Shown one piece after another: positions 1 to 64,000 of a stretch of DNA of 64,000 bases (positions are counted from its first letter, which is position 1; each line of letters begins with the position of its first letter). Below the pieces are notes generated by a model, which saw nothing but the letters and a program-made list of their open reading frames with translations, did no database searches and had not been told where the DNA came from. The translations under genes were made by a program, and so were the position numbers. This stretch comes from Selaginella moellendorffii (Eukaryota; Plantae; Lycopodiophyta), in contig NW_003314278.1 of the NCBI RefSeq assembly GCF_000143415.4, forward strand, positions 1,562,362 through 1,626,361, in the 5' to 3' direction.

Positions 1-6
1 ATCGAC

Positions 7-190
7 GACGCCTCGCGCATCGCGATGATCCAGGGCGCCGGGAAGCTGGGCAGGATCCGCGACGGAGACGATCTTCGCCAGCGTCACACTCGATCGCGTC
101 GCTTACAACGCGCTCCTCACGCTATGCCCGTGCTGGGTTCGTCGACGCCACTAGGAAGATCTTCCACACTCTGGACGACGAGGAACGAGA
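7..190 (+). pseudogene. PPR gene fragment; inverted, frameshifted copy of part of the PPR at 6367..8175
   Basis: Near-identical to the reverse complement of ~7093..7282 (DASRIAMIQ..GKLGRIRD..IFASVTLDRVAYNALL..RKIFH.LDD), with small deletions. May continue left of the window. Confidence 0.85.
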
Positions 191-310
191 TTTTTTAAGA
201 GAATAATCTAGCTTTTTAATTCGTGTTCCTTTGCTCTCTCTTTCTTTTTATTTTATTGTAGAATTTGTTCTATTTTTTAAAAGAAAAAATAATTTGGGCG
301 GTTTACAGCT

Positions 311-1600
311 TCAGTGCTCTAAGTTGTATACATATACCTCGCAAAAGCACATTTGTGTAAGCTTCGCAATAGGACGTGAGGAAAAAACATCCTCTCCAAC
401 ACCACCATCACACTGAAACTTGCAAGCTCCAAGATGAGCTCCCCAAGCAACCGGACATCCTGGCAAAAAGCTTATAACCTGTCGGGCCTCTGTCAGCTGG
501 CCAGTTCTCCCCAACATATCCACAACACAGCTATAGCGCTCCCTGGCATGGATCTATCCCATAGTCAATTGTTGCATGCTCAACAAACACTCAAGAGCTT
601 GATCTATCCATCCCAAATGGCTGCAAGCGACCAACAAGGTCATGAAACTTAGCCCAGAGAGAAAAGGAAAAACGCTATCGCAAAGAGAAGGAGGCCTAAT
701 TCTTTCTGACGCTGCCCATCGCTCACCCTTTCGATCGCTAGTTTGGCCTCACTCCTTCCACTGCCATTTCTTGGAAAACTTGATTTGACACCATCTCTGG
801 TGGGAATGAGCTATGGTCAAACACGTCCACGAGATCATGTCTCTGGCCTTCATACGCTGGAACACCTCTATTACTTTGGATCGATCTACTCGTCATGGAC
901 AGCATTGATCCAAGCTTTCGTGGACAATCTCAAGGAAGCATATTCCAGAGAGGAACTTGGTAGCTTGGAACTGTCTAATGGTAGTCCTGTTACGAAAAAA
1001 GCGCCAAGGGTGTGTTCGATCGAATGCCTGCTTGGGACTCAATAAGCTGCTCAACCGTGCTCGTTTGCAGCTCTCACTATTTGGATGGATCGGAGTCACT
1101 GTTTGAGAGAAGACGGGGAGAAGACACTGAGCTCCTGGAATGCAATCTTATCCATGCATTCTGGGCAGGGGGTCCCGTCCAGTGGAATCGACTCGAAGGC
1201 TTCCTTGGCTTTGAACACGTCAGATGCTTATCATCGCACTAAAGGTGACGAGAATTTTCATGAGTGAAAATGTAGAGAATCTCCAAAGTGACCGCTTTGA
1301 GCATATGCTGTACCCATCACATTCGATGTTACCACTAGTGGCTGGAACTTGGTCAAATAATCGTTTTGTTTCCTCAACACGATAAAAACCGTAAAAGAGA
1401 CAAGGTCCATCTTCGAAAACAGTGTTCTTGCTGTATTCTCCTTGGGCATAGACTTCAAGCATTGTGTTCCAAGTGATCACGCTCTTCGATGCTTCTGAAA
1501 AAGGCTCTTTCATCATCCATACTGATGGAATTACAAGAGATGAGATTCCATCTTGGCGAAAATATCTGATGCCTCTTTGTGAAGCTATAATGGTAAAACA
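311..1600. pseudogene. Degraded PLS-PPR remnants
   Basis: Short broken ORFs carry PPR motifs: DMLGRTGQLTEARQVISFLP..WGAHLGACK (-), SSWTALIQAF (+), SWNAILS (+), ITWNTMLEVYAQ..ETKRLFDQVP (-). No continuous frame. Confidence 0.7.
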
Positions 1601-1722
1601 CAATTATTTTTCCTTTGCCCAATTCGAGAACATAATTTGGTCCTTTATTAGAAATCTGGTATGAATTTAGATTACGACATTGTATAAATTGATGGACGAT
1701 TCATCCTTCACAACAAATTCCA

Positions 1723-2305
1723 ATGGCATCTTTCTCGTCTCCAGTGGTGTCCTCTCTTCTTGTGTGCTGCCTGTTTGCACAAGCTACTGTGGGTTTGCTC
1801 ATCCAGTATGGGTCTACCACAGTGGCGAGTGGTAATTTCATCCCCTTGAGCAGCACTGACTCGCCTCCCACAATCGACATCCAAGGCTTTCGCGGGAATG
1901 GCACTGCTCGTCTCCTCTCGGTGGTGATGGCGGATCAAAGAGCACTAATAGCTCCTTCCAAGGTCTATCCTTACATCAACTATTGGATTGCAAACATTCC
2001 TGCCGGTACCTCTGGTAAGTTCTTGACGTTCATCTATGATCTATATTGATCTGGTTTTCACAGGACCTGTGACGGCCAGCATTCTCGAGCCTTACGTTGC
2101 TCCTTCCAATACCAGCCACAACATTCCATACCCGAATCCTTTGAGTACGAGGAACCACACGTATGATTTCGTGCTCGTCCCGCAAAGGAACCCGCTGGTG
2201 AAGCCCATGGACAGCCGTCTCGTCCTCTCGCTGGCTGATATCATCCAGCAGTACCATTGTGGAAGCCCTCTGGAGACTCTTTCGTTCACCACCTCTCTCC
2301 ACTAG
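1723..2305 (+). CDS. Divergent PEBP-like (phosphatidylethanolamine-binding fold) protein with N-terminal signal peptide, 2 exons (1723..2014, 2064..2305), ~177 aa
   Basis: GT-AG intron 2015..2063 joins the two ORFs in frame. Motif order IQYG..V..GN.I / P.I / VVMAD / YWIANIP.G / EPY.AP / H.Y.FVL..Q / Y..G.P matches PEBP family layout. Hydrophobic N-terminus. Confidence 0.7.
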
Positions 2306-2703
2306 AAGTAAAAAGCTTATATGAATGAATTGTATGGAAGTCGATCGCACCATATCGCTGCACGACGAGAAAATAGCTTAGCACAAACATCCTCGCCTTT
2401 AAACTCGAGAAATCAGCTTGTTTGTGGTCCATGAGATCCCCAATCTTGCTTGTAAACGCTCCATTGGCAAGCTTATAGAGGTTGAGGTAGTCTTGTTTCT
2501 TCGAAGTTCTGTGATATAATCAGTTTCTTATAGAAAATTTCATTCTCTCGCGGCCACAAAAAAGCTCTGCTGGTCGTCGGATGTTGAGACCTCAGTGTGA
2601 AAAATGCCACGTTCAATGCTATCCCTTGCGTTCGTTTTCAATGTTTCCGCACACGCCAACTTTTCAGACAGCGGTCAAACAAAAATTTCGAAGTTCCAAG
2701 CCA

Positions 2704-4305
2704 CTAACTTCCATAGTAGCGATACACATATGGCGACGCCACCCCTGGATCCAAACTCGACGCAGCCTCCGCCACCCTTTGCCCCCGATGGGCATCTCCC
2801 TGCGTCTTGCAAGCGCCCAGCAAAGTTACCCACGAAACAAAGTCGGCCTTGAACGGCATCCCCCGGATCACCTCCTCGGCGAGCTCCAATTGCCCGAGCC
2901 TTCCCAGCATATCAATCACACACCGGTAGTGCTCCAACGTAACCCCGACGTTGTAGTCGCCATGCAAGGCCACGAAGAAGTCCCGGCCGCTGTACAAGAG
3001 CCCCGCGTGGCTGCATGCCGTCAAGATGGAGAGGAACGCCACGGCATCCGGCTGCATCCCCTCGAGCCCAAACTCTCGAAACAGCTCCAGCGCCGCGCCG
3101 CCATGGCCATTCCGTGCGTGGGCGACGATCACCGCCGTCCAGGCCGTCACGTCCCTGCGCTGGATCCCCTGGAACGCCTCCATGGCCAGCTCCACGCAGC
3201 CGAGGTTGCCATACATGTTTACCAGCGCCGTGAGAACGAGGAGGTGCGTGGTAAGATCAAGTCTCGTCCCAGCGCGTATCGCAGCGTGGATGGTTTTGCC
3301 GCGCTCCAAGGATCGCACGGCGGTGCAAGCGTCCAGCACCGCGATGAGGGTGATGGAGTCCGGGGCCTCGCCGTAGAGATCCATGATCCGGAAAAGATGG
3401 ATGCCTTCCTCGCCATCCCCAGACTGGGCATATGCCGCGATCATCGTGTTCCAGGAGATCAAGTCGCGCTCGCGCATTGTGTCGAAGATCTCCCTTGCGG
3501 CGGCGACGCGCTGGAGCTTGGTACCGTAGAGGTTGATGAGCGCGTTTTCTACCTTGAGCGGCGATCTCACCTTGGTATTGATGAAGCTCGAGTGGATGAA
3601 TTGCCCGTTTTCCAGATCCGAGCACGCCTCGATCACACTCAGGAATGTGATGTCGTCGGGACGCACGGGGCTCGCGATCAATCTCTTGAAAAGCGTGAGG
3701 GCTTCCTCGCTGCCATGCTTCGCATGAGCATAGGCCGCGATCATGGTGTTCCACGAAGCCGCGTCGCGGGTGGGCATATTCTCAAACAAGCCTCTCGCTA
3801 CCAAAATATGCCCATTCTGGGCATATGCTGTGACCAGCGAGTTCCACGAAATGACATCTTTTTGCGGCATCTTGTCAAACATTTCCTTCGCCTCGCACAA
3901 CATCCCTCTCTCTGAATACGCCGCCAAGAGTGTGTTCCACGACACCACATTCTTCCTCGGCATCTCCCCAAACACCCGCCTCGCCTCGTCAAAATGCCCA
4001 TTCTGGGTATATGCAGCGATCATGGTGTTCCACGAGAAAACATTCGGTTGGAGAATGCCCTCGAAGACCCTCCGCGCGTCATCGATGCTCCCGCACTTCC
4101 CATACATGTTGATCAAGTGATTTCCAAGGAAAGTATTGCACCGATCCTGCCCGGCAGTCGCCAAATGCCGGTGGATTCTCCTGCCTCCTTCCAGCGACGA
4201 GGAGCGTCCCAGGCGCTGGAGCAGTGACGAGTAGATCAAACAATCGGCCTCGGCATTGTCGGGAGGGAGGCGTAGAACATCGTCGACGCTCCTGGCTAAG
4301 TCCAT
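2704..4305 (-). CDS. PLS-class PPR protein with E-type C-terminus, intronless
   Basis: ~533-aa ORF with MYGKCGS, VFSWNTMIAAY, LSILTACSHAG, EHYRCVIDMLGR, WVTLLGACK. No DYW domain. Confidence 0.93.
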   Translation of the reverse strand: MDLARSVDDVLRLPPDNAEADCLIYSSLLQRLGRSSSLEGGRRIHRHLATAGQDRCNTFLGNHLINMYGKCGSIDDARRVFEGILQPNVFSWNTMIAAYTQNGHFDEARRVFGEMPRKNVVSWNTLLAAYSERGMLCEAKEMFDKMPQKDVISWNSLVTAYAQNGHILVARGLFENMPTRDAASWNTMIAAYAHAKHGSEEALTLFKRLIASPVRPDDITFLSVIEACSDLENGQFIHSSFINTKVRSPLKVENALINLYGTKLQRVAAAREIFDTMRERDLISWNTMIAAYAQSGDGEEGIHLFRIMDLYGEAPDSITLIAVLDACTAVRSLERGKTIHAAIRAGTRLDLTTHLLVLTALVNMYGNLGCVELAMEAFQGIQRRDVTAWTAVIVAHARNGHGGAALELFREFGLEGMQPDAVAFLSILTACSHAGLLYSGRDFFVALHGDYNVGVTLEHYRCVIDMLGRLGQLELAEEVIRGMPFKADFVSWVTLLGACKTQGDAHRGQRVAEAASSLDPGVASPYVYRYYGS

Positions 4306-4904
4306 TCCCACTTGTTAGTTCCAAGGTTTGAAAATCCATCTCCAAAACTATGCCCACGTTGACCAAGTTTAATCCCATTTGGTCAACGGCTCAATTAGTG
4401 TAGTTCCATTGACCAAGGAAAAAAAGGAAACCAAGAACCCTAGATTTCATGTAGTTATCGTACGAACGCACAGGGAGAAAATAGCTAGCTATAGTTTGTT
4501 CCACCAATTGTGGTGCAAAGGTAGAATTGCCTGTTCCTATCGTCATCCAAATTCCATTGAAGCTATTATCAACCATGCATTGGCTACTTGTACAGAGAAA
4601 TTTTGTGGCCCATTCCTCCACTCACGAATCGCGGCCATGGCCAAATCTGTCCCAAGGACAGGTACTTTGGCAAGGACACCCTGCCCTTACACGCCCATTT
4701 CTCTTTCTCTAGCTCCCCTAGCGCGAGAATAAGCGAGGGGTGAGCACGAGCGTGCACGGCTATGGCGACCGGCCAGTACTTCCCTGCCGCGCCTCCGCAA
4801 TGCTTGGAGGCCGTGGGAATGCCGGCGGCCGAGATCTTCGTTCTTGAGAGACAGATAGATTGATCGATCGGGCAGTGGGAGGGGAAAATTTCGGCCTTGC
4901 GAGG

Positions 4905-6103
4905 ATGATCAGCTCAAGCATGAATGTGGTGATGACGGTCTTGGGATTCGCGGTGAGCGCGACGTTCATCGTCTTCGTTTGCGCGCGGCTGCTGTGGCGG
5001 CGGCGGAGGCGGCGCGGGGCAGCGGCGCCGGGATTTCAAGTAGCTTCGGTAAGATTATCTCGATTTGGCCTTGGATTTCTGGGAAGTAGCGAGCGCATAG
5101 TTTCATGCAAGAGCTAAAATAGTTCTTTGTTTGGTTTCTTTCGTTCTTTTCTTCCTTTGCTTGGTGGTGCTTTAGCTCAAACTTAGCTATCTAAGTAGAC
5201 CTTTTCTTAGAACTGGTGGTTGATCCCTTTGATTTTCATTTTTTTTTTCAGATGGAGAGGAGCTTGAGTGGACTTGAGCCATCGGTGGTTGCGACATTTC
5301 CAAGCGTGAAGTACAACCAGCGGATGTTTTCGCGAGAAGATGCCTTGTAAGCCTTTGTTTTTCGTATATAGTTTGCTCGGCAAGGAGATATTGTCGCTAA
5401 AGCGTGTCCTGGTTTATCCTTTTGTTTATGCAGATGTACTGTGTGTCTCAACGATTATGCTGAGAAAGAAATGCTTCGCCTCCTTCCATGGTGTGGACAT
5501 GCCTTCCACATCGACTGTATAGACGCATGGCTGAGACAACACTCGACATGTCCCATCTGCCGGCTCTCTCTCCGCAGTTCTCCGGACAGGCGGCTGGTAA
5601 ACTATTCCCAGATGAATCCTCAGATGGCTCCAGCGATCAGATCACTGTTTGATCCAGAGCTCCAGCTCTCTAACGAGATGGAGCTCCAGTCACAGCATCC
5701 TCGTCATCCTCAGCAGCAGCAAAGTGTAGTCAGCCAGCAGCAAGGATGGAGCTCTCAAGTTTTCGAGTACGAAGGAACCGGGAACGACCACCAAAGGCTC
5801 GTGAGCAGCAGACCAATGAGGCCTGGAAAATGGAGTCTTAAATTGTGGAAGAGGTCGGATAGAGATGACGAGCATGGAGGTGGTGGTGATCACTCTGCTC
5901 AGCTCCTTGGTGCTCCTAGCTCGCAAGATTCCTCTGTGACTATCAACATCAACATTGGTCAGATGCCTCCACACGAAGTGAGTGGAGCTAACAATCACGA
6001 CAGTGACGCCACCAACAGCAACAGATCGGACGTTTCATCCGCGAACGACATGAGTATCAGTCTCCAAAGTCCGGGGTGTGCAAACGGCCGTGATGGTAAT
6101 TAA
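4905..6103 (+). CDS. ATL-type RING-H2 E3 ubiquitin ligase, 3 exons (4905..5048, 5252..5346, 5434..6103)
   Basis: N-terminal TM helix followed by a basic stretch, GLD-like motif ([11 protein letters not shown]), and RING-H2 [21 protein letters not shown] introns keep the frame. Confidence 0.93.
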
Positions 6104-6366
6104 AAGCTTTCTTTCCTTTCCGTTTGTTTCTCAGCGTCTCACTCCCAGGTCGACATGACGAGCAGCGAGAGATAAATGTGGACTCGAGCCATCACAGCAG
6201 ACCCGTGAACCTGTCAATCGAGCTCAACGTGTGTCACGGCGCGATTCTTGGATACTCGGCAGCGTCCCGCTCGTGAATCGTTTCCAAGTTGACAATGCTT
6301 TCGCTTTCATGAACGTTTTTTGTTCGTTTCTCGTTCCAGTGTATAGAAGAAAAACGACGACGTCCT

Positions 6367-8175
6367 TCATTTCTCCCATCGTCGCAGTTCTCTCCCGATT
6401 GTAAAGAGATGAGCCATAGGAATTCCATAGTCTCTGACACTGGGATCCTTGTCCGGCAGCGCTTCATCCAGGTACTGAATCATCTCCCGCTTGCAAACGT
6501 GATCATAGGCACTGACAAACTCGAACTTTGGTGAAACAGTGATCCTCGCCGCTCGCTCGGTGTCCCCGTGAGCCTCACAGGCACGCTTGAGAATCGTCCA
6601 GGCAGCAGCATCAGGAAAGAAAGGCATCGAGTTCACGAGCTCCTCGGCACGATCCAGCAGCTTGGCATTCCTCCCGAGAAGCTCGAGGAGGCAGTGGTAG
6701 TGCTCGAGGCCAGGAGGTATGCCATAGTCTCGGCCCATGGAGCTGAGATAGTAGCGCGCCCGCTTCAGCTGACAGGCAGTTAAAACGGCCGTGAAAGCCA
6801 GGCGAGTGGGATCGACGCCCTCGAGCACCATCCGGTGAAAGAAATGGATCGCGGCTCTGGGATGCCCACTCCGGGCATAGCCACCGATCATCACTGCCCA
6901 GGTGGTGGCGTTTTTCAAGACGAGGCTGTCAAACAAGCGCTTGGCCTGGAACACGAGCGCAGCTCGAGCGTAAGCTCCGACCATCGCAGTGGACGCCGCG
7001 ACGCACTCGTATGGCGATCGATCGAAGAGCTCCTCGGCCTCGTGGACGAGATCGCGCTGCGCATAGCACTGGATCATGTTGCTCCAGCTGGTCTCGTTCC
7101 TGGCGTCGTCCAGAGCGTGGAAGATCTTCCTGGCGGCGTCGACGAGCCCAGCGCGGGCATAGGCCGTGAGCAGCGCGTTGTAAGCGACGCGATCGAGTGT
7201 GACGCTGGCGAAGATCGTCTCGGCGTCGCGGATCCTCCCCAGCTTCCCGGCGGCCTGGATCATCGCGATGCGCGAGGCGTCCTCGGTGCGTCCCGGGCGG
7301 AGATCCATCATCTCCAGCGCGCGGCCAAGATGCCCAAACCGGGCATACGCCTGGATCATCTCGTTCCAGGCGACGCCATCGAGCTCCTCGATCTCGCGGA
7401 GGAGCTCGCGCGCCTGGGCGAGATGCCCGGACTGGGCATAGGCAGTGACCATCATCCGGTACGTGATTGGGTTCTTGGAATGCCCGGGCATGGAATCAAA
7501 CACCTCCTTGGCTTGATCGAAGAGACCCTTCTTACAGTAGGCCTGGATCACTACGTTCCAGGCGATGTCGATCCTGGTCACTGGCATCGCCCAGAGCATC
7601 CCTCGCGCGGTGTCGAGATGATCGCTCTTGACGAGCGCGGTAAACATGATACACCACGTCACGAGCTCCTGGACGGGGCGGCGATCGTAGAGAGCCTTGG
7701 CGTCGGCGAGCCTGTTCTTGGCGAGGTAAGCTCCCAGCATCACGTTGCGAGTGTGGGCGGTGATCGTCGGGATCTTGTCGAAGAGCTCTCGCGCCTCGTC
7801 GATCTTCCCGGCCAGGATGTAGGCCTGGACCATGAAGTGCCAGGCGATGTTGCCAGGTCTTGGCAGGCTCTCGAAGGTCACGCGCGCTTCTTCCAGGCAG
7901 CTGTTCTTGCCGAAGAGCTCGATCACCAGCGTCGCGAGCTCGGTGTTCTCGGTGAAGACGCCGCGCTCCAGGCACAGAGGGAGGATCTTCCTGGCGAACA
8001 TCACCTTACCTTTCCTCACGCACTCCAGCATCTTGAGCTCCAGCCCCCATCCCCGGTTCCTTGGAGCGAGCGGGTGTTGCAAGAATGGCTTTCCACCCCA
8101 TGTCTCCCTCCTGCTGTAGCTCCTGGCAAGCACGAATCTCGCAAGAACTCCTAGAGCTCTTCTCCTCGGCAACAT
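6367..8175 (-). CDS. PLS-class PPR protein rich in short (SS-like) motifs, with likely organellar presequence
   Basis: ~600-aa intronless ORF of ~31-aa repeats, ending EHYHCLLELLGR..MPFFPD..W..L..AC. Arg-rich, acid-free N-terminus MLPRRRALGVLARF. Confidence 0.9.
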   Translation of the reverse strand: MLPRRRALGVLARFVLARSYSRRETWGGKPFLQHPLAPRNRGWGLELKMLECVRKGKVMFARKILPLCLERGVFTENTELATLVIELFGKNSCLEEARVTFESLPRPGNIAWHFMVQAYILAGKIDEARELFDKIPTITAHTRNVMLGAYLAKNRLADAKALYDRRPVQELVTWCIMFTALVKSDHLDTARGMLWAMPVTRIDIAWNVVIQAYCKKGLFDQAKEVFDSMPGHSKNPITYRMMVTAYAQSGHLAQARELLREIEELDGVAWNEMIQAYARFGHLGRALEMMDLRPGRTEDASRIAMIQAAGKLGRIRDAETIFASVTLDRVAYNALLTAYARAGLVDAARKIFHALDDARNETSWSNMIQCYAQRDLVHEAEELFDRSPYECVAASTAMVGAYARAALVFQAKRLFDSLVLKNATTWAVMIGGYARSGHPRAAIHFFHRMVLEGVDPTRLAFTAVLTACQLKRARYYLSSMGRDYGIPPGLEHYHCLLELLGRNAKLLDRAEELVNSMPFFPDAAAWTILKRACEAHGDTERAARITVSPKFEFVSAYDHVCKREMIQYLDEALPDKDPSVRDYGIPMAHLFTIGRELRRWEK

Positions 8176-8260
8176 AAGATCGATCACCCTCTACGATCCC
8201 GCGACTACATTGGATAGAAAAACGATCTGGGAGAGAAAAAATCTCTTTTTGATGGAACTT

Positions 8261-9967
8261 CTACGTGCCCACGACCGCATTCGATAGCAAAACATACGGA
8301 GCGCCATCCTGAGAATCGGAGTCCTGCGCTTGCTCGACTCCAAACGCTGCGAGCTCCAGATTCCCGTGGATCTTGCAAGCGCCCACGAAGCTCGTCCACG
8401 CCACGCTCTCGGCGCCAAACGGCATGGACTCGAGCAGCTCTTTGGCGTCGAGAAGCCGGCCAGCTCTGGCCAGAGCATCCGCCATGCATCGAAAGTGCTG
8501 CGCGTCCCACTCCACGGAGTAGTCCGAAGCCATGGACAGGAATACCTCCTTGCTTTCGGCCACCAGGCCGATGTGGCTGTGAGCCGTGAGCAGCAGCAGG
8601 CAGCTCACCGCATCCGGATCGACTCCCTCCATCACCATCGCCGCGAAGAGCTCGATCACTTCTCGAAACAGCGCCCTTCTCGCGTAGGCCGACATGATCG
8701 AGTTCCAGGAGACGAGATCTCTGTCCGGGACGTTGTCGAAAAACCACCTCGATTCTTGGATGTGTCCCCTCTGCGCGTATGCTTCCGAGACGATTGTCCA
8801 CGAGACGGTGTCGCACTGCGGCATTCTGTCAAAGAACTCCTTGGCGCTCTCAAGATGGCCGGTTTGAGCATACGCTCCGAGCAGCGCGTTCCACGACACT
8901 GATCCCCTGTAAGGCATGGTGGCGAACGTCAGCTTTGTGTTTTCCAAGTCTTCGTGATCAGAGTAGGCCGAAAGCATCGTCTGCCAACACCTCCAACTTC
9001 GTTTCGGCATGCGATCGAATATGTTTATCACTTTCACAAGATGCCCGTTTGTGGCATTTACTGAGAGAAACGCTGTCCAAGACACTGGATCTCTTTCCGG
9101 TATGCGATCAAACATAACCTTGCTGTTTTCCAAAGAAGCGTTCTCCGCATGAGCAACCACCATACTCGTCATTGCGACAGTGCTTCTTTCCGGCACAATC
9201 TCAAACATCCTCACAGCCTCCACAAAATGCCCAGCCTGGGTATAAGCTTTGATCATCGCGCCCCACGAAACATCATCCCTCCCAGGCATCGCATCAAATA
9301 CCATCTTCGATTCCCTCACCAATCCCTGCTGCCCAAACGTAGAGACCATCGCATTGGACGGCACGATCCCCCACTCTGGCATCCTCAAGAACAAGCTCCT
9401 CGCCCCATCCAGATCGCCATCCTCGCTATACGCCACAAGCATCGCGGTCCACGGCACCACGTCGCGCTCCGGCAGTCCATCGAACAGCGCCTTGGCGTGC
9501 TCCACATCCCTGTTCCGCGCAAACGCCACCGCCATGGCGGTCATGGTGAGCGCGTCCCAGCCCGGCATCCGGAGGAAGACCCCGTGCGCTTCATCCAGAT
9601 CGCCGTCCTGGGCATGCGAGTGGAGGATCGTGGTCCAGGAGACCTCGTTCTTGAGCGGCATCGCGTGGAAGAGCTGGCGCGCGCGATCGGCATGGCCGTT
9701 GGTGGCGTAGGCCGAAATTAAGATGTTCCAGGAGAAGGAATTGGGGCGGCGGATGGTGGCAAACACGGATCGAGCGTCGTCCGGGCTGCCGCATTTGCCA
9801 TACATGTCGATGAGGAGATTGGCGATGAATCTGTCATCGGCAAGATGGATCGCCTGGAGCCGCGAGTGGAGGCGCCTGGCTTGGAGGAGATCGCGCTTTC
9901 TGGCGCAGGAGATCACGAGCTGGGCGTAGGAATCCGCTGGATCGAGGCGCGCTCGAAGGAGGGACAT
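8261..9967 (-). CDS. PLS-class PPR protein (E-type), intronless
   Basis: 568-aa ORF with MYGKCGS, a run of ~31-aa repeats, HSHIG, WTSFVGACKIHG and PYVLLSN. Confidence 0.93.
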   Translation of the reverse strand: MSLLRARLDPADSYAQLVISCARKRDLLQARRLHSRLQAIHLADDRFIANLLIDMYGKCGSPDDARSVFATIRRPNSFSWNILISAYATNGHADRARQLFHAMPLKNEVSWTTILHSHAQDGDLDEAHGVFLRMPGWDALTMTAMAVAFARNRDVEHAKALFDGLPERDVVPWTAMLVAYSEDGDLDGARSLFLRMPEWGIVPSNAMVSTFGQQGLVRESKMVFDAMPGRDDVSWGAMIKAYTQAGHFVEAVRMFEIVPERSTVAMTSMVVAHAENASLENSKVMFDRIPERDPVSWTAFLSVNATNGHLVKVINIFDRMPKRSWRCWQTMLSAYSDHEDLENTKLTFATMPYRGSVSWNALLGAYAQTGHLESAKEFFDRMPQCDTVSWTIVSEAYAQRGHIQESRWFFDNVPDRDLVSWNSIMSAYARRALFREVIELFAAMVMEGVDPDAVSCLLLLTAHSHIGLVAESKEVFLSMASDYSVEWDAQHFRCMADALARAGRLLDAKELLESMPFGAESVAWTSFVGACKIHGNLELAAFGVEQAQDSDSQDGAPYVLLSNAVVGT

Positions 9968-10125
9968 TCAAGTGGAGGCATATTCGGGGTTTTAGGGTTC
10001 TTATGATATTCTATGATCTAACGGCTACTATACATTTAGATTAATCTCGGGGATCTCACCGCAAATCAACTAGCGTCTGCGTAATAAGTTCGCAATAACG
10101 GAGGACGAGTTTTCTTGTGCAAAAT

Positions 10126-11560
10126 CTAGCTCCTTAAGTTGGAGCCTTTCATCGCCCTCGTCACTGCACAGCCAGGGAGCGATCCAACTTCGAAGATTTC
10201 TCTCTCGGACGCTGGAACGCCGAAATCAAACTGCTCGAGACGAACTCCCTGATGAAGATAGGAAGGATTCTGGTGCAAGAACCTGAAAAGAGCCAAAGTA
10301 GAAAGAGATAAGAGCTTCGAGATAAGTTCTTGCTTACTCGTTCATGTCTGGCAGAGAGCGAATCCTGGCTTGGCATGGAGAGAGATAGTATCTGTGACGA
10401 AACTCAACCTTGTTACGAAAAATCTGGTAGAGAAGAAATGGCAAAAGCTTACACGTCGCATAGCCTGGAGCTTCCGCTGCCACGAAGAATGATCTCCCGG
10501 ATCCATCCCCGCGGCACCGGAGGTGGAAGTTTGAGCGATGGTTTGAGAGCATTCTGCGGTACTCGTGAACCATTTTTCTTGTTCAATGCCCTGGCGCTTC
10601 TGTCACGGTTTCTCGACTGCCTGACGCATCTCTGGAGCACTAGCTTGGAAGGAGAATCGCGTGCTCGTTTCTTGCCTGCGACGTAGCTCTTATCAGCAGG
10701 TTGTGGTATCGTGTAACAAAACTGGTCTACGCTCAAGTCATAGTACTCGGGGTGATCTTCAAGGAACCTGGAAGAACAGTAAACATCCGATAAGTTCAGG
10801 ACATTCGAAGTTAGTTCTAAGCCACAAGTAGTAAAAAATCTAGTCTAGAACTAGAATAAAGGATGCCTACCACGTCTAGCAAGGTTTGGAGGACATCTAA
10901 GCTAGCTATAGAATCTAAGCTTGCTTATAGTAAGCTATTGCTATAGAAAAGGAAATCTAAGCTAGCTATAGAATCTATAAGCGAAAAGGAAAATCTAAGC
11001 TATAAGGTACGAGAAAGAAACTTACTTTGCAACCTCGACCATGGAGCGCAGCTTCTTCCCGCAAGGAGAAATGTAGTATCTAGGAACCAAGAAGAAAAGA
11101 AGTGGGCGCTCGATCGAGAGAGAAAAAAGATAGACGAAACTTACATGTCGCCAAACCTGGAGCACCCTTCGCTGCGAATGACGAAGTCGCGCTTCCAGCC
11201 GGCGGGCGTCTTGGGCAGATTGGGCTTGTCCAGCGCCCACAATCGATCATCGCCCTCCTGCTGGATGTCGCCCTTGATGTCGCAACACGCATCGGGCCTC
11301 CAGATTTTGGCGTCCTCGCACACCCACGGATTCTCCAGCACCCGCGCCCGGATGGATTCGTAGACCTCCTCGCTAGGCACCAGCCGCCATTGGCCGCAGC
11401 GCGAGCATTGGACTGTGTAGGCCTGGACCTCCGGCCTGGGGCCCTTTCTCCGCGTGAAACATCGCCTCACCTCCGGCGCCGGGACGATCGATCGGCCATC
11501 CTCTGCGGTGCTGAGCGGAATGGAAAGGAGCGATCGCTCCTCCGCCAGCGCCAGTTCCAT
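10126..11560 (-). CDS. CW-type zinc finger plus two tandem methyl-CpG-binding domains; 5 exons (11560..11145, 11079..11026, 10767..10453, 10391..10338, 10282..10126)
   Basis: YTVQC..C..WR..PWVC..CC CW finger as in plant MBD proteins. MBD1 is PAGWKRDFVIR..FGDIYYISPCGKKLRS..FL. MBD2 is PRGWIREIILR..CDVYYLSPCQARIRS..FL. All introns are GT-AG and in frame. Confidence 0.88.
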
Positions 11561-13720
11561 CGGATGTCCGCCTCTACCTAGGTTTTGCGGACACGCGCTG
11601 TCCACGCGAGACACTCGCATTGGTGAGCATTTAAATGTTTACCATACAATTGCTCCCTCTGTGCAAAAGCAAAAAACAAAAAAGAATAGGCCAACTTTAA
11701 AAATGAATGAATTATTTATTGTGTTATGTTTGATTTACTTGTTATTTCTATTTATTAATCAAATAAGAATTTATAATTGTGAGGGCCAAGTGTACAACTA
11801 CGATACTATATATTAATATTAGCATAATGGGATTTTAGTAGCCATCGAATTGATTTCAATCTGGACCACTTGCTTCTGTATATAAGCTATGGTTTTTGGG
11901 TTAATTGATATGCACATTTCTGTATTCCCTTTCCATATTCCATGCACTCACATTAGTAGAGTTAAGGAGCATCTTTGATTGTCCCTGAAGAGTGCTTGGA
12001 TTTGGGATTTTTTATTTAGATTTAGCTTTTACATCGTTTAGATCTAGCTTTTTCTATTTCCTTTCTTTTGTTCTTCCCTTTCAGGATTTTGGTTTAGATT
12101 TAGCTTTTTGCATTGTTTAGATCTACCATTTCCTTCTGGCTTTTTGTCATTTCTCTTCTTTTGTTTTTTTTTTTCATTCATCTTCATGGTAGATCAGCAA
12201 TCTCCTCTTTTGACTCTAGAGCAGCAGTTGGTCCAATTGCTTGATGTTATGTGTTTGCAATTGAACAACCGAACTCAATTGATAGTGGCATTCACAGCAC
12301 GTGGTCCAACTCCTCTTGCTCTTAGTGCTAATCCTTGCGTTTGGCCGGAGTTCTTTCGTGGGAATCTTGGGGATGATGTGTACCATTGGTTCGATCACTT
12401 CACGATGATTGCCACATATCATTTTTGGGATGATGCTCGATGTTTGGGTGAGTTTCCCACGTGTCTCCAAGTGACGACGTTGTAGTGGTACAATGGATTG
12501 AGCACGGCCACTCGTGGGGATTGGAGTGTTCTTCCGGACGTCTTCAAATGCGCCTTCGGACATACTGACAATTGTGATGATGCCTTCCAATAATTGCATT
12601 GTCTTTGTCAAGGGCCATCTGAGTCAGTGATGCAATTTAGTGTTCGTTTTCGAAGTCTTTTGCTTCGTGCGGAGCCCAATATGTCAGAGCGGATCAAGCT
12701 AGGAATGTTGTGGCCAACACTTCATCAAGATCTTGTTGGACTTGTGCATACACTTGCTCTTGCCACCCTTGACGATGCTCTTCACCTGGCACAACGTTAT
12801 GAAATGTCGCCTCTTCCACTTCTCACTACATGTCCTTCACCTCCACTTCCTATGAGTGATGGTCTTGTTCCAATAGAGGTTGATGCTGCTGCTACTCGAG
12901 TCCAAGGACAAGGGCGAGGACGTGGTCATGGCCGTAATGTTCGTTGCTGAGCATGTGATGAAGTTGGTCATACTTATCGGCGTTGTTAGCACTTTCCGGA
13001 TTGGCGACCTCCATTTCCTAGGTGGAGACCTTGACGTCAGCAACATCCCATTGGTGCTGTTGCAATGGAAGGTTTGGACACCGCGGTGCATCCAGGAAAC
13101 AAGGAGTCGCGTGAGTAACAGAGGGACCTTGTGCGAATAAGTTAGTGACCCCTCCATCTTTCTTTCAGAAGTATCATCAAGGGGTTCACTTGGCACCGGT
13201 TCATCCAGTGTTTACTTTCCAAGCTCTTTTTTATAACAAGATGTCTCCTATTATTCTCTCTGTATTGGTTGATACATGTTCGAGTTTATCTTCTATTGCT
13301 CGACCTGTTGCCACACGTTGTTGTCTACACTTGCGTTGTGCAATAGACCCAGTTTTCATTCTTTATGGCAACAGCCATACACATGCATGTGCACAAGATG
13401 AGGCGGACCTAGTTGTGCGTGTGGGCGATTTCAAGCTTGAGTTGCAGTCATTGCAGGTGGTGCCGAGTCAAGCTTTTGACCTCATTCTTGGTATAAATTG
13501 GTTGCAGCACAATCATGCCAAGTGTAACTTTGAGACCTCTCCCCCTTGTCTCATACTTCCTTATGTTTCATTCATTCCTCTCACTTTCGTACTTCTTTGT
13601 CCCTATACTTTTACCTCTGCTTCCATTACTTTTGTTCCCCCACTTTTTCCTCCTATGTTTCCATCTTGTTCTGCTCTTCTCTTTTCTGATCCCTCCAACG
13701 ATCTTTGTGTTGAAGCTATT

Positions 13721-13993
13721 GATCTCTTCAGAATTATAGACCCACAGCCGCATCATCGCGCACTCATAGGCATCCTCCGGCCGCAGCCGGACCTGCGGAA
13801 ACTGGTCTTCGAGATATTCGAGGATGACGTTCGACTCGATCAGGATGCGGCCGTCATGATCGAGCGTCGGCACGACCGCCTTGGGATTGAGCTTGGTGTA
13901 CGCCGGCTCGTAGTTCTCGAAGCGGAAGATGTCGACGTGGACGCTCTCCCACGGCAGCCCCTTCTCGGCGAGGCACATGCGCGCCTTCTGCGA
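13721..13993 (-). other. Bacterial-type glutathione S-transferase N-terminal fragment abutting an assembly gap (probable contaminant or chimera)
   Basis: Uninterrupted GC-rich frame SQKARMCLAEKGLPWE..LNPKAVVPTLDHDGRILIESNVILEYLED with the GST cis-Pro loop and ES motifs. Sharp composition change relative to the host retroelement. Confidence 0.85.
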
Positions 13994-14328
13994 NNNNNNN
14001 NNNNNNNNNNNNNNNNNNNNNNNNNNNNNNNNNNNNNNNNNNNNNNNNNNNNNNNNNNNNNNNNNNNNNNNNNNNNNNNNNNNNNNNNNNNNNNNNNNNN
14101 NNNNNNNNNNNNNNNNNNNNNNNNNNNNNNNNNNNNNNNNNNNNNNNNNNNNNNNNNNNNNNNNNNNNNNNNNNNNNNNNNNNNNNNNNNNNNNNNNNNN
14201 NNNNNNNNNNNNNNNNNNNNNNNNNNNNNNNNNNNNNNNNNNNNNNNNNNNNNNNNNNNNNNNNNNNNNNNNNNNNNNNNNNNNNNNNNNNNNNNNNNNN
14301 NNNNNNNNNNNNNNNNNNNNNNNNNNNN
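13994..14328. other. Assembly gap (run of N)
   Basis: Directly visible. Confidence 0.99.
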
Positions 14329-16609
14329 CGGTCAATAGATTCAACACGTGTGGCAATCGTGACGTCCAAGATTGCCACACGTCATCCCATTCCAACTGGG
14401 GATGCTCATTCAATCAAGGTTCCTGTTCGTCGTCGGTCAACCAAGGAGATTAAGATTTTACGTGCAAATGCCAAGGAGATATTGGAGAAGGGTGTTATTC
14501 AGAAGTCGTAGAGTCTTTGGGCATGTGAACCTCATCTTGTAACGAAGCCTGATGGGAGTATTCGTTTCTACATCGACTATCGTCCGTTAAATGAAGTGAC
14601 GATCCTGGATGTGTACCCTCTTCCTCACACTGCTGATCTCTTGGATCGTCTGGGGTGAAGTTGTTGGTTCACCAAGCTAGATCTTGCTTCTGGGTATTGG
14701 CAAGTACCGATGGCCAAAGAAGATATTCTTAAGACTGCTTTTCATACACTATTTGGTTTGTACGAGTTCTTGGTGATGCTATTTGGTTTGAACAATGCTC
14801 CAGCAACTTTCCAACGGATGATGGACGAGGTTCTTTGTGATATGCCAGAGGTGACTGCTGACTTCATTGATGATGTCTTGATTTACTCGGAGGGGATGTG
14901 GGAGGAGCACATTTGTGATGTGTGTAAAGTATTGGATCTGCTACGGGATGTTGGTTTAAAGCTGAAGCGATCGAAGTGCATGTTTGGGTCCAAGGACACA
15001 ACTTATTTTAGGTACCGTATTTCTCGTGAGGGTTTGCAAGTTGATCCTGACAAACTTGTAACCATTCTAAAGTTCCCTACTCTGAAGTGTGTGAATGATG
15101 TGCAACAAGGTGTAGTATCTCGGTCGTTTTGTGGATCATCTTTCTGATCACATTAGACCGTTGTGAGTGTTGCTGAAGTTGTCAACATCATCTTTCATCT
15201 AGTCTTTAGATTGTGAGTGGGCATTTGTGGATCTCAAAGAGCTATTAACGACTCCTCCGATTTTGGCATATCCTAACTACACTCGACCTTTTATTTTGCA
15301 TGTCAATACTTCTAATATTGGTCTTGGAGGTGTATTAATGTAAGAAAGCCCGAGTGTGCCTAGTCAGTATCATCCCATTGCATATATAAGCCATGTTACA
15401 ACAAGCAAAGGTGAACTACTCCATGACAGAGAAGGAGTGTTTAGTGGTAGTTTGGGGTTTCGAGAAACTTCATGCATATTTACATGGTTCTCAGACGTTA
15501 CTTGAAGGTGGCCATGCTACCATTACTTCATTATTGAAGCGGAAGAACCTGGTTGGTCGTATTGCTCAGTGGGTTTTGAAGCTTCAGATATATGATTTTA
15601 ATGTTATTCATCGCTTAGGGAGTTCTATGGCTAATACTGATACCCTTTCTCGAGCTCCTCTTCCTTCTCCACTCTCTTCTTATGTTTATGATGAGCCTGT
15701 TGTTCCAGCATCTGTGGATTTTCTAGACAAGGATTCTATGCCGTCGACGGTTGCTGTACTTGACGTTCAGTGTCCTCAAGGCGCAGAGCAAGATCTACCT
15801 TCTCTTTGCGAGGCTCAAAAGATTGAGCCGTGGATTCAAAGACTTCGAGATGAAAAGGGAATACAGAAATGTGCATATCAATTAGCCTAAAAATCCTAGC
15901 TTATATACAGAAGCAAATAGTCCGAATTGAAACCAATCTGACGGCTACCAAAATCCCACTATGCTAATATTAGTATACGGCATCGTAGCCGTACACTTGG
16001 CCCTCACATCATCCCCTCCTTTTGGAATAATGGAAAAAATGGGTTCTCTTGTAGACGGGTTGGGATCTAGAGGAACGTCAGGAGGAGGCATCGGTGGATC
16101 TGTAAATGGTATTAATTGCTCTTAATCCCTTTGTATAAAGTGTTTCAACCACTACACATGCACAATCTTCGGAGGATCGGCCTGCTGGACATCATGCCGA
16201 ACCTCATAAACTTGCGGCCAACTTGCCGTAACACCTAATATGGTCCTTTCCACTGCACAATCCCATGCACTCACATAATTATAAATATATTTAAACATAA
16301 AGTTAATCTTATTTAATATTAACCACTAGATAGTAAAAAACTAAAATATACAAAAACATTTAGGAAAGTTTATAAATACAAGATTAATATGACACTTGCC
16401 CAGAATATGCTGTGTAGGTAGCAAAATATTGTTTTGATTTTCTAATATATTAAAAACTAAATTGGAATTATATCAAAAAACAAATATTATATTCCACTTT
16501 AATTATGCCTAGAAAATGTTAGATTGATTACAAAAATTAATTCTTCAAAACTTGATAATATAAATATTTAGAACAAAATATACTCCTAGGCATAAATAAA
16601 AATAAAGCT

Positions 16610-17000
16610 TCGAGCTAGAGTTCCTTGGTAAATGTGACTGTCACAGATGATCCGATCCAGTCAGTCACTAAAATGAGTAAGATATCTCAACATTCTTTAA
16701 CTTACTCATGTTCCACTTCAAGAGTAACTACATTGGTTGAGGCCGTAATGCCGAAGGGGCAATGAAATATTGGTCGGGGCCAGTGGCATTCACCAGAGTA
16801 GACAGCTTAAGGATGTGTTGGTTCTTTCCAAGCTTAAGAGGAATGTGAAGAAGAATGTCCTTGAAAGTATGATCAAGACAACGTAAAAACCATGTCTTTT
16901 GGAGGCTGAAGACCACCGAGTGTCATCGCACCACCCCCCTTGTCCATCCCTCCATAACAAAGAGAGAAAATGTCCTTCATCACATTCTTCTCAACACCTC
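16610..17000 (-). pseudogene. Fragments of a plant A1 aspartic protease-like gene
   Basis: VEKNVMKDIFSLCYGGMDKGGGAMTLGGLQPPKDMVFTLS matches the conserved FSLCYGGMD.GGGAM.LGG..PP.DMVF segment. No start codon, catalytic motifs or full gene. Confidence 0.7.
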
Positions 17001-19823
17001 TGTCGTCGCTGGTGGAGGCGCCGCTGCTGCCATTGGGTGGACCACTGGACCCGTTGGATCTAGAGCCCGCGGGTCCAGATCTGCTGCTGGCACCTGTTCC
17101 CGCGAGGACTGGGAGCTGCAGCTTCACTGGCCATTTACTCGCTTTCCTCTAGAGCTACACCCTTTCTCTAAAGCAGCAGTGGAGATCCTCCATGCCGGGA
17201 GTGACAGTGGCGAGACTGTAGCTCCGGATATGCTGCTGGTGCCTGTTCTTGCAGGGATTGCTGTGGCGATTGAGCGGGAGATCTCTGAGTAGATTATCTC
17301 TGCCTGGGAGATCCGGGAGCCACAGCTTCACTGGGCATTTACTCGACCGCATCCCTCTCTTACCCTTTCCCTAAAGCAGCGGCTCTCCACATCGGGAGCG
17401 ACAGGGCGATTTGTGCAGGAAAATTTAAAAGATCTTAACAAAAAAAGTTTGGATGATGATAGAAAAGACACTTGCATGTGACACGTGTCGCTGGGCCTTC
17501 TTCTCCCACCCCATGCAGCTTGGCCGCCTCACATTGGCCGAGAGCAAACATTAGAAAAATTTCTCGCACAACCATGGCTATCGACCCTGGAGCCAACAGC
17601 CAGTGAACCTCCCTGCTATCACTTTATATGTATAGATAACAACTGTTAGATGGTAAAATATCTTAAAATATCCATGTATATTTTAGGCATATTCACTACT
17701 ATTCACTCTAAGCAAACCAAAAATTGTATTTCATAAATTGATACTTATAAATTGATAAATTTTATTTTTAGTATAAAAATAGAATTACTTATTATTATTG
17801 AAAAATTTATCAATAGAGATAAGTGAAATGCTAATGTATGTAACTTGAGAAATTTTTGTGTGGTATTGATATTTTAATTCACTTTAGATATATGTTATAT
17901 TCTCATTTAACATTTTATATTTTTTAATATATTATTTATGATTTAACTCAGTGTCCATTTGTAAAATTATTAAAACCTTGAATATATATAATACATGAAA
18001 TCATTATTTGGTTATGTGGCAGAATTTTAATATATAAAATTATTAAATATTTAAATATGGCTTAATTTAGAATAAAAATTATAAAAAGTTCATAAATGTT
18101 CTTTCAAATCAAAGAATTTAATGATATTCTGTCTATTGATTTTAGACTTGAAAATTTATGATGCCATATACTAATATTAGCGTAGTGGGATTTTAATAGC
18201 GGTTTCAATCTAGACCACTTAATTTTATAAATAAATTAAAGTTTTTGGGCTAATTGAATATTCATATTTTTATATTTCATTTCCATATTCCATGCACTCA
18301 TATTGGTGAAGTTAAGGGGTAATCTCAATTTTCCCTAATTAGTGTTTGGATTTCTACTTTTGGTTTAAATGTAGCTTTTAAATCATTTAAATCTCATTTT
18401 AATTATAGTTTTTCATTTTTCTCTTTTTTGCTTTTTTTCTTTTTGTTTATCTTCATGGCAAAGCAATAACCTCCTCCTTATTTAACTTTGGAGTAGCAAT
18501 TTTAAATGTAATATGGTTGCAATTGAACAATCAAACTCAATTGATAATGGTATTCACCTATTACTCTTATTGTTAATTTTCACATCTGACCGATGTTCTT
18601 CTCTGGGAATCCTAAGAATGATATACACCATTGATTTAATCACTTTATGGTGGTTAACACTTTTCATTCTTGAAATGATGCTTAACATTTATATAAGTTT
18701 CCTATATGTCTCTAAAGGTTGGCATTGCAATGGCACAATGGTTTAATAATAACGATTTGTGTAAATTGAAATATTCTTTTGACATCTTCAAGCATATATT
18801 TAGATATGTTAACAATTGTGATAATACCTTCCTACAATTGCATCATTTTTGTCAAATATCCTTTAAATTAATGATACAATTTAGTATTTGCTTCCGAAAC
18901 CTCTTGCTTTATGTGGAGCTAAATATGTATGTTTACTTTTCATTTTTATAACAAAAGATTTCCTATTATTTTTTCTATATCTTTTATTACTTAGCCTATT
19001 GCCACATGATGGCATTTATAATTATGTCATATAGTAAAATCAATCTTCATTCTTTATAGCAACAATCATACATATGCATATATGTGGGATGTGATAGACT
19101 TAGCTATACATATAAGTGATCTCAAACTTGAATTTCAATCATTGCAGGTAATGCTAAGTCAAACTTTTGACTACATCTTTGTAAAACTTCTTGTGAAGGT
19201 TTGTAAGTTAATTCTAACAAACTTGTAACTATTTTAAAGTTCTTTATTCCAAAATGTGTGAATAATATGCAATGCTTCCTATATAAGATGCAATATCTTG
19301 GTTATTTTATTGATCATCTTTTTTATTATATTTCACCATTATGAGTGTTGCTGAAGTTGTCAATATTATCTTTCATTTAGTCTAAAAATTGTGAGTAGGC
19401 ATTTGTGAATTTCAAAGAGCTATTGATGAATTTTCAAATTTGGCATATTCTAAATACACTTAACCTTTGATTTTGTGCTTGGATACTTTTTATATCAATC
19501 TTGAAAGTGTGTTAATGTAAAAAAGCACAAAAGTGTTTGATTAGCATCATCTTATTACATATATCAACCATACATTACAACCATTAAAGGTAAAACAGTC
19601 ACAATAGAGAAAGAGTCTTTTTGAACATTACTAAAATGCAATCATGCTATGGTTACTTTGTTATTGAAGTGAAAAGACTTTATTAGTTGTATTATTCGGT
19701 AGACTCTAAAACTTCAAATATATGGTTATTCATTGCCCAATGAATTTTATAGTTGATGTTGACACCCTTTCTTAAGCTTTTATCCCTTCTTCACTCTCTT
19801 ATTCTATTTTTGATGAGTCTATT

Positions 19824-20379
19824 TGTAGCACACCTTATTTCTCTCCCCTTAAGCCAATTGGAAAAGGGGCAATTGCTTGATGAGAGAGCCTTTAATGGCT
19901 ATTTTATCCCCATTTATCCCCCAAGGTTCTAAGGATCCATGGTGACAGTATATCCAAATTTCATCCCATGATCACATGCGCTACACTCACCCCCCATTCA
20001 GAGATGTCAATTGATTAACAACCCCTATTGAGCCAAGGGGAACCAACACCTCCATTTCTGCACTAAATCTACTAATCCTTCCATATGCATGGATGCTCAA
20101 TATGTACGATTTCAAATTTAGGGGTAGGAATATACTTTATTCAAGGGTATATTATACTTTTTTAAGTAGCCACTAATCAATGGAAATTGAACCTATGTCA
20201 TTTTCTCTGATACTAACTATAACACACCTTATCTTTCTCCTCTTAAGCCAATTGGAAAAAGGGCAATTGCTTGATGAGAAAGCCCTTAGTGGCTATTTTA
20301 TCCCCATTTATCCCCCAAAGTTCCAAGGATCCACGATAATAATATATCCAAATCTCATCCCATGATCACATGCGCTACA
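19824..20379 (-). mobile_element. Complete TRIM (miniature non-autonomous LTR element)
   Basis: Two ~162-bp LTRs TGTAGC..GCTACA with a ~230-bp non-coding interior. Reverse PPT (ctcacccccc) and degenerate reverse tRNA-iMet PBS. Perfect 5-bp TSD CTATT at 19819..19823 and 20380..20384. Confidence 0.92.
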
Positions 20380-20666
20380 CTATTGTTTTAATATCAATGG
20401 ATGTTTTGGATAAAGATTTTGTGTTATTAGTAGTTGTTATATTTGATATTTAGTGTTCATACGATGTGGAGCAAGATTAAAAGTTCGTGAGGCTCAAAAA
20501 GTTGAGTTATAAATCCAAAAGCTTTATGAAGGGTTTGAGAATTTTACATCATTTGTTGATGATTTGAAGTTTTAACATTTATATTTTCAATATCACTTAA
20601 GAACAACCTTCTTTATTTTAGAGACTAATCCTAATGATCATTTACAGTTGGTATGTAAGTAACCAA

Positions 20667-20893
20667 AGAGACCGACTCTGAGATCGAGTTCGAGATAGAG
20701 TCCAGGATCAAGTTCAAGGCTGAATCAGAGACCGAGTTTAAGACCGAGTTCGAGACAGAGTCTGATATCCAAGACCGGGTCCAAGACCGAGTCCGAGGTC
20801 GAGTCCGAAGTCGAGTTCGAGATCGAGTTCGAGATCGAGTCCGAGACCAAGTCCAAAGTTGGGTCCGAGATCGAGTCCGAGACCGAGTCCGAG
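20667..20893. repeat. 12-bp minisatellite (GAGACCGAGTCC consensus), ~19 imperfect units
   Basis: Directly visible. Gives the spurious RTRS-repeat ORF 20631..20963. Confidence 0.88.
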
Positions 20894-21086
20894 TACTAAT
20901 ATGGGTCAAGGGGTGAAAGCCCAAAGTGTGCATCTCCTGGGGGGGGGCTGCATGGGGTTCCAAAAGTATAGTAGGGATAGTGAGGTCTGGGAACCAGTCT
21001 TGAAGGAACTCTCTAGTGGTGCTTCCAAACTAACTTGAGGTTGAAACTAGGGTTGAAGGGCCTTAGGTGGGAGTGAGCATGGACTT

Positions 21087-21442
21087 GGGTGGTGCCAGAG
21101 GGGCCACCCAAGGAAGTGCTCAAGAGCAGCTCCCACTCCCAAAAGGGAAACTGACTGTGGTGCTCTCGGCTCATGTGAAGTGGTGCCCCACTTGAGTATT
21201 TTGTGGCTCATTAGTCCTCGCCCTTCCCTTCGGGATAGAAGTGGTGGATTTATCTCCCAAGGTCTCGGGTGGTGCCAGAGGGGCCACCCAAGGAAGTGCT
21301 CAAGAGCAGCTCCCACTCCCAAAAGGGAAACTGACTGTGGTGCTCTCGGCTCATGTGAAGTGGTGCCCCACTTGAGTATTTTGTGGCTCATTAGTCCTCG
21401 CCCTTCCCTTCGGGATAGAAGTGGTGGATTTATCTTCCAAGG
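21087..21442. repeat. 180-bp near-perfect tandem duplication
   Basis: 21087..21262 repeats at 21267..21442, almost identical. Confidence 0.95.
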
Positions 21443-23718
21443 TTCCAAGGATCCACAGTGATAGTATATCCAAATCTCATCCCATGATCACATGCACTAC
21501 ACTCACCCCCCCTTCAAAGATGTTAATGTCCTCATTGACTATTGATTAACAACCTCTATTGAGCCAAGGAGAACCAGCACCTCCATTTTTGCACTCAATC
21601 TACCAATCCTTCCATTATGTAGACTAGTTATTCCATGTGAGGCAACTAGTTATCCACCCGTATTGCAGTCCCACGGTGGATACCTTCGTCTGTGGATACT
21701 CCACACAAGAGGAAGGACGTACGCATGGATGCCCAATACGTACGATTTCAAATTAAGGGGTGGGAATATACCTTGCTCAAAGGTATATTATACTTTTAAG
21801 TAGCCACTAATAAATAGGAATCGAACCCATGCCATTTGCTCTGATACCAACTGTAGCGCACCTTATCTCTCTCCCCTTAAGCCAACTAGAAAAGGGGCAA
21901 TTGCTTGATGAGAGAGACCTTAGTGGCTATTTTATCCCCATTTATCTCCCAAGGTTCCAAGGATCCATAGTGACAGTATATCCAAATCTCATCCAATGAT
22001 CACATGTGCTACACTCACCCCCCCCTTCAAAGATGTCAATGTCTTCATTGACTATTGATTAACAACCCCTACTGAGCCAAGGGGAATGAACACCTCCATT
22101 TCTGCACTCAATCTATCAGTCCTTCCATTGTGTAGACTAGCAGGCAACTAGTCATCCACCCGTACTGCAGTCCCACGGTGTATATCTACCAGTCCTTCCA
22201 TTGTGTAGACTAGCTATTCCATGTGAGGCAACTAGTCATCCACTCGTACCGCAGTCCCACAGTGGATATCTACCAATCCTTCCATTGTGTAGACTAGCTA
22301 TTCCATGTGAGGCAATTAGTCATCCACCTGTACCGTAGTCCCACGGTGGATACCTTCGTCCGAGACTAGCTATTCCATGTGAGGCAACTAGTCATCCACC
22401 CATACCGCAGTCCCAGGTGGATATCTACCAGTCCTTCCATTGTGTAGACTAGCTATTCCATGTGAGGCAACTAGTCATCCACCCGTACCGCAGTCCCACG
22501 GTGGATACCTTCGTCCGAGACTAGCTATTCCATGTGAGGCAACTAGTCATCCACCCATACCGCAGTCCCAGGTGGATATCTACCAGTCCTTCCATTGTGT
22601 AGACTAGCTATTCCATGTGAGACAACTAGTCATCCATCCGTATCGCAGTCCCACGGTGGATACCTTCGTCCGAGACTAGCTATTCCATGTGAGGCAACTA
22701 GTCATCCACCCATACCGCAGTCCCAGGTGGATATCTACCAGTCCTTCCATTGTGTAGACTAGCTATTCCATGTGAGACAACGAGTCATCCATCCGTACCG
22801 CAGTCCCACGGTGGATACCTTCATCCGAGACTAGCTATTCCATGTGAGGCAACTAGTTATCCACCCATACCGCAGTCCCAGGTGGATATCTACCAGTCCT
22901 TCCATTGTGTAGACTAGCTATTCCATGTGAGACAACTAGTCATCCATCCGTACCGCAGTCCCACGGTGGATACCTTCGTCCGAGACTAGCTATTCCATGT
23001 GAGGCAACTAGTCATCCACCCATACCGCAGTCCCAGGTGGATATCTACCAGTCCTTCCATTGTGTAGACTAGCTATTCCATGTGAGACAACTAGTCATCC
23101 ATCCATACCGCAGTCCCATGGTGGATACCTTCGTCCGAGACTAGCTATTCCTTCCATTGTGTAGACTAGCTATTCCATGTGAGACAACTAGTCATCCACC
23201 CGTACCGCAGTCCCATGGTGGATACCTTCGTCCGAGACTAGCTATTCCATGTGAGGCAACTAGTCATCCACCCGTACTGCAGTCCCAGCTATTCCATGTG
23301 AGGCAACTAGTCATCCACCCGTACCGTAGTCCCACGGTGGATACCTTCGTCCATGTATCCACCCGTACCGTAGTCCCACGGTGGATACCTTCGTCCATGG
23401 ATACTCCACACAAGAGGAAGGACGTACGCATGGAAGCCCAATACATACGATTTCAAATTTAGGGGTAGAAATATACCTTACTCAAGAGTATATTATACTT
23501 TTAAGTAGCCACTAATCAATGGGAATCGAACCCGTGCCATTTGCTCCGATACCAACTATAGCGCACTTTATCTCTCTCCCCTTAAGCCAACTGGAAAAGG
23601 GGCAATTGCTTGATGAGAGAGCCCTTAGTGGCTATTTTATCCCCATTTATCCCCCAAGGTTCCAAGGATCCACAGTGGTAGTATATCCAAATCTCATCCC
23701 ATGATCATATGTGCTACA
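21428..23718 (-). mobile_element. Tandem-array TRIM (partial LTR - internal - LTR - expanded internal - LTR)
   Basis: LTRs at ~21428..21501 (truncated), 21852..22013 and 23557..23718. Reverse PBS gctctgatacca/gctccgatacca and reverse PPT in each unit. Confidence 0.9.
22112..23400. repeat. Tandem array inside the TRIM internal domain: alternating 84-bp and 71-bp subunits forming a 155-bp higher-order repeat
   Basis: atatctacca recurs at 22421, 22576, 22731, 22886 and 23041. Both subunits share the core gactagctattccatgtgaggcaactagtcatccaccc. Confidence 0.93.
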
Positions 23719-24835
23719 ATAGAGGTACCCATACCAGGCTGTTAGGCCACGGTGTTTCGCCCCAGCGTCCTGAAGCAAGTGTTGCACCCAAGGCTTGGGA
23801 TTTAAAGGGTCCCATGATCAAGTCTTGTTGTACCAAGGGATATTAGGAACCTGGAGGCTTGTTATGCTTGGCTACTTGTGCTTGCGGGGAGTGTAGCCGA
23901 ACCTTAAGTCCAATTTAACTCGGGAAGGGGGATTATGAGAGATTTGGGAATCCGTAGATGGATGGCTAACGCTCCGTTGCTCGTCTAGTGAGTAGTTGAA
24001 ACCAAGTAGGACCAAGTAAGAGCTGGTATAATAGATGAAACCTTGAACTTCCCGAGAGGTTACCCAACTTAATATTATTCAAACCCAAGGACGCTTAACC
24101 CCAAATATCCTAAAACCTTTAACCAATTGGAAAACAGGGTGCACTTTTATTCATGGGCCCTTTCCCTCTATATTTGAACCCCATGGACCGTTTTTTAAAT
24201 CATTCTCTTTGGTTGCTTATAATCCACCACGCTTCCCTACAAGTTCATGCCCTCGTGAATGGAAGCTGAGAGCCGCAGCTTTCCCGAGAGCCCCGCTCTC
24301 TTGACACTACCCCTCGAGTCGAGACCAACAGGAGCAAATTGGACAAGCTAGATGTCAATCAATATGTGGTGTGATTCCCCTAGCTAACCAACAGAGTCGG
24401 ACCCGAGACCCCTCTAATACCAAATATAAGAGCTTACATGGTGGTATTTATTCCACACTTTCTCTATGCCTATCATGACTTTGCTATTTTAGGTGAGTTT
24501 ATAAAACATTGTTATATGATTGAAAAGCTACACAACAAAGATCCAATTTAATGTTATCCAATATATGTGTAGTTGTGTATAGTGCCAAGTTTATAATACT
24601 CCCTCTTATATTGCAAAAAGATGGTTGGAGTCAATTATAATTTCTTATCCATTTGAGTTGGTTAATGAGGCCTTCACCACAATTAACTATTAACAATGAG
24701 TATATTATTATTGCTTTTGACTACTTGACTCACTATGTGAAAGTCAGTGCTTTTGCTAGTGCATTTACAATTATTATTTGTTACTTTCTCCTCAATCAAG
24801 TTGTGTTTAAACATTCTTGTGTGGAGTGGATTTTT

Positions 24836-25367
24836 TCAAATAATAATCTAACATTTATGACTGAAGCATTTCATGTTTTAACATCTTGTCTAGAGATATG
24901 ATCTAACATTTATGGCTAAGGAATTTCATGTCTTAAAATCTTGACTAAGGATATATCACATGCCAGTTTAGGCTTCTAAATCAAGTACTCTAGTATCTTC
25001 TTTTATTGTCGTTGTTAACTTGTTAATGGATTTCTTCAAATAATGATCTAACATTTATGGCTGAGGCATTTCATATCTTAACATCTCGACTAGGGATATG
25101 TTACATGCCAGTTTGGGCTTCTAGATCAAGTACTCTAATATCTTCTTCCATCGTCGTTGTTAACTCGTTAGTGGATTTCTTCAAATAATGATCTAACATT
25201 TATGGCTGAGGCATTTCATGTTTTAAGATCTTGACTAGGGTATGTTACATGCCAGTTTGGGCTTCTAGATCAAGTACTTTAGTATCTTCTTCCATCATCA
25301 TTGTTAACTTATTAGTGAATTTCTTCAAATAATAGTCTAACATTTATGGTTGAGGCATTTCATGTCT
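24836..25367. repeat. ~144-bp tandem repeat (about 3.5 units) built on an integrase fragment
   Basis: tttcttcaaataatgatctaacatttatggctgaggcatttcat recurs at ~25031, 25176 and 25320, with partial copies upstream. Confidence 0.9.
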
Positions 25368-26118
25368 TTCCAAGGATCCACAATAATAGTATATCTAAAT
25401 TTCATCCCATAATCAGATATGCTACACTCAACCCCTATTGAGCCAAGAGGAACTAACACCTCCATTTCCATATTGAATCTACCAATCCTTCCATTGTATA
25501 AACTAACTATTCCACCATTTCCGTAATGAATCTACCAATCCTTTTATTGTGTAGATTAACTATTCCATGTGAGGCAATTAGTCATCCACCCATACTGGAG
25601 TCCTACGGTGGATACTTTCATCCGTGGAGTATCTTCCATTGGATACTTTCATCTGTGGAGTATCTTCCATTGTATAGACTAACTATTCTATGTGAGGCAA
25701 CTAGTCATCCACCCATACTGTAGTCCACGGATGAAGGTATTCCATATGAAGCAACTAGTCATCCATCTATACCATAGTCCCACGGTGAATACCTTCATCC
25801 ATGGATACTCCACACAAGAGGAAGGACGTACACATGGATGTTTAATACGTATGATTTTAAATTTTATGGGTAGGAATATATCTTGCTTAAGGGTATATTT
25901 TTAAGTAGCCACTAATCAATGAGAATTGAACCCATGCCATTTACTCTAATACCATATGTAATGCATTCTATTTCTCTCCTCTTAAGCCAACTGAAAAAGA
26001 GGTAATTGCTAGATAAAAAAGCCCTTAGTGGCTATTTTATCCCCATTTATCTCCCAAGGTTCCAAGGATCTATGGTGACAATATATCCAAATCTTATCCT
26101 ATAATCAAATACGCTACA
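25368..26118 (-). mobile_element. Older TRIM copy, left LTR truncated
   Basis: Same LTR, internal domain and PBS as the other TRIMs but more mutated. Full LTR at 25957..26118. Confidence 0.85.
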
Positions 26119-27207
26119 CCTAAGCCCTACTTAATTCATATGTCAATCATGATGTGGTGATATGGTTCGTACTACTGGACAGCTATGCATGCCTTGACAA
26201 CATCTTATCATCCACAAACAAATTGTTTGGTATAATAATTTGTCTGGAACTTCAAAAGGATGATCGTGAAATATATAAATTTTTAGCATTCAGATTAAGA
26301 TGGTTATTGCCATTTCTTCGATATGTGTATGTCATAGAGGTATAGAGTTTTGTTAGTGTTTCATTATATAAACTCCTATGTGGTCATGATTTGATACTGC
26401 CAATGGAGTTGAGTTTACTTTCACAATTGCCACAAGTTGTTAATTCTAGGTCCTAAGATTAATATTTAACAAGCATTCTTCCACTAGTTTGAGTGGAGTT
26501 TACTAAATATTTGGGCCTCGTACAAGTGGGACAATAATGGCACTACAACTCACTTTATCATTTATTTGCAAAGTACAAACTGAATGATTTAATGTTAATT
26601 TATTTTTCCAATCTTATGGTACATGGTTTGTCTAAGAGGCTCTTTATTTAGTAAAAAGGACTGTATCAGATGTTGTGGCAAGTTGAACCGCAAATTTATG
26701 AAGTTTGATATGACATTTAACATATTAATCCTTCAAATTATACATGTGCAACAACTAAAGCACTTCGTATTAAAGGGTCATAAACAATTGGCACCACCTA
26801 TAGATCCACTAGTACCACCTCCTAATATTCCTTTAGATCCCGACGTATCAACCAAAGAATTGTAATTGCCTTCCATCCTTCTAAGAGGAAAGGATGATAT
26901 GAGGTTTAAAGATACGGCTATAATAACATATATTAATATTAGGATAAGGACTTTAATAGCTATTAGATTGGTTTCAATCTAGACCATTTATTTGCTTCTA
27001 TATATAAGTTAGGGTTTTTGGGCTAATTGAATATATATATTTTTGTATTCCATGCACTCACATATCCATATTTATATACAATAAAAATGATAAAATTAAT
27101 AGCATGCAACATGTATGAAATTAATAGATGAAATATTTATATAATCTTATATAGTTTTTACATAATCTTATTTAATTATATATTATTTTTTTAATAGCCA
27201 CTAAAAT

Positions 27208-30200
27208 TGTGATGTCCAAGTGTACAACTATGATACTATATATTAATATTAATGACCATACACTAAGATTAACATAGTAGGATTTTAATAACTATCAAAT
27301 TTGTTTCAATCCAAACCTCTTGCTCTTGTATATAAACTAGTTTTTGGGATAATTGATGTGCATATTTTTATATCCCTTTCTATATTCTATACACTCACAT
27401 TTGTGGAGGTAAAGGACAACACTAATTGTCCCAGAAGAGTGCTTAGATTTGGGATTTGGTTTAAATCTAACTTTTACATCATCTAGATTTCACTTTCTTT
27501 ATAGCTTTTTTAGTTTTTATTTTTATTTTTATTTTTATTTTTCATTCATCTTTATAGCAAAGTAACAACCTCCTCTAGAGCAATAGTTAGTGCAACTTTT
27601 TGATGTTATGTAGTTGCAATTAAACAATTAAACTCAATTGATAGCAGTATTCACAATACATGATATAGCTCCTCTTGCTCTTGTTGCCAATCCTTGTGTT
27701 TGATTGGAGTTCATTTATGGGAATTTTTAGAATGATGTGTATTATTGGTTTAATGACTTTATGGTGATTGTCATAAATCATTCTTGGGATGATGCTCAAT
27801 ATTTGCGTGAGTTTCCCATATATTTCCAAGAAATAGTATTGTAGAGGTATAATGGTTTGAGCATAACCATTCATGTGGATTGAAGCATTCTCTCGAACAT
27901 CTTCAAATGCACATTTGAATATGCCAATGATTGTGAGGATGCCTTCTAACAATTGCATCGTCTTCATTAAGGGCAATTTGAGTCAATAATGCAATTTGGC
28001 ATTTATTTTAGAGCCTTTTACTTCGTATACAGATAAATATGTTGGAGTAGATCAAGTTAGGAATGTTGTGGCTAGCACTTCGTCAAGATCTTGTAGGACT
28101 TATATATGCACTTTCTCTAACCACTCTTGATAATGCTCTTCACTTAACACAATATTATAAAACATCATCTTTTCCACTTCTCACTATATATTCTTTAACT
28201 TCACTTTATGTGGGAAATGGTCCTGTTCCAATGAAAGTTGATGTTATTGTTACCCGAGTTTAAGGATAAGGGTTAGGACATGGTCATGGTTGTGATAGCG
28301 TGTGATAAAGTTGGTAACACATATTAGTATTATTAGCATTTTCCATATTAGTATCCTCTATTTCCTAGATGGAGACTTTGGCATCAACAATGTCCTATTT
28401 GTGTTGTTGCAATGGAAGGTTTAGACATCAAAATGCTTCTGGGAAACAAAGAATTATACGAGTATTAAAAGGTCTTTCCATCTTTCTTTTAAGAGTATTA
28501 TCAAGGGGTTCACTTGGCACTAATTTATCCACTATTTACTTTCCAAACTCATTTTTATAATAATAAGTCTTCTATTATTCTCTATGTTGGTTGATATAGG
28601 CTTGAATTTATTTTCTATTACTCGACCTATTACCACACATTATTATCTACATGTGTGTTATGCAGTAAAACCAATTTTCATTCTTTATAACAACAGCCGT
28701 ACACAAGTATGTGCACAGGATAAGGCAAATTTAGTGATGTATGTGGGCGATCTTAAGCTTTAGCTTTAGTCATTGTAGGTGATATTGAGTCAAACTTTTA
28801 ACTTATCTTTGATATAAATTGGTTGTAGTGCAATTATGCTAAATGTGACTTTGGGGGTTCTCCCTCTTTGTCTCATATTTCTTTATATTTTTTCCATTCT
28901 TCTCACTTTTATTCCTTTTTATCCCTTTGCTTTTACATTTACTTTTATCACTTTTCTTTCCCCATTATTTCTCTTATGTTTTTATCTTGTTCCTCTATTC
29001 CCTTTCAAATTTCTTTAACAGTCTTTGTATTTTAGCAGTTGACTAGCTCATGAAAGAGTATGTTGATCTCTTTAAGTTTGAGGCCAAAATTGCAATATGT
29101 CATTCTATTCCAACTAAGGATGCTTATCCAATAAAGATTTATGTTCGTTATCAGTCCAATGATATGCAATGCTTTTTAGGTAAAGTGCAATATCTTAGTT
29201 ATTTCATTAATTATCTTTTTATTGTATTACACTGTTTTAAGAATTATTGAAGTTGTCAACATTGTCTTTTATTTAGTCCATGGACTTTGAGCAAGCATTT
29301 ATACATCTCAAAGAGTTGTTGACAAGTCCTTTAGTTTTGGCATATCCTAAATATACTCAACCTTTTAATTTGCAAGTGGATGTTTTTTATATCGGTGTTA
29401 AAGGTGTGTTAATATAAAAGAGTCTGAGTGTGTTTAGTTAGTGTCATTTCATTGCACACATCAACTATATATTATAACTAAAGGAGGTGAATTACTCCAC
29501 AATAGAGGCATATTTAGTAACTATTTGGGATTTCAAGAAACTTCATAAATATCTAAATGGTTCTTGAGTGTTATTCATGCTATAGTTACTTTGTTATTGA
29601 AGAGGAAGAATTTAGTTGGTCATACTACTTGGTGTGTTTTGAAGCTTTAAATATATAATTTCGATATTATTCATTGCTTAGGAGTTTTATAGTTAATGCT
29701 GATGCCCTCTCTCAAGTTTCTCTTCCTTCTTCACTCTTTTATCATATTTCAGACTAGTCTAGATTTTCTAAATAAAGATTTTGTATTATTAGCAATTGTT
29801 GTACTTGATGTTCAATATCCACAAGGTGTGAAGCAAGATTTACCTTCTCTTGACAAGTTGTATAAGGCTCAAGACTTCCACCTAACAAGTCAAGTAGTTA
29901 GAAATAATAATGACATACTCTTGTTAATGTATTTGCAATTTTTATTAAGTACTTCCTCTTTAATCAAATGGTGTTTTAATATGCTTGTCCAGAGTATATT
30001 TTTTTGGATAATAGTCTGCATTTATTTAATATCTTACTTGAAGATATGCTACACTTTCATAAGTGTTTATCATCCACAAACACATAGTTTGGTGGAATGA
30101 TTTATTCAAACTTTCAAAAGCATAATTATGAAGTATATGAACTTTCAACATTTAAATTGGGATGATTATTTGTTGTCTCTTTAATATGTGTATATCACAA

Positions 30201-30945
30201 GGTTACAAAGTTTTGTTAATATTTCACTATATAAACTACTACATAATCATGATCTAATACTACCAATAGAGTTAAGTTTACCTTTACAATTGCCACAAGT
30301 TTACCGATGCTAAATCCTAGGGTTAATATTTAACAAACATTTTTTCATTTGTCAAAACTAAATTTGCTAAAAACTTGGGCCACTTACAAGTGGGACAACA
30401 ATAGTGCTACAACTCTCATCATTATCCAAAGTACAAAGTGGATAAGTTAGTATTAGTCTGCTTTCCTAATTTTACAATACATGTTTTGTCTAAAGGGCTC
30501 CTTATTGAATGGAAGATATTATATCAGATGTTGTGACAAGTTGAACCATAAGTTTATAATGTTTAACATAACATTCAAGAAGTCAATTCTTTAAAAATTA
30601 TATATATGCAATAGTTAAAACACTTTATATAAAAGGGATTAAAAACAACTAATACCATCTATAAATCCACTACTACCTCTCCTTGATATCCCTCTAAATC
30701 CTAACCCATCAACGAAAAAACCTTAATTGCCTTTCATTCTTCCAAAAGGAAAGAATGATAAAAGGTCCAAATATACATAATGTTGTATATTAATATTAAC
30801 AACTCTATATTAAGATTAGCATAGTATAATTTTAATAACTGTTGGATTAGTTTCAATCCAAACCACATTACTCTTGTATATAAGCTAAGGTATTTAAGTT
30901 AATTCATATGCACAGTTTTGTATTTTATTTCTTTATTCCTCCTCT
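27208..30945 (+). mobile_element. Gypsy copy 3 of the same family (eroded, RT deleted)
   Basis: 5' LTR 27208..27399 and 3' LTR from ~30759 share a short internal duplication. Gag, protease, RNase H and integrase remnants (VYHPQTHSLVE) are colinear with copies 1 and 2. Confidence 0.85.
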
Positions 30946-31163
30946 ACTTTATTATTGAGTACTATGAAAAATTCTTTTCTTACAAAAATGTAAATTAATA
31001 AGTATAAGTTGACATTTTAATATAATAATGGGGAATAATATTAGATCCGAATCAATAGAAGAATGAGCATGCTGGAGTTTTTCTGGCGTAAGGATATAGC
31101 AAACCATCGCTCTGCTAGAATCCAAATGAAGCTGTTAAAGAATCCATGAATTCCAGAGCATTG

Positions 31164-32727
31164 TCACTTGAATCCTCGGACCATGGTGCTTGTCCTGTAC
31201 GAGACTCCATTGAGGTCCTCAATCACCCATTTGAGCTCAGTCATGTCCATCACCCGGAAATGGACGATGTCTTTCTCGTGATTCCGTTGCTCTTCGATGT
31301 GGAGAGTTCCCTCGGCAAGATGGTTGAACCACGAAGTTAGGCCCCAACGTTTCTGTGACTCCGGTTTTGAGTCTTTCGACTCGCCTTGGCTGTTTGAAGT
31401 GCTCTGGACACGGCAAACGAAGTAGCCTTTGTCAGCTACAACCTTGAGCAGCTCCTCGCTTTCACTACCATTGGCTCCAACAACCTGGTTTGCCGAATTA
31501 GATCCCAATAGCGTAGACCAAAAACGAAAACTTACCAGCAAGACTTGCTTGGATGGTAGCCTCCATTTTGTACATATCGAGTCCAGCATTCCTTCGCTGC
31601 TTGGACAGTCACATTGGTTGGAACTGTGATTCATGAAAAATGAAAAGTACCTGACGACTTCTTCTTGCAATCTCCTCACTTCCGCAAACTGGAAGCCTCC
31701 CAACTGGTTCATTAAGTTTCTAAGCTCAGCGTCTGGGCCACGAGCCAAAAGAGCTTGCGAAACACCACGCTCCTGGAAAAGGAAAGAGTTGGAAGCATAG
31801 AGAACAAAAGATTATAGAAGAGAGAACCGAAAGATAGAAACGAACCTCCAAGTATCGAATAAGAGCGGGGCAACCCGGTAGCACAGAACTATCTTTTTCT
31901 CCTGGAGAAGTTGTGATCACCACCCCGAGCTTGGCTTGCTCTTGTCTTGCATCCGCTAATGCTTGCTTGTGTCTAAGCCTCTCGGCATACTTTGCTCGTA
32001 TGCTGTCTCCTCTCCCCAGGATCTCTTCCAAGCTCTGCTTCTCTTGCAGCTTCTTCTTCCTCAAAGCCGCCGCCGAGGAGCTACTGCCACTCCCAATCTT
32101 CTCCTGGAGTGCACCAACATTTTTCAGTCCCAGCTTCTCCATGACTTGCTCGGCCGACACATCTTCCACGTTTCCAACAGTCTCGTTCACGTTCTCGTGA
32201 ACGAGATTGCTCCAGTCCCTGGATCCAGAGGACGCCATCTCCTTGATTCTTTTCCCTCGTTGTTGAGGAGGAATGGCCAAAGCCGCCATGTCGTAGATCA
32301 CCCCACGCACTAGAAATCCAGTCTCCACGCCTTCACGAAGCTCCCGGCGGAGATAGAGCTCCTTGACGTCGAGGTTGGTCCGCCAATTCCCATTCTCGAT
32401 TCTAAATGCTTGCTTGTGCTGCTGCTCCTCGGGCAAGGCCAGCCCCGCCAGCGTGAAGAGCATCTCTTGGATCGTCGTCTGGATGTGCGCCATGGAGAAG
32501 ACTGACCAATCCACCTCAAATGAGACATAATCTTCCTCTTCTTCTTCCTCTTGCGCTGCTGCTGCTACATTCTTTGGATTTCTTGGCTGATGCTGGCGCT
32601 GTGGAGAAGGATCGGCCATACCTGGAACTGGAGGCGAAATCTGCGACGGCAGTGGCGCCAGCTTCCTCCTGCCCGGCCGATGGAGCCTCTGCGCGGCGAG
32701 ATGCATGAGGCGGCGCAGCACACCCAT
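31164..32727 (-). CDS. Multi-exon protein of unknown function with possible organellar targeting peptide
   Basis: Long first exon from ATG 32727 (Arg-rich N-terminus, acidic tract, coiled-coil-like segment), then short GT-AG introns near 31.8, 31.64 and 31.5 kb leading to a stop at 31164. No family recognised. Confidence 0.6.
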
Positions 32728-32998
32728 CCCGGGCGCCGCCTAGGGCTCTTGCCGCCACTGCCAAGTGTGACCATTGAAAATATTCCTTGCAGGAAATTTT
32801 TTGGGAAGATCAAGGAGAAGAAACACTCGATAACGATCAAGCTTTTCGAGGCTGGATTCCATCGCTGCTTGCGATCTCATCCGATCAGTCGCCAGGAGCA
32901 AGGATCTTCGCCAGGCCAGGGAGCTGCATTCGCGCCTCCGGCAAATCATCCCAGCGCTCCTCGCCAAGAGCAGGCTATTAGGGAACTGGATCGTAGAC

Positions 32999-34609
32999 AT
33001 GTACGGCAAATGTGGCAGCATAGAAGATGCCAAGGGCGCCTTTGATTCCCTCCACCACCCCAATGTCTACTCCTGGAATATCCTTATCACAGCATATGCC
33101 CAAACTGGGCATATACAGGAAGCGCGACACGTGTTCCACTGGATGACCGTCCGCGACGTCGTGTCCTGGACGGCGTTGATACAAGCTCATTCCAAGCATG
33201 GGCAAATTTTCGAGGCATCCAGAGCGTTCCAGAGAATGCCTCAACGAGATGCCGCCACGTGTACGGTGCTTGTGACAGCATTTGCCAAGACTGGGCATTT
33301 GTCCGAAGCGAGGGGCTTATTCGCGAATATGCAACAAAGAAACGTTGTGGCATGGACGGCGTTGCTCACGGCATATGCTTATGACGGGCAAACGGCAATG
33401 GCAGAGGGTGTTTTTGCGAGAATGCCAAGCTGGAGCATTGCGCCTTGCTCGTCAATAATGACGGCATATGCCCAGGTCGGTAACGTTCCGTCCGCACAAC
33501 GAATCTTTGATTCCATGCTCGAGAGGGATGTGGTTTCTTGGACAGCACTTTTGCAAGTATATGCCCGCATAGGGCATCTTGGTGCAGCAGAGCAATTATT
33601 TGACATGATGCCAATGCGAAACGTTTTCTCGTGGACTGCAATGCTTGCAGCTTTGGCGGAAAACGGGCTGCTAGAAAAAGCAAGATTCGTTTTCAAAGAA
33701 ACGCCACAACGGGACATGGTAATATGGCATGCAATTGTTTCAGCAAATGCCCAATACGGGCATTTGCTAATGGCGCGAGAATTGTTTGAGAAAATGCCAT
33801 GCCACGGAGTCGAGACGTGGTGTTTGATGCTAGTCCGCTACGCACAGATTGGAAACCTCAAACAAGCGATATATTTCTTTGATTACTCTCCCAGGGTGGA
33901 TGTGATCTCTTGCAACGCTATGATGTCTGCGTTTGCTCACGAGAAACTTGTAGATCAAGCGCGCAGGGTGTTTGAGCGAATGCCGCAGTGGAGTGTAGTC
34001 TCCTGGACCGCGATGCTCGAATCCCACGCCTCGGCCGGAGAGATCAAAGAGGCAAGATCCCTGTTTGACCACCTCCACGAGCCAGACTTGACATCATGGA
34101 TCGCGATAGTCGAAGCGTATGCCCGAGTTGGGCATATCTCAGAGGCAAAAAAGCTCTTCGATCGAATCCCTTGCAAGGAGATCGTTTCCTGGAACTCACT
34201 GCTTGCTGCCTATGGCCGGGGAGGATACCATCGGGATGCCGTCGAGAACTTCTGGGCGATGCAACAGCTGGGATTCGATCCAGATGGTATCACCTTCGTC
34301 ACTGTCTTGAGCGCCTACAGCCACACTGGGCGAGTCGAGGAAGCTAGAAACTCCTTCGTTTCGATGGTGCTGGATTACAATCTGGTACCGGCGATGGAGC
34401 ACTATGGTTGCATTGTTGACGCGCTTGGTCGATCTGGAAGGTTGTCAAGAGCATCTGATTTGCTGGAAAACATGCCCGTGTGGCCACCAGTGGAACCCTT
34501 GACATCGTATCTAAGCTCGTGTCTTAACAACACGAACGATCCTTCCTCTAAAGTCTACACAGTTTCTTCACAAGACATCAATCTCTCTCCGCAACTTTGC
34601 GTGATCTAG
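32999..34609 (+). CDS. PLS-class PPR protein with truncated or replaced E region; start uncertain
   Basis: 536-aa ORF of PPR repeats. The frame stays open and PPR-like upstream to a TAA at 32831 without an ATG. The last ~18 codons come from an unrelated duplicated segment. Confidence 0.82.
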   Translation: MYGKCGSIEDAKGAFDSLHHPNVYSWNILITAYAQTGHIQEARHVFHWMTVRDVVSWTALIQAHSKHGQIFEASRAFQRMPQRDAATCTVLVTAFAKTGHLSEARGLFANMQQRNVVAWTALLTAYAYDGQTAMAEGVFARMPSWSIAPCSSIMTAYAQVGNVPSAQRIFDSMLERDVVSWTALLQVYARIGHLGAAEQLFDMMPMRNVFSWTAMLAALAENGLLEKARFVFKETPQRDMVIWHAIVSANAQYGHLLMARELFEKMPCHGVETWCLMLVRYAQIGNLKQAIYFFDYSPRVDVISCNAMMSAFAHEKLVDQARRVFERMPQWSVVSWTAMLESHASAGEIKEARSLFDHLHEPDLTSWIAIVEAYARVGHISEAKKLFDRIPCKEIVSWNSLLAAYGRGGYHRDAVENFWAMQQLGFDPDGITFVTVLSAYSHTGRVEEARNSFVSMVLDYNLVPAMEHYGCIVDALGRSGRLSRASDLLENMPVWPPVEPLTSYLSSCLNNTNDPSSKVYTVSSQDINLSPQLCVI

Positions 34610-34747
34610 ATACCTGAAGACAGTACCATTTCATAGGCTCGAAGTTCCTTCTTCTATACACATTTTTTGGTTTCATCTTCACAAGAATCTTATTTCTGTG
34701 CCGTGAAGATCAGCTGGAAGCAACCAAGACACATGCCATAGTCGCAC
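34553..34747. repeat. Direct duplicate of the ClpD stop/3'UTR region (35131..35358)
   Basis: Shared blocks ccgcaactttgcgtgat, taccatttcataggctcgaagttccttcttc and gtgaagatcagctggaagcaacc. Confidence 0.88.
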
Positions 34748-35300
34748 GGTCCACCACGGAGTCATAGAATTCGCGAGCTTCTTCAATGCTTCCAGGTGCC
34801 GCTTGCTATGCGGTGGATCTTCTTCTCGGCGTCAAGCATCTTGGAAGAGGCCAATATCGGTTAACTACATGGTATGGTGATAAATTAATGCGAACGCGGT
34901 TGCTGAGGAATTGGTTATCAGGTAAGTGTAGAGGTGGACCGGAAGTAGATGACCCGGGTTCGAGGCGGCCGAAGGGTCCAATCAACAAGGACTTTATGCG
35001 AAAATCTTTTACGGAAGAAATACCCCAAATATTGCTTCGCCAGCTCAATAAAACAGGTTAGACCAGTCAGTTAACACCCCGGGCTATCAAAGAGCACGCC
35101 CAGGGTTCGAATCTTGATTTTGGACTCTCCGTCTACATGGTTTCTTTACAAAACATGAATCTCCTTCCGCAACTTTGCGTGATTTTTAGACATCAGAAGA
35201 TAATACCATTTCATAGGCTCGAAGTTCCTTCTTCGTCCATAGATTCTATACACATTTTTGTTTCATCTTCACAAGGATCTTATTTCTGTACGCGTGAAGA

Positions 35301-38300
35301 TCAGCTGGAAGCAACCGAGACGGGAGCTCGCACCTGGACGCACAAGCCATGGTCGCACCTATCTGGTTTCGAGTGCTGGACTACCACTGGGTTGCCACTG
35401 GCGTCCAGGTCTAGCAGCGCTGTGTCGCCTTCGCTGTAGTGTGACGCGAGTAGAGACTCACTCACCGCGTCTTCGATGATCCTGGTGACCGCTCGCCGCA
35501 AGGGACGAGCTCCGTAAGCTTTGTCGTAGCCCTCGTCGCAAACCAGCTTCACGGCTGCTTCCGACACCTCCAGATTGATGCCTCGCTTGGCGAGCCTCTC
35601 TTTCGTCTCGGCTAGCATCATGTCAACAATGGCACGGACCTGCAAAAGAAGTGTTACGCCGTACGCAAAAGGGATGAGAGATTTATCTCTCACCTGAGCT
35701 TTCTCTAGCGATCTGAAGACAACCACTTCGTCTATTCTGTTGAGTAGCTCGGGCCTGAAGAAGTTTTTCAGCTCGTCCATCACCAGACCTTTGAGGTTTG
35801 TGTAGTCTTCGTCGCCACCTTCCGCGAACGAGAAACCGATCTTGCCGCTTCCTCCTCTTGCTATGGCCGAGGAGCCAACGTTGGATGTCATTATCAAAAG
35901 AGAGTTCCTGAAAGAGACGACGCGGCCCTGTAGAATCCAGCAGGTCAGCTTACAGGCATCACGGAAAATGCTTTACCTGTGAATCGGTAAGGCGACCGTC
36001 CTCAAAAATTTGCAAAAGCATGTTGAAGATATCGGGATGAGCTTTCTCGATCTCGTCCAAGAGAATAACAGTGAAGGGCCTCTTGCGAACAGCCTCTGTC
36101 AGCGTTCCACCCTCGCCATATCCAACATATCCGGGAGGAGAACCGATAAGCTTGCTCACAGTATGACGCTCCATGTACTCGCTCATATCCAACCTTATCA
36201 TGGCGTCCTCCTGGAAGAAAAAAACCGTGGTAAGGCGCCATATGTGCATGCGTATGAAAGGACTTACGGCTCCAAAGAAGTGCTGAGCAAGAGCTTTTGT
36301 AAGCTCCGTTTTTCCTACACCGGTTGGCCCGCAGAAAAGCATGGCAGCGATCGGCCGACTTGGATCCTTGAGTCCGACTCGTGCCCTGCGAACTGCTCGC
36401 GATATGGCATTCACTGCATCATCTTGGCCAACAACACGCGTTTGCAGCAACTTCTCCAGATTAATAAGCTTCAGTTGCTCGTCCGAGGTAAGTTGCTCAA
36501 TCGGAATACCAGACCACATGGACGTCACAGCTGCTATTTCTGAAGGTCCAACTATCACCGAGCTGCAGACAAAAACAAAGCTTAAGAAACGGAGAACAAA
36601 CAAAAGTAGTGCATACCCTTCCATTAGTTCATTTACAGGTAAAGAAACTGACTCTTGGTCGATATCTACAGCCTTCGGTAAAGTGTTTGCAGCACTTTCA
36701 ATAAGATACTCCGAGTCCCCAAGAGCACTTTGCGGAACGAAGGCCTGAAAAAGAATTGTTAGAACAACTTTCGGCACGACAAGCAAAATAAAGGTCACTT
36801 ACAGCTTCTTGAGCAGCCTGGACAGCCCGAATTGCTTGCCAGTACTCGCTAGGTGTCTTGGAAAGAATGCTGACTCGCTCTTCTTTCCTGCGCTTAAACG
36901 CATCAATACGGGCTCTACTGCCAGCCTCGTCGATCAAATCAATCGCTTTGTCGGGAAGGTATCGATCAGCTATGTATCTCGACGACAAATATACAGCCGC
37001 ATCAACTGCTTCCTGTGTAATTCTACATTTGTGATACTCTTCGTATCTATCACGTATTCCTAAAAGAATCTTTACAGCGTCTTCCTGCAAACCAAAAAAA
37101 TCGTCAACAACAACATATACCAAGTAACAACACAAACCTGACTAGGTTCATTTACAATAACAGGTTGAAACCTCCTTGCTAGCGCTTTATCTTTTTCGAT
37201 GTGTTTTCTATGCTCGTCGAGTGTTGTGGCACCTATACACTGAAGAAAAAAGCGTAAGCATAATCGTTATTAACAGTGAAAACATTATCTTTACCTGAAG
37301 TTCGCCTCTCGCTAATGCAGGCTTCAATAGATTCGCAATGTCCAAGCCTGCCCCATTATTTCCACCTCTTCCACCAACAGAACCCGACCCAACGAGCGTA
37401 TGGACTTCGTCTATAAGAAGTATAACATTGCCTGGTGATATCAAGCATGTCAGATACAGCATTCTAAGTATAAATAAACGGAAAACTTCACCTGCTTTTC
37501 GCGTTTCCTCTATGAGGCTTGTAACCCGAGATTCTAGTTCACCACGCTCCTTAGCTCCAGCAAGAAGCAATCCCATATCCAGCGACATCACTCGCTTCCC
37601 CTGTATGCGCAAGCAAGAATATGTAAACTTCACCGCAGTTTAAAAAATCTACTCACCGTGAGAAACTCTGGAACGTTTCCACTCGCAATACGTATGGCAA
37701 GGCCTTCAGCAATCGCTGTCTTGCCAACGCCAGGCTCCCCAAGCAAGATGGGATTGTTTTTGGTTCTTCTTGCTAGAATCTGTACAACTCTTTGCACTTC
37801 ACTGTCTCGGCCAATAACAGGATCAATTTTCCCGTCACTAGCACGTAAGGTAAGATCCACACAAAAATCGTTGAGGGCACCTTTTTCTAGAAGACGGCGT
37901 GGTAAGACGACAAGCATCGAAAGCAAACTAATAAGTAAAGAGCGAACCTTTTCTACCAGGACGCTTGCTTGACGAAGCCGCTGTAGCTCCAGACTTGGCT
38001 GGCAAACTCATAGCAGGAGGCGGTGTTCTTCCGTCCTTGGCAAGTTCTCCCTGTAGTCTCACGATCGACTCAGCTTGTAGCTTTTGCGTTTTCAATCCAA
38101 GCCTGAAAGAAACACGCAAAAACGGAGTCAGCCACACCCAATCAGCCATTTTCTATCTATCTATCACGTACTTGTCAAGAATCTTTGTAGCTCCCCCATC
38201 GTCCACCGTGAAAAGAGCAAGCGCTATATGCTCCGGGGTGATGTAGTTATGTCCCATCTTCTTGGACTGCTCCAGCGCCGCCTCAAACACCCTCTTGCTT

Positions 38301-38896
38301 CCAGTCGAGAAAGGAATCTCGGACGCTTGCTTATCGGACGTGACAAACGTTTGATTGCTCTCCTGGAGCAAGTTCTTGAAGGCCTCCCTGGCTCGGTCGA
38401 TGGTAACGCCAGACCCGAGAAATCCTTCTCCATTCCTCTCCTCGGCAATCAATCCCAGCAGCAGCTGCTCGGTTCCCACGTCCTTCTTTCCAAACAGCTT
38501 GGCCTCCCTCTGGGCGAGCATGATGGACTTGATAGCTCTCTCCGTGAATCGCTCAAAGACCGCGCTCACGACGCCCCGGCAACCAGCTCTAGCCTCGCCG
38601 GGACTTCTTGCTATCAAAGAACTCGAGACTGCCTGATCGAATCCCTCGGAGAATGAAACTGGGCGGAGGAAATCGATGGCGGTGGAGCACCTCCTCAATC
38701 CTTCGTGCTGATACCCGCGCGATTGGAGGAACGCCGCGCAGCTCGACTTCCTCAGCGCCGCCGCTGCCGCCGATGGAGGGGGCCTGCTGTGGTAGTACAC
38801 GGGGCTGCCCAGATGACATCGCGGGGACGAGCTGCCGTGCTCGAAAATGCGCGCCTGGTGAATCGTGTTGGACGTGCTCGCGGCCGCCATCGCCAT
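35301..38896 (-). CDS. CLPD: Chloroplast Clp/Hsp100 chaperone ClpD (ERD1-type), multi-exon
   Basis: Transit peptide, [11 protein letters not shown]-domain, Walker A motifs GEPGVGKT and [37 protein letters not shown]. ClpD-type [10 protein letters not shown] and SILSK.P..YWQ.I. Confidence 0.93.
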
Positions 38897-39662
38897 GGAT
38901 CAAATCCTTGCCACACCGGGACTGGCTCAAGATTTCACCTGGAGAGCAGCCGGATTGGAGCTTGGCTCGAGCAAGAAACGAGAGCGCGCCCACTGCTGGT
39001 ACTCGACGCGTTGCAAAACCCTAGGAACAGGAAGAAGGAAGATCCAACCTCGGCCCCACTGCGGTTGAGTGCTCTCGATCTGGTGTCGTCGCGGCGATGG
39101 CGGCGGCGGCAATCCAACCCCCACGCGCTATGATCCTTCGCGTCCACGCTTCCTCTACAATGGCCGCCCTCGCCGCGCATTTTTCTAGTCAGCGAGGAAG
39201 AACACCAGATCACCAAGGGGTGCAGCCGGGGTGTTGTGGGCCGTTGGATGGGAGATCCGACGGCTGTGGACTCGCCACGACAGGTAGTCCGAGAGCGGGA
39301 AATTGTGGGTGGCCACCAGCGAATATTCGCGCCGGCGAAAGTAGAAGTCGCGTGTATTTACCACGTGGCTTATGAGTATATGTGTTGCATGCAAAGACTC
39401 GCACCACGTAGCTGCATTGCTGTGTTCGTTAGAAACCTCTATGAAAGGTGGTATAACTATGGTCAACACTAGTTGATTATGGCAAAGTCAATGAATTGTT
39501 GACGAGAAGAAAAATATGAGATCACGATGGACCCATTGCTTGACACGATCGAGAAAACTATTGACAGAAACTATCAAAGAGGAAACTTCCATTCATAGAT
39601 TAGCGAGGAATTCTTTGTTTGACACATGATATGAGAGAAACTTCATGGGCCAAACTTCCAAT

Positions 39663-40916
39663 TCATAGATTTGAGAGGAATTCATAGAGCTCACTAGCAA
39701 CTCGTCCAGGGAACTCCTCGTGTGCCAAGAGAGCTCCTGGAATTTCCACAAGCTTGGCCACACCCTTGGCATCCCGGAGAGCTTCCATCTCGGCTCTAGA
39801 GCGCCTCGGACTGGCCGTGGAAACCATGACCAACGCTGGGACTTTCCCGTCCAGAGCGCCAAACAGCTCCACAAATTCTTCCCGGCTCTTCACTGGATCA
39901 AGCAGGCCAGTGAGAAAGGCCGCAGGAGCGTAGCGAGCTCCTGGGAGCTTGGTGAGAGCGAGGCGGCTATCGACGATGGCGTCAGTCACGTTGCTCGACT
40001 CTGAGTAGACGTGACTTTCGTACTGTTTTCGTATGTTGCTCCGGCTGCTCACGAGTGCGTTGTAAAGAGCCCAGCCCACGGCAGGCGCTCGCAAAGCTCC
40101 TCGAAGGAATCCATACCTGTACGTAAACAATGGCAAAGCGATAGAGTTGAGAAAGAAAAGAATGATTTTGGAACTAAGCACTACTTACTTGGATACGGCA
40201 TCGGGACTTTGTCCGAAAACAATTGGCAAAGGTCCGGCCCATGTTGGAGCTACCGCAACCAAAGCTCGGGCATTGATCTTTCCTCCGGCGATGGCCTTTG
40301 CGGCAATGGTTGCAGCATGACCACCTCCGGCAATCACTGGAGCTGGAGTATAAGAAACTAATTAACTCTTGCACTAGAGTTCTAGAGTAAAGAAAAAAAT
40401 GTACACTGACCTGTTGTGCTTCCAAGAGGTCCATCTTGTGCCATGACAAAGTCTACGAGGAACTTTTCCAAGGTATCAGCAGTGTAGTCTATCGCTGGCC
40501 TGTCCGAGAGGCCAAATCCCGGCCAATCCACAGTCACAGACCTCCACGAACTGTCCTTTGTGACGATATCTTGAGACACGGCTTTCCATTCTTCCGTGGT
40601 GCTCACGTCCGACACAGTTGGAAGTAGTAGCAGGCATTTGTCTCCAACACTGGATTGCTCGACAAAATTGATTTTCAAGGAGGAATTGTTGTGCCTCCAC
40701 GACCAAGATCCAGTCTAACAAACAGCTACAACTAGCTTGGTTGGGAACTAGAAGGAGGAGGAAATGTACCTTTGTTGGTGCTGGTTTCTCAGCAAGCGCG
40801 GCCTTTGGAGAAAATTTACGCAATGAAGTGAAGCAAAGTTTTGATCCTTTTGGTGTCACAATTGCGCTCCCAAGACGCAATTGTCCTAGCGCTGAGCCCT
40901 GTACAGAGACGGCCAT
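39663..40916 (-). CDS. Alpha/beta-hydrolase fold protein, probably plastid-targeted, multi-exon
   Basis: Motifs LLPTVSDVSTTEEW, VDWPGFGLSDRP, GGHAA, APTWAGPLP, PAAFLTGLLDPV and GALLAHEEFP, separated by short GT-AG introns. Extra 5' exons possible near 41.0 kb. Confidence 0.85.
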
Positions 40917-41165
40917 AGCCACAACAAAAAAAATCTCAGTCAAAACTTCTTAAGACAAACATACCGTTGATTTTTTCTTACTTCTAGAAAGCAACCTCCT
41001 GTAACAGCATAAAAACCTATAAGAACGAAAGAAAGAAAAGAAACTTTCTTACCATGTCACCTGTCTAAACCACTGGTTGGTTCGTCCATAGCCACTGGAA
41101 GAAAGAAAAACCAAGTTTTAGAAGCCAAATATGAATCAATCTCTTACCTGATTCTTCCGAAATTC

Positions 41166-43040
41166 TCAGGCCTCCTCTGTAGCTCCAGCAAAAATCCCTG
41201 CCAGAAGCGAGTATCCCGACGTGTTCTCCGGATGGCTTCTAAGAAGTGACTCCGCAACCGAGGCTCCACGACCAACATCACCATCCGCTCGACAAGAATT
41301 GAGCAGCGTCGTCAATGCCATGGAGTCGGGCACAAAAGGCATACTCTCGACGAGCTCCACGGCATCTCTCACGCGTCCAGACCGAGCAAGGATGTCCACC
41401 ATGCAATGGAAATGCTCCACGCTTGGAACAATCTCCTGGTCCCTGGACATGGAGACGAAGTAGTAATGGCCATCGTCGACGAGCCCAGCATGAGAGCAAG
41501 CAGTGAGAACTCCCAGATACGTGATCGTGTTTGGCCTCAGCCCAGCTTGATCCAGTAACCGGAAGAGCTCCAGAGACTCGTCGTCCATGCCGCTGCTAGC
41601 ATAGGCTTGGATCATCGTTGTCCAGGAGATCACACACTGCTGGGGAGTGGCATCGAAGAGCGTCCGAGCTTCCTGGAGCTGGCCGGCCTGTCCGAGCGCT
41701 TGAATCATCGTTGTCCAAGAGAGAGCACTGTTCTTGGGCATTCGTGAGAAGACACGACGAGCCTCGGCAATATGCCCGTTCTGGGCATATCCATGGATCA
41801 AGGCTGTGAACGCTACCACGTCCTTGCTGGGCATTCGATCGAAAGTTTCTCTAGCTCTGTCCATCAGTCCTTTGAGCGCGTAAGCAGCGAGCATCGACGT
41901 CCAGGCCACTGTGTCTAGATCCAGCCTCGAGTAAAAGAGCTTCTCAGCCTCTTCAAGATACCCATTCAAGGCAAATCCCTTGACAAGCGCGCTCCACACC
42001 ACCACGCTTCCTAAATCCTGGTACTTCTCTAGCAGATCCCTGGCAGCGTCCATCTCTCCACCCTGCCCAAGCGCTGTGATCACCGTGTTCCACGAATTCT
42101 CGTCCCAGCACGGCATTCTCTCGAGCAAGACTCTCGCGAGATCCGCCTGGCCGGATTGGCTGTAGCCCAGTAGCATCCCATTCCACGAGACCAGATTCTT
42201 CCCCGGCATGGCGTCGAAGATCCGGCGGCACTCCACCGCTCCACCCACCTGGGCGTTCACTGTGAGCAGCGCCGTCCACGAGAACACATCCCTGGCCGGC
42301 ATTCTCTCAAAGATCCATCGAGACGATTCCACTCGCCCGCTCGTCGCGTACGACTGGATCATCGTGTTCCAAGAAACCAAATCCCTACCCTGGACGATCC
42401 CATCGAACAAGCCCCGTGCCTCGACCGTGTGGCCGCTGTCCGCGTAGGCGACGATCATCGCGTTGACAGCCACGGCATCGCGATCCTCCGGCATGGAGTA
42501 GAAGATCTGACGCGCGCCCTCAAGATCCCCAGCTAGGGCATAGCCCTGGAGAATGGCGGTCCAGGAGACGAGATTGGGCTGTGGCATTCTATCAAAGAAC
42601 GATCGCGCAACGTCCACGTGTCCGGCATTGGCGTAGGCAGTGATCATGGCCGTCCATGAGATCACGCTCTTGAGCGGGAGCTCCTCGAACGTGGATCTGG
42701 CCTCCTCCAAATGCCCGTTCTGGGCAAATGCTGTGATAAGGAGATTATAGGAGAATGTGTTGGGCATTGGCATCGATTGGAACACCGCCAATGCCTCGGC
42801 AGCGCTGTGGCATTTTCCATAGCTCTCGATGAGGAGATTGAGTAGGAATCGATCGCCTCCGTTAGTCTTGCTCGCGCTGATTTGGGCGTGGATGATTCGA
42901 GAGCGGGCGAGGTCCCTGGCTGCGCCGGCGACTTTGATGGCCCTTGCGGCTTCTTTCCAATCGAATGATTCGGAGGAGAAAGAGCTTGCAGTCAGATCGA
43001 GAAGAGATCTCGCTCGTTTCCTCTCATTCCTGACGAGCAT
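41166..43040 (-). CDS. PLS-class PPR protein (E-type), intronless
   Basis: 624-aa ORF with a long run of ~31-aa repeats, VLTACSHAG and EHFHCMVDILARSG. Confidence 0.93.
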   Translation of the reverse strand: MLVRNERKRARSLLDLTASSFSSESFDWKEAARAIKVAGAARDLARSRIIHAQISASKTNGGDRFLLNLLIESYGKCHSAAEALAVFQSMPMPNTFSYNLLITAFAQNGHLEEARSTFEELPLKSVISWTAMITAYANAGHVDVARSFFDRMPQPNLVSWTAILQGYALAGDLEGARQIFYSMPEDRDAVAVNAMIVAYADSGHTVEARGLFDGIVQGRDLVSWNTMIQSYATSGRVESSRWIFERMPARDVFSWTALLTVNAQVGGAVECRRIFDAMPGKNLVSWNGMLLGYSQSGQADLARVLLERMPCWDENSWNTVITALGQGGEMDAARDLLEKYQDLGSVVVWSALVKGFALNGYLEEAEKLFYSRLDLDTVAWTSMLAAYALKGLMDRARETFDRMPSKDVVAFTALIHGYAQNGHIAEARRVFSRMPKNSALSWTTMIQALGQAGQLQEARTLFDATPQQCVISWTTMIQAYASSGMDDESLELFRLLDQAGLRPNTITYLGVLTACSHAGLVDDGHYYFVSMSRDQEIVPSVEHFHCMVDILARSGRVRDAVELVESMPFVPDSMALTTLLNSCRADGDVGRGASVAESLLRSHPENTSGYSLLAGIFAGATEEA

Positions 43041-43129
43041 AACATTTGGTTCAAGCTAAATGTGAGCTTTATTAAATTAGACTTTTTTAAGCCAGAAGTT
43101 AAGTTAAGAGTTTTAACCAAATGTATTAA

Positions 43130-43201
43130 GCATCAGTAGTCCAACGGTTAGGATAATTGCCTTCCAAGCAATAGACCCGGGTTCGACTCCCGGCTGATGC
43201 A
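43130..43201 (+). tRNA. tRNA-Gly, anticodon TCC
   Basis: Cloverleaf: acceptor stem GCATCAG/CTGATGC, anticodon arm ATTGC-CT-TCC-AA-GCAAT, T arm CCGGG-TTCGACT-CCCGG, discriminator A. Confidence 0.96.
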
Positions 43202-43333
43202 TTGATTTAGGGAAACATTTTATGTAACCACGACCTAAAGGTAATTTTCCTAAGTTACCAAAAGGAACTACTTAAACACGAGCATATAAACAGTGGAGAC
43301 CTAAAGGAAGACACATTTTCCTTTACGAGAGTT

Positions 43334-44071
43334 ATGGCGTCGTGGTTGCAAGCTCTGTTGAACGTGACGGACTTCTTCACAGCGTGTGAACTCCACGCCA
43401 ACTGCACATCCGGGAAACGCAAGAAGAGCTTCTTCTGCAAGCAGTGCTTAGCGTCCCTGTGTCAAGAATGCAAAAAGGATCACCGGACTTGCGATCCCCG
43501 AAACGCTTTGCAGATCGTAATCTCAGGCCGCCTTACTGCACTCAAGGCGTGTGAGGCGGAGCGCCTCATCGATACGTCGGGGATGGAGACGTTTACCATC
43601 AACGGAGGCCCAATCTTTTATCTCCACGCCAGGCCCCGAGGAATAGAGGTGCAAAACTCGGTACTATGCCGCCACTGCAAGAGGGTGCTGCACGGAGCTC
43701 TCTACTGCTCGCTCTACTGCAAGCTTCAGTGCCGAGGGTTGCACGCGCTCGAGCCCCAGGGTCAGGATGAGAACACTCCGCCACCTTTTCCTCAGCCTAG
43801 CGTGGCTCAAGATGGTGATGTTTTACGGAACGATCATGCCCGGGTCGTCGTTAAGGTCAAGCCAAAGGATCGGCCTAGGGCTCCCAAGGCGAAGGCTCCG
43901 TGCAATAGGAAACGAAAGCAGCCAGAGCAAAGCTCCATTGAGCAAGTTTGTGCGAGGAGAATGGACGAAGCTAGTATCCCTTACAATACTGTAGAGCCTG
44001 AGAAGTCTGCTCTTCAAGGATTTAGAAAGCGGGCAAGGAAAGGTATCCCAACAAGGTCACCCATTTTTTGA
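43334..44071 (+). CDS. PLATZ-family zinc-binding transcription factor, intronless and divergent
   Basis: WL..LL..FF..C..H, FC..C...LC..C...H, ID.SG..TFTING, C..C.R.L....YCSL.CKL, and C-terminal RKGIP.RSP. Confidence 0.88.
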   Translation: MASWLQALLNVTDFFTACELHANCTSGKRKKSFFCKQCLASLCQECKKDHRTCDPRNALQIVISGRLTALKACEAERLIDTSGMETFTINGGPIFYLHARPRGIEVQNSVLCRHCKRVLHGALYCSLYCKLQCRGLHALEPQGQDENTPPPFPQPSVAQDGDVLRNDHARVVVKVKPKDRPRAPKAKAPCNRKRKQPEQSSIEQVCARRMDEASIPYNTVEPEKSALQGFRKRARKGIPTRSPIF

Positions 44072-44166
44072 AATGTAAATTCTATGATGATTGAACAATT
44101 CAATGTTATATTGTGCTTGATCTTCACTCACCTTTTTGTTGAAAAATGTATATTAAACATGTTTAT

Positions 44167-45159
44167 TTACAGTTTGTAAGCTTCAATAACTTGCTCCTTG
44201 GACGGAACGTTCAAGAGGGAAACGTTGCCAAAGCCACTTTTTTCAAGCAGCACCTTGTGTTCTTCAAATCGCCTGGTCTTGCCACCGTCGGTGTAGGTCC
44301 AGCCCCGTCCTTGGAGTACATAAGGTCGACCACTATCATCTTGCCTCCTCGTGGCAGAGCTTTGTTGCAATTCGCCAGCATCTTCAGGCAATCCTCGTCG
44401 CTAAAATTGAGCAAAGTAGACTGAAGAAACACCAATGATCAAAACAAAGAGCAAGAGTTACAACCTTGATAAAAAGAGCATCAGCACTTGGTACACTCTC
44501 AAACATATTTCCTCCCACCTGGAAAAGCATAAAGACATGGAGGAATCAGAAACAAAACTTCAATCCTTACCGGGAATGGCTGGAGCGCTCTCAACAGTGT
44601 GAGGGAGATCAAAGTTGACACCTTCGATGTGGGGATATTTCTCCACGATCTTGCCCATGCACATTCCAAGGCCACCATCCACGAGCTTCTTCGCGTCTTT
44701 GAATCCATCGTAGTGCTCGTGGACGAGGGAGATGGTGACGCTGCTCCACGCGAACATAGGATCGTTGAGCAGCTTCACGTACTCGTCGCTGTGGCCGGTG
44801 TCGTGCTCCCAAACACGACATTTGTTGGCAATCTCGTAAGCGTGGCCTCCATTCAGCACCACCTTTAGGACGTGCACCTTCAGCACCATTCAGCACGTGC
44901 GTGCATAGCAGCAGGTGATGATGCTCCTCCGCAAGCCCCTTGGAGATTGGAGTGAGGCCGTAGTACGTTTCTCCATCTTTCTCGTCGATCTTCTTGCTCA
45001 GTGCCCGCTTGTGGACCAGAAACTGGAGGAGTCTCTCGAGGAGATCCGGCTGACAGTTCTTCGCGTTCGAGAGACGTGACACGACAGCGAGAAGATCATG
45101 CTCTTGAGATCAAAGTGGCCTTGAGCATCTTCACTCATGGTGTTAGATCCAGGCACCAT
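44167..45159 (-). pseudogene. O-methyltransferase pseudogene (cassette copy)
   Basis: Highly similar to 46142..47275 but with deletions and frameshifts (VDGGLG lacks VG; exon 1 and exon 3 deletions). Confidence 0.9.
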
Positions 45160-45325
45160 ACCCTACTGATTCTGAAAGGACGAGAGTAAATGAAAACCTT
45201 CTTTAAGACTGGTTGAAATGTCACTTCCCTGTCTACTGTATTTTAAGGTCCACGCTGCCAGAACAGCGTGACAAAGTCGGAAAATATCCTTGCGTGACAA
45301 AGTCAAGGTCGCAAAAACTATATCT

Positions 45326-45585
45326 TCATCGGGATTTCACCATCAATAAATATGCTCCTGCAACAATTTGATCATCATCAAGCTCCAGCAGTGACTTGAA
45401 TGCTAGCTGCCCAACGCTAGTAAAACTGAGACGAAAGTAATCCAAACGCTTCGTCTTGCATCTTTTTAAAGAGGCTGAAAACTTCGTGAGGCTGCTAGAG
45501 CGTTTTACCATGTCTTCTCCGGGCGTAGAGTCGAAGACCAACCTAGAGCTTCATTTGTTTCATCCCCAGTTCTGCAAATTTTTGT
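45326..45585 (-). pseudogene. Deleted copy of the 3' end of the PPR at 47420
   Basis: VFDSTPGEDMV..GQLAFKSLLELDDD..AYLLMVKSR matches the PPR C-terminus. Confidence 0.85.
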
Positions 45586-46141
45586 CACCGGCGCTCAAGA
45601 AAGTAAAATAAAGTCAATTCAAAGTGAACATAGTCAATTCAAGTCAAGTCAAGGCACCAAGTGTATGAAATATGGAAAGGGAATACAGAAAATGTATTTG
45701 AGGCCATGTTGTGTTGAAAGATCTATAAAAAAATGTAAGTCTTAGCTACTGCAAAATAATCAAACAAGGAAACTGCTGCAACATCTCTATCATTTAGCAA
45801 TGATCGATGTAAGACGATGAAATGACACACTCTTGATTCGAGCAAACATCACCATATCCATATGCTATAGTTGTCACAAAAGTTAAGCAGAAGTTGACAT
45901 ACCAAGCACAAAATCTGCTCCATGGCGTCGGTCACGCGTCCAGAGTGCGGAATTCTTCATGGCATCGTTACTTTAGGCCACCTATCCCCAAGCGGCAAAA
46001 TCTCCAGGAAGAATATTATCCAAGCCTCAAACTCTTTTATTTTTATCGATGATGCTCGCTTCAACACTGGAGCAGTCCATATTGTCAACGGTGACAATAA
46101 ACTCTAAAATACAACCAGCACAAACATCTCATTCACTTTGT

Positions 46142-47275
46142 TTAGAGCTTGTAAGCTTCTATAACTTGCTCCTTGGAAGGAACGGCCACGAGGGAAACGT
46201 TGCCAAAGCCACTGTTCTCGAGCAGCGCTTTGTGTTCTTCAAATCGCCTGGTCTTGCCACCGTCTGTGAAGCCGATCATAATCATGTCCAGGTCCATCTC
46301 GAATGGTCCCTCCTTGGAGTATATGAGCTCGATCACTATCAGTTTGCCTCCTCTTGGCAGAGCTTTGTAGCAATTCGCCAGCATCTTGAGGCAATCCTCG
46401 TCGCTAAAATTGATCATAACAGACTGAAGAAACACCATGACGATCACAACCTCAAGGAAAAAGAAGACAGAGTACCTTGATAAGAAGAGCATCAGCACTT
46501 GGTACACTCTCAAACATGTTGCCTCCCACATGAGCAACACCTGTTAAGAAAAAAACATGAAGAAATCAAAAGAAGATGTGTCTTGAATCTTACCGGGAAA
46601 GGCTGGAGCACTCGAAACGGTGTGAGGGAGATCAAAGTTGACACCTTCGATGTGGGGATACTTCTTCACAATCTTGCCCATGCACATTCCAAGGCCACCG
46701 CCAACATCCACGAGCTTCTTCACGTCTTTGAATCCATCGTAGTGCTCGAGGACGAGGGAGATGGTGACGCTGCTCCAAGCGACCATAGCATCGTTGAGCA
46801 GCTTCACGTACTCGTCGCCGTGGCCGGGGTCGTGCTCCCAAACACGACATTTGTTGGCCAACTCGTAAGCGTGGCCTCCATCCAGCACTGCTTCATTCAC
46901 CTTTTGGAACGCGGCCATGCCATACTCGTGCGTGCACAAGAGCAGGAGATGGTGCTCTTCCGCGAGCCACTTTGAGATTGGAGTGAGGCCGTAGTACGTT
47001 TCTCCATCTTTCTCGTCGATCTTCTCGCTCAGTGCCCGCTTGTGGACCAAAAACTGGAGGATTCTCTCGAGGAGGTCCGGCTGAATGTGCTTGACATTTG
47101 AGAGACGTGACACGATCTGCTTGAGGGAAAGCGGGCCTGCCTTGGAGATCATCTCGGGAATCCCGAGCAGCACCACAGCCTTGAGCATGAAAGGAGTCAC
47201 CAGCGAGAAGATCATGCTCTTGAGATCAAAGTGGCCTTGAGCATCTTCACTCATGGTGCTAGATACAGGCGCCAT
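46142..47275 (-). CDS. COMT-like SAM-dependent O-methyltransferase homolog with non-canonical active site, 3 exons, ~342 aa
   Basis: Dimerisation domain, LVDVGGGLG, NFDLPH, GGNMFESVP, DxDMxM. Two GT-AG introns. KSVMINFSD replaces KWILHDWSD and GGKTR replaces GGKER. Confidence 0.9.
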
Positions 47276-47419
47276 ACTGCCTTCTGCTTCTGAAGGATGA
47301 GAGCAAATGAGAGCCTTTTTAAGCCTTGAAATGTCACTTCCTTGTCTAGTGTATTTTAGATGGACCTTGCCAGAACAGCGTGACAAAGTCCTAAAGTCAA
47401 GGTTGTAGAAACTATATCT

Positions 47420-50284
47420 TCATCGGGCTTTCACCATCAATAAATAGGCTGCTGAAACATCTCGATCATCACCAAGCTCCAGCAGTGACTCGAACGCTAG
47501 CTGCCCGATGCTCGAGTTTTTCCACTTGCCACAAGCACCTAGCACAGTCCTCCAAGTCAGTGAACTCGGCTCAAAAGGCATCCTTCTCACCATGGCAACA
47601 GCCTCATCCAGCCGGTTGGCTCGGCCGAGAAGATCAACCACGCAGTGGTAGTGATCAATGTCGGGTTTTACACCATACTTGGACATCATTTCCTCAAAGT
47701 AGCGAGTGCCTCGCTCGACAAGGCCAGCATGACTGCATGCCGTCAAAACTGAGACAAAAGTAATACCATCAACTCCAAGAGCTTCGTCTTGCATCCTGTG
47801 AAAGAGACCGAGAACCTCGTCAGAATCCCCTTGACGAGCGTAAGATGCTAACAGAGCGTTCCAGCTTACCATGTCTTCTCCGGGGGTAGAGTCAAAGACC
47901 AGCCGAGAATTAATCGTGCTTCCACACTTGCCATACAAATCCACCAAGCAAGCAGCTACAACTTCATCGTTTTCATCCCCAGCTCTGCAAATTTCTCTGT
48001 GGAGCCTTCTCCCTGTTTCCAAATCCACCTGATTGCTACAGGCCTTAAGAGCAGCGGCGAAAGTTTGCGCATCAGCTGAGTAGAGCTTCTCGTTTTCCTG
48101 GAGCTCAAGGTATAACTTGAGAGCAAATTCTTCCTTACAATTCTCGGCATAACCGAGAATTAACGTGTTCCAGGAGACGAGATCATGGCACGGCATCCTG
48201 TCGAAGACCATTCTGGCATCGAGCATATTTCCACACCGCGCATATAACTCCACCAGGGTGCTGCTAACAAAAAAGTCTACCTCCCAGCACCCGGCTGCTG
48301 CTTGAGAATGGATAGCCATGCCTCTGTCTAGAGCTCGTAGCTTCACAGCCTTTCCATCGTCGACATGCTTCCCTGGCTCTCCTACTGCAAGAGCAATGCA
48401 TGCGTTCAATGCAGCAACATAAGACTGCGCGTCGGGCTCAACTCCCATGACTGAGAAAAGTTCCAGGGCCAGTTCTTCGTTCCCGTTCTCCACGCAGCCG
48501 GCCATCAAAACAGTCCACGAAACCACGCTGTGAGAAGACATCCTGTCGAATGCCCTGCGTGAATCTTCCGAGCTCCCACACTTTGCATAAGTGTCCACGA
48601 GCGTGTTGTCGAAGAAGATGCTCGAGTCCAAGGAGTACCTCAAAGCTTGCGAGTGAACCATCATCGTTTTCTCAAGAGCCTTCAGCTTGCTGCCTGGTAG
48701 ACAATTCTCGGCTAGTCTCCCACAAGCTCTGATTGCAGCAATGAAAACCCCCGAGTCTGGCTCGCAACCTTTCGGCTTCATGAACTCGAAAACTTCCAGA
48801 GCCCGGCTTTCTTCTCCATTCTCAGCATAAGCCAGGATCAAAGTAGTCCACGCCACAACATCAGGATAACTCATCTCCTCGTAGGCTCTCCATGCATCAA
48901 CCAAGCTTCCACACTGAGAATACATCTCGACCAAAGCAGATCCCAGGAATGCATCCCTGTCACAGCGCCCCGCTAAGCCATGAACTTCACGGCCCTTCTC
49001 CAAAGACCTCACCTTCACCAGCTTTCCATCAAGTTTCCTCGCCTGTTCTTTGGCTGCCAAGTTGCTACAAGCCTTCGTTGCAGCAACAAACGTTCGAGAA
49101 TCGAGCTCGCAGAAACCATCCATAGACTTGAAAACAGCAAGAGCCAAATCTTCCTCATCGTTTTCCACATAGCCGAGGATGAGTGAGTTCCACGATACCA
49201 CATTGCTGGAGTCCATCTTGTCAAATATCATGCGTGCATCCAGCAGGCTACCACACTTCCCATACATGTCCACAAGGCTGGTTGCCAGAAAACTCTCCGA
49301 GATCCAGCCAGTCTTGACGGCTTCACAGTGAACCGACATTCCTTTCTCCAGAGAAGCTAGTTTGACGAGTTTTGTGCCAGCGACGATCTTTCCCTCTTCT
49401 TTCAAAGCCAGACTCGTGCAGGCCTTCACAGCCACTGACAACGTTCGAGCATTTGGAGCGCACCGCGCGTTCTCTTTCATGGACGCCAGAAGTTCCAGTG
49501 CCAGATCTTCCTCTTCGTTCTCGACATATCCCAGCATCAAAACTGTCCAGGCCACGACGTCCGGCGAGCTCATCCTGTCAAAGACTGCCTTCGCATCGAC
49601 CAAGCTCCCACACTTCGCATACATCTCCACCAGGCTGCTACAAACGAAAGCATCCCCCTCGAATCCAGTGCTCGCTGCTTGCAAGTGAAGAGCCCTGCCC
49701 CTCTCCAGACTTTTCACCTTCCAAATCTTTCCATGGAGTTCTCGATATCTTTCTCTCGACGCCAGCCCCGCGCACGCCTTGAGAACAGCAGTGAAAGTCC
49801 GCTCGTTTGGAGCACAGCCTTCCTGTTGCATGGTAGAAAAGAGAGTGAATGCCAAATCAATTTCCCCATTCTCGGCATACCCGGCAATCATAGTAGTCCA
49901 CGAGACAACGTCGCGAATCGTTGGCATGGCATCAAACACGGCCCTCGCGAGCGCCATGCTTCCACACTTCGCATACATATTAATCAGGCTGCTGGCCACA
50001 CGAATGCTGCAAGAATCATGCCTGGATTCGATGGCATGAGCGTGGATAATCGTCCCGGCCTCTAAATCTCTCAAGCTGCTGCACGCTTTCAGTGCGAAAA
50101 TCACAACAGGGACCACATCCGGCTCCTCGTGACCCACACGCTACAAGAAGATCATGAAGCACGCATCATCGAGGGAGAAAATCAAACTTACAGCTTCTTT
50201 CTCTTGGAGCGCCATCGCGAAGAGCGAATGTGGATGCCGAGAGACCCGGATCTGAAAGAGAGATCGATCACAGCGTCGCAGCAT
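47420..50284 (-). CDS. Long PLS PPR (P-L-S triplets with elongated L motifs, E-type); in-frame TAG near the 5' end, so possibly a young pseudogene
   Basis: 905-codon PPR frame preceded in the same frame by ORF 50141..50335, separated only by TAG at 50143..50141 (FL*RVGHEEPD). Start position approximate. Confidence 0.8.
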
Positions 50285-50376
50285 GCCATAATTCTGCCAG
50301 GATTCTTCGAGTTTTTGGAGCCCTAAATCTTTCACCTGTTATTTATCAGTTAGCGGATTTAATATAGGGTTCTAAG

Positions 50377-51741
50377 ATGTCTAGGCTCGTTCTCGGTTGG
50401 TTTTGCGTTGTTGCTTTGGGAGCGTCACTACTTTTGCTATCACTTACTGAATCAAATCCACCAGTGCAGCAGAGAGCACGAATTCACAATTGTCACTTCT
50501 TGGGTAACCAAACATGTCCCTCTTATTTCAACTGGATAGAACATGATCTTGCACCATGGAAGGGTGGAATAACTAGGAAAGCTCTTGAAGCTGGCAAGGA
50601 GAAGGCTTATTTTAGGGTGATCATTCTGGGTGGTAAGCTATACACTCAGACATACAAGCAGTGCTTTCAAACCAGGGCTGAATACACACTCAAGGGATTG
50701 GCAATGTTGTTGAATGAGTTCCCTGGAATGGTTCCTGATGTGGATATTATGTTTAATTGCCAAGACCATCCTCTCGTTCCCAGATGGCGTTACCTCTTCA
50801 CATCACCTCCCCCTGTTTTTGGGTATTGCACAACAAGAAATCGGCATTATGATATTGTCTTTCCAGATTGGTCTATATGGGGATGGTAAATTCTCTAGTT
50901 TAATAATGTTTTTTTGTTAATTTTCTTTGCAGGCCAGAAGTAAATATCCCTCCTTGGAGCATTGAGAGTGAAAGAATCTTTACGGAAGCCGAAAAGATTG
51001 ATTGGTTTAGAAGAAAACCTATTGCATATTGGAGAGGAAATACGCAAATGGGACTAATAAGGTCTAATCTGGTTAAGTGCAACTCTACAAATATACTAAT
51101 TCAACATCAGGTATATAAATCTATAATTATCAACTTATTATATTGATTTGTTTTTTCAGGATTGGATTACAGAAGAAAAAGCCAATTTCACCAATTCTGA
51201 TTTGTCTAACCAGTGTTTCTCAAGGTAAGATTTATTTATGTGTAACAGTTAACTTATATGAATTCTAGATATAAAATCTATGCCGAAGGCAATGCTTGGT
51301 CAGTGAGTTTGAAGTATATATTGTCATGTGGATCAACAATGTTAAGGATTGAACCATATTATTGGGATTTCTTCTCAAGGTCTTTACTTCCACATGTTCA
51401 TTTTCTACCAATTACTAGAGAAAATATTTGTGATTCTATTCAAGAAGCCATACAATGGAGTAATTCAAATATCTATGAGGTTGGTTTTTTTAATATAATT
51501 GTATTTAATTTTAACAAATTCCTTTACTTAAAAGGCTGCTATGGTTGGAAAATGTGCTCAGAATTTTTTGAAAGAACAACTCTCAACAGATTATGTATAT
51601 CAATATATGCTACATATACTTCAAAGGTATGCAAAATTACAAAAGTTTAAACCAGTATTAGTACCAGGAATGAAATATACTCATTCATATATACCTATGA
51701 ATGAAAATAATCAAAAGAAAATATTATGTTCTATTTCATGA
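50377..51741 (+). CDS. Glycosyltransferase family 90 (CAP10/Rumi-like), multi-exon
   Basis: N-terminal TM anchor, CPSYF.WIEHDLAPW, CFQTR, VPDVDIMFNCQDHP, DIVFPDWSIWGW|PEVNI, AYWRGN, YKIYAEGNAWSVSLKYILSC, VYQYMLHIL..YAKL. 3' end uncertain. Confidence 0.88.
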
Positions 51742-52169
51742 ATAAGAAGAACTTAAATATACATATTTAGAACTATAAAAGTAACCGCAGATGGTGAGCG
51801 AGGAAACGTGTCGCTCTGGCGCCCACAACCAAACCACATCCACTACAAAGGACAAGGTGAGGAATCCAGCACTCGCGTCCATCCACAAGCAAGCAGGGCA
51901 ATGCCAGCTGAAACAGGACCATCCACTACAAGGGACAGGCAGACAACATCGATGCTGACGAAATTGGATGACAAATAGACCAATTGTCACACTTGCATAC
52001 TTGAATCCATTGGTGTCATGCTTCTTGGTGGAAACCTTGTAAACAAGTAACATGAATGAATGAATGAATTTAGAGGTAAAAAAACATAACAAAAAAGGAC
52101 AATTGGATCAGGACATAATGATGATTCGAGACCGTTGGACTTTAACATATCCTGCTTTTATAGCTCCAA

Positions 52170-54335
52170 TCCGGAAACTCTCCAGGTGAAATCTTGTGGA
52201 TTTGATCTATGACCATGCACTAGGCGCGCATTTTCGAGCACGGCTGCGATGTAATATTGATTGCCAAGGAGAGGAATGGAGAAGGTTTGGCGTCACCATC
52301 AGGCGGCTCTGGAGAACTACATCACCCCAGAGCATATGACGTACTAACATTATTGACAAATACGTGATAGATAGAAATGGTTGTTTGAGTGTGGCTCAAC
52401 TGTTTTTTTCAGGCTTGGATTGAAAAAGCAAAAGCTAAAAGCTGAAACTACTTGCCAAGGACGGAAGAACACCGTGAGTTTGCCAGCCTCTTCAAGCAAA
52501 CGTCCTGATAGAAAAGGACTCATTTGTTTGCTTTTGGTGCTTGTCGTCTTACCACGCCGTCTTCTAGAGAAAGGTGCTCTCAACGATTTTTATGTGAACG
52601 TGATAGTGACGGCAAATTGATCTTTTCAATGGCCGAGACAATGAAGTTGCAAAGAGTTGTAGAGATTCTAGCAAGAAGAACTCCCATCTTACTTGGAGAG
52701 CCTAGTGTTGGCAAGACAGCGATTGCTGAAGGCCTTGCCATAGAAATGTTCCAGAGTTTCTCACGGTGAGTGGATTTTTGTAAATTGTGGTGAAGTTTAC
52801 ATGTTTCTGCTGGCACATACAGGAGAACCGAGCGCTGTCTCTGGATATGGAATTGTTTGCTGGAGCTAGAGAGCGTGGTGAATTGAGCAGCAGGTAAAGT
52901 TGTTTTTTGGTTTGTTTATACTTAGAATGATATATCTAATAATGCTTGATATCACAAGGCAACGTTATACTTCTAGAGACGAAGTCCATACGCTCGTTGG
53001 CTCAGGCTTTGTTGGCGGAAGAGGTGGAAATAAAGGGGCAGGCTTGGACATTGTGAATTTATTGAAGCCTGCATTAGCGAGAGGCGAACTTCTGGTAAAG
53101 ATTAAAAAACTTCACTTCTAGGATTATGTTTGCTTAGTCCTTCAGTGTATAGGTTCGACGAGCATAGAAAACACATAAAAAAAATAAGCGAGGAGGTTTC
53201 AACCTGTTCTTGTAAATGAACCTCGTCAGGTTTGTGTTGCTACTTGGTTTATGAAGTCGTTGACTATTTTTCTGGTTTGCAGGAAGACTGTGACGACTCT
53301 TAAAGAATACGTGATATATATGAAGAGTATCACAAATGTAAAATTACACCAGAAGCAGTTGATGCTGCTGTATATTTGTACACCGATGACAGAGCAAGTG
53401 ATTTGATCGACGAGGCTGGCCCATATGATGCATTTAAGCGCAGGAAAGACAAGCGAGCCGGAAAGCTTCCCAAGAAGTACTGACAAGCACTTCGTGTGCT
53501 CGCAAGTGACTTTTTTTTTGGTTTTAACAATTGCCTTTTCAGGCCTTTCTTCCGCAAAGTTCTTCGGAGTATCTTATTGGAAGTGCTGCAAACACGTTAT
53601 AACAGAAGGCTGTATATATCGACCAAGAGTCAATTTCGTTACCAGTTAATGAACAAATGGAAAGGTACTTTTCTTGTTCTTCGTCTGTGAAGCTTTGTTT
53701 TTCGTCTGCAGCTCGAAGATAGTTGGACCACGTCCATGGACGCAGTGAACGTCATATCGCGAGCAGCTCCCAGGGCACAAGTCGGACTCAAGGATTCAGA
53801 TTGGCCGATCGCTACCATGCTCTGTTGTAGGGAAAACGAAGCTTACACAAAAGCTCTATGTGAAAACGCCTGTGAATGCTTTACCTGTGAATCGGGTGAG
53901 GCTCCAAAAGCTTGTTGAAGATGTCTTTCTCGATTTTGTAGAAGAGGATAACAGTGAAGAACCTTGAACGCTGAGAGAGGCTGTTTGCAAGACACTCACC
54001 ATCCGGGAGAACAGATAAGCTTGCTCACGATATATGGCAGCCTCATGTCCAACCTTATCATGGCGTCCTCCTGAAAGAAAAAAAGTCTGTTATGTACATG
54101 CATATGAAAAGAGTTACGGCTCCAACAAAGTGTCTCTTTCAGGAACAATGACATCTAACATTGGCTCCTCGGGGAGTAAGCAGCAAGATCAGGCAAAGGT
54201 GGTGACGAAATAGACGAAGAAGAGACTCTCTCACCTGGTGAATGTCATAAGGAATGAGCATCTTAACCTTTGTTGTAGCCCTCGTTGCAAACCAGCTTCA
54301 CCAGATTGACACCTGGCCAGCAACAATGGCATGGA
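52170..54335 (+). pseudogene. Scrambled, intron-retaining ClpD pseudogene, inverted relative to the parent gene
   Basis: [25 protein letters not shown] and [27 protein letters not shown]. Intron sequences match 35.9-38.2 kb. Many micro-deletions and internal inversions. Confidence 0.92.
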
Positions 54336-54344
54336 TCCAGCACC

Positions 54345-56950
54345 ACAGTGCACTGATATAGGATCTTTGAACACACTCACTTTGAGGCACTCAAGATATT
54401 AAAAGAAACACACTTGTTCAAACAAAAGAACACACATCCACAAATGAATATGAGCACACTCCAATTTAAACCATATTTAAGATGCCTGTAAGTAACAAAA
54501 CACTTTCTACTCTAAAACATACTCCAAGAAACACTATTAGATATAAATCCTTAAGAGGTGGGGTGAAGCCTAGCTTAACCCCTATTGCTCCCACTTTTAT
54601 TCTCCAGCTGATTTTTAGGATCTTAAAATCCTCTTTGCATGTGCTTGTATTGTTTAAACATTGGAAATAGTTAAAGTTTAGTGGGATCTAAATTAACAAA
54701 GTGAAAGAACCATCATAAATGATTCAATGAATCTTTAAGTTGGGGGTTCTATACTCTTTAGAGGATGTGCATGATGTTGAACTATTGACAAATAATAGTT
54801 TGGTGCAAAAGATAAAATAATAATTTATGATGAGATTACTTCAAAAAATATGTTATCGTTTGATGAGAATATCGAACTTCGTTTATGGGTGATAGAGTTA
54901 AGACATAAATCCCTAAGTCCTAAAATAGAGTTAAATGTATGATTGTTAAATGTTGAATGTAACATGTTTGAATTGAAAGCTCTAACTTGAGAAGTTAAAA
55001 GTAAGAATGGAACTCTTAAAGACATACTTGAAAAACAAATATGAAATAATTAATAAATGAGTCTTTAGAAATGAACATAACACATGATTAGTGTCGAGAC
55101 CAAATGTGAGACCACATCTTAGATTGTCTTCAAGATTAAGTCTAAGATTAAGTCCGAAATCAAGTGTAACATATATAGTTTTCATCCTTTATCACCATCG
55201 GATAACCATAAAGTGGAACTTAACCCTTAGATATATAGGCCAAAGGCAATAGAATAGAATCCAAGTTTTAAAGCTTTAGACCATTGAATAAAGGGATAGA
55301 GTAAACTTTTAAGCATATAGCTAAAAAGCAAAAGAATTAAAACATCAAATAACTCTTGAAACTTTTATTAAAAGTTATTTTGTGCTCTAGTTCCTTTGCT
55401 CCTTATTTGAACCAATATAGTTATGAAAGGCTAGTGTATATGAATATTGAGGAATTCAAGGCTAAAGTGAACATAGATAGACAAATAGGATGACTTAGTG
55501 AAGTGTCTAAGAGTCAACTCTAACTACTTCGGGAGATCGAATAATCAATACTCTCAATTTAAATATAGTGTAAGCAATTAAATTTTCTATTCTACTATAG
55601 TCTCATATTTAACCACTTAGAGGAATCTTACTCACAACCTCAATAAGTTTTATTCTTGACTTGGGGATATGCAAGTCTATGAATGGCATTTATGCCACTT
55701 AACTTTTGCATTTGGTCCAAGTGCAAGTTCCACTGATCTTTGGGACTTCCTCACTATGTGACCATGCCTTTGGTTATTATATAAAAACATTTTTGCTCTT
55801 CCTTTCCACAGATTAGAACTTTAGGATGACATTTCGAAATACTGTGGTCCTACATAAGCCTTGTAAGTACTCTCCCCACCATGGTCTTACATGAGCCTCT
55901 TGGACTTTTTTTCGGACACTTTCTTAAACTCTATCTCGAACTTTATCTTAGACTCTTTGACACTTCCATATGTCATAACACTTACCATGTGTCAGTCTTT
56001 TTTGTGTCCTTTTCAAAAGACTTATTTATCGATCGCTTCGTGCTCATTCCTAAAGCACTTCATTTGGAGTTCTATTTTTGCTTTCAACTTTCCAAATTTG
56101 AGTTTTTGGTCCAAATGTGTTATACTCATTGGACTTCACTTTAACCACTGCCATGTGGCACACTTTTAGCTCCACTTTGGGGCCTAGGGATTTGTGTGTC
56201 ACATATGGGTAGCACTACCTATTTAGATACCTTATGTTGCTCATTGAAACCTCACTTATCCATATGGTTAAAACACCCTAATGGCAGAAGGTGGGGAGAG
56301 TACCTATAAAGCTCTCATTGGCTGTGATGTTATCATCCCAAAATCTCTAACAATGGAAAGGGAGAGGAGTGGCCCTTTTATGTAGTAACTAAAGGTATAG
56401 TTACATAGTATAGAAAGTTTTAGAGATTAGTGGGATTTAGTGGTTAGGTTGTTGGGCACTAATCTAGTGTAGTGTTGGTGAGCACTACTAGGGATGAAGA
56501 GGGACTTGGCAGGAATTAAAGAAATGATAATGGGGGATATTGTTCCTTATGTTTTAAGGCATCTTTATAAATGTTAAAAAGTGGTTATAGAATGACTATT
56601 TATAAATGGAAGGTTTAGTCTTGGAGAGATGGGACAGTAGTAAAGGTGGTATTAGATTACCAATGAGATAGTGAGGATGGTATCTTCAACTATCTATAAT
56701 GCAACTAAATACATGGAGCACTTGAATTAAATACTTTGTTAGTGTGGGTTTTGAAATCACCTTTAGAGGCTAGAAAGTTTCTTAAGTTAGAATAAGGATT
56801 TACAAAGGTTGTGAGTGAGACTCTTCTAAGTGGTCAAAGATGTCACTAACTGACTAAAGTAGAATGAAAAATTTAATTTCTTACACACTCCTACTTTTTG
56901 TTAAGATTCAATACAAGAATCAAGGTGATAATAAGATGGCTAATACATTA
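54345..56950. mobile_element. Highly degraded AT-rich retroelement remnants
   Basis: TGTAAGTAAC at 54487 resembles the terminus at 20654. Degenerate 12-bp repeats at ~55090..55165 and ~55900..55960. Inverted pair of gag zinc-knuckle-like remnants. Confidence 0.5.
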
Positions 56951-57289
56951 TCATGATGATGAAGGATGATGAATTCTATCATGCAAGAAAGCCATTTTGC
57001 TTTCTTTCTTTTGTGGCTATTTGTTGTGACATTAAAGTTGTTATTTGCACATCTTTTTTCCATGGACATATTGACTTAAACTTCCTTTATATAAAGCTCA
57101 TTTAGCTTCTTAAGGCTATCATTTGTGGCTAGTTCATGAGGGAGGGGAGAATGATAGGAACCACAAATTTTTTTTAAGAATATTTTATAACATGTGGGAT
57201 TTAAAGCCATCATGCCTTTAGGGTTGGGAAATTTGCCTTCAAAGGTATAAGTTAGTGTGCCTATTATGCAATGCAATAGGATTGTGAAA

Positions 57290-58140
57290 AAGCATGAGTG
57301 ACAAAGTGGGAGGTGAAGAAGATATATTTTCTCACAATGGCTCAGAAGTGTGGGGATGCAAACTCTCTAAAAAGCAGTGGGGAAACCTGGAAAACATCAC
57401 ATCGACTTTCATTTTGGACGAACTCGGCATCTCCATCAAAACAGCACTCCTCATCCCCTTCATGGAAGCCAATCTCTTCCCACTGGAGATCATGCCATGG
57501 CAACATACAATCCAATACCTCTACAAAACTCACTTTACCATATGGCAAGCTCATGGATCAAGCAATTCTTGACTCTCAGTGGCATGACATGGAGACGTTG
57601 ATGCAGAAGTTTGGCATGGATCTCAATGACATTCTCAGCGCACTTGAAGAGGATCTTGAACAATAGTCGAACAAAGCAATGCACACATGGATACATGCCA
57701 GAGAACACTTGACTAAATATCACCTTTATTGCCAGGAGATAAACCCACACAAAACTTTTGGATTGGGCATGGACCAGACACACCATCACCCGGTACCACA
57801 CAAGAATCCACAGCCTCTTGATCGAACTTAGATGCCGTGGACAGGGAGAACTTCCATGACATTTTCAAATCTGCCCAGTCTGCACAGAAGACACAGAGAC
57901 GGTCATGCACACACTCAAGGCTGGCCCTCCCTATGCCGAATTCCACTCCCAACTGGGGCGCTGAAACACATATAATCCTTGAAGACAACCTCATCCCTCG
58001 CCAATTACCTGAAACGCATGGAGCTGTGATGTCAAATGCATATCACACCTGCAGTGGAGGCAACCATAATCAAAGACCTCGAATGGCTGAGGAAAAGAAG
58101 ACGGGTAGGCAGGGCTCGTGAGCAGGAGTATAATAACAAT
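57290..58140 (+). mobile_element. Degenerate non-LTR (LINE-like) retrotransposon fragment
   Basis: GSEVWG..W..LE.I...FI...LG....T......E..LFPL resembles the post-RT thumb region of LINE ORF2. Frames are broken. Confidence 0.5.
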
Positions 58141-58475
58141 GAGACACCATTGACGTGGCAGTATTACATTTTACAAAACTATCAAAATAACATATAGATA
58201 TTTAAGTAGATAGATAGAAAATAAAATCACTTAAGAGTGTACTTACACAAAGGTACTGTAAGACTTCAATAAGATGTCGCCATGGCCATATCATCTGAAG
58301 ATAGAACAAATTAAGTTCCATGGTTCTATCAAAGCGAGAACTTACATTTCCATGAGAACTGTGGCTTGGATTGTGAACGTGACCCATAGTGGCTGCATGA
58401 ACAAATCCAAGACGTCCATCGCATATTATAGATATCTGACGAAAAGCGTCCGTAAATCAAAGAAGCTGCGCATTG

Positions 58476-60295
58476 ATGACCACGCGATCAATTGATCTTC
58501 TCGAGCAGCAAGGCTACCATGCCGATCTCCAGCTCTGCCTCCAGCTCGTCAAATCTTGCAGTCACTCCAGGGATCTCTCGCAAGCAAAGAAGCTCCACTC
58601 CCAGATCCTTGGAACCAAACACTCGCGCAATCGGCACCTGGAGAACCTCCTCATCGAGATGTATGGAAAATGCGGGAGCCTGGAGCGCGCGCGCGCTGTT
58701 CTTGATGATCTGGAGGAGCCAAACATCTTCTCCTGGAATATTTTGCTCACGGCCTACATCGAGCGCGGGCATCTGGAACAAGCCAAGGAGATCTTCGCCA
58801 GCGAGATGCCACAGCACAACACCGTCTCCTGGACCGCGATGCTCACCGCGCATTCCCAGAGCGGGAATTTCCAAGATTCCTGGGGCCTGTTCCAATCGAT
58901 GCCCCGGCGCAACACCATCGCCTGGAACGCGATGATCGCTGCCTGCGGCCACCACGGCCGCGTCGCCCTAGCCCGATTGCTCTTCGACGCCACGCCCGGG
59001 AAGAATATCGCGTCCTGGAATGCGATGCTAACGGCATATTCCCAGAACGGGCACATTCCCGACGCGAGAAGGATCTTCGACTCCGTGCCGTACAGAAGTA
59101 CGGTCACCTGGAACGCAATGTTGACGGCATATGCGGATGCCGGGCACGTGGCGGGCGCAGGGGCGGTGTTCGTTGCGATGCCCGATCGCGACCACGTGTC
59201 TTGGAACACGATGATCCAGGCGTCCGTTATGGCGGGAGAATTTGAGCTAGCGAAAGAGCTCTTCGCGGCAATGCCAGAGAAGGATTTGATCGCGCAGACC
59301 ACCATGATCGTCGTGTGTTCCCAGATTGGGGATCTTGGCCAAGCGAAGCGTGTGTTTGATGCGATGGAGCGGCGAGATATCGTCGCCTGGAATGCAATGC
59401 TTCAATCGTTTGCCAGTGCCGGGGATTTCGATCGAGCCATGGAGCTCTTTGAGAGAATGCCCGAGAGAGATGTGGTGTCGTGGACGGCAATGCTAGTGGC
59501 GTATGCCGAGAAAGGGCTCCTGGATCACGCAAGAGCTCTCTTCGATTCAATGCCTCACAGGAGTCTCGTCGCCTGGAATGCCCTGCTAGCTGCGTATTCC
59601 AGATCTGGGCATTTGGAGGAGGCCGAGAGATTCTTCCATCAAATGCCTTCATGCAATGTGATCTCTTGAACCACACTCTTTCAAGCATATGCCCTAAATG
59701 GGCATCTGGACATGGCGGCTTTAATCTTCGACTCTATGCCCGAAAGGAACACCGTGTCTTGGTCCGTGCTGATCCAAGCATACGCAAGGCACTCGCGTTT
59801 GGATCTAATCGAGCGCGCGTTTTGGCGGCTGGAAGATCAAACAGTGGTAGCCTGGTCATCGATCATTCAGGCATTTGCCCAGAAGGGGCATGGCCAGCAA
59901 GCGCTAAATCTCTTCCGGCTCATGGAGCTAGACGGTGGAGCCTCGCCCGACGAGATCACATTTGTAGGAATCCTCACGGCTTGTGGCCATCTGGGCGATC
60001 TCAAGGAAGCGTTGCGGCAATTCTATTCCGTCACCACAGACAGGAAAAATCTCGCGATCACCGCCGAGCACTACGGCTGCTTGATCGACATTCTTGCTCG
60101 TCTTGGGCATCTGGGCCCGATTTGTTTGAGAGCATGCCCTTCGTCCCGGACCGTGCCGCTCGGATCTCTTTGATCTCCGCTTGCAAACTCCACAAGGATT
60201 CTCGGCGAGCAGTCAAAACCACCGAGCGAGCGATCAAACAGGATCCAGGACACGCTTCTTCATATGTGCTGCTCTCAAACACCTACACCCAGTAG
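58476..60295 (+). pseudogene. PLS PPR pseudogene
   Basis: TGA replaces the conserved Trp (NVIS*TT) at 59667..59669 and the frame continues. A short deletion near 60115 shifts the E region (LFESMPFVPD..LISACKLH..YVLLSN) into another frame. Confidence 0.88.
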
Positions 60296-60349
60296 ATCAT
60301 GAAGTTCTCCGTTAGAAAAGCTTTTGATCGATGTGACAAACCAAAGTAC

Positions 60350-61332
60350 CTATTGGTAGAGCTGGAAATCTCTCAGCTGGAGCTTCCACCTGCCATCGCC
60401 AGTCGAGTGTGCTTGAAGAACATCCGCGCCAACCGAGGGCATTCCATCGAAATCTACGTGAAGAAGTAACACGAGCTCTTGCTTCGATGGCATGTATGGT
60501 TCTTCCCCGCCAGCATCGAATTCATCTTCTTCGCTGGTTTTCTGGACGGATCTCGCGGTGATGCTGTCTTTGATCAGCCTCTCGGATGTCAAGCTCAAAA
60601 CTCTCGTTCTGTCCATTCCTCTCAGCACGATCATCAAGTCCTTGCGACGAACAAGCGGGAGATCTTCGGTGGTCTGCAAGAAAGCATTGAATATCGAAAC
60701 GATGGAATGGAATTTCTCACACAAACCTGAGAAGAGGAGCTGGAAGAACTCGAGTTCTCACTTCCTGACGAAGTTGGCAGTGTCGGTTGCTCGTCACTAG
60801 GAGAGAGCTTCTGATCAAGGATAACCTTTCCTTCTTCTCCTTCTTCCTCTTCACTGGGAGCGAGCTTTGGATCAATGATAAACTTGCGAGGGACATACTC
60901 GACGCTCCAGCTCTCGGATTTGTAGAACGACGGCTTCTTCTTCTTGGATCTGTCCAGAGGCCTCGATCGGCCCATGAAGCCGGTTCCAGCGCCCTTGGAG
61001 ACGGCCTTGGCGATCTCCCGGACGAAGACGCATCCTCGCCCGTGCTCGCTCAACCCCCTCTCCGCCACCGATATCAATGCCGCCGCGCGCTCCGGATCCT
61101 CGCAGCACTTCTCAAACACATCGTCCCAGATGAGCATTCCATCCTCGAAATCCCTCTGCCTGCCCGAGGAGGAGGAGAACGAGGACGATGGCGGCGAGCG
61201 CTTCTTCTTCTCTTTCTTCTCCGTGGGAGATTTAGCCTGCGCTCTCACTGCGATGGAGGAGCCTGTCCATCCTGGGGCGAGATTGGCGCGAGGTAGAGGA
61301 GAGAATGCCGCTGCCATCGCCAAAGACGCCAT
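60350..61332 (-). CDS. Uncharacterised, probably plastid-targeted protein, 2 exons (61332..60727, 60673..60350)
   Basis: Ser/Ala-rich transit-like peptide ending VRA, an in-frame 53-nt GT-AG intron, and coding-like composition. Confidence 0.75.
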
Positions 61333-61406
61333 TTCTATCCAGTAAAACCCCAAGGAAGAGAGAAGACCCGATTCTAGATCTCTAAGATGCCCGTGGAGGG
61401 CACAAT

Positions 61407-61811
61407 CTACCTGGAAGAAGCAATAACCTCGAGGATCTTGTCAGCGAAACCCTTGAAATCCGGCAGATTCATGGCGGTGTCGAGATCTTTCTCCGCAGTG
61501 GCCGACGCATCGATCTTGCTCACGATCGCCTGGAGCTCCTCGTTCCTGAGCATGGCGCGGATCTCCTCCGACGCCGCCACCGCCTCGAGCTGCTGCCTCC
61601 GGAGCCTGGTTGCCATCTGCGATTCATCCCCATTCTCGAAATCCCGCGGCGGCTGCACGAGCTGGGCTTGCTCCTCCTCCTCTGCCGCCGCTACCTTCGT
61701 GCAGGGCGCCGCCTTGTGATCCTTGAAGCACTGCAGCGAGCAGTAGGGCACCAGGCAGCCCGGGCATTTGTACTTGGAGACCGCGCCACTGCAAATGCCG
61801 CACTGGCTCAT
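61407..61811 (-). CDS. HIT-type zinc finger protein (ZNHIT3/Hit1-like snoRNP assembly factor), intronless
   Basis: CGIC....SKYKCPGCLVPYCSLQCFKDHK..C and C-terminal S.EIR.ML....LQ....ID..F..FADKIL. Confidence 0.88.
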   Translation of the reverse strand: MSQCGICSGAVSKYKCPGCLVPYCSLQCFKDHKAAPCTKVAAAEEEEQAQLVQPPRDFENGDESQMATRLRRQQLEAVAASEEIRAMLRNEELQAIVSKIDASATAEKDLDTAMNLPDFKGFADKILEVIASSR

Positions 61812-62049
61812 TGCCCTAGATCCAATAAGAAACATAACCATGTTTATAAACTTTGTTATATACTAGCTTCGTGTGAATGGTGCCCAGAAGTACGCATGTA
61901 AAGAGTGCCTGGTTGAGTAGACGATAACGATTCCGAAACATCTGCCAATCTGATGGAAAGGATGCGTCTTCTTCCTCACTCTTGTTTGCTGTTCGTCTCC
62001 TTTCAGGGGCGATCAGCCAAGGGGCGAGCGAACGGTGACAATGGGCAGC

Positions 62050-62341
62050 GGCAGCAATCAGCAACGATCAGCCCAGGGGTAAAGGTAAATTCCACACTTG
62101 CTGGTCACTCCACCGCCACCATGGTTAGTGCTAATGCAAAGGAGCAGGAGACCTCTCATGCTAACTTTCGGAGGGTGTGTTTCAATGCTTGTAGATTTGA
62201 CTTTGCTGGAGGACTGTGCTAGGTGCTTGTGGCAAGTGGAAAAATGCAAGCATTGGGCAGCTAGCGTTTGAGTCACTGCTAGAGCTTGGTGATGATCGAG
62301 ACGTTGCAGCAGCCTATTTATTGATGGTGAAAGCCCGATGA
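62050..62341 (+). pseudogene. Copy of the 3' end of the 47420 PPR upstream of the inverted OMT
   Basis: WRTVL.ACGKWK..SIGQLAFESLLELGDDRDVAAAYLLMVKAR* is nearly identical to 47420..47560. Confidence 0.85.
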
Positions 62342-62490
62342 AGATATATTGTCACGCAAGGATATTTTCCGACTTTGTCACGCTGTTCTAGCAGCGCCGA
62401 TCTTAAAATACAGTATAAAAGAAGTGACATTTCAACCAGGCTGAAAGAAGGCTCTCATTTACTCTCATCCTTTCAGAAGCAGAAGGCAGT

Positions 62491-63619
62491 ATGGCGCCTG
62501 GATCTAGCACCATGAGTGAAGATGCTCAAGGCCACTTTGATCTCAAGAGCATGATCTTCTCGCTGGTGACTCCTTTCATGCTCAAGGCTGTGGTGCTGCT
62601 TGGCATTCCCGAGATGATCTCCAAGGCAGGGCCGCTCTCCCTCAAGCAGATCGTGTCACGTCTCTCAAATCCCAAGAACTGTCAGCCGGATCTCCTCGAG
62701 AGAATCCTCCAGTTTCTGGTCCACAAGCGGGCACTGAGCGAGAAGATCGAGAAAGATGGAGAAACGTACTACGGCCTCACTCCAATCTCAAAGTGGCTCG
62801 CGGAAGAGCACCATCTCCTGCTCTTGTGCACGCACGAGTATCCCATGGCCGCGTTCCAAAAAGTGAACGAAGCGGTGCTGGATGGAGGCCACGCTTACGA
62901 GATGGTCAACAAAGTTCGTCTTTGGGAGCACGACCCCGGCCACGGCGACGAGTACGTGGAGCTGCTCAACAAGGCTACGCTCGCATGGAGCACCGTCACT
63001 ATCTCCCTCGTCCTCGAGCACTACGATGGATTCAAAGACGTGAAGAAGCTCGTGGATGTTGGCGGTGGCCTTGGAATGTGCATGGGCAAGATCGTGGAGA
63101 AATATCCCCACATCGAAGGTGTCAACTTTGATCTCCCTCACACCGTTTCGAGCGCTCCAGCCTTTCCCGGTAAGATTCAAGACACGTTTTCTTTTGATTT
63201 CTTCATGTTTTTTCTTAACAGGTGTTGCTCATGTGGGAGGCAACATGTTTGAGAGTGTACCAAGTGCTGATGCTCTTCTTATCAAGGTACTCTGTCTTCT
63301 TTTCCTTGACGTTATGATCTTCGTGGTGTTTCTTCAGTCTGTAATCATCAATTTTAGCGACGAGGATTGCCTCAGGATGCTGGCGAATTGCTACAAAGCT
63401 CTGCCACGAGGAGGCAAACTGATAGTGATCGAGCTCATATACTCCAAGGAGAGACCATTCGAGATGGATCTGGACATGATTATGATCGGCTTCACAGACG
63501 GTGGCAAGACCAGGCGATTTGAAGAACACAAAGCGCTGCTCGAGAACAGTGGCTTTGGCAACGTTTCCCTCGTGTCCGTTCCTTCCAAGGAGCAAGTTAT
63601 AGAAGCTTACAAGCTCTAA
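62491..63619 (+). CDS. COMT-like O-methyltransferase homolog with non-canonical active site, 3 exons (62491..63169, 63222..63286, 63338..63619), 341 aa
   Basis: Intact spliced frame of 1026 nt. Close paralog of 46142..47275, with KSVIINFSD and GGKTR. Confidence 0.92.
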
Positions 63620-63799
63620 ACAAAGTGAATAAGATGTTTGTGCTAGTTGTATTTTAGAGTTTATTGTCACCGTTGACAATATAGACTCGAGCATCATCGA
63701 TAAAAATAAAAGAGTTCCAGGCTTGGATCATATTCTTCCTGGAGATTTTACCGCTTCAACTTTGGCAATGGGATAGGTAACTAAAACATGAGTCATGTC

Positions 63800-64000
63800 C
63801 AGAACTGGGGGTTGGTCTTTGACTCTACGTCCAGAGAAGACATGGTAAACTGGAACGCTCTATATAGCATATTCACAAAGTTTTCAGCCTCTTTCATACT
63901 TTCGTCTCAGTTTTACCGGTGTTGGGCAGCTAGCATTCAAGTCACTGCTGGAGATTGATGATGATCTAGATGTTGCAACAGTGATGGTGAAAGCCCGTAT
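63800..64000 (+). pseudogene. Further deleted PPR 3' fragment, probably the start of another cassette copy
   Basis: ggtctttgactctacg..gaagacatggtaaa and gttgggcagctagcattcaagtcactgctggag match the reverse complement of 45326..45541. Confidence 0.8.

What the first reader, a model, noticed from the sequence alone, without database searches (positions are those of the whole stretch)
46142..63619. Amplifying COMT-like family that keeps SAM binding but has lost the methyl-transfer catalytic residues
Seen: two intact genes (46142..47275 and 62491..63619) and one pseudogene keep the SAM motifs LVDVGGG.G, DLPH and GNMF. All read KS[V/T][M/I/L][I/L]NFSD at the start of exon 3 and GGKTR near the C-terminus; the pseudogene has STLLNFSD. 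Established: COMT-type plant OMTs have KW.LHDW, where His is the general base, and a supporting Glu in GGKER. Both are replaced here (H to I/L, D to N, E to T) in every copy while the reading frames are preserved. Inference: these are not ordinary phenolic OMTs. They could be SAM-dependent non-methylating enzymes (analogous to fungal OMT-fold pericyclases), base-independent methyltransferases, or pseudoenzyme/heterodimer partners in lineage-specific secondary metabolism.
Basis: partly seen in the sequence, partly recalled or inferred. Interest (0 to 1): 0.8.

Follow-up and report, generated by a model that had tools for sequence, protein, structure and literature searches.

The report
Methyltransferase look-alikes missing their catalytic pair
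Two expressed spikemoss (Selaginella moellendorffii) genes here, plus a third elsewhere in the genome, encode proteins built like plant phenol O-methyltransferases that keep the pocket for the methyl donor SAM but have replaced the His-Glu pair that does the chemistry with greasy residues, so they probably do something other than ordinary O-methylation; what that is has not been tested.

Summary
The window is Selaginella moellendorffii. Gene A (47275..46142, minus strand, 342 aa) and gene B (62491..63619, plus strand, 341 aa) are intact three-exon class-I plant OMT-fold genes (Pfam Methyltransf_2 plus Dimerisation). A broken copy lies at 45159..44167, just outside the stated span.

Aligned to solved OMTs, the catalytic His is Ile and its Glu partner is Thr. 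In the canonical OMT of the same species (SmOMT, PDB 9WAM), H259A and E319A each abolish activity.

RNA reads and contigs from four studies splice gene A exactly as modelled, and no alternative joint restores HDW. Reads with B-diagnostic letters show that B is expressed too.

A 63%-identical paralogue on another scaffold (gene C) has Leu and Val/Ile at the same two positions. All six alleles on the two haplotypes are intact. dN/dS is about 0.2 for A/B versus C and 0.26-0.39 for A versus B. The SAM contacts are conserved, while polar substrate contacts have become Phe, Cys and Phe.

So this is a selectively maintained, dyad-less, Selaginella-specific clade. Its actual activity is unknown.

The scan's note s1-358725 flagged the same family on other DNA of this genome.

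The parts
46142..47275 (-). Gene A: intact 3-exon OMT-fold gene (342 aa; exons 47275-46594, 46540-46476, 46423-46142; RefSeq XP_002971724.2, auto-named '(R,S)-reticuline 7-O-methyltransferase')
   Evidence: Both introns are confirmed by RNA joints: 46424-46475 in 17 reads and 46541-46593 in 14 reads, plus contigs from three other studies. Pfam PF00891 and PF08100 match.
46412..46414 (-). Gene A codon Ile253, at the position of the catalytic His (MsCOMT His269 / SmOMT His259)
46250..46252 (-). Gene A codon Thr307, at the position of the Glu that partners the catalytic His (MsCOMT Glu329 / SmOMT Glu319)
62491..63619 (+). Gene B: intact 3-exon OMT-fold gene (341 aa; exons 62491-63169, 63222-63286, 63338-63619; RefSeq XP_002971518.2, auto-named 'anthranilate N-methyltransferase')
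   Evidence: Expression is inferred from B-diagnostic letters in RNA reads laid on gene A. AF2 model has pLDDT 95.3.
63347..63349 (+). Gene B codon Ile252, at the catalytic His position
63509..63511 (+). Gene B codon Thr306, at the dyad Glu position
44167..45159 (-). Pseudogene copy, 86.5% identical to gene A over the aligned bases. It has several frame-breaking deletions, including 6 nt inside the VDVGGG motif. It still reads STLLNFSD and GGKTR. It is essentially untranscribed.
   Evidence: RNA depth is at most 0.37 in two bins and zero elsewhere.

Best explanation
Genes A and B, with paralogue C on scaffold GL377628 (its allele on GL377603), form a Selaginella-specific clade of class-I (COMT-type) plant OMT-fold proteins. 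They are transcribed, correctly spliced and kept by purifying selection.

They retain the dimerisation domain and the SAM/SAH-contacting residues. They have replaced the His-Glu catalytic dyad with Ile/Leu and Thr/Val/Ile. They have also replaced the polar substrate contacts of the canonical enzyme with Phe, Cys and Phe.

Shown: the substitutions, the splice, the expression, the selection and the clade.

Inferred: they cannot carry out general-base-assisted phenol O-methylation. Instead they use bound SAM in a now hydrophobic pocket.

My preferred mechanism is methyl transfer to a hydrophobic acceptor that needs no enzymatic base, such as an amine, a thiol, an activated carbon or an already ionised group. 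In other words, a neofunctionalised methyltransferase rather than a dead one.

I put the 'functional, not a canonical OMT' part at about 0.85 and the specific 'base-independent methyl transfer' part at about 0.4.
For: - Dyad loss: PDB alignments, the family alignment and mapping on SmOMT numbering.
- In SmOMT of the same species, H259A and E319A each abolish activity (PMC12955871). The Glu partner is described as perfectly conserved in BIA OMTs (PMC6730481).
- No alternative splice: RNA joints match the model in raw reads and in contigs of three further studies. Intron 2 of gene A is 52 nt, so it must be removed to keep the frame.
- Expression: depth 5-23 across gene A exons in 12% of run X24. 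The contigs have word depths of 42-254. Letters diagnostic for the other gene A allele and for gene B are present.
- Selection: NG86 dN/dS is 0.19-0.21 for A/B versus C (dS about 1.4, p<1e-16 against neutrality) and 0.26-0.39 for A versus B (p 0.0005-0.0045). All six alleles are intact.
- SAM site: S174, G198, G200, L222, M242 and K255 of SmOMT are identical in A, B and C. F153W and H167N are shared with the His-bearing sister P0044. D241 is N in A/B and D in C.
- Of the columns that are at least 80% conserved in the family, the ones changed in the clade cluster at the dyad and the pocket.
- Fold: AF2 pLDDT 95.3 and TM 0.92 to LpOMT1 3p9i.
- Clade: A/B/C are monophyletic (99-100 SH-aLRT) and sister to the canonical-His P0044.
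Against: - No biochemical data exist.
- Retained SAM motifs could serve only folding or dimer stability, so a non-catalytic role fits equally well.
- N-, S- and C-methylating members of this family that I know of keep the His. The N-methyltransferase RgANMT keeps His270.
- No obvious biosynthetic neighbours were seen. The called genes beside the other-haplotype A/B copies and beside gene C include PPR genes, PLATZ, GT90, an alpha/beta-hydrolase, ClpB, an amine-oxidase-like protein and a lectin receptor kinase.
- No orthologue outside S. moellendorffii was found, so conservation across species is untested.
- dS of 1.4 is near saturation, so the 0.2 ratio is approximate.
- The former Glu position varies (T, V, I), which suggests it is now only loosely constrained.
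Confidence: 0.45

Rival explanations
1. Pseudoenzyme. The protein is a catalytically dead OMT-fold subunit that works through binding. It could be a heterodimer partner that shapes the active site of a canonical OMT, as each monomer's N-terminal helices line the partner's pocket. Or it could be a small-molecule or SAM/SAH-binding protein.
For: - Both dyad residues are gone.
- The PF08100 dimerisation domain is intact.
- There is a precedent for OMT heterodimers with activity that neither homodimer has: PsSOMT2 with PsSOMT3 or Ps6OMT (PMC6730481).
- Canonical-His sister paralogues exist in the same genome: P0044/P0186 and P0048.
- Purifying selection and expression fit this reading as well.
Against: - The SAM-contacting residues remain conserved over a dS of about 1.4.
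- The pocket has been coherently remodelled, with Phe23, Cys113 and Phe300 identical in A, B and C and with clade-specific His108 and Lys141. This looks more like a new ligand site than relaxed decay.
- In the poppy case the partner subunit is itself an active OMT elsewhere (Ps6OMT can substitute).
Confidence: 0.3
2. A SAM-dependent enzyme that does not transfer the methyl group. SAM would act as a bound cofactor or charge for a cyclisation, dehydration, decarboxylation or hydroxylation. Fungal LepI/FinI and bacterial RdmB and SlnM work this way.
For: - The OMT fold is kept, the SAM site is kept and the catalytic His is replaced. This is the same evolutionary signature described for LepI, where Arg295 aligns with the OxaC His313 of a His-Glu dyad (PMC10491745).
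- The remodelled pocket is hydrophobic.
Against: - The His is replaced by inert Ile/Leu rather than by a catalytic Arg.
- No candidate acid/base could be placed in the site.
- I found no plant example of such an enzyme.
- There is no cluster context.
- The known cases lie in microbial biosynthetic gene clusters.
Confidence: 0.1
3. Still an ordinary phenolic O-methyltransferase, with another residue taking over as base. Candidates are the clade-specific His108, Lys141, Tyr136 and Cys113.
For: - His108 is conserved in A, B and C and absent at that column in the rest of the family. Lys141 sits at a Gly that is 93% conserved.
- HMMER places His107-His108 about one helical turn before the pocket residue Cys113.
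- The retained acidic residue at the MsCOMT Glu297 position (E/E/D) could partner a new base.
Against: - All polar contacts that hold the phenol in SmOMT (T22, N121, H259, Y313) have become apolar together.
- The H259A and E319A single mutants of SmOMT are dead.
- The alignment around His108 is ambiguous because of a 7-residue deletion.
Confidence: 0.1
4. Young duplicates drifting towards pseudogenes. The frames would be intact only by chance.
For: - One local copy is already a silent pseudogene.
- A versus B dN/dS of 0.26-0.39 is less strict than for many core enzymes.
Against: - The dyad loss predates the A/B-C split (dS about 1.4), yet six alleles at three loci are intact.
- dN/dS of about 0.2 is far from 1.
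- Transcripts are abundant and correctly spliced in four studies.
Confidence: 0.03

Closest known systems
SmOMT / SmCOMT of Selaginella moellendorffii (PDB 9WAM/9WAN; P0246)
   Same: Same species and same class-I OMT fold, with an N-terminal dimerisation domain and a Rossmann SAM domain. About 35-37% identity. The SAH contacts S174, G198, G200, L222, M242 and K255 are identical.
   Different: SmOMT has the H259-E319 dyad, and both Ala mutants are dead. A/B/C have I/L and T/V/I there. The substrate contacts T22, N121 and Y313 are F, C and F in A/B/C. A/B/C also have a 7-residue deletion before the pocket helix and a 6-residue deletion after the beta-strand that carries the Glu297-equivalent.
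SmCOMT-like 3 (P0044/P0186, ADE88154 / XP_002971835.2), the nearest His-bearing paralogue
   Same: It is the sister group in both trees (support 91 and 96). About 43% identity. It already shares the 'KSV..N' context, W at SmOMT F153 and N at H167.
   Different: It keeps His (HNW) and Glu (GGQER). It is 398 aa with long N- and C-terminal extensions.
LepI-type SAM-dependent pericyclases (fungal OMT fold)
   Same: OMT fold with SAM binding retained and the catalytic His of the His-Glu dyad substituted (PMC10491745).
   Different: LepI substitutes Arg, which is catalytic, and uses His133. It is fungal and encoded in a gene cluster. Here the replacements are aliphatic, the host is a plant, there is no cluster, and the activity is untested.
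PsSOMT2:PsSOMT3 (or Ps6OMT) heterodimeric OMT of opium poppy
   Same: A plant class-I OMT in which one subunit contributes structure rather than catalysis to the reaction (PMC6730481).
   Different: The poppy partner subunits are not reported to lack the dyad. Heterodimer formation by A/B/C is untested.
Other dyad-less plant OMT-like proteins found here
   Same: - Diphasiastrum complanatum P0051/P0191: Met and Gly.
- Silene latifolia P0087: Gln and Leu.
- Calypogeia fissa P0117: Leu and Leu.
- Citrus sinensis P0103: Leu and Gly.
- One Beta vulgaris copy, P0059/P0192: Leu, with Glu kept.

   Different: - They sit elsewhere in the tree.
- A joint clade of the Diphasiastrum pair with the Selaginella clade is disfavoured (lnL lower by 12.5) but not rejected (AU p = 0.16).
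- None of them has a described function as far as I could find.

Membership tests
Plant class-I (COMT-type) O-methyltransferase, as a fold and homology family | Pfam PF00891 Methyltransf_2 domain | tested here: met
   E values from 6e-19 to 2e-15 on the exon translations of A and B, above the gathering score.
Plant class-I (COMT-type) O-methyltransferase, as a fold and homology family | N-terminal PF08100 dimerisation domain | tested here: met
   51-54 bits against a cutoff of 25.6.
Plant class-I (COMT-type) O-methyltransferase, as a fold and homology family | Overall 3D fold | tested here: met
   AF2 pLDDT 95.3. Foldseek TM 0.92 to LpOMT1 3p9i.
Plant class-I (COMT-type) O-methyltransferase, as an enzyme | SAM-binding residues: the glycine-rich VDVGGGxG motif, Asp of DLP, Ser174, Met242 and Lys255 (SmOMT numbering) | tested here: met
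   All are present in A, B and C. D241 is Asn in A/B.
Plant class-I (COMT-type) O-methyltransferase, as an enzyme | Catalytic general-base His (MsCOMT His269 / SmOMT His259) | tested here: not met
   Ile in A and B, Leu in C and in the pseudogene.
Plant class-I (COMT-type) O-methyltransferase, as an enzyme | Glu hydrogen-bonded to the His (MsCOMT Glu329 / SmOMT Glu319) | tested here: not met
   Thr in A and B; Val or Ile in the two C alleles.
Plant class-I (COMT-type) O-methyltransferase, as an enzyme | SAM-dependent O-methylation of a phenolic substrate | not testable with these tools
   Needs an enzyme assay.
LepI-type SAM-dependent pericyclase | Catalytic Arg at the position of the OMT His, plus an essential His133-type residue | tested here: not met
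   The position holds Ile/Leu, not Arg. I made no alignment to LepI itself, so the His133-type residue was not checked.
LepI-type SAM-dependent pericyclase | SAM is bound but not consumed, and the reaction gives an isomeric or dehydrated product | not testable with these tools
   Needs biochemistry.
Heterodimeric OMT partner subunit (PsSOMT3-like role) | Physical heterodimer with a catalytic OMT that changes its activity | not testable with these tools
   Only the intact dimerisation domain was shown.

The most novel reading that the evidence does not exclude
These would be the first plant OMT-fold proteins that use bound SAM without transferring its methyl group. Examples would be a cyclase, pericyclase, dehydratase or decarboxylase acting on a hydrophobic Selaginella-specific metabolite. 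That would be a plant counterpart of fungal LepI and bacterial RdmB.
Probability: 0.1. Interest if true: 0.85.

Novelty: new variant of a known kind. Interest (0 to 1): 0.55.

Why it matters
Plant class-I OMTs are annotated by similarity. These genes carry RefSeq names such as 'anthranilate N-methyltransferase' and '(R,S)-reticuline 7-O-methyltransferase'. That chemistry is unlikely for a protein lacking both residues of the dyad.

A dyad-less clade that is expressed, keeps its SAM pocket and has been under purifying selection since an old duplication is a concrete, clonable candidate for one of two things. It could be a new SAM-dependent activity in plants. Or it could be a dedicated non-catalytic OMT subunit.

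Similar double losses in Diphasiastrum, Silene, Calypogeia and Citrus suggest a recurrent and unstudied fate of OMT duplicates.

If it turns out to be a plain pseudoenzyme, the value is mainly a correction of annotation.

Tried and rejected
- **Alternative splicing restoring HDW.** Rejected. The only joints seen are the modelled ones, and neither intron encodes HDW.
- **D270-to-N as a catalytic loss.** Rejected. HNW is common in canonical relatives and in the His-bearing sisters.
- **Gossypium cluster P0079 as a His-less lineage.** Withdrawn. Most members read E-H-L, so a His sits one position later.
- **Orthologues in other species.** None was closer than about 40% identity in two word searches and the full HMMER search. 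Other Selaginella genomes may simply not be in these protein sets, so this is not evidence of absence.
- **Metabolic gene cluster.** The called genes beside the other-haplotype A/B copies and beside both gene C alleles show no evident pathway partners. The window's own neighbours were only listed as ORFs, not scanned for families.
- **Literature.** No paper in the searchable library names these loci or proteins. Searches for plant OMT pseudoenzymes or non-methylating plant OMT-like enzymes gave nothing specific.
- **Single origin with the Diphasiastrum dyad-less pair.** Not favoured by the tree, but not rejected (AU p = 0.16).
- **Placing a substitute base in 3D.** Not possible. The structure tool returns no coordinates, so His108, Lys141 and Cys113 remain untested candidates.

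Full report
**Identity of the window and gene models**

A word search with exon 1 of the plus-strand gene returned a 100%-identical 341-aa protein of Selaginella moellendorffii. This is P0001, RefSeq XP_002971518.2, automatically named 'anthranilate N-methyltransferase'.

Reading the DNA gives two three-exon genes with GT..AG introns:
- Gene B (+): exons 62491-63169, 63222-63286 and 63338-63619.
- Gene A (-): exons 47275-46594, 46540-46476 and 46423-46142.

The spliced translations are 341 and 342 aa and are 94% identical. Gene A equals XP_002971724.2. Both carry Pfam Methyltransf_2 and the OMT Dimerisation domain.

tblastn of the two proteins on the window finds a third copy on the minus strand at 45159..44167. 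This lies just below the finding's stated start.

**The observation**

Exon 2 ends with Lys. Exon 3 begins S-V-I-I-N-F-S-D in B and S-V-M-I-N-F-S-D in A. GGKTR lies near the C-terminus. VDVGGGLG, DLPH and GGNMF are all present.

HMMER alignments to solved plant OMTs place I-N-F under H-D-W and the Thr of GGKTR under the Glu of GGKER. The solved OMTs included bergaptol OMT 5xoh, SmOMT 9wam, LcCOMT 7v6j, MOMT 5cvv and 10ee.

In a 259-sequence alignment of full-length relatives, these two columns are His in 85% and Glu in 89% of sequences outside the clade.

The pseudogene reads S-T-L-L-N-F-S-D and GGKTR. Relative to gene A it has:
- an 85-nt deletion in exon 1;
- a scrambled stretch with a 2-nt deletion;
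- a 6-nt deletion inside VDVGGG;
- 9 nt missing at the intron 1/exon 2 border;
- two 14-nt deletions in exon 3.

H-N-W is found in about 46 of the 150 nearest cluster representatives, and in the His-bearing sister genes of the same genome.

**Splicing and expression**

RNA-seq raw reads (X24) and contigs from three other studies (X1, X5, X9) were laid on 44000-47600.
- Both gene A introns are removed exactly as modelled. 46424-46475 is skipped in 17 reads and 46541-46593 in 14 reads. Both joints are also present in all three contigs, two of which show no differences from the window.
- No other splice joint was reported. The only other joint is a back-join inside the X1 contig to 45441.
- Read orientation is uniform, as expected for a minus-strand transcript in a stranded library.
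- Intron 2 of gene A is 52 nt, so it must be spliced to keep the frame.
- Depth is 5-23 over the exons with only about 12% of the run read.
- The pseudogene is essentially silent, with depth at most 0.37 in two bins.

Sub-majority letters in the reads match positions diagnostic for the other haplotype's allele of A (46265, 46763) and for gene B (46386, 46661, 46670, 47265). So B is transcribed too, although its own joints were not examined.

The refuting condition 'another splice restores HDW' is therefore not met.

**Family, age and selection**

A paralogue on another scaffold has K-S-V-L-L-N-F-S-D and GGRVR. This is gene C (P0002, 338 aa, 63% identical, same three-exon structure).

The assembly holds both haplotypes. 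The second haplotype carries A, B and the pseudogene in the same arrangement, and it carries C as well. All six coding sequences are intact and all lack the dyad. The two C alleles differ at the former Glu position (Val versus Ile).

Nei-Gojobori dN/dS values:

| Comparison | dN/dS | dS | p against neutrality |
|---|---|---|---|
| A/B versus C | 0.19-0.21 | about 1.4 (near saturation) | below 1e-16 |
| A versus B | 0.26-0.39 | 0.065-0.084 | 0.0005-0.0045 |

The full HMMER search of 1.84 billion representatives and two word searches found nothing closer than about 40% identity outside S. moellendorffii.

In maximum-likelihood trees A/B/C form a clade with 99-100 SH-aLRT support. Its sister is the His-bearing 'SmCOMT-like 3' (P0044/P0186; support 91 and 96). 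Next come further His-bearing Selaginella OMTs.

The dyad was therefore lost once, before the A/B-C split, inside a Selaginella-specific OMT radiation. The proteins have been kept by selection since then.

**What changed in the protein**

The canonical OMT of the same species has been solved and mutated (PMC12955871).
- H259 and E319 form the dyad, and H259A and E319A are each inactive.
- SAH is held by F153, H167, S174, G198, G200, L222, D241, M242 and K255.
- The substrate contacts T22, N121, H259 and Y313.

Mapped onto A/B/C:
- H259 becomes I/I/L and E319 becomes T/T/V.
- T22 becomes F, N121 becomes C and Y313 becomes F, in all three proteins.
- S174, G198, G200, L222, M242 and K255 are unchanged.
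- F153W and H167N are shared with the His-bearing sister.
- D241 is Asn in A/B and Asp in C.
- The acidic residue at the MsCOMT Glu297 position is kept (E/E/D).

Among family columns that are at least 80% conserved, the ones altered in all three proteins include (SmOMT numbering; the conserved family residue is given) the catalytic His, the Trp after it, the dyad Glu, Trp130, Phe144, Gly149, Phe166 and Val225.

Residues shared by A, B and C but rare elsewhere include His108 (0%), Cys113, Lys141 (at a 93% Gly), Tyr136, Trp166, Thr218 and Asp292.

The AlphaFold2 model of B is confident (pLDDT 95.3, pTM 0.90). It superposes on closed-form COMTs with TM 0.92 to LpOMT1 3p9i.

Together this looks like a coherent remodelling of the acceptor pocket into a hydrophobic site with the SAM pocket preserved, rather than random decay.

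**Mechanism**

Shown: loss of both dyad residues, a retained SAM-site sequence, expression and purifying selection.

Inferred: general-base phenol O-methylation is lost. This rests on the established roles of His269/Glu329 (Zubieta et al. 2002, as summarised in PMC12013660, and PMC6730481) and on the SmOMT mutants.

I favour a neofunctionalised SAM-using enzyme that methylates a hydrophobic acceptor needing no enzymatic base (about 0.4).

The main rival is a non-catalytic dimer partner or ligand binder (about 0.3). The poppy PsSOMT2:PsSOMT3 heterodimer is the precedent.

The remaining readings are:
- a LepI/RdmB-like non-methylating SAM enzyme (about 0.1). LepI replaced the same His, but with a catalytic Arg;
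- an ordinary OMT with a relocated base such as His108 or Lys141 (about 0.1);
- neutral decay (about 0.03).

I could not place the candidate substitute residues in space because no model coordinates are returned.

**Wider pattern and novelty**

Other OMT-like proteins lack both dyad residues:
- Diphasiastrum complanatum, two paralogues (Met/Gly);
- Silene latifolia (Gln/Leu);
- Calypogeia fissa (Leu/Leu);
- Citrus sinensis (Leu/Gly).

One Beta vulgaris copy has Leu for His. An apparent Gossypium case was withdrawn because a His sits one residue later.

The tree places these elsewhere. However, a joint clade of the Diphasiastrum and Selaginella dyad-less proteins is not rejected (AU p = 0.16).

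No paper in the searchable library names these Selaginella genes or describes plant OMT-fold proteins without the dyad. A survey preprint scores the H-D-E pattern across streptophyte OMTs in general.

The scan's own note s1-358725 flags 'COMT-fold methyltransferases that lack the catalytic His/Glu pair' on another piece of this genome. Its length of 1126 letters equals that of the other haplotype's gene A. This agrees with what I found there.

**Verdict**

The cautious interpretation, 'not ordinary phenolic OMTs', is well supported. The function is open.

I rate this as a new variant of a known kind: dyad-less OMT-fold proteins, known in microbes as repurposed enzymes, found here as a selectively maintained plant clade. 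Interest is moderate.

Noticed in passing
window 47420-50137 (-), 62216-62341 (+), 45326-45541 (-): Each OMT copy is preceded by the 3' end of a PPR-type ORF ending in a near-identical '...LLELGDDRDV(A/S)AAYLLMVKAR' tail. The copy upstream of gene A is a 905-aa intact ORF. The A/B duplicated block (45990-47554 versus 63756-62207, 92.9% identity) reaches only about 280 nt upstream of the start codon, so it includes just the PPR tail.
   Followed up: partly
window 47276-47600: RNA contig X1 runs without a break from gene A exon 1 upstream to at least 47600. Raw-read depth there is 3-4. This means either a long 5' UTR or read-through from the upstream PPR gene on the same strand.
   Followed up: no
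window 63287-63337 versus 46424-46475: Intron 2 of gene B is 51 nt, in frame and free of stops, so retention would insert 17 residues right before the former catalytic motif. The gene A intron is 52 nt and shifts the frame if retained. The other haplotype's gene A allele also has 51 nt.
   Followed up: partly
L001:8001-9131 and L004:3001-4138 (gene C, two haplotypes): The two alleles of paralogue C differ at the former dyad Glu position (GGRVR versus GGRIR). They differ by 10 nonsynonymous and 7 synonymous changes overall. An amine-oxidase-like FAD gene lies immediately downstream on the opposite strand in both haplotypes.
   Followed up: partly
P0051 / P0191 (Diphasiastrum complanatum): Another lycophyte has two paralogous OMT-like proteins (380 and 382 aa) with Met for the catalytic His and Gly for the Glu, on a long stem branch. 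Common origin with the Selaginella clade is not favoured but not rejected (AU p = 0.16).
   Followed up: partly
window 21087-25368: There is a block of tandem repeats: 180 nt x 2 at 21087-21443, 155 nt x 6.1 at 22207-23151 (97% matches) and 145 nt x 3.3 at 24898-25368. They sit within a low-GC, repeat-rich stretch (about 12-31 kb).
   Followed up: no
window 36985-37936 versus 53379-52518: An inverted pair of about 0.9 kb at 82-84% identity, probably copies of a dispersed repeat or transposon.
   Followed up: no
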